DNA of 64,000 nt, from the NCBI GenBank assembly GCA_964637185.1, contig CAZWVB010000001.1, positions 160,972 through 224,971 of the forward strand, given 5' to 3'. The stretch is from an uncultured Candidatus Saccharibacteria bacterium. Lineage in GTDB: Bacteria; Patescibacteriota; Saccharimonadia; CAILAD01; BJGX01. Made by a program: the position numbers and the translations under genes. Positions 1 to 64,000 of this stretch are shown here, piece after piece (positions within the stretch are counted from its first letter, which is position 1; every line of letters begins with the position of its first letter). The notes beneath the pieces are model-generated. The model was not told the origin of the DNA, did no database searches, and saw only the letters and a list, made by a program, of their open reading frames with translations.

Positions 1-417
1 CCGTGCCCAGGTGAGTTTGGCCCAACAATTGGGTCCATCAGGATGAAAGTGGCTTACCCCGGCAGCGCCGCGATCCACCACGATCAGCTTCTTGGCATCC
101 TCTAAGGCCAGCTGTTGAGCGGCGGTTTCCAGCTCAATCATGCGTTTGAGCACGGCATCTTGCAAATGGTGGCGGTACCCCCGCCAGATACCAGCTGCGG
201 TATCATCTGCGCCCATCTGCTCGCACCAGTCAAGCAAACTCGGATCGGGGAGCGGTACCAGCTGTTCTGTTAGCACCTGGGTAGCTGCCTCGGGCACCGT
301 CAAGACATGGTCGTCGAATATCTCGGCAATGGCAGTCAAGATGGTGGACTTACCGGCACAAGGGCCGCTGTCTAGTACCACCATTGGAATCGGCAGTGTA
401 TCGGTAGTGACAAGCAT
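1..417 (-). CDS. P-loop NTPase, AAA_28-like ATPase/kinase (5' end complete, 3' end runs off window start)
   Basis: Reverse-strand translation from ATG (plus 415-417) reads MLVTTDTLPIPMVVLDSGPCAGKSTILTAIAEIFDDHVLTVPEAA... The Walker A motif is GPCAGKST. An AGGAGG Shine-Dalgarno lies about 5 nt upstream (reverse complement of plus 421-430). It is absent from the ORF track because the window edge truncates it. Confidence 0.6.
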   Translation of the reverse strand, partial: MLVTTDTLPIPMVVLDSGPCAGKSTILTAIAEIFDDHVLTVPEAATQVLTEQLVPLPDPSLLDWCEQMGADDTAAGIWRGYRHHLQDAVLKRMIELETAAQQLALEDAKKLIVVDRGAAGVSHFHPDGPNCWAKLTWAR

Positions 418-428
418 TCGTACCTCCT

Positions 429-527
429 AGTTGTCAAAGGACAACTTGAGCATAAAATTTGAGTCAAATAAAGTCAGTGCAGATATTGCTAAGTAATTAT
501 GCTTGACTCAAAAATAGTTGACTGAAA
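429..527. promoter_or_regulatory. Divergent intergenic region with a perfect 7-bp inverted repeat and repeated TTGAGTCAA/TTGACTCAA half-sites; candidate operator
   Basis: Seen directly in sequence: AGTTGTCaaagGACAACT at 429-446, TTTGAGTCAAA at 458-468, and CTTGACTCAAAAATAGTTGACT at 502-523. They sit between divergently oriented genes, one of which encodes an N-terminal wHTH. Confidence 0.35.
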
Positions 528-537
528 TGATAGGGCT

Positions 538-1206
538 ATGATGCATGTGATCCAAAAAGAAATTCTGGCCAAGCTAATCGCGGCTGATAGCCTGCGGTTT
601 TCGCAACTCAAACCCAAGCACTTGGAGAGCAATCACTTCATGTATCATCTGCGTGCGCTGATGCGCGAGGGATTGGTCGAGAAGCGAGCCGATGGACTGT
701 ACAGCCTCACTACACAAGGCAAGCTGTATGTCGATCAGGTGAGCTTGCGTACCCTCAAGACCCGTTTGCAGCCCAAGATTGTTACCTTGGTGGCAGTGCA
801 GAATAAGGAGGGCCAATGGCTGCTCTACCGACGCAAACATCAGCCACTGATCGGCCAAGTCGGATTCCCATATGGCAAATTGCACCTGGGTGAAACTGTA
901 GCTGAGGCTGCTGAGCGTGAGCTTATGGAAAAAACTGGGTTGAAATGTAAGCTTACTCATCGCGGCGATGGTTATATCATCATCAATGAAGGTAGTGAGC
1001 CAATCAGCCAGATATGTTTCCATTTGTTTTATGGTCGCAATCCTACCGGCGAGTTGCGTGAGGAGACTCCATACGGTGAGATGTTTTGGAGTGAAGAAGG
1101 TACGGATTTTTCCAAACCACCATATATGGTAAGTATGGTTGACCTTATCAAACAAATAGAGAAGCCAAGCAAAAACCGATTTTTTGTAGAATTAACCTAT
1201 AAATAG
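538..1206 (+). CDS. Winged-HTH / Nudix hydrolase fusion protein
   Basis: The N-terminal ~70 aa look like a MarR-type wHTH (ILAKLIAADSLRFSQL...YHLRALMREGLV). The C-terminal part carries a Nudix box, GKLHLGETVAEAAERELMEKTGL (GX5EX7REUXEEXGU pattern). Confidence 0.7.
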   Translation: MMHVIQKEILAKLIAADSLRFSQLKPKHLESNHFMYHLRALMREGLVEKRADGLYSLTTQGKLYVDQVSLRTLKTRLQPKIVTLVAVQNKEGQWLLYRRKHQPLIGQVGFPYGKLHLGETVAEAAERELMEKTGLKCKLTHRGDGYIIINEGSEPISQICFHLFYGRNPTGELREETPYGEMFWSEEGTDFSKPPYMVSMVDLIKQIEKPSKNRFFVELTYK

Positions 1207-1236
1207 CAGAGCGCCCGGCCGAAACCGGGCGCTCTG
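1207..1236. terminator. GC-rich hairpin between convergent genes (bidirectional terminator candidate)
   Basis: CAGAGCGCCCGG-ccgaaa-CCGGGCGCTCTG is a perfect 12-bp stem. It lies immediately after the stop at 1206 and before the minus-strand gene ending at 1266. Confidence 0.55.
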
Positions 1237-1265
1237 GGCGCGGTATCAACCGGGCGATGGGGTCG

Positions 1266-1562
1266 TCAGTTGGCGACGAGATCGGGCTGTGCCAGCAGCA
1301 ACTTGAGCTGCTCGCGGAAGGTCTTGTCTTCGCTCACCTCGAGTGTGATGTAGACGCGTTGTGCACAACCGCCAGCCTTGATGACGGCAGGGACGCGGCG
1401 TGCTTCTTCTTCGGCCGTGCCATGGCGGTACTCAACACGGGGTTTGCCGGAGGCGGCACCAGGCTGAAGTGCGCAGGTATGCACCTTGCGCACGAACGGG
1501 AGCGCTTCAAGTCGTTGGAACAACTTTTTGATCTCCTTGTTGGCGATGACGTGTTTGCCCAT
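1266..1562 (-). CDS. Hypothetical protein (98 aa), GC-rich islet
   Basis: ORF with a strong SD (AGGAGG, 5 nt spacing) upstream of the ATG at 1562. It sits in a GC-rich block distinct from the flanking DNA. No recognised motif. Confidence 0.5.
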   Translation of the reverse strand: MGKHVIANKEIKKLFQRLEALPFVRKVHTCALQPGAASGKPRVEYRHGTAEEEARRVPAVIKAGGCAQRVYITLEVSEDKTFREQLKLLLAQPDLVAN

Positions 1563-1602
1563 GGATTCCTCCTGATGGTTGATGGGCGGACCTGGATGAA
1601 CT

Positions 1603-2049
1603 TCAGGCCGACTTCTTGCGGCTCCAGCTGCCGATCACCAAGTCAGCTTCGTCGACCAGATGGCTCAGACAGAGCGGCTCGCCGAGCTGGCGCAGTTGCG
1701 GCAGCGTGATCTTGAGCTGACCGAGGGTGAGACGCAACCGTGGGTGCTGCAAGTTGCCGAGCAGCTCCAGCTGCCTGATCAGGGTCTCGTAGGCAACCTT
1801 GACGTTGCCGGGTATGTACTGCGAGCCACCAGTGTAGGCAGCCTTCTCCAGTAGGTCCTTGACCCAGGCTCGATGGGCTCGCTCGAGTACTCGGAAGCTA
1901 GTGTCGAGCTCAACAGGCTTGATATCACCTGCGTCGACCGCCAGCAACATGATGTTGTAGTGGTTGTCGAAGCCAGCTCTGTTGATTGCGTGGAACAAGG
2001 CCCGATATGCGGATTGCACCGCCAGCTTGTGGTATGCGTCGCTGGGCAT
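1603..2049 (-). CDS. Hypothetical protein (~148 aa), GC-rich islet
   Basis: The ORF track gives 1603..2055. The likely start is the second ATG (MPSDAYHK...) with AAGGAGG 9 nt upstream. No recognised domain. Confidence 0.5.
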   Translation of the reverse strand: MPSDAYHKLAVQSAYRALFHAINRAGFDNHYNIMLLAVDAGDIKPVELDTSFRVLERAHRAWVKDLLEKAAYTGGSQYIPGNVKVAYETLIRQLELLGNLQHPRLRLTLGQLKITLPQLRQLGEPLCLSHLVDEADLVIGSWSRKKSA

Positions 2050-2225
2050 ATGCATGCCTCCTTGTAGAATTGGTGGGACAGCGATCGGGAAGTATTCTAC
2101 AACTTCCAGATCAAAAAGTCAATAAAAACAAAAACGACCCACCCGGGGCCCCGGCTCGCTGTGTAGCGAATACCGGGACCCCAGACGGGCGGCACCCATT
2201 CCCCCGATTGGGCACCCTGGGTGAG

Positions 2226-2627
2226 CTAGCTCGCCATGGCAACGAACGGCAGTCGGTCGCTGATCCCGAAGTGATCCGCGAGCTCGTAGAGCTCCTCGAA
2301 GCTCGAGTCGAAGTCCTGCGGCGTCACGGCCAGCAGCCCGCCCCAGTTGGCCGACTCAGCGAGCTCCAGGCCGAGCATGCAGAGCACGCCGCGGCCGTTC
2401 ATGCGGTTGCAGAGCGCCTTATGCTTGATCGCCTGGAGCTTCGCTTCGTGGAAGCGGAGCTTTAGGACCTCGCGGATCCTCTTCTGGGTAGTACCAGCCT
2501 TGGGGGCGGTGATCTCACCGGCCTTGACGGCGCGGGCCAGCGGCATCACGAAGGTGGTGTCACCTTTGTTGACGCGTTCGCCCCAGAAGCGGAACTGCTC
2601 GGTTTTTTCCTTGCTGACTGCACTCAT
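2226..2627 (-). CDS. Hypothetical protein (~134 aa), GC-rich islet
   Basis: The ORF 2226..2696 contains an internal ATG at 2627 (MSAVSKEKTEQF...) preceded by GGGAGGAAACC, a good SD. The longer N-terminal extension lacks an SD. Confidence 0.5.
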   Translation of the reverse strand: MSAVSKEKTEQFRFWGERVNKGDTTFVMPLARAVKAGEITAPKAGTTQKRIREVLKLRFHEAKLQAIKHKALCNRMNGRGVLCMLGLELAESANWGGLLAVTPQDFDSSFEELYELADHFGISDRLPFVAMAS

Positions 2628-2716
2628 GGTTTCCTCCCTAGAAGAGTGCGTGAATATTGGTACAGCTAAGGCATATTTAACCAGTTCTAGGCACAAAAGT
2701 CAATTTGTGACTGGTA

Positions 2717-2745
2717 TTGTGATCTTACGTCAGATCGGCTATAAT
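2717..2745 (+). promoter_or_regulatory. Sigma70-like promoter upstream of fusA (-35 TTGTGA, 17-nt spacer, -10 TATAAT)
   Basis: TTGTGA at 2717-2722 and TATAAT at 2740-2745. The -10 is preceded by CAGATCGG, a variant of the recurrent CCAGATGG element. Confidence 0.5.
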
Positions 2746-2824
2746 AACTGTCAAACAGCCAGCTATGGCTGGGTTTTCATTACTTTAGAGCTCAACAAGC
2801 TAAGAAAGGACAGAGATCACACGT

Positions 2825-4942
2825 ATGGCACGTGAATATTCACTTGAGGTTACACGCAACATCGGCACCATTGCTCACATTGATGCTGGTAAGACTACAG
2901 TTACTGAGGGCATCCTGTATCGTACAGGTGTAGTACACAAGATAGGTGAAGTCCACGAGGGAGAAGCTACCATGGACTGGATGGAGCAAGAGCGCGAGCG
3001 CGGTATCACCATCACTAGTGCAGCTACGACTTGCTTCTGGAAAGACAGCCGCATCAACATCATTGACACCCCAGGTCACATCGACTTCACCGTCGAAGTA
3101 GAGCGCAGCTTGCGTGTACTAGACGGTGCTTGTGTTATCTTCGACGGCAAGATGGGTGTGGAGCCACAGTCCGAGACTGTCTGGCGTCAGGCCAACAAAT
3201 ATGGGGTGCCTCGTATCTGTTTTATCAACAAGATCAACCAGACTGGTGGTGACTTCTACAAGAGTCTCGAGAGTATACATGAGCGACTTAGCCGACATGC
3301 TTATCCTATCCATTTGCCGATTGGCTTTGAACAACAGATCAATGGTGTGATAGATCTGATAGACATGAAAGCCTATACCTATAGCGACTATGCCGACAAA
3401 GAATTGGTTGAAGGTGAGATACCAGAAGACATGCGTGAGAAAGCCGAGAAATATCGCAATCATTTGATCGAGGCTGCTCTTGAAGCCGATGACGCATTGC
3501 TAGAGAAGTATCTCGATGGCGGCGAGTTGACCAAAGAAGAAATCCAGGGCGTGATCCGCAAATCAGTTCTGCGCGGTGATTTCTTCATCGTATCCGGTGG
3601 TGATGGCCGTGGTGTGATTGTGGAGAAGCTGCTTGATCTGATAGTGGATTATCTACCAAGCCCGCTAGATATTGCTCCGCCTGTGGCTACTGACGCCAAG
3701 ACTGGTGAGGAGAAGGTCCTCACTGTCGGTGATGACCAGCCATTTGCCGGGCTGGCTTTCAAAATCGCCACCGACCCATTTGTGGGTAAGTTGTGCTTTT
3801 TCCGTGTCTATACCGGCACCCTCAAGTCAGGTAGCTATGTGATCAATGCAAGTACTGGCGAAAAAGAGCGCATCGGACGCATCGTCCGTATGCACGCCAA
3901 CAACCGCGAGGAGGTCGACGAAGTATATGCTGGCGAGATAGCCGCAGCCGTTGGGCTCAAAAACACAGTTACTGGCAATACTCTGTGTGATGACAAGCAA
4001 AGCGTGCTGCTTGAAAGCATTGAATTTCCTGAGCCAGTCATCAGTATCGCTGTGGAGCCTAAGACCAAAGCTGATCAAGAGAAGATGAGCTTGGCTCTCG
4101 CTAGGTTAGCTGAGGAAGATCCGACATTTCGTGTTCATACCGATGAAGAATCAGGTCAGACTATCATAGCTGGTATGGGTGAGCTGCATCTGGAAGTGCT
4201 GGTCGATCGTATGAAACGTGAATTCAAGGTTGAGGCCAATGTGGGTCGACCGCAAGTAGCCTTTCGCGAGACCATCAAGGGCACCGCGCAAGTCGAAGGC
4301 AAATTTGTTCGCCAATCCGGTGGTCGTGGTCAATATGGCCATGTCTGGCTCGAGCTAAGTCCTCTAGCAAAGACCGAAGAAGACGACAAGAACAAAATAT
4401 TTGAATTTGAAAACGCTATCGTCGGTGGCGCTGTACCTCGCGAATACATTGCCCCTGTCGAAGCTGGCGTCAAAGAAGCTATGCAAAACGGTGTGATTGC
4501 CGGCTATCCAGTGGTGGATGTGCACTGCAAACTCTATGATGGTAGCTACCATGAAGTTGATAGTAGTGAGGTAGCCTTCAAAATAGCAGGCTCGATGGCC
4601 CTGCAAGAGGGTGTGCGCAAGGCTACGCCGGTCATCATGGAACCAACCATGAAAGTAGAGGTCACCACACCTGAAGAATTCATGGGTGATGTGATAGGCG
4701 ATATCAATGCCAAGCGCGGCCGGGTTGAAAATATGGAAGATCGATCTGGCGCCAAGCATATTTTGGCTTTTGTGCCGCTGGCTGAGATGTTTGGCTATGC
4801 TACCAGCCTGCGCAGTATGACCCAGGGACGTGCCGCCTATGCCATGGAATTCGATCACTATGCCGAAGTACCAGGACAAGTTGCTGAAGAGCTCAAAGGC
4901 AAATACACCGCCGCTCGTGAAGCTGGCGAAAGTACCAAGTAG
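2825..4942 (+). CDS. fusA: Translation elongation factor G
   Basis: 705 aa. G-domain motifs [17 protein letters not shown] and NKID, with the typical EF-G domains II-V. Confidence 0.97.
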
Positions 4943-4964
4943 TACTAGCTCAACTTAACTTACA

Positions 4965-4990
4965 AAAAGAGCCTTACTAGGCTCTTTTTG
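4965..4990 (+). terminator. Rho-independent terminator after fusA
   Basis: AAAAGAGCC-ttactag-GGCTCTTTTTG: a stem followed by a T-run. Confidence 0.7.
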
Positions 4991-5097
4991 TTTATGCTTG
5001 AAATTATCGAGAAATAGTGTATGATATCGCTACCATCCTGGGTTGGTGCAAAGGGATGCGGGCGGAGGCCCAACCCTACAACACCAGGAGGTGCAAA

Positions 5098-5303
5098 TGC
5101 CAGACGAAGACGAGCTGAGCAGCTCAAGCCACCACGTCTACGATGAGGTGGCGCCACTGATCCGCCGGCGCAAACCGACTGATCAGGAAGTAGCAGGCCA
5201 TCCCACCACCGGTGATTCGGTGGACGAGGCCACGCTACGAGCAGTTCGTGATCGACTGGAAAAGGAGCAAGGGGAAACTTCCGAACCTCCCCAAGCCAGC
5301 TGA
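5098..5303 (+). CDS. Hypothetical small acidic protein (~68 aa), GC-rich islet between fusA and tuf
   Basis: ATG at 5098 (MPDEDELSSSSHH...) lies within ORF 5043..5303 and is preceded by GGAGG. The DNA is GC-rich relative to fusA and tuf. Confidence 0.4.
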
Positions 5304-5393
5304 TCACCAAGTCTGGTTGGCGGCTCTGGTGCACAAATGCCAGGGCCGCCGCCAGCGAATTCTTTCCAACCGCTGATCCAATAGGGAGGAACC

Positions 5394-5699
5394 ATGGGCA
5401 GCAAGCTCATGCAAGTACTACTGGCGCTCTACCAAGTTGTGATCATGCTCTTGGTGTCACTGGCTCTCGTGATCGGCAGCTTTGGCAGCCTGCTGAGTGG
5501 CGATTGGGGCTACGTGCTCTGGAGCATGCTGTCCGCACCGCTCGGGTTCGGGCTAGCCATGGGTCTGCCGCTGTTGTGGGCCTGGGGCTACCAGCACACC
5601 CGCACCATCATCCACAAGCTGCGTGTCTACCATGGGGGTCGGCGCGACATAGTCACGTTGGTGCACAACAGCGAGCAAGATGATCGGAGTCAGGTATGA
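5394..5699 (+). CDS. Hypothetical membrane protein (101 aa, 3 predicted TM)
   Basis: SD GGGAGG precedes the ATG. Hydrophobic segments: LLALYQVVIMLLVSLALVIGSF and LGFGLAMGLPLLWAWGY. Confidence 0.5.
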   Translation: MGSKLMQVLLALYQVVIMLLVSLALVIGSFGSLLSGDWGYVLWSMLSAPLGFGLAMGLPLLWAWGYQHTRTIIHKLRVYHGGRRDIVTLVHNSEQDDRSQV

Positions 5700-6022
5700 A
5701 CGACGCCGGTTGGTGCTACCAAACAGGCCGAGCGGGCTTGGCAGCCTATCTCGGCTGTCATGGTCTGGCGCGCTCACTATGGTTTCAGGTGACGTGGTGC
5801 CATATGACATTCATCGGTATTGGCGTGTTGATCGGTATGGGGCCAGACAGAGACAATGCCCTGAGCATTCTCATCGGATCCCTGCTGGCCAGTCTTGTCA
5901 TCTATCTAGGCATCTGGCTATGGAGTGTTCGGGCAGCCGCACTGGCGCGCTACCGCATTCAGCAAGATATCCAGCTAGCGGTGAACCGCATCATCTTCGA
6001 GGCTGGCGAGGAGGGTGGGTGA
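5696..6022 (+). CDS. Hypothetical membrane protein (108 aa)
   Basis: Start overlaps the previous stop (ATGA), which suggests translational coupling. Two hydrophobic helices. GC-rich. Confidence 0.45.
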   Translation: MNDAGWCYQTGRAGLAAYLGCHGLARSLWFQVTWCHMTFIGIGVLIGMGPDRDNALSILIGSLLASLVIYLGIWLWSVRAAALARYRIQQDIQLAVNRIIFEAGEEGG

Positions 6023-6077
6023 TCTCGGGATAAGTTTCGGGATCACCACCACGCAATTATTATTGCCGACAAAAGGC

Positions 6078-6106
6078 TTTACAAACCAGGGTAAAATCCC
6101 TATAAT
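6078..6106 (+). promoter_or_regulatory. Sigma70-like promoter upstream of tuf (-35 TTTACA, 17 nt spacer, -10 TATAAT)
   Basis: TTTACA at 6078-6083 and TATAAT at 6101-6106. A hairpin ACTGGC...GCCAGT at 6123-6146 lies in the leader. Confidence 0.5.
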
Positions 6107-6189
6107 TAGTCTCGTCTCAAAAACTGGCGTTTTTTGTATTGCCAGTTTTTCAACTACGAGCACAATAGTAATAATAACTAGGAGAAGAC

Positions 6190-7368
<1,179 letters not shown>

Positions 7369-7380
7369 CCCTAGAGGTAT

Positions 7381-7704
7381 ATGATGGCAGACGCACCTTC
7401 CAAACCACGCATTCGCATCAAACTCAAGGCCTATGACAACAAGGTCATCGACCAGTCGGCCAAACAGATCATCGACACGGCTATCCGCACTGGCGCCCAA
7501 GTAGCCGGGCCAGTGCCGTTGCCAACCGATAAGAAGAAGGTGACTGTACTATCGAGCCCGCATGTCTACAAGGACGCTCGCGAGCAGTTTGAGATGCGTA
7601 CGCACAAGCGGCTGATAGACATCACCGAGCCGACTCCCAAAACAGTCGACAACCTGATGAACCTCAGCCTGCCAGCCGGCGTGGACATCGAAATCAAGAT
7701 GTAA
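7381..7704 (+). CDS. rpsJ: 30S ribosomal protein S10
   Basis: 107 aa with a typical S10 sequence ([21 protein letters not shown]...). Confidence 0.95.
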
Positions 7705-7744
7705 AACAAGTGTCATCTCGAGCTTGTAGAGAGATCTAAAACTA

Positions 7745-7771
7745 AAAAAGCCCCGAGTTCGGGGCTTTTTT
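7745..7771. terminator. Bidirectional rho-independent terminator (after rpsJ, and after the convergent minus-strand gene)
   Basis: AAAAAAGCCCCG-agtt-CGGGGCTTTTTT: a perfect stem with A/T runs on both sides. Confidence 0.75.
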
Positions 7772-7782
7772 AGTTCTGCTAA

Positions 7783-8247
7783 TTAGTTAGTATCTTCATC
7801 TTCAAGTTCCCCCATATGTCTGAAACTAGCGAATTCATCATCTGCCGCACCACTTTCGGCTGCAGCCATTCGAAGTGCCTCATCTAAAGCATGCATACCT
7901 AGGACGTTTTCAAAACCTTTAGCACGTTTGTGACGAGTTGCGGGATCGCTATAAGGAATATCTTGGGCATTCAAAGCGTTGTAAATTTTAGCTAGCCTTT
8001 TATCCATTTCTGCAAGTAGTATTAGGTTTTCTCTTGCTGGCCGGTCTGAATGCTCTAGATCATTTTTCAACTTTTCTTTTATTTTATTAACATTATTTCC
8101 ATCTATAAGCAAAGCTTCTATTTCCTCATCCGATACTCCAAAATCATCTTCGGTAGTTTCTAGCTCGCTAGGGTTTACGGCCGGTTTGAAATCCTCTGCT
8201 GGCTTGTCGCCAGGCGTTGGCTCATGTGGTGTCATAATATCCTCCAA
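7783..8247 (-). CDS. Hypothetical highly acidic protein (154 aa), AT-rich
   Basis: ORF on the opposite strand inserted between rpsJ and rplC. Very acidic termini (ELEDEDTN, DDFGVSDEEIEALL). No recognised domain. Confidence 0.5.
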   Translation of the reverse strand: MEDIMTPHEPTPGDKPAEDFKPAVNPSELETTEDDFGVSDEEIEALLIDGNNVNKIKEKLKNDLEHSDRPARENLILLAEMDKRLAKIYNALNAQDIPYSDPATRHKRAKGFENVLGMHALDEALRMAAAESGAADDEFASFRHMGELEDEDTN

Positions 8248-8313
8248 TAGTTATTATTACTTCTAATACTACAGATTTGCCAAAAAAAACAACTTGTTTG
8301 CTACAATCGAGTT

Positions 8314-8649
8314 ATGAAGCACCGTTTGGTTTTTCGGGCTGGGGACAAGGCTGAGTTTCAGACTATCGTGGATGGTCGCAAGTTGGTTGAGACTCGAGCC
8401 GCTACACCCAAGTATCGCAAAGTTGAGGTGGGCGACACACTAGTGATCAGTTGTGGAGGCGAGCAGGTAGAGAAAGAGGTACGGCACGTATCCATCTACG
8501 ACTCTATCGATAGCTTGCTGGCCAATGAAAACTTACACGACGTGATGCCGCTGGTAGCAGACGAAGCCGAGGCGCGCAAGGTTTGGCGTTCATATCCAGG
8601 CTACGACGAAAAAATTGCCAAATACGGAATTGTGGCTTGGCAGATCTAA
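8314..8649 (+). CDS. ASCH domain (PUA-like) protein
   Basis: 111 aa. The pattern F...G.K..E.R......KY....GD.L is typical of ASC-1 homology domain proteins. Confidence 0.55.
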   Translation: MKHRLVFRAGDKAEFQTIVDGRKLVETRAATPKYRKVEVGDTLVISCGGEQVEKEVRHVSIYDSIDSLLANENLHDVMPLVADEAEARKVWRSYPGYDEKIAKYGIVAWQI

Positions 8650-8689
8650 AACTTGGACTATAATGCAAATTAGCTCAACTTAAAAGGGG

Positions 8690-9205
8690 GTGAGCATGAA
8701 TCTTACAGAGTTCAAATCCACGGTACCACATCCACTGCGGGTGGTAACCATTGTGCTAATGCATCGCAACGGACATGTGGTGCTCGGCATGAAGAAGCAA
8801 GGCTTCGGAGCCGGCAAATGGAACGGTTTTGGCGGCAAACCGAAGGAGGGCGAGTCTGTCTGGAAGTGCGCCTACCGTGAGGCAGAAGAAGAGTCTACCG
8901 TACGGCTCAATGCCATGCGCCGTGTGGCCTATCTCAACTTCTACTTCCGTGACATCCCGATCGATCAGGGCTGGAACCAACAAGCACAGGTATTCATCTC
9001 AGACAACTGGTCTGGAACACCAACCGAGACTGACGAGATGCGGCCGCAGCTGTTTGGTATGGACGATCTGCCACTCGACGACATGTGGCCATTCGACCGT
9101 GAGTGGGTGCCCCGAGTCCTTGCTGGCGAACGGCTGGTAGGGGATTTCTTGTTCGCAGGCGAAGGTGAGCCAGTTGAGCGTCGGTTCTTGCCGTACCCTG
9201 AGTAA
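8690..9205 (+). CDS. Nudix hydrolase, MutT/MTH1 (NUDT1)-like 8-oxo-dGTP diphosphatase
   Basis: LGMKKQGFGAGKWNGFGGKPKEGESVWKCAYREAEEES closely parallels MTH1's [38 protein letters not shown]. The downstream ...GTPTETDEMRPQLF...MWP... segments also match. The start may be the ATG at 8696, which has a better SD. Confidence 0.75.
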   Translation: MSMNLTEFKSTVPHPLRVVTIVLMHRNGHVVLGMKKQGFGAGKWNGFGGKPKEGESVWKCAYREAEEESTVRLNAMRRVAYLNFYFRDIPIDQGWNQQAQVFISDNWSGTPTETDEMRPQLFGMDDLPLDDMWPFDREWVPRVLAGERLVGDFLFAGEGEPVERRFLPYPE

Positions 9206-9307
9206 TTGGGATACGGCGGGAACCAACCGCTTTGCATTCACATTGAATACATACTACAATCAAGATAAGCAAAACAATTTAACCTATTAATAGGAGATAT
9301 CTCAACA

Positions 9308-9832
9308 ATGGACGAACAGAAGAAAACAACTGACAGTGTAGACAAGGCCGCCAGCGCAGCTGACAAGGTAGCCTCGGCTACTCATAGCACACAAGCCAAG
9401 GGCATCATGGACAGCCTAGACAAGATCTTTGGTGATCGTGGCCCAGTACAGCTACCGGTAGCTGCCAAAGACTGGATTGCCCAGTACGCTTGGATATTTG
9501 TACTGATAGGGGTGATTATCCGCGGTCTAGGCATCTTAGCACTGCTCGGCTTGGGCTTTGCCTTCTCAGGACTAGCTGCAGCTACAGGAACATTTAGCTT
9601 TTTCAGCGCAGTAGGCTTGGGCTTGCTCTTCTTGATCGGTGAAGGTCTGCTGCTGCTAATCTCTATACCAGGTGTGAAGGCCCGTAAGATGAGTGGTTGG
9701 ACACTAGTGTTCTATGCCGAAGTGTTGGCTATCATCGGCAACTTACTGAGCCTCAACATCATTGGCGCTTTGATCTCAGCTTTGATTGGATTCTTTTTCC
9801 TCTTCCAGATCCGCTCCCGCTTCAGTAAATAA
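9308..9832 (+). CDS. Hypothetical membrane protein (174 aa, 4 TM)
   Basis: SD AGGAG upstream. Hydrophilic N-terminus followed by glycine-rich hydrophobic helices. Confidence 0.55.
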   Translation: MDEQKKTTDSVDKAASAADKVASATHSTQAKGIMDSLDKIFGDRGPVQLPVAAKDWIAQYAWIFVLIGVIIRGLGILALLGLGFAFSGLAAATGTFSFFSAVGLGLLFLIGEGLLLLISIPGVKARKMSGWTLVFYAEVLAIIGNLLSLNIIGALISALIGFFFLFQIRSRFSK

Positions 9833-9836
9833 ATAC

Positions 9837-10100
9837 TTGACGAATACCTTCGTCAAAACCTCCAGTCCGCACTCGATGTACGCTAAGTACACCTCGTTTG
9901 CGGGCTTCGGTTTTTCCTTGATCTTCACGCAAGCATTTATTTACTAAAAAGTCACAATCAGTCAGCTTTCCTTGTTTTACTACGCTGCTTGTATCTGAGC
10001 CCGTGCGACACGGTTTTGCCATCTTTTGCCAAGACAAAAGATGGTAGTCCGTAAGGACTATATCCTTAAAAATATGCATAGAACAAATGGTACAATATAG
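9837..10100. other. Structured non-coding interval (~260 bp) with several hairpins; possible sRNA or leader
   Basis: No convincing ORF. Hairpins: GACGAAtaccTTCGTC (9839-9854), CCATCTTTTGccaagacAAAAGATGG (10018-10043), TAGTCCgtaaGGACTA (10044-10059). Confidence 0.2.
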
Positions 10101-10102
10101 CT

Positions 10103-10354
10103 ATGTCAAAAGTCTTACGCTTTCTAACCCAATCCGACTTTGCTTTTGTCTGGAAATCGGCGCTATATCTGATACTAGGCTCGGTCTGGCTGGCGCCATC
10201 TGGGCATAGGATAATCCCAATCGGGTTGATAGTCGGCTTTGTGCTGGTGCACTTCATCGAATCCTTGCGCATCGATCGCCGGGTGGAGTTTGGACTGTTG
10301 GTGGTAGGTGCGGCATTTGGGCTGTACGGCCTAGGTATCACTATCAATTGGTGA
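10103..10354 (+). CDS. Hypothetical small membrane protein (83 aa)
   Basis: Two or three hydrophobic helices. Immediately upstream of rplC. Confidence 0.4.
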   Translation: MSKVLRFLTQSDFAFVWKSALYLILGSVWLAPSGHRIIPIGLIVGFVLVHFIESLRIDRRVEFGLLVVGAAFGLYGLGITINW

Positions 10355-10496
10355 CAAAACACTTGACACCAGATAGAGCTATCTGGTAGACTTATATCCG
10401 ATACAGATCACTGGGAAACCGCCAGGTCCGACTCACCCGGAAACCGGCACTAGGTTTGCCAGGATTGTTGTTTTATAGGGTAACTACAGGATAAGA

Positions 10497-11147
10497 ATGA
10501 AAGCATTACTGGCCAAAAAAATTGGAATGACCCAATTGATAGACGCTGATGGAAAAGTCAGCGCTGTTACTGTGCTCGAAGCTGGTCCTTGTGTAGTGAC
10601 TCAGCTCAAGACCGACGAGAGCGATGGCTACAATGCCGTACAGCTCGGTTTTGGCGAGGCCAAACACCCGGGTAAGAGTCTGCTGGGACATCTCAAAGCC
10701 AGTAAAGCCAAGAGTGCTCATCTGATGGAAGTGCGTCTGCCCGAAGCCAAGACAGCCGAATCAGCTGATGCCGAAGCGGCTGAAACTGCCAGTTGGAAGG
10801 TAGGCGATGTGCTAAAAGCCGATCTTTTTGAAACCGGAGAAGCAGTGCGTGTTACTGCGGTTTCCAAAGGAAAGGGCTTTGCCGGCACTATCAAGCGACA
10901 CAATTTCCACCGCGGCCCTAAGACTCATGGTAGTCACAATTATCGTGCGCCAGGGTCAATCGGCGCTGGATACCCACAACACGTCTTCAAAGGTCAGAAA
11001 ATGGCCGGTCGCATGGGTAATGCCCAGGTCACTATCCGCAACCAAAAGGTCATGCTTGTCGATGCTGGCAACCACACGTTGGCTATCGCCGGCTCTGTAC
11101 CAGGAGCCAAAGGTACTCTAGTGCTAGTCCAAGGAGCCCAGGTATGA
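10497..11147 (+). CDS. rplC: 50S ribosomal protein L3
   Basis: 216 aa with a canonical L3 sequence. Confidence 0.95.
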   Translation: MKALLAKKIGMTQLIDADGKVSAVTVLEAGPCVVTQLKTDESDGYNAVQLGFGEAKHPGKSLLGHLKASKAKSAHLMEVRLPEAKTAESADAEAAETASWKVGDVLKADLFETGEAVRVTAVSKGKGFAGTIKRHNFHRGPKTHGSHNYRAPGSIGAGYPQHVFKGQKMAGRMGNAQVTIRNQKVMLVDAGNHTLAIAGSVPGAKGTLVLVQGAQV

Positions 11148-11764
11148 AAGTTGCTACTTACACCAAGACTGGCAATAAGTCTGCTGAGCTCACGCTGGAT
11201 AAGAAATATTTTGGTGTTGAGACCAATGTGGATCTAATAGCCCAAGCTTACAATATGTACCTGGGTAATCAGCGCCAAGCTCATGCCAAGACCCTGACTC
11301 GAGCTGAGGTATCTGGTGGTGGACGCAAACCTTGGCGTCAAAAAGGCACTGGCAATGCTCGATTTGGTTCGACTCGTGTGCCAATATGGCGGCACGGTGG
11401 CGTGGCTCATGGGCCCACTGGCCTGCAAAATTATCACAAGAACATGCCGGCTGGTATGGCCAAATCAGCTCTCAAGAGCGCTTTGAGTAGCCAGGCTGAC
11501 AAAGTCGTAGTTATTGAAAAAATTGATATTGCTGATGGCAAAACCAAGTCTGCCGATGCATTACTCAACAAACTCGGTGTTGAGGGCAATGTGTTGGTAG
11601 TACTGGCTGCTGCAAATGATGTCGCTCAGCGTGCCTTGCGCAATCTAGCTGGTGTTGCAGTAATGCAGGCCGCCAAGCTCAATGTGTATGCTGTCATGAA
11701 TGCCGACAATATTGTGGTCGAAAAGGCTGCTATCGATGTCCTAATCAAAAGGTTGGAGGCTTAG
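11144..11764 (+). CDS. rplD: 50S ribosomal protein L4
   Basis: 206 aa. Start overlaps the rplC stop. Confidence 0.95.
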   Translation: MKVATYTKTGNKSAELTLDKKYFGVETNVDLIAQAYNMYLGNQRQAHAKTLTRAEVSGGGRKPWRQKGTGNARFGSTRVPIWRHGGVAHGPTGLQNYHKNMPAGMAKSALKSALSSQADKVVVIEKIDIADGKTKSADALLNKLGVEGNVLVVLAAANDVAQRALRNLAGVAVMQAAKLNVYAVMNADNIVVEKAAIDVLIKRLEA

Positions 11765-12063
11765 TGATGCAACACATGCTGATCACCCCTATTATTACTG
11801 AGAAGAGTATGCGGCTAGCCGCTAGCGGCACCTATATGTTTGGTGTGCCAACTCGCGCTAACAAGCCAGCAATCGCCGAAGCTGTGGCCAAACAGTTCAA
11901 GGTCGAGCCCATTCAAGTCAGAATTGCCAATTTGCAAGGTAAGACCAAACGTTTTGGCGGCCGCATGGGTAAGCGTAGTGATCAAAAACGAGCCTATGTA
12001 ACACTCAAAAAAGGCCAGAAAATAGATGCCTTTAGCGTAGTTGAGCCGGAGGAGAAGAAGTAA
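11764..12063 (+). CDS. rplW: 50S ribosomal protein L23
   Basis: 99 aa. Expected position in the S10 operon. Confidence 0.93.
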   Translation: MMQHMLITPIITEKSMRLAASGTYMFGVPTRANKPAIAEAVAKQFKVEPIQVRIANLQGKTKRFGGRMGKRSDQKRAYVTLKKGQKIDAFSVVEPEEKK

Positions 12064-12893
12064 TGGCCGTACGGGTTATCAAACAAAACACTGCCGCCGC
12101 TCGCAATATGAGCATGGCTGATTTTTCGGTACTGAGCCCTGCCAAGCCACAAAAGAAGCTACGTGTCGTCAAGAAGCAGCGCTCTGGCCGCAACAACCAG
12201 GGCCGTATTACTATTCGTCACCGCGGCGGCGGTAGCCGACGTGCCATCCGACTAGTAGATACACTAGGTGATTTTGCCAAAGCCGAAGTAATCGCTATTG
12301 AATACGACCCCAATCGCAGCGCCTATCTGGCACTACTACGCACCGAAGAAGGTAACAAAGGCTACACCATAGCAACTGCTGGTATGAAGGTGGGCCGTAG
12401 CGTGGCAATGGGCAAGGAAGTTGAAGTGCGCAATGGCAATCGCATGCCACTATCATCCATCCCAGCCGGCAGCACTATCTCCAATGTTGAGTTGCAGCCA
12501 GGCCGTGGTGCTCAGCTGGCTCGCACCGCTGGTGCCCGTGCTCAAGTAGTAGCCAAAGAGGGCAAGTTTGTACAGGTCAAACTCCCATCATCTGAAGTGC
12601 GTCTGATACATGAGGACTGTATGGCTACACTAGGCCAGGTCGGCAATGCTGATCATAGCAACATCAAAATCGGCTCAGCTGGTCGCAAGCGCCGTATGGG
12701 TATACGACCCACAGTGCGTGGTAAGGCTATGAATCCAGTAGATCATCCACACGGCGGTGGTGAGGGCGGTGTTTCGATTGGTCTCAAGAACCCTAAGACA
12801 CCTTGGGGATTGCCAGCACTTGGTCGCAAGACCCGACGCCGTAAATATACTAATAATATGATTGTCAGAGGCAGAAAGCGAGGCAAACGATGA
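12063..12893 (+). CDS. rplB: 50S ribosomal protein L2
   Basis: 276 aa with the C-terminal GGGEG motif region. Confidence 0.96.
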
Positions 12894-13180
12894 GCCGCTC
12901 AACCCGCAAAGGTCCATTTGTGGATCCCAAATTACTCAAGAAAATCCTGGCCTTGCAGCCTGAGGATAAGACCGTGGTGAAGACATGGGCACGCGCTAGT
13001 ACCATCAGCCCAGAGATGGTCGGTCGCACCATCGCTGTGCACAATGGCAAGACTCATGTGTCGGTGTTTGTATCAGAGAATATGGTAGGCCACAAGCTGG
13101 GCGAATTTGCCCCTACCCGTAAATTCCGTGGCCATGGTGGTAAGCTAGCCAAGGCCGAAGGTGATGGAGCTAGCTCATGA
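12890..13180 (+). CDS. rpsS: 30S ribosomal protein S19
   Basis: 96 aa with a typical S19 sequence ([10 protein letters not shown]...). Confidence 0.95.
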
Positions 13181-13536
13181 GAGTTCATGCCCAAGCCCGC
13201 GAGTTGAATATCTCAGCCCAAAAGTTGCGCCAGGTGGCTGACGATGTTCGTGGTACCAGTGCCAATCAAGCATTGGAGCGCTTGGCTGTGATGCCACACA
13301 AAGGAGCTCGTATGATATATGATGCGCTTCATAGTGCTATGGCCAATGCCGAGAACAATCACAATCTCAACCGCAACAATCTTGATATTACCGAAATCCG
13401 AGTCGATCAGGGCAGCAAATTGAAGCGATTCCGCCCGCGTGCTCGTGGTCGTGCTACCCAAGTAATTCATCCTAGCTCGCATCTTACTGTAGTATTGCAA
13501 GACCAACCTAAAGTCAAAACCAAGGAGGCTGCATAA
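13177..13536 (+). CDS. rplV: 50S ribosomal protein L22
   Basis: 119 aa. Confidence 0.93.
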
Positions 13537-14162
13537 TGGGCCAAAAAGTCAATCCTATCAGCATGCGTTTGAGCACTCAGCGCAACTGGCAGTCTCGCTG
13601 GATCGCTCCACGTGATTTTGCTCGCTATACTGTCGAAGACATCAAGATACGCCAGGCTGTCGAAGATCTGCTTGGTTTTCGCGGTGGTGTAGCCAAGGTA
13701 GAGATCGAACGACCTCGCGGTGAGCTGGTAGTCAATATTCATACTGCCAAGCCTGGTGTGGTAATCGGTCGCAGTGGTTCGGGTATTGATGCTCTCAAGA
13801 AGAAACTGGCTGGTCTAACCAAACAAAAAGTAACTATCAATATCGAAGAAGTCCGCTCGCCAGAGCTGGTCGCACAGTTGGTGGCCGAAAATGTTGCCTC
13901 ACAGCTAGAGCGACGTATGGCTTTTCGTCGGGTCATCAAAAATGCGGTTGAGAATGCCATCAAGTCTGGTGCGCTAGGCGCCAAAGTCAGTGTGTCTGGC
14001 CGTCTCAACGGTGCCGAAATGGCGCGACGTGAGACCGCCATGGACGGCAGTATTCCACTACATACCATCAAGGCCAATATTGAGTACGGTACTGCCCAAG
14101 CCAAGACTACTTATGGCATCATTGGCGTCAAAGTATGGATATACAAAGGATCGGAGCAATAA
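13536..14162 (+). CDS. rpsC: 30S ribosomal protein S3
   Basis: 208 aa. KH domain. Confidence 0.95.
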
Positions 14163-14165
14163 GCC

Positions 14166-14600
14166 ATGTTGATGCCGCGTAAAACCAAATATCGCAAGCA
14201 GTTCAAGGGCCGTATCAATGGTCAAGCCAACGGCAATGTTGAGATTGACTTTGGCAACTACGGTCTCAAAAGCATGGAAGTTGGCCGCATCAGCTCACGT
14301 CAAATAGAGGCAGCTCGCCGCGCTATGACTCGCTATGTCCAACGTGGCGGCAAGATCTGGATACGTATCTATCCGCACACTCCCATCACACGTAAGCCTG
14401 CCGAAGTACCGATGGGATCTGGTAAGGGTGCAGTTGATCACTATGTAGCCAAGATCAAGCCAGGCACCATATTGTTTGAAATGGACGGTGTTAGTGAAGA
14501 CATTGCCAAAGAGGCTATGCGGCTAGCGGCCAATAAATTGTCTGTGAAGACTAAGTTTTTGAGTAAGACTGCCCAGGGAGACAGCCATGAAAGCGAATGA
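14166..14600 (+). CDS. rplP: 50S ribosomal protein L16
   Basis: 144 aa. Confidence 0.95.
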
Positions 14601-14787
14601 ATTACGCAAACAATCCAATACTGCGCTGACCAAATTGCTTGGCGAGAAACGGGCTGATTTGGCCGAACAAGTTGTCCAGCTCCATAGCAAGGAAGTCAAG
14701 AACGTGCGTGCAATTCGCAGTCTCAAAAAAGATATCGCCAGAATACTGACTATCATGGCTGAACAGGCCCAAGGAGATCAATCATGA
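14587..14787 (+). CDS. rpmC: 50S ribosomal protein L29
   Basis: 66 aa. Confidence 0.9.
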
Positions 14788-15035
14788 ATCGAATACTTAC
14801 AGGTACCGTAGTATCGGATAAGATGGAAAAAACAGTGATTGTCGCTGTGGCTCGTGACAAACGTCATCCGCTGTACAACAAGCGATATATTGTCACCAAG
14901 CGATTTGCCGCTGACAATAGTCAAGTAGCTTGCCAGGCTGGTGATGTTGTCGAGATCACCGAGACACGGCCGATCAGTAAGACCAAGAAGTTTGCTGTGA
15001 CCAAAGTAGTCACCAAGCGAGAGGATGCCAAATGA
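14784..15035 (+). CDS. rpsQ: 30S ribosomal protein S17
   Basis: 83 aa. Confidence 0.93.
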
Positions 15036-15400
15036 TTCAGGCCCAGACATTGCTAAAAGTAGCCGACAATACAGGCGCCAAGCAGCTCATGACTATCAAG
15101 GTGCTAGGTGGTAGTAAGCGTCGCTATGCTCGAGTCGGTGATGTGGTAACTGCAAGTGTCCGCATCGCTACACCCAACGGCACCGTCAAGAAAAAAGAAG
15201 TGGTCCGAGCCGTGATAGTACGCAGTGTTGCATCCAACCAGCGTGCCGATGGCAGCGCTATATGTTTTGATGAAAACGCTGCCGTGATAGTTGATAAGGC
15301 TGACCTGCCTCGCGGTACACGCATCTTCGGGCCAATTGCCCGGGAGCTACGCGAGCGCGGTTATTCCAAGATCGTTTCATTGGCACCGGAGGTACTGTGA
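15032..15400 (+). CDS. rplN: 50S ribosomal protein L14
   Basis: 122 aa. Confidence 0.95.
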
Positions 15401-15762
15401 TGAAGATTGTCAAAGGCGACAAAGTCATGGTAATAGCCGGCCGCAACCGTGGCGTCCAAGGCTCTGTGTTGGCCGTGTTGCCCAAGAAAAACCAAGTGGT
15501 AGTCGAGGGTGTCAATGTGGCCAAACGTCATACCAAGCCATCGGCTAGCAATCCCAAAGGTGGTATTTTGGAGTTGACCCGACCAATCGATGTGAGCAAG
15601 GTTATGGCGATTGATCCCAAATCAGGCAAGCCAGCCCGCATTGGCTACAAAATATCAGCCAACGGCAAGAAAGAGCGCATCTACCGAGTGAGTAGCTTTA
15701 GCAATCCCAAGGCCAAGAAGCCCGCTGCCAAAACCAGCAAAACCACAAAGGATAAATCATGA
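15397..15762 (+). CDS. rplX: 50S ribosomal protein L24
   Basis: 121 aa. KOW motif plus a lysine-rich C-terminal tail. Confidence 0.93.
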
Positions 15763-16307
15763 ATCGTTTGCAGGAAAAATACACCAGTCAAATACGACCC
15801 GAGCTCGGCAAAGAGCTGGCTATCAACAATAGCTTGGCAGTGCCGCGTTTGGAGAAGATTGTTATCAACGCCGGTGTCGGACGAGCTGTTATGGATAGTA
15901 AGCACATCGACCCTGTAGTAGAAGTGATCACAGCTATAGCTGGCCAAAAACCAGTAGTGACCCGCTCCAAAAAGAGCATCGCTACCTTCAAACTGCGTGA
16001 CAATATGCCGATTGGCGTGATGGTGACATTGCGTGGTGAGCGTATGTATACATTTTTGGACTTGCTCAATTCAGTAGTGCTACCACGATTGCGTGACTTC
16101 CGCGGTCTGAGCAATATGAGCTTTGACAAATCTGGCAACTACAACATTGGCATTGCTGACCACACAGTATTTCCGCAAGCTGCCTCGATCGAAGTCGGTC
16201 AGCCGGTGGGCGTACAGATCACATTGGTAACCAAAACACCTAACGTGGAGGCGGCCAAAGCACTTTTGCTGGGCTTAGGCGTACCACTAGCAAAGGAGGC
16301 CAAGTAA
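15759..16307 (+). CDS. rplE: 50S ribosomal protein L5
   Basis: 182 aa. Confidence 0.95.
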
Positions 16308-16576
16308 TGGCACGTAAAGCATTGATACAGCGCGAAATTAAGCGTCAGAAGCTGGCCGAGCGCTATGCCAAAAAGCATGCTGAGCTCAAAGCGGCTGGTG
16401 ATTTAGAAGGCTTGAGCAAATTGCCACGCAATGCCAACCCTGTGCGCCAGCATAATCGTTGCGCTATCACTGGACGGTCCAAAGGCTATTTACGCAACTT
16501 TGGTCTGAGCCGTATTACCTTCCGTGAGCAAGCCAGCAACGGCAAGATCCCAGGAATAACCAAATCGAGCTGGTAG
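16307..16576 (+). CDS. rpsN: 30S ribosomal protein S14 (long type)
   Basis: 89 aa. Ends with the conserved ...GITKSSW. Confidence 0.93.
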
Positions 16577-16586
16577 GAGAACAAGT

Positions 16587-16982
16587 ATGATTACAACCGA
16601 TCCAATTGCAGACATGTTGACCCGCATCCGCAACGCCCAGATGAGCCGCCGCGATGTGGTGAGGCTGCCGCATTCCAAGCTCAAACAGGCTATTGCCGAG
16701 ATACTCAAGACCCAAGGCTATATCGACAGCTATAGCGTTGATAATTCCACGGCCGTGGCTCAGCTAGAGCTGCAGCTCACCGGGCCAGCTCAAAGCAAGA
16801 GTATTACCAAGTTGATCCGTGTCAGCAAGCCGGGCCGACGCATGTATGCCAAAGTCGATGAGATTCCCAAAGTCCTCAACGGTCGCGGTACGATGATTGT
16901 TTCGACTTCTGCAGGACTGATGACAGGCAGCGAGGCTCGCAGCAAGCGTCTGGGTGGCGAATTAATTTGTAAGGTGTGGTAG
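16587..16982 (+). CDS. rpsH: 30S ribosomal protein S8
   Basis: 131 aa. Confidence 0.95.
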   Translation: MITTDPIADMLTRIRNAQMSRRDVVRLPHSKLKQAIAEILKTQGYIDSYSVDNSTAVAQLELQLTGPAQSKSITKLIRVSKPGRRMYAKVDEIPKVLNGRGTMIVSTSAGLMTGSEARSKRLGGELICKVW

Positions 16983-16992
16983 GAGTGCTACG

Positions 16993-17544
16993 ATGAGTCG
17001 AATTGGCAAACTTCCAGTTACAATTACCCAGGGCGTCGAGCTGAGCGTCAGTGGCAACATTATCTCGGCCAAAGGTCCAAAAGGCGAGCTAACAGCTCAG
17101 CTACTGCCAGGCTTTGAGATTGAGATAGCTGACGACAAAGCAACTATTGTTAAAAAGGCCGACACACGTTTGGCTCAACAGCAGTACGGCCTGATGCGTA
17201 CTTTGGTTTTCAACCTAGTGGCCGGAGTAAGTGAAGGCTTCCAAAAACAGCTAGAGATAGACGGTGTGGGCTATCGCGTTGCGCTCAAGGGCAATTCGCT
17301 AGAGCTTAATCTAGGCTATTCTCACCCCATCAACTACACTCCACCAGCTGGTGTCGAGCTCAAAGTCGAGCAAAATGTCATCACGGTCAGTGGTGCAGAC
17401 AAACAGTTGGTTGGCGAAGTAGCTGCCAACATACGCGAATTTCGCAAGCCCGAGCCGTATAAGGGCAAAGGTATCCATTACATGGGCGAGACTATCCGCC
17501 GCAAGGCTGGTAAAGCTGCTGCCAAGGCAGGAGCTGAGGGCTAA
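16993..17544 (+). CDS. rplF: 50S ribosomal protein L6
   Basis: 183 aa. Confidence 0.95.
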
Positions 17545-17552
17545 GGAGATAT

Positions 17553-17909
17553 ATGAAACAAGCTACCATCAACCACCAACGCAAACAAATCCGTCGACGT
17601 ATCCGTGCTAAGATAGCCGGTAATGCCGCACGACCACGTTTGCACGTATCAATTTCACATCTAGCCGTGTCGGCTCAGATCATCAATGATGATGCTGCGA
17701 CGACTTTGTGTGCAGTTAGTAGCCGTCAGGGCGGCGACAAGGCCGGCAAGACCTTGACCGAGCAGGCCACATGGGTGGGTAAGACTATCGCCGAAGCTGC
17801 TTTAAAACAGAAGATAACCACAGTCGTGTTTGATCGCGGTATCCATCGCTATCATGGTCGCGTCAAGGCACTAGGTGATGCTGCCCGCGAAGCTGGACTA
17901 AAGATATAG
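17553..17909 (+). CDS. rplR: 50S ribosomal protein L18
   Basis: 118 aa. Confidence 0.93.
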
Positions 17910-17921
17910 CAAAGGACAATT

Positions 17922-18431
17922 ATGAATCCACGCAACAATCCTCACAACAATCAAGAACCAAAAGAATTTGAAGAAAAAATCCTAGCTTTGGATAGGGTAG
18001 CTCGTGTAGTAGCTGGTGGTAGACGATTTCGCTTTCGTGCTACCGTAGTTATCGGTGATGGCAAAGGTCGGGTTGGAGTGGGTGTTGGCAAAGGTACTGA
18101 TGCGCCTGGCTCAATCGTCAAGGCCGTGGCTCGTGCCAAAAAAGCCATGATCACCGTGCCTACCAAAGGCACAACTATTGCTCATGAAGTGCAGGTCAGC
18201 TACGGCGGGGCCACAGTGCTGCTCAAGCCAGCTAGTGAGGGTACTGGTGTAATAGCAGGTGGTGCCGTACGTGCCGTGATTGAAGCAGTTGGCATCAAAG
18301 ACCTACTGGCCAAATCGCTTGGCTCTACCAACAAGATCAACAATGCCTATGCCACGATTGAGGCTTTGCAGCAGCTACAAACTGACGGCGATGATAAAGC
18401 CGACTCTACCAAATCGGAGAAGAAATCATGA
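17922..18431 (+). CDS. rpsE: 30S ribosomal protein S5
   Basis: 169 aa. It is followed directly by L15 with no L30 gene in between. Confidence 0.95.
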
Positions 18432-18916
18432 AAATACACGAGCTAGCGACTACTAGCAAGCCTACCCGTAAGCGAGTCGGGCGTGGTATATCGGCTGGTG
18501 GTGGAAAGACCGCCGGGCGTGGTACCAAGGGCCAGAATTCCCGCACAGGTGGCGGCGTAATACTAGGTTTTGAAGGTGGACAGACTAAATTGTCACGACG
18601 CTTGCCCAAAAAACGTGGCTTTACTGCTTTGGCTAAGCCAACAGTAGAAGTAGTCAACGTGGGTGATCTTGAGGTACTCAAGAAAGCTACTATTGATGCC
18701 AAGGTTTTGGCAGATGCCGGCTTGGTTAGTAGTGAGAAGAGCAGTATTAAGCTGCTAGGCGATGGTGATCTCCAGGCCAAGCTAAGCATTCAAGTCACAG
18801 CTGCCTCCAAATCAGCCATAGCCAAAGTTGAAGCTGCAGGCGGAAGTGTTAAAATTACTACTACTGAGGCTGCTACCAAGCCAAAAACGGACAAAACTAA
18901 GCCAAGCCAAACCTAA
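18428..18916 (+). CDS. rplO: 50S ribosomal protein L15
   Basis: 162 aa with a glycine/arginine-rich N-terminus typical of L15. Confidence 0.93.
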   Translation: MKIHELATTSKPTRKRVGRGISAGGGKTAGRGTKGQNSRTGGGVILGFEGGQTKLSRRLPKKRGFTALAKPTVEVVNVGDLEVLKKATIDAKVLADAGLVSSEKSSIKLLGDGDLQAKLSIQVTAASKSAIAKVEAAGGSVKITTTEAATKPKTDKTKPSQT

Positions 18917-18924
18917 GGAGGGTC

Positions 18925-20244
18925 ATGAATACGGCGCTGTTACGGCAATTGTATACCAACCGAGACCTGCGCAAACGAGTATTGATAGTACTGGGTATTT
19001 TGGCTGTCTATGCTGCGCTTACAAATGTGCCGGTACCGGTGCCAGATACTGCCAAGTTGCAAAACTTCCTATTACGGATGTTCCAATCTAGCCCACTCCT
19101 AGGCTTCGCCAATCTTTTTACTGGCGGGGCGATGAGTAGGTTTTCAATTATTCTGATGGGCTTGGGGCCGTACATCAACGCCTCCATTATTATTCAGCTG
19201 CTTACCCAGGTTGTACCACAGCTCAACGAACTTCAGAAGGAAGGTGAATCTGGACGTGCCAAGATAAATCACTACACAAGGCTGCTAACTGTACCATTGG
19301 CTATTATCCAATCTATCGCCATGATTACTTTTGTCCGCACTCTTTCTGTTCAAGTAGGCGGTGTTGACGTGGTCGGTAGCCCTACTATCGCACAATGGGT
19401 GTTGATGGTATCTAGTATCACGGCCGGCAGCTTACTACTGACTTGGCTGGGCGAGCTTATTACCGAGTATGGCATAGGCAATGGGATATCATTGATTATT
19501 ATGGCTGGTATTGTGGCCAACCTGCCTGGTATGGTGTTACAACAGTTTAGCTTGGCCCAAGCTGATAGCACCAAACTCATCACACTGATCGGGCTTGGAG
19601 TAGTGGCATTTCTGGCCATTATCTTCGTGGTCTATCTCAATGAGGGCCAGCGCAATATCCCCATATCTTATGCGCGTCGTACCAGTCTGATAGGCAGCAG
19701 TAGCGGCGTAGATACACATTTGCCGTTGCGGGTGATATCTGCTGGCGTTGTACCAATTATATTCGCCTTGGCCTTCTTGAGCGTGCCGGCTTTTTTGGGG
19801 CAACTATTTAGCCATGCTAGCACGCCGTGGGTGGCCAATGCGGCCGCTACACTGAGCCGATGGTTCCAGCCCACCAACACCATCTATGCCGTTACTTATT
19901 TCCTGCTAGTGTTTAGTTTTACATATTTCTATACCAGTATCATCTTCCGGCCGTCTGAAATAGCCGAGAACCTACAGAAACAAGGTGGTTTTATACCTGG
20001 CGTACGACCAGGCAACGAAACTGCTAAATATCTTAAGACTATTATCAACCGTATCACACTGGTGGGGGCTCTGAGTCTTGGTGTTTTGGCGCTATTCCCA
20101 TTTATACTGCAGCGGTTTTTCCAGAATTCAAGTGCTCTGGTGAGTATAGGCGGTACTGGTCTACTGATTATTGTGGCTGTAGTGATTGAGACTATGAAGC
20201 AAGTGGAAGCCAAAGCTTTGATGGCTAGTTATGAGAAATACTAG
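18925..20244 (+). CDS. secY: Preprotein translocase subunit SecY
   Basis: 439 aa with 10 TM segments. Expected position after rplO. Confidence 0.95.
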   Translation: MNTALLRQLYTNRDLRKRVLIVLGILAVYAALTNVPVPVPDTAKLQNFLLRMFQSSPLLGFANLFTGGAMSRFSIILMGLGPYINASIIIQLLTQVVPQLNELQKEGESGRAKINHYTRLLTVPLAIIQSIAMITFVRTLSVQVGGVDVVGSPTIAQWVLMVSSITAGSLLLTWLGELITEYGIGNGISLIIMAGIVANLPGMVLQQFSLAQADSTKLITLIGLGVVAFLAIIFVVYLNEGQRNIPISYARRTSLIGSSSGVDTHLPLRVISAGVVPIIFALAFLSVPAFLGQLFSHASTPWVANAAATLSRWFQPTNTIYAVTYFLLVFSFTYFYTSIIFRPSEIAENLQKQGGFIPGVRPGNETAKYLKTIINRITLVGALSLGVLALFPFILQRFFQNSSALVSIGGTGLLIIVAVVIETMKQVEAKALMASYEKY

Positions 20245-20570
20245 TGATTTACGAACTTCGAACTTACGAAACCTTCAACCATAACAAAAAGGCTTTTCAT
20301 GACCGTTTTGAAGAGCACGCCATGCGAATCATGAAAAAATATGGTTTTGAAATAGTTGGCTGCTGGGATGAGGAAATTGGCGAAATGCAAAATTTCAGCT
20401 ATATTCTTGCTTGGAAAGACTTGAATACCCGTCAAGCAGCTTGGAGTAATTTTAATTCTGATGAAGAATGGTCAAATATAAAACTAGAATCCTTCAAGAA
20501 ACACGGCCAATTGGTATTTAAAACACACAATAAAATACTAAAACCTACAAAATATTCACCATTGCAATAA
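20244..20570 (+). CDS. NIPSNAP family protein
   Basis: 108 aa beginning MIYELRTYE, the characteristic NIPSNAP N-terminus. GTG start overlapping the secY stop. AT-rich. Confidence 0.6.
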   Translation: MIYELRTYETFNHNKKAFHDRFEEHAMRIMKKYGFEIVGCWDEEIGEMQNFSYILAWKDLNTRQAAWSNFNSDEEWSNIKLESFKKHGQLVFKTHNKILKPTKYSPLQ

Positions 20571-20585
20571 TATTTAACAAAACTC

Positions 20586-20614
20586 TTTACAGATTAGACC
20601 AGATGGGGTATAAT
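20586..20614 (+). promoter_or_regulatory. Promoter upstream of infA: -35 TTTACA, then CCAGATGGgg, then -10 TATAAT
   Basis: TTTACA at 20586-20591, CCAGATGG at 20599-20606, TATAAT at 20609-20614. Confidence 0.5.
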
Positions 20615-20637
20615 CTATCACTGTAACGTTAGTACTC

Positions 20638-20856
20638 ATGAGCAACAAAAAGGAATTACTAGAAGTAGAAGGTACCGTTTTGGAGGCCTTGCCCAATACG
20701 ACTTTTCGGGTGCAACTCGAAAACGGTCATGAGATACTAGCGCATGTGGCTGGCAAAATGCGCATGCACTATATCAAAATTTTGCCAGGTGATAAGGTAA
20801 CGCTAGAGATGACGCCATATGATCTTAGCAAAGGCCGTATTACTTATCGTAAGTAA
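20638..20856 (+). CDS. infA: Translation initiation factor IF-1
   Basis: 72 aa with an S1-like fold (...ILPGDKV.LE...YDL.KGRI.YR). Confidence 0.95.
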
Positions 20857-20868
20857 GGGGATTGATCA

Positions 20869-20982
20869 ATGAAGGTTCGAGCCGGAGTCAAAAAAATGTG
20901 TGCCAAATGCAAGATAGTCCGCCGCCGCGGTCAGGTTGCTGTAATATGCGAAAATCCTAAGCACAAACAGAGGCAAGGATAA
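20869..20982 (+). CDS. rpmJ: 50S ribosomal protein L36
   Basis: Translates as [37 protein letters not shown] (37 aa). Not in the ORF track because it is short. Canonical position between infA and rpsM. Confidence 0.9.
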
Positions 20983-20987
20983 TTGTT

Positions 20988-21374
20988 ATGGCCCGTATAG
21001 CTGGTACCACCATCCCTAATGAGAAGCGCGTCGAGATAGCTCTGACCTATATCTACGGTATTGGCTTGACTCGATCCCAACAGACTCTAAAAGCAGTCAA
21101 CATTGATCCAAATACTCGAGTCAAGGATCTGGATGAGAGTCAGCTCGGCTCATTGCGTGAATATATTGACACCAACTTTGTGGTCGAGGCGGACCTCAAC
21201 CGTGAAGTCAGTGGCAATATCAAACGACTCAAGGAGATTAAGGCCTACCGTGGTCTGCGTCATAGTGCCAAATTGCCGGTACGAGGCCAACGCACCAAGA
21301 CCAATGCTCGTACCAAGCGCGGTAAACGTGTCACTGTCGGTAGCGGTCGGGCTAAGGCAGCGGCTAAGACTTAG
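20988..21374 (+). CDS. rpsM: 30S ribosomal protein S13
   Basis: 128 aa. Confidence 0.95.
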
Positions 21375-21382
21375 GAATTATC

Positions 21383-21781
21383 ATGGCAGAATCAACTACT
21401 ACTACCAAGAGCAAGCGACGCAAGCGCAAGATCAACCTGAGCAAAGGCCAGGTCCATGTGCAGTCGACATTTAACAACACTATCGTGAGTATCACTGACG
21501 AGCGTGGTGCAGTTGTAGCCTGGGCAAGCTCCGGATCGGCTGGTTTCAAAGGTGCCCGCAAATCGACCCCATATGCGGCTCAGATAGCATCCGAAAAAGT
21601 ACTGAGTACTGCCAAAGATTTTGGGCTTAAGAAGGTCGATGTGATTGTCAAAGGCGTTGGTGGCGGACGCGAGTCTGCTATTCGCGCCCTTATGGCTGCT
21701 GGTATTGAGATAGGCTCGATTCGCGACATGACTGGTTTGCCACACAATGGCTGCCGACCAAGAAAGCCGAGGAGAGTCTAA
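21383..21781 (+). CDS. rpsK: 30S ribosomal protein S11
   Basis: 132 aa. Confidence 0.95.
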
Positions 21782-22392
21782 TGGCACGCTATACCGGACC
21801 AACTGCTAAGATATCACGCCGCGAAGGCATCGCCCTGCACCCCAAGGCCGTCAAGGCGCTTACCAAACGTAACTTTGTACCTGGCTTGCACGGCCAAGCT
21901 AGACGACCCAAACCAAGTGATTACGCGGTGCAGCTGCGTGAAAAACAAAAGGTTAAACGTCTCTATGGAGTACTTGAAAAACAGTTTCGTCGCTACGTCG
22001 ACGAAGCCGAGCGCCAAGAGGGTGTGAGTGGTGAGATACTACTGCAGCTACTGGAGCGTCGATTGGACAACACAGTGTATCGCATGGGCCTAGCTCAATC
22101 TCGTCAGGGGGCACGACAACTTGTCAGCCATGCTCATATGACTCTCAATGGCAAACGTGTCGATATCCCCTCAATCATAGTCAAACCAGGCGATGTGATA
22201 GCGGTGCGAGAATCCAGCCAGAAAAAACCATACTTCGCAGCCGTGTCAGAAGCTTTTGCAGCTACAACAGCGCCGAGCTGGTTGAAGATTGAACCTAAGA
22301 AGTATTCTGCTACAGTTACCAGCCTGCCGTTGCGCGAAGAAGTTACCGATCCGGTAGAAGAACAATTAATTATTGAGTTTTATTCACGCTAA
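21781..22392 (+). CDS. rpsD: 30S ribosomal protein S4
   Basis: 203 aa. S4 domain. Confidence 0.95.
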   Translation: MARYTGPTAKISRREGIALHPKAVKALTKRNFVPGLHGQARRPKPSDYAVQLREKQKVKRLYGVLEKQFRRYVDEAERQEGVSGEILLQLLERRLDNTVYRMGLAQSRQGARQLVSHAHMTLNGKRVDIPSIIVKPGDVIAVRESSQKKPYFAAVSEAFAATTAPSWLKIEPKKYSATVTSLPLREEVTDPVEEQLIIEFYSR

Positions 22393-22418
22393 TAAATAAC
22401 TTATAAGGAGTAAATGCG

Positions 22419-23354
22419 GTGTTGTACGATATCAACCTACCAGAACTAAAAGAAGACAAACAAGGCGACATGCGCTCGACTTTTACCGTCGAGCCGCTAT
22501 ACCCAGGCTATGGTATGACTCTTGGCAACTCGATGCGTCGAGTGCTGCTAAGTAGCTTGGCTGGTAGCGCTATTGTGGCTGCTAAGATCGAGGGAGTTAG
22601 CCACGAGTTCTCAACCGTAGCTGGCGTGCGTGAAGACATGATTGAACTATTGCTCAATCTCAAACAAGTTCGATTTAATTATGCTGGTGAAGAACCTATC
22701 GTCGCGACACTAAAGAAGACCGGTGCGGGTGTGGTTACTGCTGGCGACATCACTTGTCCCGCTGGGCTCGAGGTAGTCAATAAAGATCTTGAAATCGCCA
22801 ATCTAGATGGTGCTCGCAGCAAACTCGAGATGGAACTTCGCATTGATCGCGGTCGTGGCTACGCACCAGTAGAATCTCGTGCTGGTGAGAAATTGCCAGT
22901 CGGTATGATCGCAGTAGATGCCATCTATACTCCTATCCGTCGCGTTCGTTATCAGGTTGAAAACACTCGTGTTGGACAGAAGACCGATCTTGACAAGCTG
23001 CTGATTGAGGTTGAGACAGATGGTAGTATCACACCGCGCGATGCCGTGATGCAGGCCGCCGAGATCCTAGTCGGGCATTTTCAAGTGATCGCAGGTCACG
23101 ATGTCGTGTCGGTAGGCACCGGTGGTATTGTTACTGCAGCTGAGAAGCAAGAGGCTGATATGGCTAGCATTGGTGTTGATGAGGTCAACTTTAGCCCTCG
23201 TACCACCAACGCTCTGCTCAACAACGACATTCGCACCATCAAAGAGTTGATGGAGCTGAGTAGCGCCGACCTCAAAGAACTCAAGGGCTTTGGTGCCAAG
23301 GCTCTCGAAGAAGTAATCGCCAAGATGGAAGAGCTTGGTATCAAGAAGGATTAG
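22419..23354 (+). CDS. rpoA: DNA-directed RNA polymerase subunit alpha
   Basis: 311 aa with N-terminal and C-terminal domains. GTG start with AAGGAG 8 nt upstream. Confidence 0.95.
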   Translation: MLYDINLPELKEDKQGDMRSTFTVEPLYPGYGMTLGNSMRRVLLSSLAGSAIVAAKIEGVSHEFSTVAGVREDMIELLLNLKQVRFNYAGEEPIVATLKKTGAGVVTAGDITCPAGLEVVNKDLEIANLDGARSKLEMELRIDRGRGYAPVESRAGEKLPVGMIAVDAIYTPIRRVRYQVENTRVGQKTDLDKLLIEVETDGSITPRDAVMQAAEILVGHFQVIAGHDVVSVGTGGIVTAAEKQEADMASIGVDEVNFSPRTTNALLNNDIRTIKELMELSSADLKELKGFGAKALEEVIAKMEELGIKKD

Positions 23355-23373
23355 ATAGTAGAAGGATAAAACT

Positions 23374-23925
23374 ATGCACGCCCACGGTATACAACAGCGC
23401 AAATTGTCTCGACAGATCGGCCCCCGCCGGGCGCTGCTGCGTGGTCTGCTCGATGCACTGATCTTGTATGAACGTATTGAGACTACTGAGGCCAAGGCCA
23501 AGGAGCTCAAGCCGCGTTTTGATAAGCTGGTAACACTGGCCAAACGCCAAGATCTGCATAGCTACCGCATGATATTGAGCGAGGTCATCAACCCGGTTGC
23601 TGCACAGAAGCTCAACTATGAGCTAGTCAAAGGGTTTACTGGTCGCAACAGTGGCTATACGCGACTCATCAAGACTGGCAATCGTCGTGGTGACAATGCG
23701 CCAATGGTGGTAGTGGAGCTAGCGTTGGATGATAACTATGTCAAGCAAGCTGATGAGGCCGCCAAGAAGGCCGCCAAACCGGATGACAAAGCTGATTCAA
23801 AAAAGAAAGCCAAAGAAAGCAAGCATGACGAAGCTACAGTGGTTCGCAAAACCACTGCCAAAACTGACAAGCTTGGTGCCAATGTACGCAGCATCACTGG
23901 CCGCAATCGTCGAGGGGATAAATAA
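23374..23925 (+). CDS. rplQ: 50S ribosomal protein L17 with a lysine/alanine-rich C-terminal extension
   Basis: 183 aa. An L17 core followed by a ~60-aa K/A/D-rich tail. Confidence 0.93.
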
Positions 23926-23927
23926 CT

Positions 23928-24368
23928 ATGAATACTGTCACCAAAACTTACAATCAAAAGCCAGCCGAGGTAGATGCCAAATGGTATTTAGTGGATGCTA
24001 GCGGCCAAACCCTTGGGCGCCTGGCTACACAGCTAGCCACCATACTTGCAGGTAAGCACAAACCTACCTATACACCACACGTAGTTGGCGGTGATGTAGT
24101 CGTGGTGGTCAATGCCAGCAAGATTAAAGTGACTGGCAATAAGCTTGCTGACAAGCAATACTACCGACACAGTGGCTACCCTGGTGGTATCAAGCAGATC
24201 AATCTCAGTGATCAGCTCAAAAAACATCCTGAGCGTGTTATCGAGCATGCGGTGGCTGGTATGCTACCAAAGAACAAGTTGCAGGCTGTAATGTTGCATA
24301 ATCTCAAGGTTTTTGCTGGCCCTGAGCATAGTCACGAAGGCCAGAAGCCGGAGAAATTAGAGGTATAA
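23928..24368 (+). CDS. rplM: 50S ribosomal protein L13
   Basis: 146 aa. Confidence 0.95.
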
Positions 24369-24369
24369 T

Positions 24370-24789
24370 ATGGCAGAATCAACCACAACCAAGACCAAAA
24401 ATGACTTTTATGGTGCCGTTGGCCGCCGCAAGAGCTCAATTGTTACAGTACGCCTGACAGCTGGCAAAGGTGTATTTACTGTCAATGGTGATACCAAACT
24501 TGAAGATTACTTTGCTACCCGCACACAAGTCGATCTTGTACAACAGCCACTGAAATTGGTTGGCAAACTCAAAGATGTTGATGTCAATCTGCAAGCTCAT
24601 GGTGGCGGCAAGGCTGGTCAGGCCGATGCTGCTGTGCTAGCAATTGCTCGTGCTCTTACTGAAATGGGCCCGGATTTTCGTACGTCGCTTAAAAAAGCTG
24701 GTTTTCTTACCCGAGATCCGCGCGAGAAAGAGCGTAAGAAATACGGGCTTAAGAAGGCTCGTAAAGCTCCTCAGTTCTCCAAACGTTAG
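24370..24789 (+). CDS. rpsI: 30S ribosomal protein S9
   Basis: 139 aa. Ends ...PQFSKR. Confidence 0.95.
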   Translation: MAESTTTKTKNDFYGAVGRRKSSIVTVRLTAGKGVFTVNGDTKLEDYFATRTQVDLVQQPLKLVGKLKDVDVNLQAHGGGKAGQADAAVLAIARALTEMGPDFRTSLKKAGFLTRDPREKERKKYGLKKARKAPQFSKR

Positions 24790-24801
24790 TCGGCATTTAT
24801 C

Positions 24802-24829
24802 AAAAAAGACCCTCCAAGGGGTCTTTTTT
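24802..24829 (+). terminator. Rho-independent terminator after rpsI
   Basis: AGACCC-tccaag-GGGTCTTTTTTG. Confidence 0.7.
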
Positions 24830-24932
24830 GATATGATCTTCCGAAATATTCTAGCTTGCTAAAATGCTTTGGAGGACCTTCCGACGAGTCGCATTCGTCG
24901 GAAAGCTGGCCCAATCGGACTGTCGTTGATCT

Positions 24933-25400
24933 TCAGACCGGCACGTGTTCATCCATCAGCCCTAGGTGGCAGATGTAGGCCTGGCCACGCTCGGCGTTGA
25001 CCAGCTGGAAGATCGGGTCCTCGATGGTGGCCTGTGCGTCAGCGAGCAGGTACTCGATGCCGTGGATGCACCACTCGTCGGGGCGATCGACGTGGGCTGT
25101 CTTGAAGAAGATCCCGTAGGTGGCTTCCGCCGAATCGTCCGGCGGGCTCCCGATCACGTAGGTGAAGTCCACCATGACGTGCTCACGCCAGGCCGCGCGG
25201 ATCCTGAGGTCGTTCTCGGGGTGCACGGGCGCATCCGGCTGGCCCCGGTAGTGGTCGCGGATGAGCGAGACCGTGAGCTCGTCGGCGAACTTCTCGGCTG
25301 CCGATTTGCTCTTGAACAGCGCCACAGGACAAGTCCGGTCGGCCCAGAGGTTGCCGAAGCGCTGTGGCTTGAACACCACATAGCGATCTGCAGAGGTCAT
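24933..25400 (-). CDS. Hypothetical protein (~155 aa), GC-rich islet
   Basis: ORF track 24933..25454. The likely start is the ATG at 25400 (MTSADRYVVF...) with GGGAG 8 nt upstream. The GC-rich hairpin TTCCGACGAgtcgcaTTCGTCGGAA at 24881-24906 is a likely terminator for this gene. Confidence 0.5.
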   Translation of the reverse strand: MTSADRYVVFKPQRFGNLWADRTCPVALFKSKSAAEKFADELTVSLIRDHYRGQPDAPVHPENDLRIRAAWREHVMVDFTYVIGSPPDDSAEATYGIFFKTAHVDRPDEWCIHGIEYLLADAQATIEDPIFQLVNAERGQAYICHLGLMDEHVPV

Positions 25401-25477
25401 TAGCATCTCCCGTTGTCGAGGTATTGCCTGATTTGGACTGTTGCATTTTATCATAAAATAGTAATAAAATCAAGTAT

Positions 25478-25506
25478 TTTTATTAACCAACCAGATGGGC
25501 TATAAT
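25478..25506 (+). promoter_or_regulatory. Promoter with CCAGATGGgc, then -10 TATAAT, 7 nt before the ATG (leaderless candidate)
   Basis: CCAGATGG at 25491-25498, TATAAT at 25501-25506, ATG at 25514. No SD. Confidence 0.45.
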
Positions 25507-25513
25507 ACTTGTT

Positions 25514-26497
25514 ATGATTATTGAGCGCAAAACATTATCGAAGCTCATAGCTGTTGTAGTAGGTGTAGTTTTGCTTGGAGGATTTTTATTCTCATGGAGT
25601 GAGGGCGTGGGTGTAGATGAGGGCCTTTATCGCTCGACCTATATTTTGCTCAGTCATCACGACAACTTTCATATGGAGAGCCCACTAGCTCGTTGGGGTA
25701 TCATTATACTGATCATAGCAAGCTTGGTCATTCTCGCATATTTGCTTAAGCTGTTTGGAGAATATATTATTAACTTAGGAGACTCTTTTAAGAGACAAAA
25801 AGTGCGCGCACAATTATCCAAGATCAAAGACCATTATATAGTATGTGGCCTGGGCCGAGTCGGTTCTCAGGTGGCTCGTGAATTAGCCGACGAAGAAGTG
25901 CCATTTGTGGCTATTGACCGTGATGAAGAAAAGGTAAAAGAAGCTCTCAAACTCGGCTACACTGCATTTGTAGGAGACAGTAGTGATGAGGCCGTACTGC
26001 AAAAAGCCCATATTGAGCAAGCTCGAGGCCTCGTCACGGCTTTGGGCGAGGACTATCACAACCTGTTTGTGACCCTTGCGGCCCGACAGATCAATCCAAG
26101 CTTGTTCATAGTGGCCAGAGTCAATCGCGAGACCAACATGCAACGTATGGTACAAGCTGGTGCCGACAAAGTAGCTTTGCCGGCACAGATCGGTGCCTTC
26201 CATATGGCCAGTATGGTATTGCGCCCCAATGTAGTAGATTTTCTAGATGTCCTGAGCTCCAACCGCAGCAGCGAGCTCCAAATTGAAGAGATAGAAGTAC
26301 CCAAGTACTCCAAAGCGGTGGGTGGACGACTTCACAGCTTGATTGAGCAGCAAACTGGCACGACATTTTTGGCCCTCAACAACCGCGATGGTCGTAGCAA
26401 GGTCAACCCCACTGGGCGCGAGATACTTTATCCAGGTGATAAGTTGATAGTCATGGGCACCAAAGCCCAATTAGAATCACTTAACACTCACATTTAG
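25514..26497 (+). CDS. Potassium channel/transporter family protein with 2 N-terminal TM helices plus TrkA-N (RCK) and TrkA-C domains
   Basis: The Rossmann motif VCGLGRVGSQVARELADEEVPFVAIDRDEE (GxGxxG) is TrkA_N. The C-terminal ...EIEVPKYSKAVGGRLHSL...GDKLIVMG segment is TrkA_C. There is no canonical TVGYGD selectivity filter. Confidence 0.7.
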   Translation: MIIERKTLSKLIAVVVGVVLLGGFLFSWSEGVGVDEGLYRSTYILLSHHDNFHMESPLARWGIIILIIASLVILAYLLKLFGEYIINLGDSFKRQKVRAQLSKIKDHYIVCGLGRVGSQVARELADEEVPFVAIDRDEEKVKEALKLGYTAFVGDSSDEAVLQKAHIEQARGLVTALGEDYHNLFVTLAARQINPSLFIVARVNRETNMQRMVQAGADKVALPAQIGAFHMASMVLRPNVVDFLDVLSSNRSSELQIEEIEVPKYSKAVGGRLHSLIEQQTGTTFLALNNRDGRSKVNPTGREILYPGDKLIVMGTKAQLESLNTHI

Positions 26498-26570
26498 TAT
26501 TTTCCAATTTCCATAGGAACTAGGCTCTATAAAATTGCTATTCTTGGCCGATGCCTGGATAATATAGGGT

Positions 26571-27245
26571 ATGGAGAGTGCCTACCCAGATATACCCATC
26601 ATCTATAGTGATGCCAATGTGATTGTTATCAACAAACCAGCTGGTGTACTCACACACCCAACACCCAGTAAGCCTGATGTGTACTCGGTGGCGTCGGCCT
26701 TTGTAGACAAGATAGACGATCCTGACCCAATGCGTGCTGGCATAGTGCACCGACTGGATCGAGATACATCCGGTGTGATGATACTGGCGCGCAATCTCGA
26801 AACTAAGCAGTTTTTGCAGACACAGTTCAAACAAAGAGAGGTCAACAAGGTATATTTAGCATTGATTTGGGGTAACCCCAAACTCACCATGGCGCGGATA
26901 GAATTACCCATAAGCCACAGCGGACAGACTACTACCAAGATGAAAGTTAGTTCAACAGGCAAGATGGCGATTTCTGAATATCGAGTACGACAACAGTACG
27001 AAAAGTTTAGTTTGGTCGAAGTACAGCTCATGACAGGTCGTATGCACCAAATCAGGGTGCATTTTGCCCACCTGGGCAATCCGGTAGTGGGTGATCCTAT
27101 ATATAGTCGACAACCATTGCCTGATGGGCTCGGCCGCATGTTTTTGCATGCAGCTGAGCTGAGTCTGGAGATAGCCCCGGGTCAGAAGAGAAGTTATGAA
27201 GCACCCCTACCAGCTGATCTCGAAAGGTTTTTGCATAGCTTATGA
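26571..27245 (+). CDS. RluA-family pseudouridine synthase (no S4 domain)
   Basis: The catalytic motif HRLDRDTSGVMILAR and ...QIRVH... are RluA/RsuA family signatures. Confidence 0.8.
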   Translation: MESAYPDIPIIYSDANVIVINKPAGVLTHPTPSKPDVYSVASAFVDKIDDPDPMRAGIVHRLDRDTSGVMILARNLETKQFLQTQFKQREVNKVYLALIWGNPKLTMARIELPISHSGQTTTKMKVSSTGKMAISEYRVRQQYEKFSLVEVQLMTGRMHQIRVHFAHLGNPVVGDPIYSRQPLPDGLGRMFLHAAELSLEIAPGQKRSYEAPLPADLERFLHSL

Positions 27246-28066
27246 GTGCCATATCACCAGATCAACTATTGCATCCCACCACCCATGTCAGGATGATGTC
27301 TGCACTACAGCTTCGGCATCATGCCTATTTACTAGAAGGCATGTTGGAGCAGGGCAGTAAAGAGATTGCTAGTTGGATGCTGCATAGTTTGGATGATGGG
27401 TTGGTGACTTCGGAGATTAAGCTGGTCGAACCAGTTGATGGCCGAGCGATAGGCTTGGCACAGATCAGAGAGTTGATAGAACATATGTGGCGTACGCCAC
27501 CGCGCGCTAGTGGTATTCGAGCTGGCATAGTGCTGCAGGCTGAGCGCATGAGTACAGAAGCAGCCAATGCGCTGCTAAAGCTACTTGAAGAGCCACCAGA
27601 CAAAGCTATGTTGGTACTTACGGCTGGTAACTCACATCAGCTACTAGATACCATAAGATCACGAGTGTTGATAGTGCCAGTACTTGCACTAGAAAATAAG
27701 CAACTACTTGATCTGATACCAACTGATAGCGCGGCTGAAATAGCCGAGTTATCACATGGCTTGCCGCTGCGCGCTCAAGAGCTGGTTGATACTCCCGATG
27801 CACTTTCTGAGGCTCGACAGTGGCACCAGCAGATCGATCACTTCTTGATTGGTGATTTACCAACGCGATTTGCTGTAGTGGGTGAGGTGGTCAAACAATC
27901 ACGAGCTGAAGAGTTTGTACGCGATCTGCTCTACACATTTGGCCAAAAGTCTTCTATACTAGAGCGGTCAGCTGAGATAGAGGCAAGTATTTGGTGTTTG
28001 GGTGCTTTGGAGGCACATGTGCAACCAAAGTTGGTTCTAGAATGGCTGGCCCTACAAATATCATGA
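27242..28066 (+). CDS. holB: DNA polymerase III delta' subunit-like clamp-loader protein
   Basis: ANALLKLLEEPP and TIRSRV (SRC-like) motifs. The P-loop is degenerate (HAYLLEG...), as is typical for delta'. Confidence 0.65.
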   Translation: MSAISPDQLLHPTTHVRMMSALQLRHHAYLLEGMLEQGSKEIASWMLHSLDDGLVTSEIKLVEPVDGRAIGLAQIRELIEHMWRTPPRASGIRAGIVLQAERMSTEAANALLKLLEEPPDKAMLVLTAGNSHQLLDTIRSRVLIVPVLALENKQLLDLIPTDSAAEIAELSHGLPLRAQELVDTPDALSEARQWHQQIDHFLIGDLPTRFAVVGEVVKQSRAEEFVRDLLYTFGQKSSILERSAEIEASIWCLGALEAHVQPKLVLEWLALQIS

Positions 28067-28755
28067 TTCTAGAAGTAATACTAATTATACTCTTGGCTAT
28101 AATTGCTTATAGTGCTATAGTCACACGTCGTAGCCGGTTGGCTTCGGCTCTTATTAGCACAAGTAGTAGCAATGCTATCTCGCATGATGATCAGCTAGAT
28201 TCATTACTGGAGATAGCTGGTCGTTATTATCAAGAGCGCAATTATTTAGCTGCCGAAAAAGCCTACCTAAAAGTACTCAAGATAGACCACAAAAACAGTT
28301 TGGCCTATAGTCGACTTGGATTTATTTACTCCAATCTTGGCAATACCGAAGATGCTATAGAATGTTTTCAGATTGTAGCTCAGATGTATCCCAATGCTGC
28401 TAGCTATCATAACCTAGCTATGATGTATTTCAAAAATCGCGACTATACTGCTTCAGTCGAAGCGCTGGAAAAATCTGTGCACATTGAGCCCAACGTCAAT
28501 CGCTTCATCACACTAGCGCGCATATATCGCATCTTGCACAAATTCCACAAACAGATTGATTGTCTCAATGAAGCACTCAAGCTCGAGCCCAAGAATGTTG
28601 ATATCTTACAACTTCAGGCCGAAGCCTATATGCATGAAAAAGACGAGGCGGCAGCCAAAAAAGTATTTCGCACTATTCTAAAAATTGATCCAGACAATCA
28701 GCGAGCTCGAGCAGCGCTCAAGCCACCCAAGCAGGTACGTAAGGTACGTCAGTAA
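28063..28755 (+). CDS. TPR-repeat protein with an N-terminal TM anchor
   Basis: ATGA overlap with the holB stop. TM helix ILEVILIILLAIIAYSAIV. Several TPR-like repeats (AYLKVLKIDHKNSLAYSRLGFIY..., AMMYFKNRDYTASVEALEKSV...). Confidence 0.65.
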   Translation: MILEVILIILLAIIAYSAIVTRRSRLASALISTSSSNAISHDDQLDSLLEIAGRYYQERNYLAAEKAYLKVLKIDHKNSLAYSRLGFIYSNLGNTEDAIECFQIVAQMYPNAASYHNLAMMYFKNRDYTASVEALEKSVHIEPNVNRFITLARIYRILHKFHKQIDCLNEALKLEPKNVDILQLQAEAYMHEKDEAAAKKVFRTILKIDPDNQRARAALKPPKQVRKVRQ

Positions 28756-28758
28756 ATA

Positions 28759-30372
28759 CTAACCGAGTGCCTTTGGGCCCGGCTTGTTTTGTGGTAGCCG
28801 TATTGAAGCTAGCAGTCCTAGCAAACTCATAATACCTAGTGCTATAAATACCCGACTCAAGGCGGTCTGACGAGCCTGGGCATTGATATCTACGACTTGT
28901 TGAGAAACATTGGCCGGAAGAGTGGTCGTAGCAGCTTCGATCTGAGCGTTGCTTGCTATCTGGGCATTTGCCTCTACCGCGGCCGAGAGTTGTGATTTCT
29001 GCTGTGCATTAAGTACAGTATTTTGATCGATGAGCTGAGTGCTGACATTTATAAGTGATGCGATGAGCAGTACGCCACCAACAGCAGTGCCGAGGCTCAT
29101 GCCCAAGTTTTGAAAGGTGGCCATCAGCCCAGAAGTCTCACTAGAGTCATGCAATGACACCGCACTTTGTACCAGATTTTGCAACTGCGACATGATAATA
29201 CCGACACCAGCGCCAGCCAATGCTATGCCAGGCACCAGTGCCCAACCGCTGGTAGCACGAGTGGCGGTGAGGCCCATCAACAACACGCCTGCAAAGATAA
29301 TCACAAAACCAGCGCGGATGATATAGCGTGGTGCAAATTTTTGTGCCATCACTGGTCCACGGCTTGCAAATAACATGATCATGATAGAGAGTGGAAGTAT
29401 AGTAAGCCCAGAAAGTAGAGCGTTGTAGCCTAGCTCGATCTGTGTAAAAAGCGCCAGAGTATACATAGCTCCGCCTAGTAAAAAGTATAGCGTGATGATA
29501 CTGCCAAGACCTGATTGTACTACGTGATTGCCAAACAATCTAAGGTGCACCAATACATCGCGGTGTTTTTTGGTACGCCAGAGTTCCCATGCTACAAACA
29601 TTGCAAGTATTATCACACCAGCTATTACGAATATCACAGTTGGTGATACTTGGCCTGGCTGCAAAACGACTTGGCCATTGAGCTCAAATGGTGCTCGGGC
29701 TCGGAAAAAGCCGTAGGTGCTGGCCAGCAGTATACCTTGTACTATGGTGTACATGCCGGCTGCGGTTAGACCTACGCCGAGCCAATCTAGCTTTGGTTTG
29801 ACATCCAGCTCTTCAGTATCATGGATTGCTTTGCTGTTGATCAATATAAATAACACTATCAGAACCTCACCAGCAAACACTAGTCGCCAACTTGCATAGG
29901 TTGTAAGCAGTCCTCCCACGATAGGGCCAATCGCTGCACCGATAGCAGCCATGGCAGCGAGAGTGCCGTAGGCCTTGACCCTGCGCGGACCAGCTCCAAA
30001 GTTACTGGCAATTAGTGATATCATAGCCGGCACTACTAGTGCGGCGCCGAGTCCTTCTAGCAGCGACCAGCCGAATTTGAGCACATTGATGTTGGGCGCC
30101 AGTGAGGTAATCAATGATCCTGTGCCGTAGACCAGCAGACCAATTATCAGAGCCTTCTTGCGGCCAATTACGTCGCCGATCTTGGCACCTGCTATCATAA
30201 ATGCTGCCATTACCAAGGTATAGAATGCAATAGCGCTTTGAACAGCTGAGACAGTTGTGTCGAGGTCTTTGACCAGCGTGCTGATAGACACATTCATGAC
30301 TGTTGAGTCCAGTGTCAGAATCAACTGGGCCATGCATAGCAATATCAGTACCCATCGTTCGGATTTGTTCAT
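28759..30372 (-). CDS. MFS transporter, DHA2 (EmrB/QacA)-like, 14 TM, with a hydrophilic C-terminal extension
   Basis: 537 aa with an MFS signature region (GAKIGDVIGRKKALIIGL) and 14 predicted TM helices. CGATCTGG plus TATGAT lie 6 nt upstream of the ATG on the minus strand (30379-30392). Confidence 0.8.
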   Translation of the reverse strand: MNKSERWVLILLCMAQLILTLDSTVMNVSISTLVKDLDTTVSAVQSAIAFYTLVMAAFMIAGAKIGDVIGRKKALIIGLLVYGTGSLITSLAPNINVLKFGWSLLEGLGAALVVPAMISLIASNFGAGPRRVKAYGTLAAMAAIGAAIGPIVGGLLTTYASWRLVFAGEVLIVLFILINSKAIHDTEELDVKPKLDWLGVGLTAAGMYTIVQGILLASTYGFFRARAPFELNGQVVLQPGQVSPTVIFVIAGVIILAMFVAWELWRTKKHRDVLVHLRLFGNHVVQSGLGSIITLYFLLGGAMYTLALFTQIELGYNALLSGLTILPLSIMIMLFASRGPVMAQKFAPRYIIRAGFVIIFAGVLLMGLTATRATSGWALVPGIALAGAGVGIIMSQLQNLVQSAVSLHDSSETSGLMATFQNLGMSLGTAVGGVLLIASLINVSTQLIDQNTVLNAQQKSQLSAAVEANAQIASNAQIEAATTTLPANVSQQVVDINAQARQTALSRVFIALGIMSLLGLLASIRLPQNKPGPKALG

Positions 30373-30429
30373 AGTCTTATCATACCAGATCGCGGCTGTA
30401 TCGCGCTAGCTAGCCGCTATGGCTAGATA

Positions 30430-30678
30430 TCAGATACCCAATATCTGTTTTTTCTTGGCAGCAAACTCTTCTTCAGTCAAGATTCCTTGATCTTTGAGTT
30501 GGCTAAGTTGCTGAAGTTGGGCTGTGGTGTCGTCAGCGGCAGGTGCGGCAGCTGGCTGCGCAGGCTGATCTTCGTTGGCCCAGCGGCGAGCTTGTCGACG
30601 ACTAACATTGTTGGATACGGCGGTGGCGGTACCAGCTACTACAGCAGTACGCGCCATGCCCCTTAGCAATCCTGGCAT
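30430..30678 (-). CDS. SHOCT-domain small protein
   Basis: C-terminal LQQLSQLKDQGILTEEEFAAKKKQILG matches the SHOCT (short C-terminal domain) pattern. Confidence 0.6.
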   Translation of the reverse strand: MPGLLRGMARTAVVAGTATAVSNNVSRRQARRWANEDQPAQPAAAPAADDTTAQLQQLSQLKDQGILTEEEFAAKKKQILGI

Positions 30679-31095
30679 CTATTTATCCTCCTTGTTAAGT
30701 TCTGCTTCAGCATCCGGGTGAATGCGACCTTCTGCTAGCAAGCTACCACCAGCATCCATGATGGCACTCTTGAGATCCTTGGCCCACAGATGCTCTATTA
30801 CCAGCAGGCCGGCAACTGAGCCGTTGTCCAGTAATTCGGCTACCTCGGCTATGTCGTCGTCGCCAACCATACCGGACTGCAAGCCTTTGGCTTTAGCAAA
30901 CTCGGTGATCACTTCATCATCTATTTGATCTAACTCCACGGCTGCAACATTGCCATCTTTGTCCTTGGTAATTAGGGCAAGATCCAAAACCGCAATGGTG
31001 CCGTCGTTGGTGGCTTTTTCCAGAGCCTTGAGTATTTTGCCTTGGAATTTGGCTTTTTTAAATTCTACTATTATGAAATCGATTGGTCCGCGCAT
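30679..31095 (-). CDS. Hypothetical protein (138 aa), possibly a DUF1269/DUF6325-like partner of SHOCT proteins
   Basis: Directly abuts the SHOCT gene. Begins MRGPIDFIIVEF... The family assignment is uncertain. Confidence 0.4.
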   Translation of the reverse strand: MRGPIDFIIVEFKKAKFQGKILKALEKATNDGTIAVLDLALITKDKDGNVAAVELDQIDDEVITEFAKAKGLQSGMVGDDDIAEVAELLDNGSVAGLLVIEHLWAKDLKSAIMDAGGSLLAEGRIHPDAEAELNKEDK

Positions 31096-31106
31096 ATTAT
31101 CTTCCT

Positions 31107-31493
31107 TTAATTCTTAGTTTTATTAGCTTGTTTTTGTATCTGCTCCAATTCATCTTGATGTTTGACCATCTTAACATTTAAATAACTAATTAGTGAGCTT
31201 ATGGCAGCTGCAAATATTAGGTATACTATGATGGCAAATAATGCACTTGCGCTAAAATAGCCTGTTTGCCCAACTGGATGAGTCGCAAAGATACCACGAA
31301 ATGGCGCCATAAATTCATAAGCTATGTTGTAAACAAACTGGACAAATGGTGTATTGGCATTTGCCCCAAAAAGCAACATAAAAAATCCAAATGTTAGTGA
31401 AATTACCGCAACGATAGTAAACGCGTACACTACATATGAGATTGCTCGTGTAAACTTGATAAAAATAAGCGTTGAATCAGATGGTTTTTGCAC
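31107..31493 (-). CDS. Hypothetical membrane protein (128 aa, 3 TM)
   Basis: Hydrophobic helices. No recognised motif. Confidence 0.45.
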   Translation of the reverse strand: MQKPSDSTLIFIKFTRAISYVVYAFTIVAVISLTFGFFMLLFGANANTPFVQFVYNIAYEFMAPFRGIFATHPVGQTGYFSASALFAIIVYLIFAAAISSLISYLNVKMVKHQDELEQIQKQANKTKN

Positions 31494-31630
31494 TTAGCTT
31501 GTCTCCTATATTATACAAACTAATTGTAGCATACCATCACACTAAGTTTGTGCTGTGGATGTTTGGCAATACTGACGCAGTGTAGCTACACCCTATCGCG
31601 ATTCAAAACACTTAGACTAGGTATTAATAG

Positions 31631-31650
31631 AAAAAGACCCTTTCGGGCCT
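31631..31650 (-). terminator. Terminator hairpin downstream of tRNA-Trp (minus strand)
   Basis: The minus-strand RNA reads AGGCCCGAAAGGGUCUUUUU. Confidence 0.5.
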
Positions 31651-31665
31651 AAAACAAATGGCTAA

Positions 31666-31742
31666 TGGCAGGGGTGGCAGGAGTCGAACCCGCGACCTTC
31701 GGTTTTGGAGACCGACGCTCTAGCCAACTGAGCTACACCCCT
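31666..31742 (-). tRNA. trnW: tRNA-Trp (anticodon CCA), CCA end encoded
   Basis: Reverse complement AGGGGTGTAGCTCAGTTGGCTAGAGCGTCGGTCTCCAAAACCGAAGGTCGCGGGTTCGACTCCTGCCACCCCTGCCA. Anticodon loop CTCCAAA. Confidence 0.85.
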
Positions 31743-31812
31743 TGGTTTGTGAAATCGCGAAAGAGATAAATCAACCAGGATATTTTACCAAAAAACATGC
31801 AGTTTTGACAGG

Positions 31813-32037
31813 TCAGGACTTGTTGTCGCCGTGCTTGATAGCGGCCGCCAGTACAAAATATATGATCAGTCCAGGGATGATGCCAGATAACACAATAAAA
31901 ACTATACCAACGATACGTACCCAGGTAGGACTGAGTTTGTAGTAGTCGGCAATGCCGCCGGCTACTCCGGCTAGGTGTCTATCATCTTCCGAGAGGGTTA
32001 TATCGGGCTCTTTGGTGGATTTTTTGGACTTGGCCAT
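31813..32037 (-). CDS. PspC-domain small membrane protein
   Basis: LAGVAGGIADYYKLSPTWVRIVGIVFIVLSGIIPGLIIYFVLA is the PspC domain pattern. Confidence 0.7.
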   Translation of the reverse strand: MAKSKKSTKEPDITLSEDDRHLAGVAGGIADYYKLSPTWVRIVGIVFIVLSGIIPGLIIYFVLAAAIKHGDNKS

Positions 32038-32249
32038 TATTTCTTACCTTGCTCTGGAATGATGAATAGTCCCACCACAAAATATACAAATACACCTGGC
32101 ACTATACCCGAGAACAGAATTAATAACAGTACAATTATGCGTACCAGCGATGCGTCTATATTGAAGTATTCAGCAATGCCGCCGCATACGCCGAGTAATT
32201 TTTTGTCCTTTGACAGAGTGAGTTTCTTGTGAGGTTTCTTAGTTGCCAT
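32037..32249 (-). CDS. PspC-domain small membrane protein (tandem paralog)
   Basis: LLGVCGGIAEYFNIDASLVRIIVLLLILFSGIVPGVFVYFVVG. The start is uncertain: the ORF track extends to 32294, but that would place it 17 nt from the tRNA. Confidence 0.6.
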   Translation of the reverse strand: MATKKPHKKLTLSKDKKLLGVCGGIAEYFNIDASLVRIIVLLLILFSGIVPGVFVYFVVGLFIIPEQGKK

Positions 32250-32310
32250 AAGTGTATTGTACTCTTGACTTTGGCTTCGTGCCAAGCCAATCATAACTCG
32301 ATAAAATCGA

Positions 32311-32386
32311 TGGAGCCACCCACGAGATTCGAACTCGTGACCTCTTCCTTACCATGGAAGCGCTCTACCAACTGAGCTAGGGCGGC
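32311..32386 (-). tRNA. trnT: tRNA-Thr (anticodon GGT)
   Basis: Reverse complement GCCGCCCTAGCTCAGTTGGTAGAGCGCTTCCATGGTAAGGAAGAGGTCACGAGTTCGAATCTCGTGGGTGGCTCCA. Anticodon loop ATGGTAA. Confidence 0.85.
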
Positions 32387-32462
32387 TGGAGCCGATGGAG
32401 GGATTCGAACCCACGACCTGCTGTTTACAAAACAGCTGCTCTGCCAGCTGAGCTACATCGGC
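32387..32462 (-). tRNA. trnT: tRNA-Thr (anticodon TGT)
   Basis: Reverse complement GCCGATGTAGCTCAGCTGGCAGAGCAGCTGTTTTGTAAACAGCAGGTCGTGGGTTCGAATCCCTCCATCGGCTCCA. Anticodon loop TTTGTAA. Its 3' CCA abuts the 5' end of the previous tRNA with no spacer. Confidence 0.8.
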
Positions 32463-32679
32463 TCGTCCAAATATTATTGTAGCTTACGTCTTTTATACGA
32501 CTTCAGCTGACATAATATTTCTCCTCTCGATTTGTCAAACGGAGGCCTGGTTTGGCAAATCAGGTTTGATAATCCTAACCGAATCAAAAGTCAGCTTTTG
32601 ATTCGTAAAGGAGCAGTGATGTGTAAGTTACAAATATGAGTTGATAGCTCATATTATCAACTGGAACATAACTGTGACG

Positions 32680-32766
32680 TGGTGCAGGGGGAGGGATTCG
32701 AACCCCCGAAGGCATAAAGCCAGCAGATTTACAGTCTGCCGCGTTTGGCCGCTTCGCTACCCCTGC
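32680..32766 (-). tRNA. trnY: tRNA-Tyr (anticodon GTA), long variable arm
   Basis: Reverse complement GCAGGGGTAGCGAAGCGGCCAAACGCGGCAGACTGTAAATCTGCTGGCTTTATGCCTTCGGGGGTTCGAATCCCTCCCCCTGCACCA. Anticodon loop CTGTAAA. Confidence 0.85.
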
Positions 32767-32927
32767 GTATTTTTTGAAAAGCTAAAACTCGAGCTAAAAA
32801 CAGATTACAGTCTAGCAGATATTGGGATAATTTTCAATTCCTGGCGAACCGAAGCTTATGCTTGATTTTGTGCCACAAAAGTAGCACAATACAGCTGCCA
32901 ATATTCACTTGAGAGAAGGGAGACATC

Positions 32928-33257
32928 GTGGCGCAACCCGATGTCTTTGTAGTCGAAGTGCGGGTGAGAAAGACCGACGACGACCCGCCGCTGCGGGTCT
33001 ATCACACCGAGGTGCGAGACGGAGAAGGTGTCTGGCAGGAGACCTTTGGCTCGCGCGAGCAGCTGGAGGCTTACCTGCGTGGGCTCAACACGATCTTGTT
33101 CCAGTCTGGGTATCTGGCACATCTACTTGGCTGGCATCAGCCGGACAGCTGGCAACTGCCGGCTGGACGACGCTGGACCATACCGTTGATCGGTCAAGGT
33201 GAACCCAAGACAGAAGATCTCGATCATGAAGGCAAGGCGATGATCGACGTGTTGTGA
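32928..33257 (+). CDS. Hypothetical protein (109 aa), GC-rich islet
   Basis: GTG start with AAGGGAGA upstream. An overlapping alternative frame exists at 32909..33202. The coding frame choice is uncertain. Confidence 0.35.
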   Translation: MAQPDVFVVEVRVRKTDDDPPLRVYHTEVRDGEGVWQETFGSREQLEAYLRGLNTILFQSGYLAHLLGWHQPDSWQLPAGRRWTIPLIGQGEPKTEDLDHEGKAMIDVL

Positions 33258-33354
33258 GGTCATCAAGTGAGGTGGGGTACGGCACATCGGCCTACCCCAA
33301 GCGATCTAGGAGACTAGGTCGCCGTTTCGTTATTATCTGCAGTATAATTGGTGC

Positions 33355-33978
33355 ATGGCCAAATTTAGTACTGAGCTAACTGATCTTTTTACCAAGCACA
33401 AATCTATAAAGATAGCTGATCTCAATGAGTTGTTTGGTGAGAAGAGCTTTGCGATTGCATTTATTCTACTGATGATGACGGCAGCTTTACCTCTACCAAC
33501 TGGTGGCATTACCCATCTTTTTGAGATAATTACCATCTTATTGGCACTTGAGATGGTAGCAGGACGGCGCCGGATCTGGTTGCCCAAACGATGGGAGCAC
33601 AAGGCAATTCACTCGCCAACTCCGCACAAAGGCCTGGGTAAGATAGTCGGTGTAGTGGAGTTTTTTGAGAGATTCTCACGTCGTCGCGGACACTTTGTGG
33701 CACAACATCATATTTTTGTACGGCTAGTGGGGCTAATAGTGATAGTTCTCACTGTGTTTGCCTTCATAGCACCACCATTTTCTGGGCTAGATACTCTCCC
33801 AGCTATGGGTATAGTGATACTTAGTCTTGGGCTGATGCTTGATGATTTGCTGCTTGTAGTAGTGGGCGTAGTTATCGGAGCTACAGGAGTGCTAGTGGTG
33901 GTCGGTTTGTCTACTGCAATCATCGAGGGGTTCAAATCATATTGCACTCATGTCAAACAGCTGATCTGCGGCAAGTAG
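33355..33978 (+). CDS. ExoD-family exopolysaccharide synthesis membrane protein
   Basis: 207 aa. ...AFILLMMTAALPLPTGGITHLFEIITILLALEMVAGRRRIWLP... matches the ExoD pattern (LP.P.G....L..I..LLA.QM......WLP). Confidence 0.6.
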   Translation: MAKFSTELTDLFTKHKSIKIADLNELFGEKSFAIAFILLMMTAALPLPTGGITHLFEIITILLALEMVAGRRRIWLPKRWEHKAIHSPTPHKGLGKIVGVVEFFERFSRRRGHFVAQHHIFVRLVGLIVIVLTVFAFIAPPFSGLDTLPAMGIVILSLGLMLDDLLLVVVGVVIGATGVLVVVGLSTAIIEGFKSYCTHVKQLICGK

Positions 33979-34000
33979 ACATAACTGTTATAATAATTTC

Positions 34001-35278
34001 GTGAAGACCAAACAAATCCGCCGCAAACCTTGGCATTTAGCATTTATGATATTTCTGGCAGTGGGGGTGGCGGTAATTTTAACTCTGGTAGGTTGGCAAT
34101 GGTGGCAAGGACGTGAGTCGGCACAGTACCAAGCGAGTTTGCAGCCATTCTATACACCACCAAGTCCATTGCCCTCGACCCAGCCAGGCTATCTTATTCG
34201 CACTGAGCCAATAAATGTCAGTGTAGCTGGTGGTCAGGCCTACCGGATGCTCTATGTATCTCAACTGGCCGATGGTAGTCCGGCGGTGTCGTCCGGCATG
34301 TTTTTCGTACCAAATACTACCGCACCAGCTGGTGGGCGCAAAGTGGTAGCTTGGGCACATGGTACATTGGGCTTTGGTGACAACTGCGCGCCATCGCGCA
34401 ATCCGACGACTGGGCTCAATGACACTCAGAATTGGCTAAGTGGTATGATGCAGCGCGGCTGGGCAGTAGCAGCGACCGATTATGTTGGGGTCGGCACGCC
34501 AGGCGAGCCCTACTATTTGATAGGCCAGAGTGAGGCCCATGACGTACTTAATTCTGTTCGCGCGCTGCGTAACTTCGCTCCAGCGCAAGCAGGTGATGAC
34601 TTTGCTACCTGGGGGCATTCCCAAGGTGGGCATAGCTCGTTATTTAGTGCACAGCTTGCCAATAGCTACGCGCCAGAATTGCATCTGATGGCAGCAGCCG
34701 CCGCCGCACCAGCCGCTGAGTTGCCAGCTTTGTTTGGCGAGCAATATAACAATACAATTGCCTGGGGGATAGGGCCCGATGCGGCGGTATCTTGGCCCAT
34801 GGTTTATCCCAATTTGCCTTTGCAGGGGATACTCAGCAACTCGGCAATGAGAAACTATCAGAAATTGGCCTATGGGTGTGTAACCCAGGAAGTGCCTGGG
34901 CTAGAACTGCGGGCCGCGCTTGGCGAAAAGTTTTTCCAAACCAATCCAATGGACAATCCGCAGTGGTATGGTGCAGCTCAGGCTCAAACACCACAAGTTG
35001 GCGATATCAAAGTACCGCTCTATATAGCACAGGGCCTAACTGATACAGTGGTATTGCCCAATACTACAGCGTTGTTGGTGCAGTCAGCTTGTGGCCAAAA
35101 AGTAAATACTACTACCAACTGGTTGGGCAATACTGGGCATTTACAGGTGGCGGTTGTGTCTGGGCCAAGCGTTGTCGAGTGGTTGCAGGATAGGTTTGAT
35201 CGTTTGCCGGTGGTGGGTAGTTGTCATCAACCATTGCCAGTACAACCAGCCAGCTCGCCGGCTGCACCAGTCAATTAA
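34001..35278 (+). CDS. Secretory lipase family (LIP) alpha/beta hydrolase, N-terminal TM/signal anchor
   Basis: 425 aa. N-terminal hydrophobic helix. Nucleophile elbow GHSQGG. The overall pattern is that of secreted lipases of the LIP family. GC somewhat elevated. Confidence 0.6.
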   Translation: MKTKQIRRKPWHLAFMIFLAVGVAVILTLVGWQWWQGRESAQYQASLQPFYTPPSPLPSTQPGYLIRTEPINVSVAGGQAYRMLYVSQLADGSPAVSSGMFFVPNTTAPAGGRKVVAWAHGTLGFGDNCAPSRNPTTGLNDTQNWLSGMMQRGWAVAATDYVGVGTPGEPYYLIGQSEAHDVLNSVRALRNFAPAQAGDDFATWGHSQGGHSSLFSAQLANSYAPELHLMAAAAAAPAAELPALFGEQYNNTIAWGIGPDAAVSWPMVYPNLPLQGILSNSAMRNYQKLAYGCVTQEVPGLELRAALGEKFFQTNPMDNPQWYGAAQAQTPQVGDIKVPLYIAQGLTDTVVLPNTTALLVQSACGQKVNTTTNWLGNTGHLQVAVVSGPSVVEWLQDRFDRLPVVGSCHQPLPVQPASSPAAPVN

Positions 35279-35343
35279 CTCTTCCCAAAATGAATAGGAC
35301 CCCAACAAAGGGGTCGTATTCGTTGGGGCCGTGATGTTGCCGG

Positions 35344-35994
35344 CTAGACCGGAGGCTGCGAGGGGCTGATCGGGGTGGCCAGGATCTTGGTGGTAGACAC
35401 ACTCTGCTCGATCAGCTCGCTGAGCTTGGCCTTGAGCTCGGGGCTGGCCTGCTTGTCGTAGTTCTCCCAGGCCACGTCGACCTGTAGCGCCTCGAGCGCG
35501 TCGGCCAGCTCTTCGTCGTTCAGCGTGCCGAGGAACTTCCAGATCAGTTTGGGGTGTGACGCCAGGAAGTTGGGGTCGAAGTGCACGCCTTTCACGATGG
35601 ACTCGCGGTCGGTCGTGCCCAGCGCCTTGAGGAACTCAACTGCCTTGCCGGCCTTGACGTTGCGGCCGAGCACGATGACACGCTGCACCTTCATGCTGCG
35701 CTGCTGACCGGCCTTGCGGTACTCGATGCCGGTGACGCCCTTGTAGTTGGGTTCGTCGAGCCGACTGTTGATGGCCGCCTTGGCTTTGGTCTCAGACTTC
35801 TCGACTACCCGCTTGCGCTCACGCGCGCGGTACAGGCGCCAGCCGAAGTAGGCCAACGCCAACAGGCGCTTGAGCGACGAAACCTTCAGCTCGGGCGGTT
35901 GGGTGTCCTCTTCGCCGAGGACGATGAGTCCGGGTACGAGAGCTGACGCGTCTCGCCGGCCGTACTCCTTGCCACGGTCCCGGGATCGTGCCAT
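35344..35994 (-). CDS. Hypothetical basic protein (~216 aa), GC-rich islet
   Basis: ORF track 35344..36066. The likely start is the ATG at 35994 (MARSRDRGKEY...) with AGGAG upstream. A CCAGATATGG palindrome plus TATGCT lies at 36038-36053 on the minus strand. Confidence 0.5.
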   Translation of the reverse strand: MARSRDRGKEYGRRDASALVPGLIVLGEEDTQPPELKVSSLKRLLALAYFGWRLYRARERKRVVEKSETKAKAAINSRLDEPNYKGVTGIEYRKAGQQRSMKVQRVIVLGRNVKAGKAVEFLKALGTTDRESIVKGVHFDPNFLASHPKLIWKFLGTLNDEELADALEALQVDVAWENYDKQASPELKAKLSELIEQSVSTTKILATPISPSQPPV

Positions 35995-36194
35995 GATTGC
36001 TCCTATCTGTCGGAGGGATGGATTTTTACAGCTCACCAAGCATACCATATCTGGCTTCTTATGCAAACATAAGCTGTTTTCTGCTAAAATATGTAGGTAT
36101 ACTGATAGCTTGCAATGACAGACATAAATAGTTATGGAGGATTGGCGTTTCAGTACCGCTTCGTGCTCTAGCTTGTCTAGATTTTGTAATTATT

Positions 36195-39100
36195 ATGCCA
36201 GAAACTATAACAACCCAGCCAGAACCTAATAGATCAGAATCAAGTAGTGTTCAGCTACCCAAGTCTCCTCTTGATCAAGCAGTTCAACAAACAGCATCTG
36301 AAAAAGGCTTTCGTGATGAGGCGATAGAGTTTTTGACTACAAAGGGCGCCATGGATACTCTAATGCGGCAGTTTGAAACAAAAGACAAGTATGGGCAAAG
36401 TAGGATAAGAGGCGAGATTGATGCCCGCATCGCTGCCGAGTTGGCGGCCGCTGAACCAGATAAAGCACTTGAAATAGCCAGTGGATTGAAAGGCCAGGAA
36501 TTTGTTACTGCAGTCACACCGCTAGTAGCTGCAGAACCAGAAAAAGCTTCGGAGTTGATCAAGCTTCGGGCAGTTAATATAGACCCTGTAATTGCAGAGA
36601 TAGTGGCTCGAGCTACCGACACTAGCTTTGCACTTAGCTATATCCAAGCCATGACCGATTATTCCGCCAAGTATGAGCCTCATCATTCGAGCCTGCAAGC
36701 GGCGTTCCGTAGAGCTTGCGTGAATATGCTATTAGCACTAGCCGAATCAAGGCCGGGACAAATCGCTGATATTATCTCGACTGCCCAAAGGTTCTTTGCT
36801 GCTACCAAAGAAAGACTAAGTGACATTTCGGGCACTAGCTGCTATCGTGAGGACCTGCGCTGGCCGATTGTTCAGAGTTTTGTTGAGAGAGCACGTGATA
36901 AACCAGAGCTCACATCTTTTGTGGTAGAATCTGTTGGAGATCTACTGGATGCAGAACAAGTAGCCGAGCTATCAATTGGTCTGGCTGGGTTGGACGCAGA
37001 CAGGGCAAAGACATTGCTGGAGTCGATGGAATCATTTGATATGCCGGCCGAAAAGTACTTCGAAGTTTTGCAAATTATAGAGGGCTCGAGTGCAAAAGTA
37101 CCGATCGAATATACGTCGGAGCTGCTGCAAAAATTGCCTGCCACAGAGCATTCAATTCGTATGCTGATGAAGCTAGGCACACCCGAGGCAACCGAACTGG
37201 CGTTTGCAAAGATGCTTGGAACGGTCGAAAATAGATTTGGGTACGTTAAGTACGGACCCGACCTACTGGCCGAGCTAACTGCTGACAGTCCAGAATTGGC
37301 CACCAAGGTTTTGGATCTATATGAGTTCAACGGCGAAAAAGTTGACCAATATTCCGTTTGGCGTGGCGCAGTCATAGCTGCGGCAAAGCTACAGCCCGAA
37401 AGGGCATTAGAGGCTATGGGCGATGAAATCGATAAGCCTTTGATGATTGGTGTGGCTCAGGTAATGCCAGAAAAGATTGAGCCAAAGGTAGCCGAGCTTC
37501 GAGAATATGACCAACGCGACTATGCCGGTGCACTAGCGATAGGTTTTGCGTCAACCGACATCGAAAAAGCCATTGAATGGGCGAATAAGGGTAATGATGA
37601 ATGGGTTCGTGGTGGTGTTGCAATAGAAATAGCCAAAACGGATCCTGAACGAGCAATTGATTTTTTGAGCGACTCCCCCCAGAGTTTTATACCGCTTATA
37701 GAGATCGGTCAAACTACCCCAGCAGCAGTCGAAAAAGCAATCAGAATCTACTCCGACAGTCACCGCCGTGTAGATGCTTCACATGCCGAGTTGCTGGCCG
37801 AGACAGCTTGTCACCAACCAGAGTTTGCGGCCAGATTATTGAAGATAATAAACGAAATAAGTACCAAAGAGAGTGGTTATAGCTCCGATAGCCCCCAGAG
37901 ACGCCGACAGGTAAATATTGCCAGAGAAAAGGTATTTAACTTTCATGCCCAAAACCATCCTCTAACTTTTCTGGGGATGCTATCGCAAGATATAGACTTT
38001 CATATCTACGATAGCGAGATGGTCAACACAGCCCTAACAGCTGCTCTCGATGGAGCCTTTGCAGAAGACCCTGCCAAAGCAGCGACACTACTAAGCAAAG
38101 TTAAGGGTGAATACCGCGCCCAGTTGCTGGCTGGTGCGTTAAAATACGATGAAAGCTTTTACGACAGGGCTAAGCTTGCTGCCCAAAAAGAACTTGCAGG
38201 ACGTTTTGACGATACCAAATCAACTATTTCTGTTCTGGCTAATCTTGTACAGAACAATAGACCGTCTGAGGCTGAGCAAATATTACAGGAAATCGCAAAA
38301 GGGGTAGAGCAAAGTTATGATGCGATATACAAATTAACTCCTATTGGCCATGCGATACCAGAGCTGGCATCCGTGGTGGTATCACGATTGATTGAATTGG
38401 CAACATCAAGTACTAGCTCAGCCTACGACCAGCATGGCATCATTATGGCATTGGCTAAATTTGTGGGTACCAGCCAGGCCGCCAAAGAAGCAATAGCAGA
38501 TGTTGTTAGCTTCAGAAGATATAGTAAAAGCACAAAGGAATACAACACGGAGTTGGTTGGGGAATTGCTAGCGGTCGACCCAGTTTTTGCGGGTGAAATG
38601 TATGAAAAGATACTTGATCGTGCTAGTGATAATGACATAACCAAACAACTGAGTAAGCTCTCGCTCGAGGACTTTAGCAAATTTGTTTTGAGTAACAATA
38701 GTGGAGGCGCTAACCTTGCTTTCATAACAAATCGACTAAAGGGTCAACCGGAATCAGCTACCGAGTTGTTAAATCTTGGCGAACAGGTGTTTGCGACGAG
38801 CCCGCAAAATAAGATTGAGCTGTATTCGCTTTTTATAGATTATTTGCCTGACGTAGCTTCCAAATTGGTACAGACCTACGAGGAGCTTGATGACGATCGT
38901 GCCAAAAAGTCCTTAATGGGTGAAGCTATACTGGCCTATGCCCGACTGCAAAATGAGCGACTTGATCCTATCGTTAGAGAAAAGATTTATGGCGCTACCA
39001 ACCCGGTATTAGATCCGTTTAACATGGAAAAAGACCGCAGCTTTAACTTTCGCGCTGTTACGGCAGAAGACATTGAGGCTAGCCCCCAACTCATTGCTAC

Positions 39101-48645: not shown

Positions 48646-48977
48646 TGGCCAACCAATCTCTTACTAGCCTGATAAAGATTGCAGCACAAGTAACCAATTA
48701 GTACCAGTAACAAGATTTCTTCAACTGGCAAGTTCGGGTTGACTATATTTATATTCATAACGTATTTTTGATTGGTATAGAATATCTGCCAGCCAATTCC
48801 TGCGATGTCCAAAAGTAGCAGTAACAGTGTGCTGGCTAATATGGCTATGCCGCTAGCTGGAGTATTGTCCCAAAATGACAATCTATAATGCTTGTCTATA
48901 ACCATCATACCCCCTAAGCCAACAAGCAGCACTAGTAAATATGCAAAATGATCAATGATGTATACCATATTTTTCAC
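48642..48977 (-). CDS. Lycopene cyclase domain protein (heterodimeric cyclase subunit, CrtYc/CrtYe-like)
   Basis: 111 aa. Three TM helices. PVEE motif (NLPVEEILLLVL). Confidence 0.7.
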   Translation of the reverse strand: MKNMVYIIDHFAYLLVLLVGLGGMMVIDKHYRLSFWDNTPASGIAILASTLLLLLLDIAGIGWQIFYTNQKYVMNINIVNPNLPVEEILLLVLIGYLCCNLYQASKRLVGQ

Positions 48978-48990
48978 TAATAAGCCTAAC

Positions 48991-49006
48991 CCATCTGGTA
49001 TTATAT
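48991..49006 (+). promoter_or_regulatory. CCATCTGG plus ta plus TTATAT element 7 nt upstream of the crtI ATG (leaderless candidate)
   Basis: CCATCTGG at 48991-48998, TTATAT at 49001-49006, ATG at 49014. No SD. Confidence 0.4.
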
Positions 49007-49013
49007 ATGCAAT

Positions 49014-50507
49014 ATGAGTAGAAAATCAGTCATAATTGTTGGCGCGGGTATTGGAGGTTTGTGTACAGCAGCAAGGCTGTCATCACTTGGTTATCAGGTG
49101 TCTGTTTTCGAAAAAGAAGCCTTAGTCGGCGGTCGCGCCAACCGCATCGAAAAAGATGGTTACAAGTTTGATATTGGGCCTACGCTACTCATGATGACAG
49201 ATGTACTGGAAGAAACCTTCAGATTTTGTGGCAAAAAAATGACTGACTATCTAGAGTTGATACAGCTTGAACCAAATTATCAGGTGGTATTTGGTGATCA
49301 TAGTCGGGTAGAAGTGAGTAGCAACCTACCGCGTTTAACAAAGCAACTCGCCCGACTAGATGAAAAAGCACCCGAGCAGTTTTTTGACTATTTTGCCAGT
49401 GTCAGTGAGTTCTATAGATTGTCACGACACAACTATATAGAGCGAAACTTCGACAAATTGAGCGAGTTTGTAAATATTCGTCATGGCAGCAAGCTTCTCT
49501 ACAAACATGGCCTACAAAATTTGTGGGATTATACTGGTAGATATTTTGACGATGAAAGATTGCGACAACTTTTTAGTTTTCAAAGCATGTATTTGGGGGT
49601 TAGCCCATATGAGGCTCCGGCCATTTATTCCACAGTAAGTTATATGGAGACGGCTTTAGGTATTTGGTACCCAAAAGGTGGTATGTATAGTTTGAGTTTG
49701 GCTTTGGCCAAACTCTGTCGAGACCTGGGTGTAAAAATAACTACCAATAGCCCAGTGGAACAAATCATCGTAGAGTCAGGTCGAGCCAAAGCCGTACGAG
49801 TCGGTGGAAAGCAACATGCAGCCGATATTATTGTAGCCAACTCTGATTTGGTCTATAGCCATCAGTATCTGCTGAATGAAACCAGCCAGTTCGACAAATA
49901 CACGCCAAAACTTCAGAAGCTACGCCAAGCAAGCTCAGCGATGCTGTTTTACTGGGGTGTCAACGACGACTTGGATGGTTTGTTGCATCACAATGTGATT
50001 CTTAGCAATCAGTTCAAACAAAATTTGCAAGATATATTCCACAATCAGCGTTTGCCCAAAACGCCTAGTTTTTACGTTTACGTTCCTACAAAAACAGACC
50101 CGCGGCTTGCCCCGCCAAACCGTCATATAATGTATGTACTTGTGCCGGTGCCCAATCTCAGCGCCAACATCGATTGGCCAAAGGCGGCTGCACGTCTAAA
50201 AAAACAAGTTCTAGCTCGCTGTCTTCAGGAATTCAAAATTGATTTGACTGACAAAATAGACTCAGAAGAGGTATTTGGTCCCGAAGATTTCAAAACAAAG
50301 TTTAATTTGCCTGATGGATCTGCCTTTGGCCTCAGTCACACTCTGGCGCAATCTGCATATTTTCGTCCCCACAATAAATCCACTGACATCAAAAACTTAT
50401 TTTTTGTGGGCGCTAGTACTTATCCAGGTGGTGGTGTCCCTATGGTCACTATCAGCGCAAAACTTGTGGTTGAGCGTATTCAAAAAGGAGAAGCTAATGC
50501 TGTCTAA
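49014..50507 (+). CDS. crtI: Phytoene desaturase
   Basis: 497 aa. N-terminal FAD-binding motif IIVGAGIGGL. CrtI-type overall. Confidence 0.85.
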   Translation: MSRKSVIIVGAGIGGLCTAARLSSLGYQVSVFEKEALVGGRANRIEKDGYKFDIGPTLLMMTDVLEETFRFCGKKMTDYLELIQLEPNYQVVFGDHSRVEVSSNLPRLTKQLARLDEKAPEQFFDYFASVSEFYRLSRHNYIERNFDKLSEFVNIRHGSKLLYKHGLQNLWDYTGRYFDDERLRQLFSFQSMYLGVSPYEAPAIYSTVSYMETALGIWYPKGGMYSLSLALAKLCRDLGVKITTNSPVEQIIVESGRAKAVRVGGKQHAADIIVANSDLVYSHQYLLNETSQFDKYTPKLQKLRQASSAMLFYWGVNDDLDGLLHHNVILSNQFKQNLQDIFHNQRLPKTPSFYVYVPTKTDPRLAPPNRHIMYVLVPVPNLSANIDWPKAAARLKKQVLARCLQEFKIDLTDKIDSEEVFGPEDFKTKFNLPDGSAFGLSHTLAQSAYFRPHNKSTDIKNLFFVGASTYPGGGVPMVTISAKLVVERIQKGEANAV

Positions 50508-51552
50508 ATACATTGCCCACAACAAAGAGATGATAGATCACGCACTCAAAGAACATTTTGATAATACCGAAGCTCAATTGTCAGGTGATAGAGTAGTCCT
50601 TGATTTAGTTGAGAGTATCAAAAGTGTAGCCATGAACGGCGGCAAACGACTTAGGCCATTGTTGATGAGCTTGAGCTACGAGATGTACGGTGGGGGCAAC
50701 AAGTTGCTGAAGGTTCAGGCCGGTATTGTACTAGAGCTGCTGCATACATTTATGCTAATCCACGACGACATTGAAGACGGTGATTTACAGAGACATGGTG
50801 GCCCGACTGTTGAGGCGATATATCGTAACAAACTGACTGGCAAGAATATCGAACAAAGAAATCATATTGCTAGGGGATGCGCTATCAATGCTGGTGACGT
50901 AGCGCATTCGATGGTTTATGCTAAGCTCAGCTCACTTTCCGCACAGCCCTCAACAATAGTGTCGTTGGTAAAACTGGTAAGTGACAAGAGCATCATCACC
51001 GCTCTAGGGCAGCAGCACGACATACTTGCGCCCACTACAAAAAAGCTAGTGCTAGCAGATGTTGAGCGTATTGCTCTATACAAGACTGCCTACTATTCGT
51101 TTATCTTGCCATTGTTGTTTGGATCAACACTCGCGGAAAATACCAAAGACGGTAAAAAACTCGAGCAGATTGGTCGTAACCTAGGCGTGGCATTTCAAAT
51201 CACAGATGACTTGTTGGGTGTATATGGACAATCAGAAGTGTTGGGTAAGCCAAATATATCGGACATGAGGGAAGGCAAAAATACCATGTTATTGCATCAC
51301 GCACTAAGCATGGCCCAGCCAAGTCAGATCAAGACTATCAAACAGTATTGGGGGAACTCTCAGGCCGACAGTGCCGCACTGGACCAGATCCGTGAAATTT
51401 TTGAAGTATCTGGTGCCAAGCAGAAAGCCATCAATGATGCTAGTGAGTTACACGCCATTGCTGTCAAAAATATCAAGGGTCTTAAGATCGACACTAAGTA
51501 TCAACAATTATTGCAAGAATTCTCAGATAAATGCGTCAACAGGATATTTTGA
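50497..51552 (+). CDS. crtE: Polyprenyl (geranylgeranyl) diphosphate synthase
   Basis: First aspartate-rich motif LIHDDIEDGD, second aspartate-rich motif FQITDDLLG. The ATG at 50497 has AAAGGAG upstream. The ORF track entry 50275.. is an in-frame upstream extension that overlaps the 3' end of crtI, which lies in a different reading frame. Confidence 0.85.
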   Translation: MLSKYIAHNKEMIDHALKEHFDNTEAQLSGDRVVLDLVESIKSVAMNGGKRLRPLLMSLSYEMYGGGNKLLKVQAGIVLELLHTFMLIHDDIEDGDLQRHGGPTVEAIYRNKLTGKNIEQRNHIARGCAINAGDVAHSMVYAKLSSLSAQPSTIVSLVKLVSDKSIITALGQQHDILAPTTKKLVLADVERIALYKTAYYSFILPLLFGSTLAENTKDGKKLEQIGRNLGVAFQITDDLLGVYGQSEVLGKPNISDMREGKNTMLLHHALSMAQPSQIKTIKQYWGNSQADSAALDQIREIFEVSGAKQKAINDASELHAIAVKNIKGLKIDTKYQQLLQEFSDKCVNRIF

Positions 51553-52403
51553 TGTCTCAGCTAACTTACAACCAGACTGTCTATACCCGAGCCAGCTACC
51601 AGACTAGCAAGTTATGGACACGCGAATTTTCCTCGTCTTTTTATAAAGCAACAACACTTTTGGACGAACCGATCAGGACTCACATATTTAATGTTTATGG
51701 GTTAGTCCGTTTGGCAGATGAAATAGTGGATAGTTGGCGACCATCGGACATGGCTACAATGTTATCAGCTCTTGAGAAAGATATTTACAAAGCCACAAAG
51801 TCTGGTTTTAGTACCAACCCGATCGTCCATGCATATGCAATTACCGTAGTGCAATTTGGTATCGATCAGGATTTGATAAAAGCTTTTTTTGCGAGCATGA
51901 AAATGGACATAGCAAAAAGTAAGTACACACAAACCGAATTTGAGCGCTATATATATGGTTCGGCACAGTCAGTTGGTTTGATGTGCTTGGCGGTGTTTGT
52001 AAATGGCGATCGGCAGATGTATAACAGGCTAAAGCCAGCCGCCATGTCTCTCGGCGCAGGTTTTCAAAAGGTCAATTTTTTGCGTGACTTAGGTAGTGAT
52101 GAGCAGGAGCTAGCTAGGTATTATTTCCCAAAACAAAACGCCAAACAAATCACTATCAAACAATACCGGGCTATCATTGCCGATATCAATGCTGATTTTA
52201 CAACGGCTCAAATAGGCATCGTTCATTTGCCAAAAAGCTCCCGCTATGCAGTAGCGCTAGCCTTGGCTTCTTACAAGTTGTTGTTAGACAAATTATCACA
52301 ACAATCACTCTCAGATGTTTACGGTGCTAGATATAGAGTAGGATCATTACAGAAAGCTCAGTTGCTCACAAAATATCGTCTGGTCAAAATGCTTGGAAGA
52401 TGA
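51552..52403 (+). CDS. crtB: Phytoene synthase
   Basis: Squalene/phytoene synthase fold: YIYGSAQSVGLMCL, DEL... The start is either the ATG at 51552 (TGATG overlap with the crtE stop) or the ATG at 51531. Confidence 0.85.
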   Translation: MSQLTYNQTVYTRASYQTSKLWTREFSSSFYKATTLLDEPIRTHIFNVYGLVRLADEIVDSWRPSDMATMLSALEKDIYKATKSGFSTNPIVHAYAITVVQFGIDQDLIKAFFASMKMDIAKSKYTQTEFERYIYGSAQSVGLMCLAVFVNGDRQMYNRLKPAAMSLGAGFQKVNFLRDLGSDEQELARYYFPKQNAKQITIKQYRAIIADINADFTTAQIGIVHLPKSSRYAVALALASYKLLLDKLSQQSLSDVYGARYRVGSLQKAQLLTKYRLVKMLGR

Positions 52404-52415
52404 GACACTAGAAGT

Positions 52416-53588
52416 ATGGCCCCAAAATCATCCAAATTTGTGGTGGATGGTATTGCATATGAACTTAGTCCGGATGGTGCTCGTCGTGTAGGTGTCAAAA
52501 CCAAGCCCAAAATTGGTGTTAAGAGACCAACCCATACCCAAACCAGCAATCCTGAGATCATACCACTCAATACCGAAAGTCGTAATACAAGCAGCTGGCT
52601 TTGGATATTGACCAGCGTGCGCATGGTGCTTTCAATCCGGTTTTGGTTGGTAGTATTTTTACCCATTGGATTACTGATTGTCATTAAGACCCTACAACTC
52701 AATTCGTATGAGTTGGTCCAAACTGGCTCCAATTGGTTGACACTTGCCAAAATAGCGCGCCTACAACTCACGGCGGTTTTTTTTGCTGCTCTGCTGGTAG
52801 TAGGTATTTTTCTAGAGGCTTGGTTGCGCAAATTGGCTGCTGATAATAAGCCAACGTATTGGAGTATGATGGCGGCGATTGTTGCATCATCACTTGGCTA
52901 TGGCGTGTTAATAATGATGGCAGCGGCGTTAGTGTTTGGCGTGTGTCTGATGACGATTAATCAGTTGTATGTAGCCTTACCTATTTTGACCGTCTTCATA
53001 TGCTTACTAATCGTGGCGAGCTGGCTCATGTTTGCTCTATGGTGTTGGTCTCGTCGCAACTTAGTGTTGTCTGGATTTGGCCAGTCCTTGAAGGTGAATC
53101 GACAAATCTTATTGCCCAAATCAGCGAACGCTGGATTTCTTGCCACTACAGGCTATTCAGCAATACGTATCTTGCCAGCCACTATGACACTGCTGCTGCT
53201 TTTGCTAGTAATAGGTATAATTACTTTGGTATTTGTATCTGGTTTGTCGGTAGGCTGGCAAGCATTAACAATGATCTTGGGCTTGGTGTTAAGTCTGTTG
53301 ATGCTTAGCTATGATCATCTTGCAAAACTCCAATACTGGCGACAAGTGTTGAAACCTGCCGATCAATACAAACGGTATCCGTCGGGTGCTTTGACCATGC
53401 TAGGAGTCGATGCCCTTGTGGTTGTATTAGTGGCCGTAGCACTTATGGTACAGTTGGTGATCCCAAAACTACTCTTGAAAGCACATCTGACCACCAAAGA
53501 CATCAAAAAAACCTTTGATCAACTCAATCTTACACTGCCGTCACCCAAGCAGGTCAAACCATTTGACAACTCTACAGAAAACAGGTAA
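52416..53588 (+). CDS. Hypothetical polytopic membrane protein (390 aa)
   Basis: Roughly 8-10 predicted TM helices. No recognised motif. Immediately downstream of crtB. Confidence 0.5.
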   Translation: MAPKSSKFVVDGIAYELSPDGARRVGVKTKPKIGVKRPTHTQTSNPEIIPLNTESRNTSSWLWILTSVRMVLSIRFWLVVFLPIGLLIVIKTLQLNSYELVQTGSNWLTLAKIARLQLTAVFFAALLVVGIFLEAWLRKLAADNKPTYWSMMAAIVASSLGYGVLIMMAAALVFGVCLMTINQLYVALPILTVFICLLIVASWLMFALWCWSRRNLVLSGFGQSLKVNRQILLPKSANAGFLATTGYSAIRILPATMTLLLLLLVIGIITLVFVSGLSVGWQALTMILGLVLSLLMLSYDHLAKLQYWRQVLKPADQYKRYPSGALTMLGVDALVVVLVAVALMVQLVIPKLLLKAHLTTKDIKKTFDQLNLTLPSPKQVKPFDNSTENR

Positions 53589-53630
53589 AATTATGTCAAA
53601 GCCGCCGAGAGGCTTTTTTGGATTACAACC

Positions 53631-53822
53631 ATGCAACGCGTGACCAACTACCTACAGGGTTCGCTTGCCGAGCTCAAAAAAGTTATATGGCCAACCCGCC
53701 GACAGGCGATTACGCTGGCCGTGATTGTTGTAGTCGTATCGTTGGTACTAGGTATCTACCTGTCAGGCTTGGATGCAATTTTCCGCCAAGCTTTACAGGC
53801 TATTATTAAACGAGGGCAGTGA
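53631..53822 (+). CDS. secE: Preprotein translocase subunit SecE
   Basis: 63 aa with a single TM. ...[12 protein letters not shown]... is typical of SecE. Confidence 0.9.
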
Positions 53823-53829
53823 GTCAGTT

Positions 53830-54369
53830 ATGAATAAACAGTCAGGACAACAATCTTGGTACGTGATACACACCTATTCTGGTTATGAGGATCAGGTGGC
53901 TGAGGCTTTGCGTCAACGTATTGAGTCGATGGACTTGAGCGATAAGATATTTGATGTGATTGTGCCTAAAGAAAAGCAGATTGAGATCAAAAACGGTCGC
54001 CGTCGTACAGTAGAGCGCAAAATCTTTCCCGGCTATATCATGGTGCATATGATTGTTACCGAAGATAGCTGGTTTGTGGTCCGCAACACACCCAATGTGA
54101 CTGGCTTTGTGGGTAGTGGTACCACGCCATCGCCACTCAGTGAAGATGAAGTCAAAGCCATCCAGAAGCGCATGGGCGTAGAGGAGCCTAAATTCAAGAT
54201 TGATTACTCGGTAGGCGAGCTGGTCAACATCACCGATGGTCCATTCAAGGGCTTTGACGGAACAATATCCGAGGTAGATGAGCAAAAAGGTAAGATCAAG
54301 GTATTGGTCAGTATGTTTGGCCGTGAGACCCCGGTTGAGCTAGATGGCCTGCAGGTAAAGAAGGTATAA
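53830..54369 (+). CDS. nusG: Transcription termination/antitermination factor NusG
   Basis: NGN domain ([14 protein letters not shown]) and KOW domain ([18 protein letters not shown]). The ORF track start at 53773 is an upstream extension. ATG at 53830 chosen. Confidence 0.93.
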
Positions 54370-54373
54370 AATT

Positions 54374-54811
54374 ATGGCAGAATCAAAACAAGTACTCGCA
54401 AAAGTAAAAATGGTATTGATGGGTGGTGGTGCCACCCCAGCTCCTCCAGTTGGTTCGAGCTTGGGTCAGCATGGTGTCAACATGATGGATTTTATCAATC
54501 CATTCAATGAGCAGACCCAGGATCGCAAAGGCCAGCCTACTCCTGTAGTAGTGACTATCTATGAAGACAAGTCTATGACTTTTGTCATCAAAGGTACCCC
54601 TGCCAAAACACTTATCAAAGAAGCTCTCAAGCTCAAAAGTGGCAGTGGCGTGCCCAACAAAGACAAGGTGGGCAAACTCACTGATGCTCAGCTAACCCAA
54701 ATAGCTGAGGCCAAAATGGCTGATCTTAATGCCAATGATATTGAGGCGGCTAAGAAAATCATCGCCGGTACGGCTCGGAGCATGGGCGTCGAGACAGAGT
54801 TGAAGAAATAA
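54374..54811 (+). CDS. rplK: 50S ribosomal protein L11
   Basis: 145 aa. Confidence 0.95.
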   Translation: MAESKQVLAKVKMVLMGGGATPAPPVGSSLGQHGVNMMDFINPFNEQTQDRKGQPTPVVVTIYEDKSMTFVIKGTPAKTLIKEALKLKSGSGVPNKDKVGKLTDAQLTQIAEAKMADLNANDIEAAKKIIAGTARSMGVETELKK

Positions 54812-54863
54812 TTAACCTGTGTGGAATCCAGCATAGCTGGAGTTTGACCACGAAGGAGTATAT

Positions 54864-55826
54864 ATGCCAACTAAGAAAGTTGAAGCAAAAGAATCTAGGA
54901 AAACCAGTAAGGCATCAGTTGCAGAAAAATCAGCAGCAGCTGTAAAGGATGAAGTAGCCACGGACCCAACTAACAAAGCTACGACCAAAGCAGGTAAGCA
55001 TAGCGCCAAAGCTCAAGCTGAAGCCGAAGCCAAACAGGCCAAGGAAGCTCGCAAAGCAGATATCAAAAAAGAGGCAGAGGCTAAGGTTGAAGTGCCCAAG
55101 CCAACCCAAAAACCACGCGTCAAGCGCTACACCAAGAACCAAAAAGCTGTTCGCGAGCTGGTTGATAATGACAAGCTATATAGTATCGATGAAGCAATCG
55201 AGCTGCTGCCCAAAATTTCCAAGACCAAATTTGATGCTACTGCAGAAATTCATATAGCTTGCAATATCGATACCAAACAAGCTGACCAACAGGTGCGTAG
55301 TAGCGTGTCATTGCCCGCCGGTACAGGCAAGACTGTGCGTGTAGCTGTACTAGCTGACGATAAAGACGCCGAAGCTGCTAAGAAAGCTGGCGCTGACATT
55401 ACCAATGCCGAAGAGCTACTGGCGGCCATAGGCAAAGAAAAGTTTGATTTTGATGTATTGGTAGCAACACCTGCCAAGATGGCTGAGCTTGGTCGCTTTG
55501 CCAAAGTGCTTGGCCCCAAAGGCTTAATGCCTTCACCCAAGAACAATACAGTGACTGCCGACCCAGCCGCTGCTGTAACTGAGATCAAGAAGGGTCAAGC
55601 CGAGCTGCGTGCCGATAGCAACGGTATCGTTCATGTAGCTTTTGGCAAACTCAGCTTCAAGCCAACCGATCTAGCCGCCAATCTCAAAGCTGTTGTATCA
55701 GGGCTCATGCAAGCCAAACCAGCGGGCGTCAAGGGCGTGTTTGTGCGCAGCATGTTTGTAAGCGCTACTATGAGCCCAAGTATCAAGCTTGATGTAGCTG
55801 CCGCTCAAAAAGACAGCAAGCAATAA
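54864..55826 (+). CDS. rplA: 50S ribosomal protein L1 with a ~90-aa lysine/alanine/glutamate-rich N-terminal extension
   Basis: 320 aa. An L1 core follows the low-complexity N-terminus. Confidence 0.93.
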   Translation: MPTKKVEAKESRKTSKASVAEKSAAAVKDEVATDPTNKATTKAGKHSAKAQAEAEAKQAKEARKADIKKEAEAKVEVPKPTQKPRVKRYTKNQKAVRELVDNDKLYSIDEAIELLPKISKTKFDATAEIHIACNIDTKQADQQVRSSVSLPAGTGKTVRVAVLADDKDAEAAKKAGADITNAEELLAAIGKEKFDFDVLVATPAKMAELGRFAKVLGPKGLMPSPKNNTVTADPAAAVTEIKKGQAELRADSNGIVHVAFGKLSFKPTDLAANLKAVVSGLMQAKPAGVKGVFVRSMFVSATMSPSIKLDVAAAQKDSKQ

Positions 55827-55956
55827 GTATTTTGAGCGCACATAACTTCGTTGCCAGCTGCGATGCTCATGTAATGTAGACCGCCTACATCTTACTTCGC
55901 TTCTCGCTGGCGCCTTGTTCTGCGCTGCTCAAATCTACTAATTTCAAATCTCTTCA

Positions 55957-55984
55957 AATGATCCGCCAACTGGCGGATCATTTT
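55957..55984 (+). terminator. Rho-independent terminator after rplA
   Basis: AATGATCCGCC-aact-GGCGGATCATTTTGG. Confidence 0.75.
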
Positions 55985-56029
55985 GGTTATGGTTGGTAGG
56001 ATTGATATTATTTGTTAGGCTAAGTAAAT

Positions 56030-56848
56030 ATGAGAGGGCCAAATCCAATTGATTTTGATAAGTGGTTGCGCGATCGATCGCGTCAGGCCGACTTTGATTT
56101 GGCCGATGTTGAGTTATATCAGCGGAAAGCAAACCAACCATTTTCTGGGGTATTGGGTGATGCTGAGCTCAAAGCCTGCATGAATACTGGTCAGGTGGTG
56201 ATCGATCCATTTGAGCCTGAGCTACTCAACTCCAGCAGCTATGATGTGCGTTTGGGTGGTAACTATTACGTCGCCGAGAAAGTTGGCGACCGAGTGGACT
56301 TCTCACCCTATACCAAAGAAGAAGTTGAGCTTTACTACTCTGGCCCTCACAAGGCTACTACTCATGAGCAGTGGTGCAAACAGCATCGTCGCCAACCATT
56401 CGCCGGCATCGATCGCGACGAACATATCATAGTGTTGGCGCCGGGTGAATGCATATTGGCCCATACGGTGGAGTACATTGGCGCGAGCTATGGCATCACT
56501 ACCATGATGAAGGCTCGCTCAAGTCTGGGCCGTATCAACATCAGCTCTTGCGACGACGCCGGTTGGGGAGATGTTGGCTACATCAATCGTTGGACCATGG
56601 AGATACGTAACAAAAACACCAGCGTATGGGTGCCTTTGGTAGTTGGAATGCCGATTGCCCAAATGATTTTCTTCTGGGTAGCAGCTAGCACCATAGATTA
56701 TGGCGCTACTGGCCATTATCAATCGGGGGTTGATATCCGTAAACTACAAAAAGCCTGGCGCCCCGAAGGAATGCTACCTAAATTGTACTCTAGCAGCAAT
56801 ACCGCATTGCGCAAGAAGTTGTCCAAAGACAAAAAGACTGGCTTTTGA
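56030..56848 (+). CDS. dCTP deaminase family protein (Dcd-like; possibly a bifunctional dCTP deaminase/dUTPase) with N- and C-terminal extensions
   Basis: Aligns to E. coli Dcd blocks: SYDVRLG vs TVDVRLG, LAPGECILAHTVEYI vs LHPGELALAVTLESV, KARSSLGRINI vs DGRSSLARLGL, DAGWGDVGYINRWTMEIRN vs DPGWSGCIVLEFYN. Confidence 0.75.
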   Translation: MRGPNPIDFDKWLRDRSRQADFDLADVELYQRKANQPFSGVLGDAELKACMNTGQVVIDPFEPELLNSSSYDVRLGGNYYVAEKVGDRVDFSPYTKEEVELYYSGPHKATTHEQWCKQHRRQPFAGIDRDEHIIVLAPGECILAHTVEYIGASYGITTMMKARSSLGRINISSCDDAGWGDVGYINRWTMEIRNKNTSVWVPLVVGMPIAQMIFFWVAASTIDYGATGHYQSGVDIRKLQKAWRPEGMLPKLYSSSNTALRKKLSKDKKTGF

Positions 56849-56948
56849 ACTTAGTTTTCAAGCTTTTTAGTTTGAGCACAATCATATATACTAAATCCTG
56901 ACTTAGAGGCGGAAAGTTTCCGACCTTGAAAACTAGGAGGTGAGGGCT

Positions 56949-57449
56949 GTGCCCCACATCAACAATCCAGGGGTGGATTGGTGCGTCACGGCCTACATCG
57001 TCCGTGAACATGAAGGTGAGTTGCAGGTTCTACTGTGCGACCATCGCAAGCTCGGCACATGGGTGCCGATTGGTGGCCACGTGGAACCGCACGAAGACCC
57101 CATCACGGCGCTGTTTCGCGAAGTTCGTGAGGAGTGTGGTGGGATCGATATCAAGCTGCTCTACGGCAAAGCGTCGCGTTCCCACTACGGTCCGAAGAAC
57201 TACGACCTGCCCAAGCCAGACTTCTTCGATCTTCACCCGATCGAGACCGAGGTGGATCATCAGCATGTTGGCATGGGCTGGATCTGCTGGCTCGACGCTG
57301 GCGAACCGACGCTCAGCGATGAGCATCGAGAGCTGCGTTGGTTCAGCCGAGGTGATCTCAGTGGGGTCAGCATGCCGATCAACGTGCTCAATCACGCCTG
57401 CGACGCGCTGCACTACACCAAGCTCGACATCAGCTGGGTAAAGGAGTAA
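56949..57449 (+). CDS. Nudix hydrolase (GC-rich)
   Basis: Nudix box GGHVEPHEDPITALFREVREECG. GTG at 56949 has AGGAGG 8 nt upstream. The ORF track start at 56940 is an alternative. Confidence 0.75.
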   Translation: MPHINNPGVDWCVTAYIVREHEGELQVLLCDHRKLGTWVPIGGHVEPHEDPITALFREVREECGGIDIKLLYGKASRSHYGPKNYDLPKPDFFDLHPIETEVDHQHVGMGWICWLDAGEPTLSDEHRELRWFSRGDLSGVSMPINVLNHACDALHYTKLDISWVKE

Positions 57450-57452
57450 GAC

Positions 57453-58070
57453 ATGTCTCAACCACTCTATATTGCACTTGAGGGTGTTGAGGGTTGTGGC
57501 AAGTCCACGCAAGCTCAACTCCTCGCCGATCGACTCGGTGCTGTTCTGACTCGTGAGCCAGGCGGCACCCCGATGGGCAGCATGGTTCGCCAGATCTTGC
57601 TCGATCCGAACACCGGAGAGCTCGAACCCATGGCCGAAGTGTTGCTGTTCAATGCCGACCGTGTGCAGCATCTGCACGAGGTGGTGTTGCCGGCGCTGCA
57701 GGCTGGCCAGCCAGTGGTCTCTGATCGCAGCTATGTCAGCAACTGTGTCTACCAAGGCCACGCTCGTGGGCTGGGTGCCGACTATGTGCGCTCGGTCTGC
57801 AGCCTGGTGGTGACCGAGCTGTTCCCGCATCGAATCTTCGTGCTGGATGTGGACCTGGCTGACTCAATGGCACGGATCAGTGCCCGTGGGGGTGAACTCG
57901 ACCGCTTCGAACAAGAAGGAGCGGAGTTTCATGCCAAGCTCGTAGAGGGGTTCCGCATCGAAGCTCAGAAGGGGCTGCCTGGTCAGTTCGTGTTCATCGA
58001 TGGCCGCGGCAGCGTGGAAGAAGTCCAACAATCCATCTGGGCTCATGTCGAGCCCTTGCAAGCAGCCTGA
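57453..58070 (+). CDS. tmk: Thymidylate (dTMP) kinase
   Basis: P-loop IALEGVEGCGKST, TREPGGT and LID-region DRFE. Confidence 0.9.
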   Translation: MSQPLYIALEGVEGCGKSTQAQLLADRLGAVLTREPGGTPMGSMVRQILLDPNTGELEPMAEVLLFNADRVQHLHEVVLPALQAGQPVVSDRSYVSNCVYQGHARGLGADYVRSVCSLVVTELFPHRIFVLDVDLADSMARISARGGELDRFEQEGAEFHAKLVEGFRIEAQKGLPGQFVFIDGRGSVEEVQQSIWAHVEPLQAA

Positions 58071-58082
58071 GAGGAGGGCAGC

Positions 58083-58352
58083 GTGAGTGCGCCACTGCTA
58101 GATATGAAGGTCCGCTTCAACCAGGAGCGGAAGATGTGGGAGGCTTATCGGCGTGCTCCGCGCACCGTCAACGACTCTGTCGGCCACCCGCGTCACAAGC
58201 CAGAGGTTGAAGTAGTGGTAGAAGCCGGTGACATGGCTACGTTTCGCGAGAAACTAATCGATCACTTACTCCGGCCGTACTTCGAGCGAGCACAAGAAGA
58301 AGTCGATGCCGCGATCGATGCGGCATATCGTGAACAACCGCGCCCCAACTAG
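58083..58352 (+). CDS. Hypothetical protein (89 aa), GC-rich
   Basis: GTG start with GAGGAGGG upstream. No motif. Confidence 0.4.
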   Translation: MSAPLLDMKVRFNQERKMWEAYRRAPRTVNDSVGHPRHKPEVEVVVEAGDMATFREKLIDHLLRPYFERAQEEVDAAIDAAYREQPRPN

Positions 58353-58377
58353 GGCTACATCAACAAGGAGGGGCGCA

Positions 58378-60213
58378 ATGCCCACGAAAGAGAGAAACCC
58401 ATACATCCGGACCTACAAGGGGCAGAAGGTGCCGACCAAGCTTGGCATCCGCTACCTGAGCGAGATCGTGACCGATCCGACTGGGCCGGTCTACTTCTTC
58501 ACCGCACAAGCCAACATCGTGGTGGTGGCGGCAGCCATGGCCCGGCTCAGCCGGCGCGATGGCGACCTGCGGGTCACCATCCTCGAGGAGTTCGCTGGTG
58601 TGCAAGACGCCGCCGTGCTCACCAAGCTGCGCAAGCACGAGCTGCTCAAGGTGATCCGTGAGCTGGAGAACGCGTTGAAGTTCTTCGAGACCGAGTTGGG
58701 CGGCTCATTTGCTCGGGACGAGGAGCTACCTCACCAGATCAAGGCACTGCGGACGCTGCGGCAGGCGATTGCCGACCTCACGGCCGGCCGACTGCGGACT
58801 GAAGAGGCGGCCGCGCTGATCAACCGTGTGGTCACCGAGTTCGGTGACGATTCGGTGCAGCAGCTGATCACGGTGATGTTCGTCTGCGAGGGTGTGAGCA
58901 ACCTCATGACCAAGGAGCTGGAGTGGGGGCGAGTGGCTGCGGCCTATCTCGAGCAGTCCACCCGCTATATCTACTTCGACACCAAGGTCGACGGTCGCTA
59001 CAAGTACTTCCGGCCAGAGCTCGAGGACTTGCTCGCGTACTACGAGTTCATCATGGATGAGATCTTCGATCGTTACTCCACGGTGGTGCGTGAGGTCACC
59101 GAGTATGTCAAGGTGCACAACCCGCGTCCGGACAAGGCTGCGGATCCGGGCGGGCATGCCGGCTGGCCTGGTTCGGTGCGGGCGGAAGCCTGCGATGCTG
59201 CACGGGCCATCCTACCGGTTGGCACCCGCTCGACGGTGGGTATCACCATGTCGGCTCAGGCTCTCGATGCGCTGATCATGCGACTGCTGTCACGTGAGCT
59301 GCCCGAGGCTCGGGCCATGGGCGCCGCGCTGCTGCGCGAAGCCCGCAAGGTGATCCCGGAGTTCTTGGAGCGCACCGACAAGCCTGACCGCGGGCTGATG
59401 ACCATCAGCTACTTGGCCGAGACGCGGGCTGGTCTGCGCGAGTTCGCGCTCAACGAGCTACCGCCTGCCAAGTTGGCCAAGAAGAGCAAGAAGGCCGAAG
59501 AGCCGGTGACGCTACTGGACTACTACCCACATGATGAGCGTGAGTTGGGACCAGGCTTGCTCTACGCCGTCGATGGTCGCTCCATGACCGAGCTGGGCAA
59601 GCTGGTTGGCAAGCTGCCGCGCAAGAAGCTGCGCAAGCTCATGCTGATCTACTTCGGCGAGCGCCTCAACCGACGTCATCGGCCGGGGCGAGCTGCCGAG
59701 GCAGCCAGCTTCAACTGGGAGCTGGTCGGCGACTATGGCACCTTCCGCGACCTACAGCGGCACCGCATGGTCAGTGCCATGGAGTGGCCGGCGCTCACGC
59801 CGTATCTCGGCTACGAGGTGCCGGAGCTGGTGACGAAGGCTGGGCAGCACGACAACTTCGTTCGGGCCTTCGAGCTGTCCAGCGAGCTCTACAACGAGTT
59901 GTACGGCGCTGGCTACAAGTACGAGGCTCAGTACGCGCTGTGCATGGGCTACCGCATGCGCTACCGCTTCATCACCAGTCTGCGTGAGCTGTTCCATCTG
60001 CTGGAGTTGCGCACCAGTCCGCAAGGTCATCCCGGCTACCGCAAGCTGTGCAACCTCATGTACGACGAGGTGGCCCGGGTCTACCCGATCAGCGCGGAAG
60101 CCATGTGCTTCGTCAACCAGCAAGACACGCTCGGTGAGCTGACCCGCATGGCCTCGGAGCGGGCCACAGCCGACAAGCTGGCCAAGCTGGCGGAGCGGGC
60201 CACTGCGGAGTGA
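58378..60213 (+). CDS. thyX: FAD-dependent thymidylate synthase ThyX, tandem (pseudo-dimeric) two-domain form
   Basis: ~611 aa. The C-terminal half carries the ThyX RHR motif (LQRHRMVSAME). The N-terminal half shows a degenerate ThyX-like block (FVCEGVSNLMTKELEWGR). ATG at 58378 with AAGGAGG upstream. Confidence 0.75.
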   Translation: MPTKERNPYIRTYKGQKVPTKLGIRYLSEIVTDPTGPVYFFTAQANIVVVAAAMARLSRRDGDLRVTILEEFAGVQDAAVLTKLRKHELLKVIRELENALKFFETELGGSFARDEELPHQIKALRTLRQAIADLTAGRLRTEEAAALINRVVTEFGDDSVQQLITVMFVCEGVSNLMTKELEWGRVAAAYLEQSTRYIYFDTKVDGRYKYFRPELEDLLAYYEFIMDEIFDRYSTVVREVTEYVKVHNPRPDKAADPGGHAGWPGSVRAEACDAARAILPVGTRSTVGITMSAQALDALIMRLLSRELPEARAMGAALLREARKVIPEFLERTDKPDRGLMTISYLAETRAGLREFALNELPPAKLAKKSKKAEEPVTLLDYYPHDERELGPGLLYAVDGRSMTELGKLVGKLPRKKLRKLMLIYFGERLNRRHRPGRAAEAASFNWELVGDYGTFRDLQRHRMVSAMEWPALTPYLGYEVPELVTKAGQHDNFVRAFELSSELYNELYGAGYKYEAQYALCMGYRMRYRFITSLRELFHLLELRTSPQGHPGYRKLCNLMYDEVARVYPISAEAMCFVNQQDTLGELTRMASERATADKLAKLAERATAE

Positions 60214-60237
60214 GATCTCCGCATAGCAAAACTCTCA

Positions 60238-60273
60238 AGCGAGCCCGAGGGACTACCGTCCCTCGGGCTCGCT
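60238..60273. terminator. Perfect 15-bp GC-rich hairpin after thyX (terminator candidate, no U tract)
   Basis: AGCGAGCCCGAGGGA-ctaccg-TCCCTCGGGCTCGCT. Confidence 0.5.
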
Positions 60274-60296
60274 CTCGTTATGATGTATAATTATCC

Positions 60297-61553
60297 ATGA
60301 TGAACAAATTGTCTGAGCTTACCAATGCTGAGTATGATCGTCAGCGCGACAGCCTCAATCTCATTGCGTCCGAAAACTATCCTAGTCCGAGAGTTTTGGA
60401 GCTATTAGGATCTGTGTGGATGAACAAGTACGCCGAGGGCTATCCAGGCAAGCGCTATTATGCTGGCAATGTTCATGCCGATGAGCTAGAGGATTTTGTG
60501 CAGTCTAAAGCACTGGAAGTATTTGATCCAACTGGTGAATATGGAGCCAATGTACAAGTGTTGTCAGGCAGCCCGGCCAACGCCATGGTGTTTTTGAACG
60601 TACTGGAGCCGGGCGACACAGTACTAAGCCTAGATTTGCCCAGTGGCGGTCATCTTAGTCACTTGCACGGCACTAGCAGCTGGCTCAAATTTTTCGCACA
60701 TGAGACTTATGGTACGGTAGCATCAGACAGCGGCTACGAGGTAGATATCAGTGATTATGAGGCCAAGCTCAAATCAGCCAAGCCCAAGCTCACTATCATA
60801 GGGTTCTCAGCCTATCCCAAGCGAGTTGATTTTGAGGCTATGATCAAACTAGCGCACGAGCATGGTAGTCTGGTACTGGCTGACATCGCTCATATCAATG
60901 GTCTGATCGCGGCAGGACTTCACGACAGTCCATTTAAACCTGGCGAGCTGGGGGCTGATTTTGTCAGCATGACCACTCACAAGACTATGCGTGGTCCGCG
61001 CGGCGCGCTACTTTTTGCCAAGCAAGAGTATATGGACAGTCTCAACAAGACTGTATTTCCTGGTACTTCAGGAGGTCCTCATCTGCATCAGATAGCTGCT
61101 GTCGGCCAAAGCTTGCTGGAGATACTCGGTGAGGATGTGTACCCAGATGGCCGGGCATTTCGCGATTATGCTAGTGATATCATCGACAATTGCCGGGCAC
61201 TCGAAGATGGTATGACTCAGCATGGCTTGGAAGTGGTAAGCCCTACCCAGACGCATCTGAGCTTGGTACGTTTGCCAGCATCGGTGGACAGCCTAGAATT
61301 ACAGCAAAAACTTGAACAGATTGGTATCGTGACCAATCGCAATAGTGTACCCAATGACCCCAAAACTCCTTGGCGCCCAAGCGGTTTGCGTCTTGGCACG
61401 GCGGCGCTCACCAGCCGTGGGCTGAGCACACACCATGCCAGCCAGTTAGGTGCTTTGATAGCAGGTGTCGCGATTGGCAAACAAAATGAGGCTGAGGCTG
61501 CTAACCAAACCCAACAAATACTGGCTGATATAGACTGGTTTTACACCAAATAG
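60297..61553 (+). CDS. glyA: Serine hydroxymethyltransferase
   Basis: 418 aa. ...LIASENYPSP..., PLP-lysine region TTHKTMRGPRG. Confidence 0.93.
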   Translation: MMNKLSELTNAEYDRQRDSLNLIASENYPSPRVLELLGSVWMNKYAEGYPGKRYYAGNVHADELEDFVQSKALEVFDPTGEYGANVQVLSGSPANAMVFLNVLEPGDTVLSLDLPSGGHLSHLHGTSSWLKFFAHETYGTVASDSGYEVDISDYEAKLKSAKPKLTIIGFSAYPKRVDFEAMIKLAHEHGSLVLADIAHINGLIAAGLHDSPFKPGELGADFVSMTTHKTMRGPRGALLFAKQEYMDSLNKTVFPGTSGGPHLHQIAAVGQSLLEILGEDVYPDGRAFRDYASDIIDNCRALEDGMTQHGLEVVSPTQTHLSLVRLPASVDSLELQQKLEQIGIVTNRNSVPNDPKTPWRPSGLRLGTAALTSRGLSTHHASQLGALIAGVAIGKQNEAEAANQTQQILADIDWFYTK

Positions 61554-61682
61554 CATTGACATAAGCATTAATACCTGATATAATCTTCGTACCACTTCAG
61601 GTGGCCGGAGACCAAGTGAATACCCCAGGCGGACACGAGGTCTTTTTTGTTTCTATTCACCCACGGCGACCAAGGGAGGACC

Positions 61683-61991
61683 ATGACTCGCCGATACCAC
61701 AAGAAACGTCAGCCGCCAGAGCTGACGGTACGCACCTATTTGCGCTGTGCACCCAACAGCGCGCATCCGCAGGAGGTGCTCTGGCTCAGCTGGTGCCAGC
61801 TCGGCAACGGAGCCGAGCCGCTGCACAGCTTCTGCCAGCATCCAAGCTGCGACGGCCGTGGTCAGCGTGTGCCTACAAGCGAGCTGACCAACAAGTACCG
61901 CCAAGCGCGCTTCGAGGCTGGTGAGATCGCGCTGGCCTTGCCCGATGGGCAGTGGCTGGTACAGCCGGCCAAGTCCGTGGCACGGGTCTGA
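61683..61991 (+). CDS. Hypothetical Cys-rich protein (~102 aa), GC-rich islet
   Basis: ATG at 61683 has AAGGGAGG upstream. Six Cys (C..., CQHPSCDG). A GC-rich hairpin GGGAAGGGGC-gaga-GCCCCTTCCC follows at 62007-62030. Confidence 0.4.
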   Translation: MTRRYHKKRQPPELTVRTYLRCAPNSAHPQEVLWLSWCQLGNGAEPLHSFCQHPSCDGRGQRVPTSELTNKYRQARFEAGEIALALPDGQWLVQPAKSVARV

Positions 61992-62035
61992 AGTAGGCAA
62001 GAGGTTGGGAAGGGGCGAGAGCCCCTTCCCACACC

Positions 62036-62065
62036 TTGACTAATCTAGCCATTATCTGATACAAT
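62036..62065 (+). promoter_or_regulatory. Sigma70-like promoter for rplJ-rplL (-35 TTGACT, -10 TACAAT) followed by a ~160-nt leader
   Basis: TTGACT at 62036-62041, TACAAT at 62060-62065. The long untranslated leader is the expected location of the L10(L12)4 autoregulatory structure. Confidence 0.55.
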
Positions 62066-62223
62066 ATTTGCGATTACCAAAGACTGTAGCTTCCCCAGCT
62101 GGCGGATTAAATATGCTACAAGAGGTAAACAATCGATATGATTGTTGGACACGAAGTCTTTGGAGTATATCCAAAGATTTTTTGTTTGGTAATCGCGAAC
62201 ATTACATTAACAAGGAGAGGTAC

Positions 62224-62754
62224 ATGGCAAAAACACGTGCTCAAAAAGAGCAAGATGTGCAAGCCTTGGCCGACTCTTTCCAAAATCGCAAGATTGCAGT
62301 GCTCACCGACTATCGCGGCCTGACCGTGGCAGCTGTGACCGAGCTACGCAACAACTTACGTGAGGCAGGGGTAAGCTACAAGGTAGCCAAAAACACTCTC
62401 GTCAAAGTCGCTCTTGCTGACACCAGGCTAAAGGATCTCGATACCAGCCTTTTTGCTGGACCGATGGCCATAGCATTTGGTGACGACGAAGCGGCCACAG
62501 CTAAGGTGGTCTATGACTTTGCCAAAGCCAACCCGGCACTTGAGATACTCAGTGCCATCGACGAAGCCGGCACTATCCTCAGTGTCGAGCAAGTCCAGGC
62601 TCTGGCTAAGCTACCAAGTCGCGAGCAACTTACTGCCCAGGTGGTGGGTACGATCGCAGCCCCGCTCAGTGGTTTTGTACGAGTATTGAATGGAAATCTA
62701 ACCGGACTATTGTATGCGCTCAATGCCATCGGTGAGTCCAAAGGAGAAGCTTAG
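62224..62754 (+). CDS. rplJ: 50S ribosomal protein L10
   Basis: [19 protein letters not shown]... ATG at 62224 with AAGGAGAGG upstream. The ORF track start at 62068 is an upstream extension through the leader. Confidence 0.92.
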
Positions 62755-62756
62755 AA

Positions 62757-63248
62757 ATGGCCGAAGAAACAACCAAACCAGAAGAGACCAAAGTTGAAAA
62801 TCCGCCAACTGGCGCGGAAGAAGTAGCTGAAGCTACTGAAGAAAAGACAGAAGCAAAAGCCGAAGTTCCTGCTAAGTTCAAAGACTTGGTGGGTGAGATC
62901 GAAAAACTAAGTGTGCTAGACCTAAGTGAGCTTGTCAAAGTACTCGAAGATCACTTTGGTGTCAGCGCGAGCGCCCCAGTAGCTGTTGCTGCTGCAGGTA
63001 GCGGTGGCGGAGAAGCCGCCGAGGCCGCTGAAGAGAAGAGTGAATACGATATCTTCATGAGCGCAGCAGGCGAAAAGAAAATTGACGTGATTAAGGCCGT
63101 ACGTGAAATCACAGGCCTAGGCTTGGCCGAGTCCAAAGCCTTGGTGGACGGTGCTCCTAAGATGGTCAAAGAAAAAGTCAAGAAAGAAGAAGCCGAAGAA
63201 GCCAAGAAGCAGCTTGAAGAAGCTGGCGCAACTATCGAGTTGCAATAA
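62757..63248 (+). CDS. rplL: 50S ribosomal protein L7/L12 with a ~35-aa acidic N-terminal extension
   Basis: 163 aa. An L12 core ([29 protein letters not shown] ... C-terminal domain ...[23 protein letters not shown]) preceded by an E/T/K-rich extension. Confidence 0.92.
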
Positions 63249-63266
63249 CTCAGACTATCTTCTATC

Positions 63267-63292
63267 AAAAGAGCCCCAGCCGGGGCTCTTTT
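63267..63292 (+). terminator. Rho-independent terminator after rplL
   Basis: AAAAGAGCCCC-agcc-GGGGCTCTTTTG. Confidence 0.75.
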
Positions 63293-63310
63293 GCAATATA
63301 ATGGTCAGTT

Positions 63311-63928
63311 ATGGCAGGTATGGTTACTCACATAGTTCTAACTGATCAAGTCTATGACGAGCAGTTTGGTAAGTTTGATCGAAAAAGTTTTGTAGTTGGT
63401 ACAAGTTTTGCTGACATACGGTATTTGGGAGTGATAGAAAGAGACAAAACACATTACAGTGATGTCTCAATAGAACGAATTCGCAGTCAAGAAGACTCAT
63501 TTATTGCCGGGTTAATGTTTCATTCTTTGGTCGATAAAACTCGTGAAGATTACATCAAATCCAAATATATTTATAGAGAACTCCCAAAATCTGATTACAT
63601 TTCGCAAGCTATGAAAGTTTGTGAAGACATAGTTGTCTATCCTAAATGCAAACACTGGGGCCAATATGCAAATTACTTCGGTACCATTCTAGAAAATGAA
63701 AGAGATTATGGCATAGATGCGACTGAGATTGAGCGGTGGCATAATATTATTCGCACGGCCATCGGAAAACAGCCAGATTTAGTTATTACATCGGATATAC
63801 TGCAGCAGCTTCAGCTTGATAGTTCGGTAGTTGATGAGATCATGTCACTAGCCAAACAACTTTTGGCCAACCACGACACCAGCTATATATTGGATTTCTA
63901 CCGACAGTTCCCAGCCTGTCTCAAATAA
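63311..63928 (+). CDS. Hypothetical protein (205 aa), AT-rich
   Basis: ORF with no recognised motif. It follows a terminator, and TATAAT lies at 63296-63301. Confidence 0.45.
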   Translation: MAGMVTHIVLTDQVYDEQFGKFDRKSFVVGTSFADIRYLGVIERDKTHYSDVSIERIRSQEDSFIAGLMFHSLVDKTREDYIKSKYIYRELPKSDYISQAMKVCEDIVVYPKCKHWGQYANYFGTILENERDYGIDATEIERWHNIIRTAIGKQPDLVITSDILQQLQLDSSVVDEIMSLAKQLLANHDTSYILDFYRQFPACLK

Positions 63929-64000
63929 CTTTGTTTGGCATTTGTTTTGTTATCTGCTACACTAGTGGCAAGTAATTGAAGGAAGAGCAAAACAAATGGC

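Follow-up and report, generated by a model that had tools for sequence, protein, structure and literature searches.

The GC-rich islets of the window (the whole 64,000-nt stretch of Saccharibacteria DNA analysed here) are best read as native, hypervariable cassettes that are swapped among relatives and whose GC is actively maintained, possibly by a recombination-associated GC bias; we put the chance that this reading is right at about even. The small accessory cassettes would then be part of a gene pool shared within one Saccharibacteria subclade (set here by an EF-G identity of at least 88%), rather than being recent host imports, and would occupy fixed slots: rpsG-fusA, fusA-tuf, rpsI-trkA, beside a tRNA cluster, and inside rplKA-JL. 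Most of them appear to carry their own promoter-like sites and terminator-like hairpins. Their GC may be upheld by a process tied to frequent recombination at the islet loci, for which GC-biased repair of heteroduplex DNA (GC-biased gene conversion) is the most plausible candidate; the bias would act on third codon positions, intra-islet spacers, and, more weakly, amino-acid composition.

When a genome of lower GC contains GC-rich islands, these are routinely taken as signs of fresh horizontal transfer, and in episymbionts they serve as clues to the host. Such a reading fails here, where the islands appear old and native to the lineage, with a stable composition. Should this be true, composition-based host prediction in Patescibacteria needs caution, and these genomes (~1 Mb, few fixed slots) would be a compact natural setting in which to study how two base-composition equilibria are kept up within one bacterial chromosome. 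GC-biased gene conversion, still debated in bacteria, is the obvious candidate. The slots may also mark where naturally competent Saccharibacteria exchange small genes, possibly host-interaction genes, and are candidates for genetic study.

Discrete GC-rich blocks stand out from the backbone

The first-pass annotation had picked out by eye at least seven discrete GC-rich blocks (~58-63%) over an AT-richer backbone. A 200-bp scan with a cut-off of GC ≥ 0.56 recovers every one of them, along with two that had gone unlisted (Table 1), and the deviation is significant: pooled GC is 0.608 in the islets versus 0.472 in the backbone (0.489 over the whole window), and GC3 is 0.58-0.87 in 14 islet genes versus 0.479±0.072 in 68 backbone genes (Mann-Whitney p=5.6e-9). 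The gap lies mainly at third codon positions, GC2 being equal in the two classes (~0.40) and GC1 slightly up in the islets. In addition, the GC-normalised dinucleotide signature separates islets from backbone (delta* 121; null 30±9.5, null maximum 67), and the islet proteins lean to the GARP residues (Gly, Ala, Arg, Pro) and to Arg over Lys, with R/(R+K) of 0.70 versus 0.44 in backbone proteins.

Table 1. Coordinates of the GC-rich blocks, genes, and sites in the window (GC values of blocks are those of the 200-bp scan).
Feature	Position	Strand	GC	GC3	Remarks
Extra block	1-400		0.58		5' part of AAA_28 gene, minus strand; unlisted at first pass
Islet 1 block	1201-2650		0.604		
Islet 2 block	5001-6050		0.581		
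Extra weaker block	8751-9250				Nudix gene; unlisted at first pass
Islet 3 block	24851-25450		0.605		
Islet 4 block	32901-33300		0.578		
Islet 5 block	35201-36050		0.611		
Islet 6 block	56901-60350		0.608		
Islet 7 block	61601-62100		0.598		
AAA_28-domain gene, 5' part	1..417	-			Final gene in another GC-rich block; that block lies upstream of the window, between rpsG and the Nudix gene
NudixA	538..1206	+			PF00293 match; backbone gene separating two GC-rich blocks
GC-rich hairpin	1207..1236	.			13-bp stem, 10/13 pairs G-C; between convergent NudixA and i1a
i1a	1266..1562	-	0.593	0.70	98-aa orphan
i1b	1603..2055	-		0.77	150-aa orphan, predicted all-helical
i1c	2226..2627	-		0.87	133-aa orphan
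Promoter-like site before fusA	2717..2745	+			TTGTGA-17-TATAAT, 10/12 matches
Terminator-like hairpin	4962..4991	+			Directly 3' of fusA; 13-pair stem, then T-rich tail
Promoter-like site ahead of i2a	4998-5025				
i2a	5097..5303	+			Islet 2; small acidic protein
i2b	5394..5699	+		0.77	101-aa membrane protein
i2c	5696..6022	+		0.65	108-aa membrane protein
Promoter-like site for tuf	6078-6106				
Islet 3 (i3)	24933..25454	-	0.615	0.80	Single 173-aa orphan between rpsI and trkA
tRNA-Tyr	32680-32766				Near islet 4
Islet 4	32928..33257	+	0.588	0.66	109-aa orphan beside tRNA cluster
Hairpin	33301-33322				3' of islet 4
Strong hairpin	35298-35315				
Islet 5 (i5)	35344..35994	-			216-aa orphan; start = Met25 of 240-aa ORF
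NudixC	56940..57449	+		0.72	Islet 6; Nudix hydrolase, PF00293 match
tmk	57453..58070	+			Islet 6; thymidylate kinase, PF02223 full length
i6	58083..58352	+	0.574		Islet 6; 89-aa orphan, dN/dS 0.23
thyX	58378..60213	+	0.633	0.83	Islet 6; long flavin-dependent thymidylate synthase, 611 aa
Islet 7 promoter	61556-61584				Own consensus promoter, 12/12 positions match
Islet 7	61647..61991	+	0.635	0.76	Orphan, ~105-114 aa, between glyA and rplJ

The rise of both G and C at islet four-fold sites, the GC-rich spacers inside the islets (0.54-0.60 in the window and in the relative L094; ~600 bp of spacer in total, with sharp islet borders), and the amino-acid shift would together point to a GC pressure at the DNA level rather than codon choice. 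The other orphans are AT-rich, as are the spacers that lie outside the islets. Composition shifts sharply at gene borders, and fusA and tuf are without GC enrichment.

These observations bear on gene-specific selection for GC-rich sequence, acting for instance on mRNA stability or structure or through deliberately rare codons that tune expression, which we consider improbable. Shifts exactly at gene or transcription-unit borders and a difference that falls mostly at synonymous sites are what such selection would leave, as are the reduced synonymous divergence of islet 6, expected under synonymous-site constraint, and the raised GC of thyX in the relative L128 as well. However, the rise extends over G- and C-ending codons in general and does not single out particular ones, intra-islet spacers and amino-acid composition are shifted too, no common function or expression class is evident among orphans, membrane proteins, and nucleotide enzymes, and the highly expressed ribosomal protein genes use an AT-richer codon set.

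Several other origins of the blocks were rejected. An assembly chimera is ruled out because the window junctions recur in ten independent metagenome assemblies at 99.6-100% identity. Same-species contigs differ at 0-0.5% of sites, and local hypermutation is ruled out by within-species polymorphism in islets 1-2 that is not above the backbone. As for structured RNA, an Rfam search found no family in any islet, its only matches being four tRNAs at 31.7-32.8 kb. Finally, weakly selected genes drifting to a GC-rich mutational equilibrium do not explain the blocks, since GC does not track protein divergence: glyA (66% identical) and rplA (74%) are not GC-rich, yet tmk (92%) is.

Islet slots and several genes appear to predate the sister-species split

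Close relatives were reached by a protein-homologue search and then through the contigs encoding the matches; by EF-G identity to the window, they are L094/L095 (95%), L096/L097 (89%), L098/L099 (88%), and L100 (86%). A fusA scan of genome contigs gave a best match of 72% identity among the matches listed. In L094/L095, L096/L097, and L098/L099, GC-rich genes occur in the same slots (GC 0.53-0.63 versus backbone 0.44-0.49), while L091 and L092 repeat the islet 6 pattern and L092 also that of islet 7. Islets 1, 2, 6, and 7 occupy these slots also in sister species, whose backbones are close to synonymous saturation. Syntenic orthologues are 61-76% identical for i1a-c and 36-58% for i2a-c, versus 95-96% for fusA, tuf, and rpsJ.

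With dN/dS of 0.06-0.40 against these orthologues, the islet genes are shown, as judged by codon comparison, to encode proteins under purifying selection. In particular, the three small minus-strand genes of islet 1 and the three small plus-strand genes between fusA and tuf, proposed from the open reading frames, hold up as real coding genes (dN/dS 0.11-0.40). The slots and several of their genes are shown to be older than the divergence of the sister species. Recent or repeated independent gains in this genome are not supported, islets 1, 2, 6, and 7 being syntenic and GC-rich in sisters near synonymous saturation; comparison with sibling genomes dates these four islets as old, in the same slots at 95% EF-G identity.

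High GC behaves as a stable property of the islet loci

Under the Lawrence and Ochman model, genomic islands reportedly ameliorate towards the composition of the recipient genome. In contrast, no decay is seen in the window islets despite a backbone near synonymous saturation: at backbone four-fold sites, a residual identity of 16-21% is all that is left, while the islets keep a four-fold GC of 0.70-0.76 in each of the two lineages.

A single ancient gain in the clade ancestor from a GC-rich donor, followed by purely vertical descent, would make the high GC a case of incomplete amelioration. Synteny in sister species agrees with such a gain, but it is rejected for islets 6-7. There, neutral amelioration needs an ancestral GC4 of 1.27 (window lineage) or 1.35 (sister lineage), with none of 5000 bootstraps at or below 1; because an ancestral four-fold GC above 1 is required, the GC-richness of these islets is not a donor relic. 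For islets 1-2 the rejection is borderline, 18% of bootstraps allowing an ancestral GC4 ≤1, and the strong/weak state of their four-fold sites is nearly uncorrelated between lineages (residual 0.03), yet GC4 is 0.70 in both. The relative at 86% EF-G identity cuts both ways: slot orthologues in L100 are not GC-rich (L096_h194 and L097_h193, with GC3 of 0.79 and 0.73, are homologous to the same-slot L100_h193 at 0.40), which would fit a gain within the clade, whereas the backbone-like GC of these homologues counts against a GC-rich donor. Incongruence and allele replacement, described below, contradict purely vertical descent, and we consider this history quite improbable. Instead, high GC is shown by these estimates to be, most probably, a stable property of the islet loci and not a decaying donor signature, a result that is borderline for islets 1-2.

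Searches for a donor or a mobile element

Repeated small acquisitions from a presumed high-GC actinobacterial host had been the first explanation offered, and part of the composition invites it: GC of 58-63%, with GC3 reaching 0.87, is close to actinobacterial values, and the dinucleotide signature looks foreign. Furthermore, islet 3 is an insertion relative to distant relatives, islet 4 alone among the islets adjoins tRNA genes, and islets 1-2 are marginally compatible with a donor four-fold GC of ~0.95 decaying since the split. The homologues point elsewhere. Named matches of ThyX come only from Patescibacteria / Saccharimonadales, with architecture and synteny typical of the lineage and no sequence match among solved ThyX structures, so that wherever best-hit taxonomy was assessed (ThyX) all hits lie within the same lineage. 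The orphans have no match in Pfam, NCBIfam, PHROG, or PADLOC, nor in 50,697 phage and 72,556 plasmid records; a phage, plasmid, or defence-system origin finds no support in these searches, and profile searches detect no integrase or transposase domain in any islet gene. Of what marks a host-derived island, deviant composition is present, homologues in a donor taxon were not found in these searches, and the distribution of islets 1, 2, 6, and 7 is not patchy, since they are kept across sister species; the L100 slot orthologues that lack high GC also speak against a host source. Published work predicts horizontal transfer between CPR and other bacteria in activated sludge (Wang et al. 2023, PMC10031880); for TM7x, no strong evidence of genes taken from the host was found (McLean et al. 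2020, PMC7427843). A host origin of the orphans is unsupported, and host acquisition as an explanation of the islets is very hard to credit. What survives of the proposed horizontal acquisition is that the blocks look foreign in composition, that at least islet 3 is an insertion relative to distant relatives, and that there is horizontal movement at these sites; recency and the host donor do not.

Classical genomic islands share with the window deviant GC, GC3, and dinucleotides, as well as the location of islet 4 by tRNA genes and of islet 3 in a conserved array. Unlike them, the window islets are kept across sister species, with no donor taxon identifiable. Closer in size are the predicted transferred fragments of activated-sludge CPR bacteria, which the available text gives as 0.5-5.7 kb and half unannotated (Wang et al. 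2023, PMC10031880); some lineage-specific genes are also thought there to be acquired from diverse sources (McLean et al. 2020, PMC7427843; Wang et al. 2023, PMC10031880). The window resembles these reports, as far as their available text goes, in its short, largely unannotated fragments, and that text holds no description of conserved GC-rich micro-islands or of their persistence.

Islet alleles are replaced among relatives

The slots rpsG-fusA, fusA-tuf, rpsI-trkA, and rplA-rplJ recur in all relatives examined. L096 and L097 are 97-100% identical but only 55-65% over h194, with sharp edges; likewise, identity between L094 and L095 is 90-98% but falls to 64-83% over the islet-1 homologue. By pairwise identities, rather than trees, tmk, i6, thyX, and i1c are incongruent with the backbone, and i1a and i2a-c are congruent with it. 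For i1c, amino-acid identity is 0.76 for window-L095, 0.61 for window-L094, and 0.67 for L094-L095, although EF-G is identical in L094 and L095. For tmk, it is 0.92 for window-L092 (nt 0.86) and no more than 0.53 between L091 and L092, although their backbones share 0.92-0.99 identity. thyX is three-way equidistant. These identities show wholesale replacement of at least i1c, L096 h194, tmk, i6, and thyX by divergent, also GC-rich alleles. Since the replacements separate otherwise nearly identical strains, the conserved flanks are probably recombination anchors. Qualitatively, replacement tracts fall in the GC-rich loci.

Transfer and recombination hot spots flanked by core genes are a concept from the comparative genomics of bacterial chromosomes, in which accessory DNA is usually AT-richer than the chromosome. 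The window shares with such hot spots the fixed slots, the other genes or alleles found there in close relatives, the sharp tracts, and the incongruence by pairwise identity. Its cassettes differ in being tiny (0.3-3.3 kb), without an integrase or other mobility gene, placed inside the str and rplKAJL ribosomal operons, and GC-richer than the chromosome, unlike usual accessory DNA.

Allele replacement alone would also follow from introgression out of an unsampled GC-richer Saccharibacteria lineage (~60% GC), repeatedly and by natural transformation and homologous recombination in the flanks, with donor composition explaining the GC and no local force needed. Wholesale replacement with sharp edges, incongruence, and composition that changes abruptly at gene borders all agree with it, as do the Saccharimonadales type of ThyX, the dinucleotide signature and amino-acid composition expected after a long stay in a GC-rich genome, and the dS of islet 6 between the window and L092 (0.65-0.81), which is below that of the flanks (1.2 to saturated). 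However, a donor GC3 of ~0.8 is needed, and among ~130 loci no Saccharibacteria locus has a backbone GC above ~0.53. All alleles seen across the clade are GC-rich, including backbone-congruent ones, and thyX identities follow the backbone gradient (window-L092 83%, window-L093 67%, window-L128 58%). We regard introgression as unlikely.

A local bias tied to recombination, as in the preferred reading of swapped cassettes with maintained GC, has its own precedent: bacterial recombination is associated with GC3, an effect that is slight per gene (R2 0.03-0.09; Lassalle et al. 2015, PMC4450053). Likenesses to GC-biased gene conversion as described there are the higher GC at recombining loci and its peak at third positions; the effect may also reach spacers and be independent of optimal codons. 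Counting against it, the GC3 gap of ~0.3 in the window is far above that slight effect, composition shifts sharply at gene borders, the presumed anchors fusA and tuf are not GC-enriched, and i1a and i2a-c are GC-rich yet congruent, with islets 1-2 no more polymorphic than the backbone. A stronger version would see isochore-like micro-domains in an ultra-small CPR bacterium: strong GC-biased gene conversion, or another recombination-linked bias, would hold the cassettes, including the essential tmk and thyX, at a second equilibrium (four-fold GC ~0.7-0.8 versus ~0.4-0.5 a few hundred bases away) and drive the fast evolution of the orphan proteins. We offer this version tentatively, as somewhat unlikely.

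Genes and sites of the individual islets

Window position 1 corresponds to position 4608 of the locus L001, on which the full AAA_28 gene spans 4329-5024 (GC 0.557, GC3 0.59); its orthologues have GC3 of 0.60 in L094, 0.53 in L098, and 0.28 in L100. NudixA, 94-95% identical in the 95% sister species, is a compositional mosaic, with GC3 of 0.62-0.72 in its 5' half and 0.35-0.47 in its 3' half. The hairpin that follows it is likely a bidirectional terminator, judging by its stem. Terminator-like hairpins had been proposed as bounds of every islet: the four in Table 1 are strong, but terminator-like sites overall are not above shuffles.

In islet 1, i1a has a same-slot orthologue in L094 and L095 (74% identical, dN/dS 0.11), and i1b is 72% identical to L094_h149 (dN/dS 0.16); a single-sequence AlphaFold2 model of i1b was too poor for use (pLDDT 43.7). 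In islet 2, i2a has L094_h74, L096_h82, L098_h86, and L100_h90a among its relatives (phmmer E 1e-8 to 7e-3, 29-sequence set), with the common motif HH..V.PL.RR.KP, and is kept in the fusA-tuf slot throughout the whole family. The exact i2b protein occurs in 29 blocks of public assemblies; i2b is 41% identical to L094_h107 (dN/dS 0.38), and i2c 36% identical to L094_h111 (dN/dS 0.40). The promoter-like site before fusA, together with the other sites listed, suggests that the str operon may be split into separate transcription units. Genes do sit between fusA and tuf, as first described, but the placement is less unusual than supposed, since ~10/24 other Patescibacteria loci carry insertions of 0.6-3.5 kb there.

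For islet 3, the comparison set came from a metagenome scan with TrkA (relatives of 57-65% identity). Because rpsI and trkA are only 107-164 bp apart in 13 other, distant Saccharibacteria, this islet is evidently an insertion relative to them. A viral match to i3 (L127) is spurious, as its frame runs across a 596-aa gene encoded on the other strand. The i5 orphan has only 8 matches among 1.84 billion representatives, all unnamed metagenome proteins, which indicates a very small family; its confident structure model matched no PDB fold. A metagenome scan with the window's lipase-like gene gave no matches.

In islet 6, the Nudix, Tmk, and ThyX genes form, with the flanking dcd and glyA, a dTMP-synthesis cluster. 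NudixC is present in L092 and absent from its close relative L091. Tmk belongs to PF02223 (142.8 bits, profile positions 1-185 of 185), and its best solved relatives are bacterial thymidylate kinases (E=5e-34). ThyX belongs to the domain family PF02511 (122.7 bits, cut-off 24.8, match in two stretches) and stays under the cut-off of the NCBIfam equivalog TIGR02170 (70.9 versus 87.9 bits); it is of the long type (530-800 aa), often fused to Tmk. Like the Tmk-ThyX fusions of Saccharimonadales, the window has tmk immediately upstream of a long two-stretch ThyX. Those of Candidatus Saccharimonadales are single proteins of 770-810 aa named 'dTMP kinase', whereas the window has two separate genes with an 89-aa orphan between them, and its Tmk shares only 27-40% identity with the Tmk portion of those fusions and 41% with the Tmk of L093. 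The i6 orphan has orthologues of 87-88 aa at the same place in L091 and L092. thyX is syntenic in L091, L092, L093, and L128, and the excess of its four-fold GC over the backbone is 0.34-0.38 in this clade, 0.12 in L128, and ~0.02 in L093. The L092 orthologue of islet 7 is 105 aa long, with GC 0.563 and 53% identity.

Islet genes differ from the backbone in composition

The first-pass annotation had described seven GC-rich blocks (islets 1 to 7), and a 200-bp scan with a threshold of 0.56 recovered all seven at 0.58-0.61 GC, in a window with an overall GC content of 48.9%. The same scan returned two more blocks, at 1-400 and 8751-9250, the latter weak. Reading frames were picked by the GC3>GC1>GC2 pattern (GC at third, first, and second codon positions) and by how well they matched the genes called on public contigs of identical sequence. 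We found that GC3 ranges from 0.58 to 0.87 in the 14 islet genes, compared with 0.479±0.072 in 68 other genes (Mann-Whitney p=5.6e-9); GC2 is equal in the two groups, and islet GC1 is slightly higher. In addition, the GC-normalised dinucleotide signature of the islets deviates (Delta* of 121 vs 30±9.5 for random backbone samples), with a TA relative abundance of 0.56 vs 0.88 in the backbone. Amino-acid use is shifted to Gly, Ala, Arg, and Pro, and Arg is preferred over Lys (R/(R+K) of 0.70 vs 0.44, p about 1e-5). Islet-internal spacers have 0.55-0.59 GC, and no Rfam family was found within any islet. Since ten contigs, independently assembled from different samples, have these junctions in common at 99.6-100% identity, an assembly artefact is ruled out as the source of the GC mosaic.

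AT-rich genes (GC 0.35-0.42, GC3 0.29-0.35) are also present; therefore, the genome is mosaic in both directions. A different gene, of 203 aa, takes the place of the first of them in L002, a contig of the same species; this is a further variable slot after rpsJ. Three Nudix paralogues lie within 57 kb: in the first, the 5' half is rich in GC3 and the 3' half is AT-richer, and the second is mildly GC-rich in the window and in sister genomes (GC3 0.61-0.64). GC3 is 0.65 for rpsL and 0.59 for rpsG in this species (contig L001, upstream of the window) vs 0.42-0.50 in sister genomes, and 0.72 for the window rpsJ vs 0.47-0.64. GC enrichment may thus spill over into core genes that adjoin islets.

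Coordinates of features in the window and in related contigs
Feature	Contig	Position	Strand
Islet 1 (i1a-c)	window	about 1.25-2.64 kb	
Islet 2 (i2a-c)	window	about 5.04-6.03 kb	
Islet 3 (i3)	window	about 24.93-25.40 kb	
Islet 4	window	about 32.90-33.30 kb	
Islet 5 (i5)	window	about 35.34-36.00 kb	
Islet 6 (NudixC, tmk, i6, thyX)	window	about 56.9-60.2 kb	
Islet 7 (i7)	window	about 61.6-62.0 kb	
Strong hairpin	window	1207-1236	
Strong hairpin	window	4962-4991	
Strong hairpin	window	33301-33322	
Strong hairpin	window	35298-35315	
AT-rich gene	window	7783-8247	-
AT-rich gene	window	20244-20570	
AT-rich gene	window	31107-31493	-
AT-rich gene	window	63311-63928	
First Nudix (NudixA)	window	538-1206	
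Second Nudix	window	8690-9205	
Third Nudix (NudixC)	window	56940-57449	
rpsL, rpsG	L001	1556-2460	
HH..V.PL.RR.KP protein	window	5097-5303	
HH..V.PL.RR.KP protein	L094	12289-12513	
HH..V.PL.RR.KP protein	L096	13056-13304	
HH..V.PL.RR.KP protein	L098	12412-12672	
HH..V.PL.RR.KP protein	L100	13039-13311	
tRNA cluster	window	31666-32766	-
i5	window	35344-35994	-
Tmk	window	57453-58070	
Tmk	L091	9082-9696	
Tmk	L093	9357-10001	
1795-aa protein	window	36195-41582	
Transporter and sigma factor genes	window	41696-44163	
Carotenoid-type cluster	window	46344-53588	
Carotenoid-type cluster	L128	1175-5289	

The islets are old cassettes in fixed slots

The islets are protein-coding cassettes that are old and native to the lineage; they occupy fixed slots between core genes, and some have been swapped among relatives. 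Sister genomes were found through homologues of ThyX and EF-G. L091 and L094 both derive from a single 116-kb contig, the genome L095 is closely related (EF-G 95%), and the backbone genes of L092, for which no EF-G was available, place it close to L091. Their backbone GC is 0.40-0.49. Same-slot orthologues of i1a-c (61-76% identical), i2a-c (36-58%), NudixC, tmk, i6, thyX, and i7 occur in these genomes, and all are GC-rich (0.53-0.63); identity is 94-96% for the backbone genes fusA, tuf, rpsJ, and NudixA, far above the i1 and i2 orthologues. A recent gain from the host, for which comparison with sibling genomes had been proposed as a check, is contradicted by these GC-rich genes of islets 1, 2, 6, and 7 at the same slots in sister species. 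In four further relatives (L096-L099, EF-G 88-89%), the slots are likewise filled by GC-rich small genes, and slot genes without GC elevation are found in L100 (EF-G 86%, GC 0.42) and L101 (EF-G 82%, GC 0.51). Islet genes are under purifying selection (dN/dS 0.06-0.40). Since rpsI and trkA are adjacent in 13 relatives (TrkA 57-65% identical), islet 3 is an insertion.

The gene order of the same-species contigs is rpoC-rpsL-rpsG-[four minus-strand genes]-Nudix-[i1a-c]-fusA-[i2a-c]-tuf-rpsJ, with insertions of about 5 kb at rpsG|fusA and 1.25 kb at fusA|tuf. This placement had been called unusual; insertions at fusA|tuf also occur in about 10 of 24 other Patescibacteria loci, although those are not GC-rich. 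Similarly, four strong hairpins agree with the description of islets as bounded by terminator-like hairpins, but terminator-like sites are no commoner than in shuffled sequence. Promoter-like sites precede fusA, i2a, tuf, i7, and rplJ, an arrangement in which the str and rplKAJL operons are probably divided into several transcription units. Islet 6 carries genes for a Nudix hydrolase, thymidylate kinase, an 89-aa orphan, and a long ThyX; with dcd on one side and glyA on the other, they form a joint dTMP-synthesis cluster between rplA and rplJ.

Directly 3' of fusA, a small acidic protein with the motif HH..V.PL.RR.KP occurs family-wide and may be a conserved partner of translation genes. Four tRNA genes (Trp, Thr-GGT, Thr-TGT, Tyr) form a cluster immediately upstream of islet 4.

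Islet genes give no support to a host origin

Named EF-G relatives at 77-95% identity are all Candidatus Saccharibacteria or Saccharimonadia. Among the best 120 ThyX relatives, every protein is long (530-810 aa) and many are Tmk-ThyX fusions, and the names in this set are only Patescibacteria and Candidatus Saccharimonadales; no solved structure was matched by the ThyX sequence. The gene occupies the same nusG-rplK-rplA-dcd-...-thyX array in L091, L092, L093, and the more distant L128, and its identity (83, 67, 58% in L092, L093, and L128) declines in step with those of nusG (93, 85, 80%) and rplA (75, 63, 63%). Therefore, thyX was inherited within the lineage. Together with the conservation of slots in sister species, the ThyX taxonomy speaks against the actinobacterial host donor suggested by the first-pass annotation. 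Host origin is a less likely explanation of the islets, which do not behave as host islands either in nearest-homologue taxonomy or in patchiness among close relatives, two of the properties tested; for the islet 1-2 proteins it is unsupported. In its account of TM7x, McLean et al. 2020 likewise describe no strong sign of host-derived genes (PMC7427843).

The small islet proteins have zero matches in Pfam, NCBIfam, PHROGs, and PADLOC, and all orphans joined as one tblastn query gave no match in 50,697 phage or 72,556 plasmid records; the single match in four viral-contig scans was spurious. The largest orphan, i5, belongs to an extremely rare family, with 8 matches among 1.84 billion representative proteins, all of them metagenome sequences; one homologue is located in a 52% GC contig of uniform composition. 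Modelled by AlphaFold2 with its homologues, i5 gives a confident structure (pLDDT 80.4), with a 42-residue helix and a beta-sheet, for which the PDB contains no matching fold.

Some cassettes are exchanged as whole alleles

The related contigs L096 and L097 have identical EF-G and a backbone that is 97-100% identical, but identity falls to 55-65% precisely over the GC-rich gene h194, both alleles of which are GC-rich. Between L094 and L095, which are otherwise 90-98% identical, the islet-1 homologue is only 64-83% identical. For L091 and L092, backbone proteins are 92-99% identical, but Tmk is only 53%, i6 62%, and ThyX 84% identical, and NudixC is absent from L091. Conversely, the window tmk is 92% (amino acid) and 86% (nucleotide) identical to that of L092, above all backbone genes at the nucleotide level (0.56-0.82). 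The identities of i1c conflict with the backbone in the same manner, and i1a and i2a-c agree with it. These local drops and conflicts indicate that whole alleles of at least some cassettes move between related lineages, and homologous recombination in the conserved flanks is the presumed route. Within the species, islet polymorphism is not above that of the backbone.

The window Tmk is 57% identical to that of L091 and 41% to that of L093; its identity to the Tmk portion of Saccharimonadales Tmk-ThyX fusions is no higher, at 27-40%. The clade holds either tmk alleles from two or more deep lineages or a xenologous replacement.

High GC behaves as a stable property of the loci

Islet four-fold GC (GC at four-fold degenerate positions) is 0.70-0.76 in both the window and the sister lineage, vs 0.35-0.48 in the backbone, where residual identity between the two at four-fold sites is only 16-21%. 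We took the relaxation rate of a neutral-decay test from the backbone, with 5000 bootstraps. For islets 6-7 to fit neutral decay, the ancestor would need four-fold GC values of 1.27 (window lineage) and 1.35 (sister lineage), and 0/5000 bootstraps gave a value of 1 or less. Because values above 1 are impossible, the composition of islets 6-7, at least, is not a decaying donor residue; plain ancient acquisition is among the less likely explanations. Islets 1-2 are borderline (0.95 and 1.07; at most 1 in 18% of bootstraps). Outside the GC-rich clade, the h193 homologue in L100 has a GC3 of 0.40, vs 0.79 and 0.73 for the L096 and L097 alleles. Similarly, thyX exceeds the backbone in four-fold GC by 0.34-0.38 within this clade, by 0.12 in L128, and by about 0.02 in L093; orthologues of the AAA_28 gene at the window start have GC3 of 0.59, 0.60, 0.53, and 0.28. 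Altogether, the decay test and the ordinary GC of homologues outside the clade indicate that high GC behaves as a stable locus property within it. GC-richness does not track protein evolution rate.

We infer that a recombination-linked force would hold the cassettes GC-rich, with GC-biased gene conversion as the candidate. It fits several findings: G and C both rise generally at four-fold sites, spacers are GC-rich, amino-acid use is shifted, proteins evolve fast, and GC-richness goes together with replacement tracts; in bacteria, recombination is associated with GC3 (PMC4450053). Against it stand the effect size, the sharp transitions at gene borders, and the ordinary composition of flanking anchors. 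The main rival, repeated import from unsampled GC-richer Saccharibacteria, accounts for these sharp borders and explains why islet 6 is less diverged at synonymous sites, but no such donor turned up in about 130 loci. A cause in selection on mRNA or codons is less likely.

The closest known categories are transfer hot spots flanked by core genes and recombination-associated GC enrichment. Here the micro-cassettes are GC-rich, conserved, and prone to swapping, and they lie within ribosomal operons of a CPR bacterium.

Other genes of the window

A giant 1795-aa protein has a C-terminal GNAT acetyltransferase domain as its sole Pfam match. At 41696-44163, genes for an ABC transporter ATPase and FtsX-like permease come before one for an ECF-type sigma factor. 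This Saccharibacterium also carries a carotenoid-type gene cluster (UbiA-glycosyltransferase fusion, CrtI-like amine oxidase, polyprenyl synthase, squalene/phytoene synthase), which is syntenic in L091-L093 and has an extra lycopene-cyclase domain gene in L128.

Follow-up and report, generated by a model that had tools for sequence, protein, structure and literature searches.

A thymidylate-synthesis module between rplA and rplJ in Saccharibacteria, with a tmk–thyX operon possibly replaced from a GC-richer relative

GENE CONTENT OF THE rplA–rplJ INTERVAL

In the window, by which we mean the whole 64,000-nucleotide stretch of DNA from an uncultured Candidatus Saccharibacteria bacterium analysed here, the ribosomal protein genes rplA and rplJ are separated by 6,397 bp containing seven genes, whereas the median gap in 70 other bacteria is 213 bp, with 6 of the 70 having a gap of 1–7.5 kb. 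The original prediction, that about 6.3 kb and seven genes in a defined order separate the pair, unlike in most bacteria, is confirmed by this comparison and by profile searches and gene coordinates. These genes encode, in order, a DCD-like protein, a Nudix hydrolase, dTMP kinase (Tmk), an 89-aa product, a tandem ThyX, serine hydroxymethyltransferase (SHMT, glyA) and a small protein with four cysteines. They are given here with the flanking genes and predicted signals.

54374–54811, + strand: rplK, upstream ribosomal transcription unit
54864–55826, + strand: rplA, upstream ribosomal transcription unit (TIGR01169, 284 bits against a cutoff of 216)
55827–55940, + strand: larger structured stretch, 5' of the post-rplA hairpin (z = −4.9)
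about 55956–55985, + strand: terminator-like hairpin GATCCGCC/GGCGGATC followed by ATTTT, 3' of rplA (z = −3.9)
56030–56848, + strand: DCD-like gene, dCTP-deaminase family (PF22769, E = 2e-28)
56870–56948, + strand: promoter-like region and putative leader of the GC-rich operon (−10 TATACT, small hairpin, AGGAGG then GTG)
56940/56949–57449, + strand: Nudix hydrolase gene (PF00293)
57453–58070, + strand: tmk, dTMP kinase (TIGR00041, 158.9 bits against a cutoff of 83.25)
58083–58352, + strand: GC-rich 89-aa ORF
58378–60213, + strand: tandem thyX, 611 aa (PF02511, two stretches)
60238–60273, + strand: perfect GC-rich 16-bp hairpin closing the GC-rich operon (dG −38.7 kcal/mol, z = −7.7)
60297–61553, + strand: glyA (NF000586, 386.8 bits against a cutoff of 335; PF00464, E = 6e-107)
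61556–61584, + strand: consensus sigma-70 promoter TTGACA-17-TATAAT, 5' of the 4-Cys ORF
61683–61991, + strand: 102-aa 4-Cys ORF (GC 0.64)
62001–62037, + strand: GC-rich hairpin 3' of the Cys ORF (z = −5.2)
62036–62065, + strand: promoter-like site 5' of rplJ
62059–62192, + strand: L10 leader-like RNA (RF00557, 39.1 bits, E = 0.0011)
62224–62754, + strand: rplJ
62757–63248, + strand: rplL

The gene arrangement and the step in GC content described below recur in at least five independent assemblies (L001, L002, L004, L171 and L173), and are therefore not an assembly artefact. The rplA product is extended at its N-terminus by about 88 aa rich in A, K and E. Unlike in E. coli and Bacillus, rpoB is not the next gene after rplL within the window, and in relatives a hypothetical gene, dnaX and dnaB are found there. 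To describe the seven genes as inserted inside the rplKAJL operon, as was first proposed, is loose: they do separate rplA from rplJ, but they lie where the rplKA transcription unit naturally gives way to that of rplJL.

Rho-independent terminators had been proposed after rplA, and a terminator-like hairpin followed by ATTTT is indeed present, although a strict terminator scan made no call on it. Region 56870–56948 has the features of a promoter and leader and probably acts as such for the GC-rich operon; its 24-nt core CTTAGAGGCGGAAAGTTTCCGACC (56902–56925) is identical across four genomes, the leader and start context 5' of tmk is still recognisable in L003 and L088, and no match to it was found in Rfam. 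The hairpin said to close the GC-rich middle is present and perfect, with a stem of 16 bp rather than 15 bp and no U-tract 3' of it. The separate promoter and leader claimed for rplJ are supported by a promoter-like site and by an RF00557 match that spans the whole model and stops 32 nt 5' of the rplJ start, its score lying below the gathering score of 44.

A DIVERGENT TANDEM ThyX AND ITS PARTNER ENZYMES

The thyX product matches PF02511 over two stretches (122.7 bits, cutoff 24.8, E = 2e-35) but falls below the cutoff of the TIGR02170 equivalog (70.9 bits against 87.9), and is therefore assigned to a divergent subfamily. The signature RHRxxS(x4)SxR is split across the two halves, with RHRMVS invariant in the C-terminal half only and EWGR...SYLEQSTRY in the N-terminal half only. 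Identity to solved ThyX proteins is 16–18%, and phmmer retrieved none of them. An AlphaFold2 model (pLDDT 76, pTM 0.68) predicts the ThyX fold, all of the top 50 Foldseek matches in the PDB being ThyX entries with probability 1.0 and a target TM-score of 0.60–0.67. The named members of this tandem type come from Patescibacteria/Saccharimonadales, and in most other Saccharimonadia ThyX and Tmk form a single fusion protein (about 780 aa). The N-domain carries an insertion of about 65 aa that only the window clade and L003 share.

The DCD-like protein scores 99.6 bits against PF22769 (cutoff 27) and 87 bits against TIGR02274, below the cutoff of 92.8; among solved proteins it is closest to the dUMP-forming bifunctional enzymes from M. 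tuberculosis and M. jannaschii. The Nudix domain (PF00293, 50 bits against a cutoff of 21.1) retains an intact Nudix box (GX5EX7REUXEEXGU), read in translation as GHVEPHEDPITALFREVREECG, with no matching equivalog among NCBIfam profiles. Its gene, which directly follows the initial codons of the ancestral tmk start, is found in this genus only and is variably present among close relatives. The P-loop GVEGCGKST is visible in the Tmk translation, and the tmk slot holds at least three divergent alleles within the family. The glyA allele shares just 65–66% identity with those of its genus mates, and 62–70% with other family members. Both small ORFs are confined to the genus: the 89-aa ORF (62–100% identity, dN/dS about 0.2) has no Pfam, NCBIfam or PHROG match, and the 102-aa 4-Cys ORF is an orphan.

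Family assignments support the pathway logic originally put forward, from dCTP through dUTP or dUMP to dTMP and dTDP with SHMT feeding ThyX. DCD would convert dCTP to dUTP or dUMP, ThyX would methylate dUMP with CH2-H4folate that SHMT regenerates, and Tmk would carry the product on to dTDP, with the Nudix protein as a probable accessory. DHFR would not be needed for this, because ThyX returns H4folate.

CONSERVED PLACEMENT AND PHYLOGENY

The order rplA-DCD-(Nudix)-tmk-(small ORF)-thyX-glyA-...-rplJ is found in L001, L002, L003, L004, L088/L089, L097 and L171, and the Saccharimonadales MAGs L086/L087 have rplA-tmk-...-DCD-(tmk-thyX fusion)-rplJ. Among the 28 closest JGI metagenomic thyX loci, 13 are flanked by L1 upstream and by L10 downstream, and a further seven have one or the other before the contig ends, so that 20/28 have ribosomal neighbours. 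The position of DCD-tmk-thyX between rplA and rplJ is thus widespread across Saccharimonadia. The module occupies the same site in all relatives examined, only the Nudix gene and the small ORFs being sporadic.

Trees were built by neighbour-joining, not maximum likelihood, from 17 taxa, and can be distorted by GC-driven amino-acid shifts (GARP 0.30–0.32 against 0.24–0.28). The group formed by the window, L001, L002, L004, L003, L088 and L097 has 100% bootstrap support in the ThyX, DCD and nusG+L11+L1 trees, with identical branching within the genus. Tmk proteins of the window type, the L001 type and L088 are monophyletic (84–90% bootstrap, Dayhoff recoding included). The family-level congruence of the ThyX and ribosomal protein trees in itself counts against replacement, being compatible with a purely vertical history and local GC enrichment.

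These observations bear on the proposal of a recent insertion into rplKAJL, either of the module or of its GC-rich middle, by transfer from a high-GC actinobacterial host. The compositional anomaly on which it was built is real, M. tuberculosis Dcd is among the best solved DCD relatives, and the best named Tmk matches outside the family are Acidimicrobiales, Ilumatobacter and other Actinomycetota (47–55% identity), with the Acidimicrobiia Tmk (about 48%) as a weakly supported sister (63–73%). Against it, the module keeps its position across Saccharimonadia, and ThyX is of the tandem Patescibacteria type with a tree congruent with that of the ribosomal proteins; in a profile search, ThyX of M. 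tuberculosis appears only at E = 0.005. Tandem ThyX proteins from high-GC (0.65–0.75) metagenome contigs are more distant (36–42% identity) than those of Saccharimonadia (45–58%), and no Nudix homologue above 38% identity was found outside the genus. The tmk of L088, at a genome-like GC of 0.42, falls in the same Tmk clade, and any actinobacterial link would therefore predate the GC-rich block and not be tied to it. The proposal is largely refuted and we regard it as very improbable; branching with the organism's own lineage and clade-wide placement, two of the outcomes that the original prediction had set against itself, were both found.

An origin of the GC-rich operon as a nucleotide-metabolism cassette of a phage or mobile element deserves little more credence. 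Genes for ThyX, Tmk, Nudix proteins and dCTP deaminase are common on phages, PHROG families match DCD and Tmk, and the segment, having a leader and an end hairpin of its own, behaves as a unit. The PHROG matches to ThyX are, however, weak (E = 1e-7), a scan of IMG/VR gave one ThyX relative at 34% identity and the leader in no entry, and a PADLOC search gave no specific match. The locus has no integrase-like ORF, no tRNA within 23 kb and no direct repeats that delimit it, and in all relatives the genes have chromosomal orthologues at this site.

COMPOSITION, RECOMBINATION AND SUBSTITUTION BIAS

The GC and codon anomaly claimed for 56.9–60.2 kb is strong and is borne out by GC and GC3 profiles. 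GC content is 0.58 in the Nudix gene, 0.60 in tmk, 0.57 in the 89-aa ORF and 0.63 in thyX (GC3 0.82–0.83), against 0.49 in rplA, 0.50 in DCD, 0.50 in glyA and about 0.47–0.50 in the flanks. The rise is sharply bounded, and the segment is equally GC-rich in five relatives. The Cys ORF, with a GC3 of 0.76, forms a second GC-rich islet. Within the genus the GC3 of ThyX exceeds that of its flanks by 0.36 to 0.41, compared with 0.04±0.04 in 15 other lineages, where the maximum is the +0.13 of L003; in most Saccharimonadia ThyX is slightly GC-richer than its flanks.

The divergence of the block is decoupled from that of its surroundings. At fourfold sites it is 0.53–1.08 for ThyX in all pairs and runs from 0.23 to 1.95 in the flanks, so that ThyX diverges about twice as much as the flanks in close pairs and about half as much in distant ones. 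Alleles of tmk, Nudix and glyA have been swapped among close relatives: L001 and L004 are 94–99% identical in the flanks and 59–69% in tmk, and L171 and L004, with a flank d4 of 0.17, have a tmk d4 of 0.92 and differ in the presence of the Nudix gene. Polarised synonymous singletons in thyX comprise 63 GC→AT and nine AT→GC changes, against 51 and 49 in the genes that are not GC-rich. The per-site AT→GC rate is higher in the block than in the flanks, implying that GC3 at equilibrium would settle at about 0.6 in the former and about 0.4 in the latter, and a GC-favouring force or import may therefore still act.

It is conceivable, although we judge it unlikely, that the operon has been vertical throughout and its GC raised in place, by GC-biased gene conversion at a hotspot or by mRNA or codon selection on the unit. 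Such a history would suit the family-level congruence of the trees, the coincidence of the GC-rich stretch with what appears to be a single transcription unit running from the leader to the hairpin, a locus that clearly recombines, the mild ThyX excess in other Saccharimonadia and the elevated AT→GC rate. The 63:9 excess, however, shows a block that is losing GC rather than holding it, and DCD and glyA stay at genome-like GC despite recombining at least as much. The excess divergence in close pairs combined with a deficit in distant pairs needs allele import and not a rate change alone, and the genus-restricted GC-rich orphans (Nudix, 89-aa ORF, Cys ORF and others in the window) suggest an external GC-rich gene pool.

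PROPOSED HISTORY OF THE MODULE

On balance, we lean towards the reading that the thymidylate module is an old inherited feature of Saccharibacteria, in which a copy from an unsampled GC-richer relative took the place of the tmk–thyX operon and has since been losing GC and been reshuffled within the genus. The module would have been inherited across the class Saccharimonadia in the space that separates the rplKA from the rplJL transcription unit, with a core of the dCTP-deaminase-family enzyme, dTMP kinase and tandem ThyX, to which SHMT was added in this family. The GC-rich part would be one operon consisting of the conserved leader, (Nudix), tmk, the 89-aa ORF, thyX and the 16-bp hairpin, its genes probably native to the family and not actinobacterial. 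This operon is likely to be of foreign origin, its source being a GC-richer relative and not Actinobacteria. Homologous replacement in the genus ancestor, by a copy from a member of the same family, would have been followed by slow GC loss under the AT-biased mutation of the genome, with ongoing recombination between species of the genus that would swap tmk alleles, the segment with or without Nudix, and glyA alleles. No donor was found: carriers of the ThyX insertion amount to five protein clusters among 5.8 billion, the GC-richest of which, L003, has a GC3 of just 0.67–0.68.

A more speculative and rather improbable extension is that leader-(Nudix)-tmk-ORF89-thyX is a self-contained expression cassette moving horizontally among Saccharibacteria species and kept distinct by conflict or diversifying selection on thymidylate supply, with the invariant leader of about 60 nt as a cis-regulatory RNA controlling thymidylate synthesis and new to description. 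A cassette of this kind might stay GC-rich with its own genealogy, and Saccharibacteria are host-dependent episymbionts.

COMPARISON WITH KNOWN SYSTEMS

Relative to the rplKAJL-rpoBC cluster of E. coli and Bacillus, the window keeps the order nusG-rplK-rplA ... rplJ-rplL and likewise has a promoter-like site and L10-leader-like RNA directly 5' of rplJ, and the terminator-like hairpin 3' of rplA is a further likeness; it differs in the 6.4 kb of nucleotide-metabolism genes between rplA and rplJ. The predicted fold of its ThyX matches those of T. maritima (TM0449, PDB 1o26), T. thermophilus and PBCV-1, and the RHRxxS motif of known ThyX/FDTS enzymes is present in the C-terminal half, but the protein is a single 611-aa chain with two ThyX-like halves where known ThyX is a homotetramer of subunits of about 220 aa. 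The bifunctional dCTP deaminase:dUTPases of M. jannaschii (1ogh) and M. tuberculosis (2qxx/2qlp) are the best solved matches of the DCD-like protein (E = 3e-11 to 1e-8) and share its DCD-fold Pfam match; at 272 aa it is longer than these (161–204 aa), being extended by about 40 aa at the N-terminus and carrying insertions internally.

In the model of Lawrence and Ochman, compositionally atypical genomic islands reportedly ameliorate after horizontal transfer. The block in the window resembles such islands in its sharp GC and GC3 step, in the excess of GC→AT synonymous changes towards host composition and in the orphan accessory genes that accompany it. It departs from them in having no mobility genes, tRNA or flanking repeats, in a phylogeny that places the putative donor inside the recipient's own family, and in consisting of orthologous replacements at a conserved site rather than novel cargo.

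Gene content and order between rplA and rplJ

Genes were called from the ORF list together with Pfam and NCBIfam profile scans, which confirm the set and order of seven genes that the original prediction had placed between rplA and rplJ.

Genes of the rplA–rplJ interval and its borders (window positions; calls from ORF list and Pfam/NCBIfam unless stated)
5' of rplA, + strand: rplK, first in order
54864-55826, + strand: rplA
56030-56848, + strand: dCTP-deaminase-family gene (DCD)
ends 57449, + strand: Nudix gene
57453-58070, + strand: tmk
58083-58352, + strand: 89-aa ORF (ORF89; ORF list)
58378-60213, + strand: two-domain thyX, 611 aa (start set by the 97%-identical protein P0001)
60297-61553, + strand: glyA
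61683-61991, + strand: 102-aa ORF with four Cys (ORF list)
62224-62754, + strand: rplJ
3' of rplJ, + strand: rplL

The distance from rplA to rplJ is 6,397 bp, while in 70 unrelated bacterial loci the median is 213 bp, with 1-7.5 kb in six of the 70. This control was drawn from a genome-contig scan with the L1 protein, which returned one true relative (L004, an "uncultured Candidatus Saccharibacteria" MAG and the sole close match) and 79 loci from Bacilli and other bacteria. Beyond rplL the next gene is not rpoB/rpoC; a hypothetical gene lies there in the window (63249-64000) and in relatives (L002, 15629-19140), and in the relatives dnaX and dnaB come further on.

Family assignments point to an ancestral and functionally coherent module, and the proposed dUMP to dTMP to dTDP pathway is upheld on that basis: DCD would yield dUTP or dUMP, ThyX and SHMT, the glyA product, would form a closed folate cycle giving dTMP, and Tmk would make dTDP.

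An inherited position

The module had been read as an insertion into the rplKAJL operon, a view that the relatives contradict. The genus mates L001, L002, L004 and L171 (83-84% ThyX identity to the window), and the more distant family members L003 (GCA_964565675.1; 67%), L088/L089 and L097 (~54%), all share one neighbourhood, comprising carotenoid-type genes, secE, nusG, rplK, rplA, DCD, tmk, thyX, glyA, rplJ, rplL, dnaX and dnaB. In distant Saccharimonadales MAGs (nusG 70% identity) the order is rplA-tmk-x-DCD-(tmk-thyX fusion)-rplJ. Among the 28 closest JGI thyX loci, 13 have L1 upstream and L10 downstream, 7 show either L1 or L10 before the contig runs out, and the other 8 are mostly too short for judgement; at 52 more distant JGI thyX loci ribosomal neighbours are absent. 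The position of the module, found between rplA and rplJ across the class, is therefore ancestral for Saccharimonadia.

The rplA–rplJ site is a natural boundary of two transcription units. Rho-independent terminators had been predicted after rplA, and one hairpin followed by ATTTT was found there; of the separate promoter and leader proposed for rplJ, a promoter-like site is present and the L10 leader match (RF00557, E=0.0011) is sub-threshold, its 39.1 bits falling short of the gathering score of 44.

The S10 operon of the window is also interrupted, with ~2.8 kb (7705-10496) separating rpsJ (7381-7704) from rplC (10497-11147) and holding four ORFs, one of which (8690-9205) encodes a second Nudix hydrolase; a further Nudix, the third (538-1206), is fused to a winged-helix-like N-terminal domain. 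The carotenoid-type cluster 5' of secE-nusG (49014-53588), syntenic in all family relatives (L001, L002, L003, L088, L171), encodes amine-oxidase/CrtI-like, polyprenyl synthase and squalene/phytoene synthase proteins, and in relatives lycopene-cyclase and UbiA-glycosyltransferase genes lie nearby; such a cluster is unexpected in genomes so reduced.

A divergent tandem ThyX

The ThyX search gave 4,561 homologues, of which the best 120 are all long forms, either tandem ThyX of ~540 aa or Tmk-ThyX fusions of ~780 aa, and all organism-named ones among these 120 belong to Patescibacteria or Candidatus Saccharimonadales. In phmmer the window ThyX matched none of the solved ThyX structures. With a 12-sequence profile the N-terminal half did reach M. 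tuberculosis ThyX (E=0.005), and the C-terminal half reached the ThyX of PBCV-1 and H. pylori; an AlphaFold2 model (pLDDT 76) has ThyX as its only structural matches. The ThyX of the module is a divergent tandem form, often Tmk-fused, whose solved relatives lie beyond the reach of phmmer. The ThyX signature is split (gene at 58378-60213): EWGR...SYLEQSTRY lies in the N-terminal half, RHRMVS in the C-terminal one. These complementary parts suggest a pseudo-heterodimer in which active sites would be half as numerous as usual; the predicted form is a dimer with two of them. Most other Saccharimonadia have ThyX joined to a highly divergent Tmk domain, and a separate tmk is also retained by some of them (L086, a distant Saccharimonadales locus).

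A probable GC-rich operon within the module

The predicted GC anomaly of 56.9-60.2 kb is real. GC steps up sharply from ~0.45 to 0.57 at ~56.9 kb and down from 0.61 to 0.50 at ~60.25 kb; inside are Nudix (0.58), tmk (0.60), ORF89 (0.57) and thyX (0.63, GC3 0.82), and outside rplA (0.49), DCD (0.50) and glyA (0.50). The GC3 anomaly of thyX is lineage-specific, its excess over the flanks being 0.36-0.41 in the genus vs 0.04±0.04 (maximum 0.13, in L003) at 15 other Saccharimonadia loci. The 102-aa Cys ORF is a second GC-rich islet (GC 0.64, GC3 0.76).

The block appears to be a single operon, with gene spacing of 3-25 nt, and closes with the predicted perfect GC hairpin 3' of thyX (60238-60273; dG -38.7, z=-7.7), whose stem is 16 bp rather than 15 and which has no U-tract. 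Upstream (56870-56948) are a TATACT -10 element, a small hairpin and, ahead of a GTG, AGGAGG; the predicted transcript start is near 56895. A 24-nt core of this leader-like element is identical in the window (56902-56925), L001 (9037-9060), L002 (8523-8546) and L004 (11675-11698), where adjacent DNA is only 60-85% identical; L003 has a partial copy (~9320-9340), and parts are discernible 5' of tmk in L003 and L088. Its fold z-score is only -3.15, with too few divergent copies for covariation, and neither this leader nor that of the Cys ORF has a family in Rfam.

The Nudix gene was inserted at the tmk start, exactly behind the opening codons of the ancestral gene: L001 and L004 begin GTG CCC CA/A CCG CTC TAC (Tmk MPQPLY), the window and L002 begin GTG CCC CA/C ATC AAC (Nudix MPHINN), and in the latter two tmk restarts after Nudix with ATG TCT CAA CCA CTC. 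Nudix has three close homologues, all from the genus (76-98%), the next best being 38% identical.

The 102-aa ORF with its four conserved Cys (region 61556-62037) has a 12/12 consensus promoter (TTGACA-17-TATAAT) 5' of it and its own hairpin 3'. Only two real homologues were found among 1.84 billion representative proteins; L002 has a homologue (13927-14244) of 53.5% identity. Two further weak matches, to eukaryotic Cys-repeat proteins, were rejected as spurious. The same slot holds a different small Cys-containing ORF in L004 (16542-16925) and a GC-rich 73-aa ORF in L171. The translation-initiation regions of thyX (58356-58373) and rplJ (62203-62220) are near-identical (TACATCAACAAGGAGGGG vs TACATTAACAAGGAGAGG), which may be coincidence.

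Scattered small ORFs with GC3 ~0.8 lie amid the ribosomal-protein operons of the window (24933-25454, -; 35344-36066, -; 5394-5699, +; ~1250-2700), without a match in Pfam, PADLOC or PHROG; they resemble the tmk-thyX operon in composition and may derive from the same GC-rich gene pool. In L003 a second, GC-rich DCD paralogue (7429-8292; GC3 0.74, 51% identical to window DCD), between rplA and the orthologous DCD, is a further GC-rich import at the rplA–rplJ site.

Phylogeny and the question of a donor

Composition had suggested acquisition from an actinobacterial donor, an origin that is unlikely, being refuted by phylogeny and by the conserved synteny. Neighbour-joining trees (200 bootstraps) of nusG+L11+L1, ThyX and DCD all recover the clade of the window, L001, L002, L004, L003, L088 and L097 at 100%, with the within-genus branching (window,(L002,(L001,L004))), and a ~65-aa insertion in the first ThyX domain is unique to the window clade and L003. 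Tandem ThyX proteins on high-GC (0.65-0.75) metagenome contigs are 36-42% identical, vs 45-58% for Saccharimonadia ThyX. The best named matches of Tmk outside the family are Acidimicrobiia (~48% identity), which form a weakly supported sister (63-73%) in a taxon set chosen for resemblance to the query; the Tmk proteins of the window type, the L001 type and L088 group in a single clade (84%, or 90% after Dayhoff-6 recoding), so that Tmk, like ThyX, branches with the organism's own family. The L088 gene has genome-like GC (0.42), and therefore any old actinobacterial link of Tmk is unrelated to the GC-rich block.

A phage origin is also unlikely, as PHROGs gave no phage-specific and PADLOC no defence-specific signal, and in IMG/VR neither ThyX nor the leader had a close relative. 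An assembly artefact is unlikely too, given five independent assemblies.

Recombination and loss of GC within the genus

NG86 dS is unreliable here (saturation, composition bias), and composition-corrected identity at fourfold sites was used instead. Divergence at these sites is 0.23 in flanks and 0.53 in ThyX for L001-L004, 0.41 and 0.82 for L002-L004, and 1.6-1.95 and 0.87-1.08 for the window against the others; the block has its own genealogy. L001 and L004 share 59-69% nucleotide identity in tmk and 94-99% in flanks; between L171 and L004 d4 is 0.17 in flanks and 0.92 in tmk, and only one has Nudix. DCD also shows excess fourfold-site divergence in close pairs, and window glyA is 65-66% identical to genus mates, no nearer than to L088 or L003, whereas L1, L10 (81-82% identity) and DCD are clearly nearer within the genus than outside.

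The block is off compositional equilibrium. Polarised by other sequences, synonymous singletons of thyX (seven sequences) comprise 63 GC→AT and 9 AT→GC changes, vs 51 and 49 in non-GC genes; these fluxes imply an equilibrium GC3 of ~0.6 for the block, still above that of the flanks (~0.4).

The operon is thus native to the family by phylogeny, foreign by composition, losing GC, and decoupled in genealogy from its flanks. The most economical account is homologous replacement of the operon, the incoming copy deriving from a GC-richer, unsampled relative within the family; slow GC loss would have followed, and between-species recombination would continue over the whole rplA–rplJ interval. The main rival is GC enrichment in place, by biased gene conversion or selection on this operon, which accords with the congruent family-level trees and the elevated AT→GC rate; however, the 7:1 GC→AT flux is hard to square with it, and it offers no explanation for DCD and glyA, which recombine yet are normal in GC.

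Significance and relation to known systems

For Saccharibacteria, ultra-small episymbionts of reduced metabolism, the way in which dTMP is made bears on the degree of dependence on the host. Here a compact DCD-Tmk-tandem-ThyX(-SHMT) module is fixed class-wide between two ribosomal operons, its core operon being, in one genus, a GC-rich recombination mosaic. Composition alone pointed to host-to-symbiont transfer, which phylogeny and synteny refute: the compositional signal was real and the obvious donor wrong. The main value is therefore that of a cautionary example, with a modest observation in comparative genomics besides; the system itself is not of a new kind. A search of a searchable literature library found nothing on thyX in Saccharibacteria, Patescibacteria or CPR, and so three features appear undescribed: the conserved position of the module, ThyX in its tandem and Tmk-fused forms, and the mosaic operon of high GC. 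They are instances of known phenomena (conserved gene clusters, replacement by xenologues, amelioration).

What the first reader, a model, noticed from the sequence alone, without database searches (positions are those of the whole stretch)
58378..60213. Tandem two-domain ThyX
The ThyX ORF is about 611 aa, more than twice the usual ~220-250 aa. The C-terminal half has a canonical RHRxxS motif. The N-terminal half retains a ThyX-like block, FVCEGVSNLMTKELEWGR, in which the RHR position is degenerate (EWGR). ThyX functions as a homotetramer with active sites at subunit interfaces. A covalently fused pseudo-dimer with one degenerate half would halve the number of active sites per particle. The origin of this architecture is worth tracing.
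Basis: partly seen in the sequence, partly recalled or inferred. Interest (0 to 1): 0.5.

Follow-up and report, generated by a model that had tools for sequence, protein, structure and literature searches.

The report
Duplicated ThyX with split active-site motifs
The gene really encodes a thymidylate synthase built from two fused ThyX domains, but this double form is a widespread, already annotated family; its notable feature is that each half keeps only the catalytic residues the other half has lost.

Summary

It is not an artefact and not rare. More than 16,000 database proteins share the architecture, as do at least 593 species genomes in Saccharibacteria, Parcubacteria, Actinomycetota, Chloroflexota and Acidobacteriota. 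NCBI names them 'FAD-dependent thymidylate synthase'. A 2009 paper (PMC3224940) already noted an uncharacterised duplicated ThyX in Chloroflexi.

The N half is not simply the degenerate copy.
- The N half lost R-H of RHR and the R190/R199 equivalents, but keeps the catalytic Ser-x-Arg-Tyr (S194/R196/Y197).
- The C half keeps RHR, R536 and R545, but lost Ser-x-Arg-Tyr.

In canonical ThyX these two residue sets reach each active site from different subunits. The likely enzyme is therefore a dimer of tandem chains, a pseudo-tetramer with two complete and two dead sites. This quaternary model is inferred, not shown.

Features specific to this clade are a 62-aa helical-hairpin insertion and a GC-rich tmk-orf89-thyX block. 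Interest is modest.

The parts
58378..60213 (+). thyX CDS, 611 aa plus stop: a two-domain (duplicated) flavin-dependent thymidylate synthase
58365..58371 (+). Shine-Dalgarno AAGGAGG, 6 nt upstream of the ATG at 58378
   Evidence: Sequence read directly.
58378..59382 (+). N-terminal ThyX domain (aa 1-335). Proposed role: donor of the dUMP-binding and catalytic half of the active site.
   Evidence: Pfam Thy1 E 5e-13 on the half alone. The family profile aligns to M. tuberculosis ThyX 62-228. The isolated-half AF2 model hits only ThyX chains, best 3gwc at E 6e-7.
58603..58788 (+). Clade-specific 62-aa insertion (aa 76-137), predicted as a helical hairpin (H86-107, H113-136) between helix 1 and the GDDS motif
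   Evidence: Present only in the window protein and P0001-P0005 (alignment). ARLSR-to-GDDSV spacing is 90-102 aa in this clade, against 35-36 aa in about 160 of 200 relatives. pLDDT is low, 53-69.
58843..58854 (+). GDDS (aa 156-159), counterpart of canonical G-H-x-S. The FAD-contacting Ser is kept (S159); the His is replaced by Asp.
   Evidence: Aligned to Mtb 'GHFS' (S71). S159 is present in 80 of 80 genomes.
58924..58968 (+). N-domain ThyX motif WGRVAAAYLEQSTRY (aa 183-197). R-H of RHR is lost (W183, G184). The third Arg (R185) and the catalytic S194, R196 and Y197 are kept.
   Evidence: Aligned to Mtb 'RHRHFSYSQLSQRY'. Conservation: W 77/80, G 79/80, R/S/R/Y 80/80.
59179..59286 (+). N-domain 'R268..R276..LP' segment is kept. 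Q294 and L303 stand where canonical R190 and R199 (Mtb numbering) would be.
   Evidence: alignment. R276 80/80, Q294 80/80, L/M303 80/80.
59383..59505 (+). Inter-domain linker (aa 336-376): one helix plus a Lys-rich coil. This is the least conserved part.
   Evidence: AF2 secondary structure H339-360 followed by coil. Identity to relatives is 24-36%, against 42-59% in the domain cores.
59506..60210 (+). C-terminal ThyX domain (aa 377-611). Proposed role: donor of the FAD-binding RHR half of the active site.
   Evidence: Pfam Thy1 E 9.7e-17 on the half alone. Profile alignments to H. pylori and PBCV-1 ThyX.
59758..59799 (+). C-domain motif RHRMVSAMEWPALT (aa 461-474). RHR is intact. The Ser-x-Arg-Tyr positions are replaced by P471 (Gln in relatives), L473 and T474.
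   Evidence: R461 80/80, H462 79/80, R463 80/80, Q at position 471 80/80, L473 77/80. Sequence confirmed.
59983..60012 (+). C-domain R536 and R545, counterparts of Mtb R190/R199 (Hp R165/R174). 'ELRTS' is identical to PBCV-1 ThyX.
   Evidence: alignments to 3n3y and 4fzb. Both Arg are 80/80.
56030..56848 (+). dCTP deaminase-like gene, a neighbour that supplies the dUMP precursor
   Evidence: Pfam DCD E 2.3e-28.
57453..58070 (+). tmk (dTMP kinase), a separate gene here. It is fused to the N-terminus of the two-domain ThyX in many Saccharibacteria.
   Evidence: Pfam Thymidylate_kin E 1.3e-41. PF02223+PF02511 fusions of about 785 aa. Fused in 22 of 47 Saccharibacteria species loci.
58083..58352 (+). 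orf89, a small clade-specific ORF between tmk and thyX, function unknown
   Evidence: No Pfam hit. The only homologue found is the 87-aa ORF at the same position in L001, 62.5% identical.
60297..61553 (+). Serine hydroxymethyltransferase, which regenerates CH2-H4folate, the ThyX carbon donor
   Evidence: Pfam SHMT E 6e-107.

Best explanation
The gene encodes a functional flavin-dependent thymidylate synthase of the duplicated (two-domain) ThyX family.

An ancient tandem duplication and fusion of a ThyX domain was followed by reciprocal loss of active-site residues. The N domain kept what a canonical subunit gives to the dUMP/catalytic side of a site: N175, S194, R196, Y197, R268. The C domain kept what a different canonical subunit gives to the FAD side of the same site: R461-H462-R463 and R545, plus R536.

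The inferred enzyme is a homodimer of tandem chains that reproduces the canonical D2 tetramer as a C2 pseudo-tetramer. Two sites are complete (RHR from a C domain, Ser-Arg-Tyr from an N domain). The two symmetry-related sites are dead.

Together with the flanking dCTP deaminase, dTMP kinase and SHMT genes, it forms a dUMP to dTMP to dTDP module inserted in the L11-L1 / L10 ribosomal-protein cluster of a Saccharibacteria-type genome.

Shown: two ThyX-fold domains, the reciprocal residue pattern and its conservation, the genomic context, and the distribution. Inferred: the dimeric pseudo-tetramer, two sites per particle, and the activity.
For: - Both halves are Thy1 domains. Their fold matches ThyX only.
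- Residue register comes from profile-to-PDB alignments.
- Subunit roles in the canonical tetramer come from PMC6514825. RHR and R199 come from subunit A. S71 and R190 come from subunit B. R87, S105, R107 and Y108 come from subunit C of the same site.
- Ser88, Arg90 and Tyr91 are strictly conserved and critical in T. maritima ThyX (PMC11940539).
- The reciprocal pattern is 96-100% conserved in 80 species genomes from at least 5 phyla. That indicates purifying selection on both halves and a single origin.
- The two domain cores diverge in parallel across phyla: N core 42-57%, C core 38-59% identity.
- The dTMP-pathway neighbours are conserved in relatives. Frequent Tmk-ThyX-ThyX fusions tie the protein to dTMP production.
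- Valas & Bourne report that non-Dehalococcoides Chloroflexi have only the duplicated ThyX, so it must supply dTMP there (PMC3224940).
- AF2 pTM of 0.83 for the full chain implies a defined N-C domain packing.
Against: - No oligomer model, structure or assay exists. No tandem ThyX is in the PDB.
- The 'b-role' residues are split. Ser is kept in the N domain (S159) and Arg in the C domain (R536), so the third contributor to each site is unresolved.
- The His of G-H-x-S, which as I recall stacks on folate in T. maritima, is missing from both domains (D157, P436). Folate/NADPH binding must therefore differ.
- TIGR02170 (thyX equivalog) scores 71.1, below its cut-off of 87.9.
- The two halves are not detectably similar to each other (BLASTP; hhalign probability 0.65%). 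Their common origin rests on each matching Thy1 and the ThyX fold.
Confidence: 0.72

Rival explanations
1. One-sided decay. The C-terminal domain is a complete canonical ThyX that does the chemistry. The N-terminal domain is a pseudo-enzyme that only serves as a scaffold or regulatory partner.
For: RHR is intact only in the C half, and the N half has W-G-R. The C half has the stronger Pfam score.
Against: The C half lacks the Ser-x-Arg-Tyr catalytic residues and the R..LP arginine: Q471 80/80, L473 77/80, Q/P/S at position 518. Those residues are strictly required in T. maritima ThyX. The N half keeps exactly those residues in 80 of 80 genomes, which is not expected of a pure scaffold.
Confidence: 0.08
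2. The protein is a ThyX-fold enzyme with a different substrate or reaction, for example a UMP/dCMP-type methylase like PolB, or a non-catalytic nucleotide-binding protein. On this reading it is not the cell's thymidylate synthase.
For: It scores below the TIGR02170 equivalog cut-off. The His of G-H-x-S is lost in both domains. The UMP/dUMP methylase PolB is among the structural neighbours. No biochemical data exist for any member.
Against: The gene is embedded between dCTP deaminase, dTMP kinase and SHMT, and this arrangement is conserved in relatives. Frequent translational fusion to dTMP kinase only makes sense if dTMP is the product. The protein is reported as the sole thymidylate synthase homologue in most Chloroflexi. 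All dUMP- and FAD-contacting arginines are present once per N+C pair.
Confidence: 0.12
3. The long ORF is an artificial fusion created by a frameshift, an assembly chimera or read-through of two adjacent thyX genes.
For: The block has sharply higher GC (0.63; GC3 0.83) than its flanks, which could hint at a chimeric assembly.
Against: The same continuous two-domain ORF occurs in more than 16,000 proteins and at least 593 species genomes. The same GC jump and the same gene order occur in an independent 116-kb contig, L001. The GC boundary lies at gene borders, not at the domain junction; the N half is 0.630 and the C half 0.637.
Confidence: 0.01

Closest known systems
Canonical homotetrameric ThyX / FDTS (Pfam PF02511; T. 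maritima 1O26, M. tuberculosis 2AF6/3GWC, H. pylori 3N3Y, PBCV-1 4FZB)
   Different: There are two domains per chain (611 aa against about 220-250). No single domain holds the full RHRxxSxxxxSxRY motif; it is split between the domains. The His of G-H-x-S is absent. Sequence is so divergent that phmmer finds no PDB ThyX and TIGR02170 is below cut-off. The inferred assembly has 2 rather than 4 sites per pseudo-tetramer.
Duplicated ThyX of Chloroflexi and 'a few other species' (Valas & Bourne 2009, PMC3224940), annotated by NCBI as 'FAD-dependent thymidylate synthase' in Chloroflexota, Dehalococcoidia, Acidimicrobiia and Saccharimonadales
   Same: It has the same two-domain architecture, the same N-domain signatures (GDDSV[QA]QL, [AS]YLEQSTRY) and the same C-domain signatures (NRRH[RK]PGRA, FRDLQRHR, ELRT.PQGH). 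Identity is 38-59% in both domain cores. The window protein is a member of this family.
   Different: The window clade (window protein plus P0001-P0005) carries an extra 62-aa helical hairpin in the N domain, has Pro instead of the otherwise invariant Gln471, and sits in a GC-rich gene block.
Tmk-ThyX-ThyX triple fusions of Saccharibacteria and Parcubacteria (about 770-810 aa, PF02223+PF02511)
   Same: They have the same two-domain ThyX module, 44-54% identical, and the same gene neighbourhood.
   Different: In the window, tmk is a separate gene (57453-58070). It is followed by a clade-specific 89-aa ORF that has no similarity to the fusion linkers.
Leduc et al. [quoted passage not shown] The title is as listed in PMC3498832. 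The content is from my memory; the paper was not readable here.
   Same: It established that ThyX active sites are built in trans from different subunits. That is the precondition for two complementary defective domains to form a working site.
   Different: It was an engineered or mutational analysis of a homotetramer. Here the complementation would be fixed by evolution within one polypeptide.

Membership tests
ThyX / Thy1 superfamily (PF02511) | Significant match to the Thy1 profile above the gathering score | tested here: met
   Whole protein 122.7 bits. N half alone 49.7 bits. C half alone 61.8 bits. Cut-off 24.8.
ThyX / Thy1 superfamily (PF02511) | ThyX alpha/beta fold | tested here: met
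Canonical ThyX (TIGR02170 equivalog) | Score at or above the NCBIfam equivalog cut-off | tested here: not met
   71.1 bits against a cut-off of 87.9.
Canonical ThyX (TIGR02170 equivalog) | Complete ThyX motif RHRxxSxxxxSxR(Y) within one domain | tested here: not met
   N domain: WGRVAAAYLEQSTRY, with R-H lost. C domain: RHRMVSAMEWPALT, with S-x-R-Y lost. The motif is complete only when the two domains are combined.
Canonical ThyX (TIGR02170 equivalog) | Homotetramer with four FAD and four active sites at three-subunit interfaces | not testable with these tools
   No multimer prediction or model coordinates were available. A dimer-of-tandems pseudo-tetramer with two sites is inferred from the residue roles.
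Canonical ThyX (TIGR02170 equivalog) | FAD-, NADPH- and CH2-H4folate-dependent conversion of dUMP to dTMP | not testable with these tools
   Support is by context only: DCD, tmk and SHMT neighbours and Tmk fusions.
Duplicated (two-domain) ThyX family | Single chain of about 530-545 aa with two Thy1 domains joined by a variable linker | tested here: met
   611 aa, which is the family length plus a 62-aa insertion. It aligns end to end with 70 relatives.
Duplicated (two-domain) ThyX family | N-domain signatures GDDSV[QA]QL and [AS]YLEQSTRY; W-G-R in place of RHR | tested here: met
   Present at aa 156-163 and 189-197. These were the patterns that retrieved 593 genomes.
Duplicated (two-domain) ThyX family | C-domain signatures NRRH[RK]PGRA, FRDLQRHR, ELRT.PQGHPGYR; Gln at the canonical Ser position | tested here: inconclusive
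   All signatures are present. The exception is position 471, which is Pro in the window clade against Gln in 80 of 80 other genomes.

The most novel reading that the evidence does not exclude
The duplicated ThyX family may be a natural case of reciprocal active-site subfunctionalisation. On this reading, two ThyX domains that are each catalytically dead alone are obligately paired in one chain, giving a C2 pseudo-tetramer with exactly two composite active sites (catalytic Ser-Arg-Tyr from the 'degenerate' N domain, RHR from the C domain) and a remodelled folate/NADPH pocket lacking the canonical His. As far as the searched literature shows, this has not been described or structurally characterised, although the family supplies dTMP in abundant lineages (SAR202-type Chloroflexi, Acidimicrobiia, Saccharibacteria).
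Probability: 0.5. Interest if true: 0.5.

Novelty: new member of a known kind. Interest (0 to 1): 0.33.

Why it matters
The tandem architecture is not a discovery. It is widespread, carries an NCBI annotation, and was noted in print in 2009.

Three points remain of value.
1. The family appears to be the thymidylate synthase of very abundant uncultured lineages, yet it has no solved structure and, as far as I could find, no biochemistry.
2. The reciprocal split of the ThyX motif gives a clear, testable prediction: one FAD and one active site per 540-610-aa chain, with both domains essential. It would be a clean natural example of subunit-interface active sites becoming fixed as a pseudo-symmetric heteromer after gene fusion.
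3. ThyX is pursued as an antibacterial target. A remodelled folate/NADPH pocket in this branch could change inhibitor sensitivity.

For annotation, it matters that motif-based rules looking for 'RHRxxS' would point to the wrong domain as the catalytic one.

Tried and rejected
- Direct similarity between the two halves. BLASTP and hhalign of the half-alignments (probability 0.65%) find nothing. Common origin therefore rests on each half matching Thy1 and the ThyX fold.
- phmmer of the single sequence against the PDB found no ThyX. A family profile was needed.
- AFDB50 fold search for annotated full-length look-alikes: the library was unavailable.
- Model coordinates are not exposed, so the intrachain domain interface could not be mapped onto the canonical tetramer.
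- The listing of cluster members on ten distant representatives gave no organism names.
- Chlamydia. My recollection is that C. trachomatis ThyX (CT632, about 529 aa, biochemically characterised by Griffin et al. 2005) is also a long form. I could not verify this: no hit for CT632 and the JBC paper is not held. Leduc 2004 PNAS is not held either. The recollection is left as an untested lead.
- Literature searches returned nothing relevant for ThyX with Saccharibacteria/Patescibacteria, for tandem/fused/double ThyX, or for Tmk-ThyX fusion. The only relevant hit was Valas & Bourne 2009.
- orf89 as a relic of the Tmk-ThyX fusion linker: no similarity to any fusion protein. Rejected.
- Recent HGT or an assembly chimera as the explanation of the GC jump. 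The same jump and synteny occur in L001, and the nearest ThyX relatives are still Patescibacteria-type, 55-58% against about 40% for Actinomycetota. The donor remains unidentified.
- Rfam on the GC-rich SHMT-L10 spacer: nothing credible.
Full report
**1. The observation**

Window 58306..60213 (+) is a single open reading frame. The ATG at 58378 is preceded by AAGGAGG at 58365-58371 and follows the stop codon of the upstream 89-aa ORF. A 97%-identical database protein is also 611 aa (P0001), and the family N-terminus aligns from this Met. The quoted peptide FVCEGVSNLMTKELEWGR is at aa 168-185, and RHRMVS is at aa 461-466.

Pfam Thy1 (PF02511) matches the protein in two stretches (E 2e-35). It also matches each half submitted alone: N half E 5e-13, C half E 9.7e-17, gathering score 24.8 bits. 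The condition that would have refuted the finding, 'the N half shows no Thy1 similarity', is not met.

**2. Artefact excluded; the family is large**

The full-length protein has at least 7,981 relatives in the 90%-clustered protein collection. Typical lengths are 530-545 aa, or about 770-810 aa when dTMP kinase is fused in front. At 50% clustering, 440 clusters reach E<=1e-30.

They belong to Saccharibacteria/Saccharimonadales, Parcubacteria, Actinomycetota (Acidimicrobiia, Nitriliruptorales), Chloroflexota (including Limnocylindria) and Acidobacteriota. A second search seeded with a Chloroflexota member returned another 8,000 proteins, again saturating the cap. Many of these are named by NCBI 'FAD-dependent thymidylate synthase' from Dehalococcoidia, Chloroflexi and Acidimicrobiia.

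[quoted passage not shown] The architecture is thus known and annotated. No tandem ThyX is in the PDB: all matches are single-domain chains, TM-score relative to the query <=0.27. I found no paper characterising one.

**3. What the two halves have kept**

Profile-to-PDB alignments fix the register.
- N domain: 'GDDSVQQL...LEWGRLAAYLEQSTRY...TRAQACDAVRAVLP...SAQA...LIMRL' aligns with M. tuberculosis ThyX 'GHFSVLEH...LIRHRHFSYSQLSQRY...RKQARQAARAVLP...NYRA...IAMR'.
- C domain: 'PGRALEKAH...FRDLQRHR...EAQYA...NLRELFHLLELRTSP' aligns with H. pylori and PBCV-1 ThyX 'HSSTLEH...LSRHR...ARFILP...TIRDWIHYIELRTS'.

The published description of the M. tuberculosis enzyme (PMC6514825) says each active site is made by three subunits.
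- Subunit A gives R95-H96-R97 (FAD phosphate/ribityl; R95 also contacts dUMP) and R199 (dUMP).
- Subunit B gives S71 and R190 (FAD).
- Subunit C gives R87, S105 and R107 (dUMP) and the Y108 lid.

The T. maritima equivalents Ser88, Arg90 and Tyr91 are strictly conserved and critical for catalysis (PMC11940539).

Mapped on the window protein, by Mtb position:

| Mtb residue | N domain | C domain |
|---|---|---|
| S71 | S159 (kept) | R438 |
| R87 | N175 | Y453 |
| R95-H96-R97 (RHR) | W183-G184-R185 | R461-H462-R463 (kept) |
| S105 / R107 / Y108 | S194 / R196 / Y197 (kept) | P471 (Gln in relatives) / L473 / T474 |
| 'R..LP' Arg | R268 (kept) | Q518 |
| R190 | Q294 | R536 (kept) |
| R199 | L303 | R545 (kept) |

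Across 80 species genomes from at least five phyla this pattern is almost invariant.
- N domain: W183 77/80, G184 79/80. R185, S194, R196, Y197, R276 and Q294 are all 80/80.
- C domain: R461 80/80, H462 79/80, R463 80/80, Gln471 80/80, L473 77/80, R536 80/80, R545 80/80.

The Ser that makes the window's C-half motif read 'RHRxxS' (S466) is Asp or a gap in 79 of the 80 genomes. It is a clade peculiarity and not a conserved motif element.

**4. Interpretation**

The decay is reciprocal, not one-sided.
- The N domain can only play the 'subunit C' role, the dUMP/catalytic side.
- The C domain can only play the 'subunit A' role, the FAD/RHR side plus R199.

In a D2 tetramer the four sites use the ordered subunit triples (A,B,C), (B,A,D), (C,D,A) and (D,C,B). 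Suppose A-type positions must be C domains and C-type positions must be N domains. Then exactly two of the four sites are complete in any arrangement of two N and two C domains, and the other two are doubly defective (W-G-R and L303 facing Q/P471-L473-T474).

The most economical model is a homodimer of tandem chains forming a pseudo-tetramer with two active sites, one per polypeptide.

The B-role residues are split: Ser is kept in the N domain and Arg in the C domain. I cannot say which domain supplies that role. The His of G-H-x-S is absent from both domains (D157, P436), so the folate/NADPH side of the pocket must be built differently. The role of that His in stacking on folate in T. maritima is from my memory. 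The quaternary structure, FAD stoichiometry and activity are inferred and not shown.

**5. Functional context**

The gene lies in a dTMP module: dCTP deaminase-like (56030-56848), NUDIX (56940-57449), dTMP kinase (57453-58070), orf89 (58083-58352), thyX, and SHMT (60297-61553). This module is inserted between nusG-L11-L1 (53773-55826) and L10 (62068-). Relatives L001 and L002 share the same order. L1 upstream is found in 36 and L10 downstream in 38 of the 82 fetched loci (L001-L082), with the best matches in Saccharibacteria loci.

The window's NusG, L11, L1 and L10 are most similar to those of Saccharibacteria loci. The host is therefore a Saccharibacteria-type (Patescibacteria) bacterium.

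In 22 of 47 Saccharibacteria species, Tmk is translationally fused to the two-domain ThyX. It is fused in none of 25 Actinomycetota. Fusion to dTMP kinase, the SHMT neighbour, and the report that this is the only thymidylate synthase homologue in most Chloroflexi together support a genuine thymidylate synthase function. This holds despite the sub-threshold TIGR02170 score (71.1 against 87.9).

**6. Origin**

The N and C domain cores diverge in parallel between phyla: N core 42-57%, C core 38-59% identity to the window protein. The reciprocal residue pattern is shared by all members. This points to a single ancient duplication and fusion, with the reciprocal losses completed before the family spread. 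The carriers are mostly Terrabacteria-type lineages (Chloroflexota, Actinomycetota, Patescibacteria). I did not resolve whether this reflects vertical descent or transfer.

**7. What is particular to this window**

(a) A 62-aa insertion (aa 76-137) is predicted as a helical hairpin of low confidence. It occurs only in the window protein and P0001-P0005.

(b) Pro stands in place of the otherwise invariant Gln471.

(c) A GC-rich block covers the 3' part of NUDIX, tmk, orf89 and thyX. GC is 0.57-0.63 and thyX GC3 is 0.83, against GC3 of 0.44-0.54 in the flanking genes. The same jump is seen in the independent contig L001. It is therefore a clade-level feature and not a chimera. A plausible cause is an in-place replacement from a GC-richer donor in the clade's ancestor, but the donor is unidentified.

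**8. Verdict**

The finding is real. The reciprocal split of the ThyX motif and the resulting two-site pseudo-tetramer is a neat, testable and apparently unpublished refinement. It remains an inference about a housekeeping enzyme. Interest is modest (0.33). Novelty: new member of a known kind.

Noticed in passing
window 57000-60250: A GC-rich block covers the 3' part of NUDIX, tmk, orf89 and thyX. GC is 0.57-0.63 and thyX GC3 is 0.83, against a window mean of 0.489 and flanking GC3 of 0.44-0.54. It ends sharply before SHMT. The same jump occurs in relative L001 (thyX GC3 0.81, flanks 0.38-0.46). This suggests an ancestral in-place replacement from a GC-richer donor. tmk is only 55% identical between the window and L001, while flanking genes are 79-91% identical.
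   Followed up: partly
window 58083-58352: An 89-aa ORF sits between tmk and thyX. It has no Pfam hit. Its only homologue is an 87-aa ORF at the same position in L001 (62.5% identity). It is absent from L002 and from Tmk-ThyX fusion linkers.
   Followed up: partly
window 58603-58788 (ThyX aa 76-137): A clade-specific 62-aa predicted helical hairpin is inserted in the N-terminal ThyX domain. It was seen in only 6 of about 200 family members examined. Its function is unknown.
   Followed up: partly
window 46344-53588: A carotenoid/isoprenoid-like gene cluster lies just upstream of nusG. It comprises a UbiA prenyltransferase fused to a GT2 glycosyltransferase (46344-48383, minus strand), a CrtI-like flavin amine oxidase (49014-50507), a polyprenyl synthetase (50275-51552), a squalene/phytoene synthase (51531-52403) and a 390-aa ORF with no Pfam hit (52416-53588). 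L001 also has SQS_PSY there. This is unexpected for a reduced Saccharibacteria-type genome.
   Followed up: no
window 61554-62067: The spacer between SHMT and the L10 gene is about 510 nt, with GC of 0.60-0.63 at 61650-62100. It has no credible Rfam match, including no L10 leader. It may be an unrecognised leader or regulatory RNA, or a gene remnant.
   Followed up: partly
window 34001-35278 and 36195-41582: A secretory-lipase (LIP family) gene lies in a locally GC-rich 2-kb bin (0.565). Next to it is a 1,795-aa ORF whose only Pfam hit is a C-terminal GNAT acetyltransferase domain.
   Followed up: no
L003-L052 (Saccharibacteria and Parcubacteria loci) and P0045-P0120: About half of Saccharibacteria species encode a triple fusion Tmk-ThyX(N)-ThyX(C) of about 770-810 aa. 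None of the 25 Actinomycetota loci does. This implies coupling of dTMP synthesis to phosphorylation in that lineage.
   Followed up: partly
L002 3429-5276: Relative L002 (GCA_964565675.1) has two tandem dCTP-deaminase-like genes upstream of tmk. The window and L001 have one. L002 also lacks the NUDIX gene and orf89.
   Followed up: no
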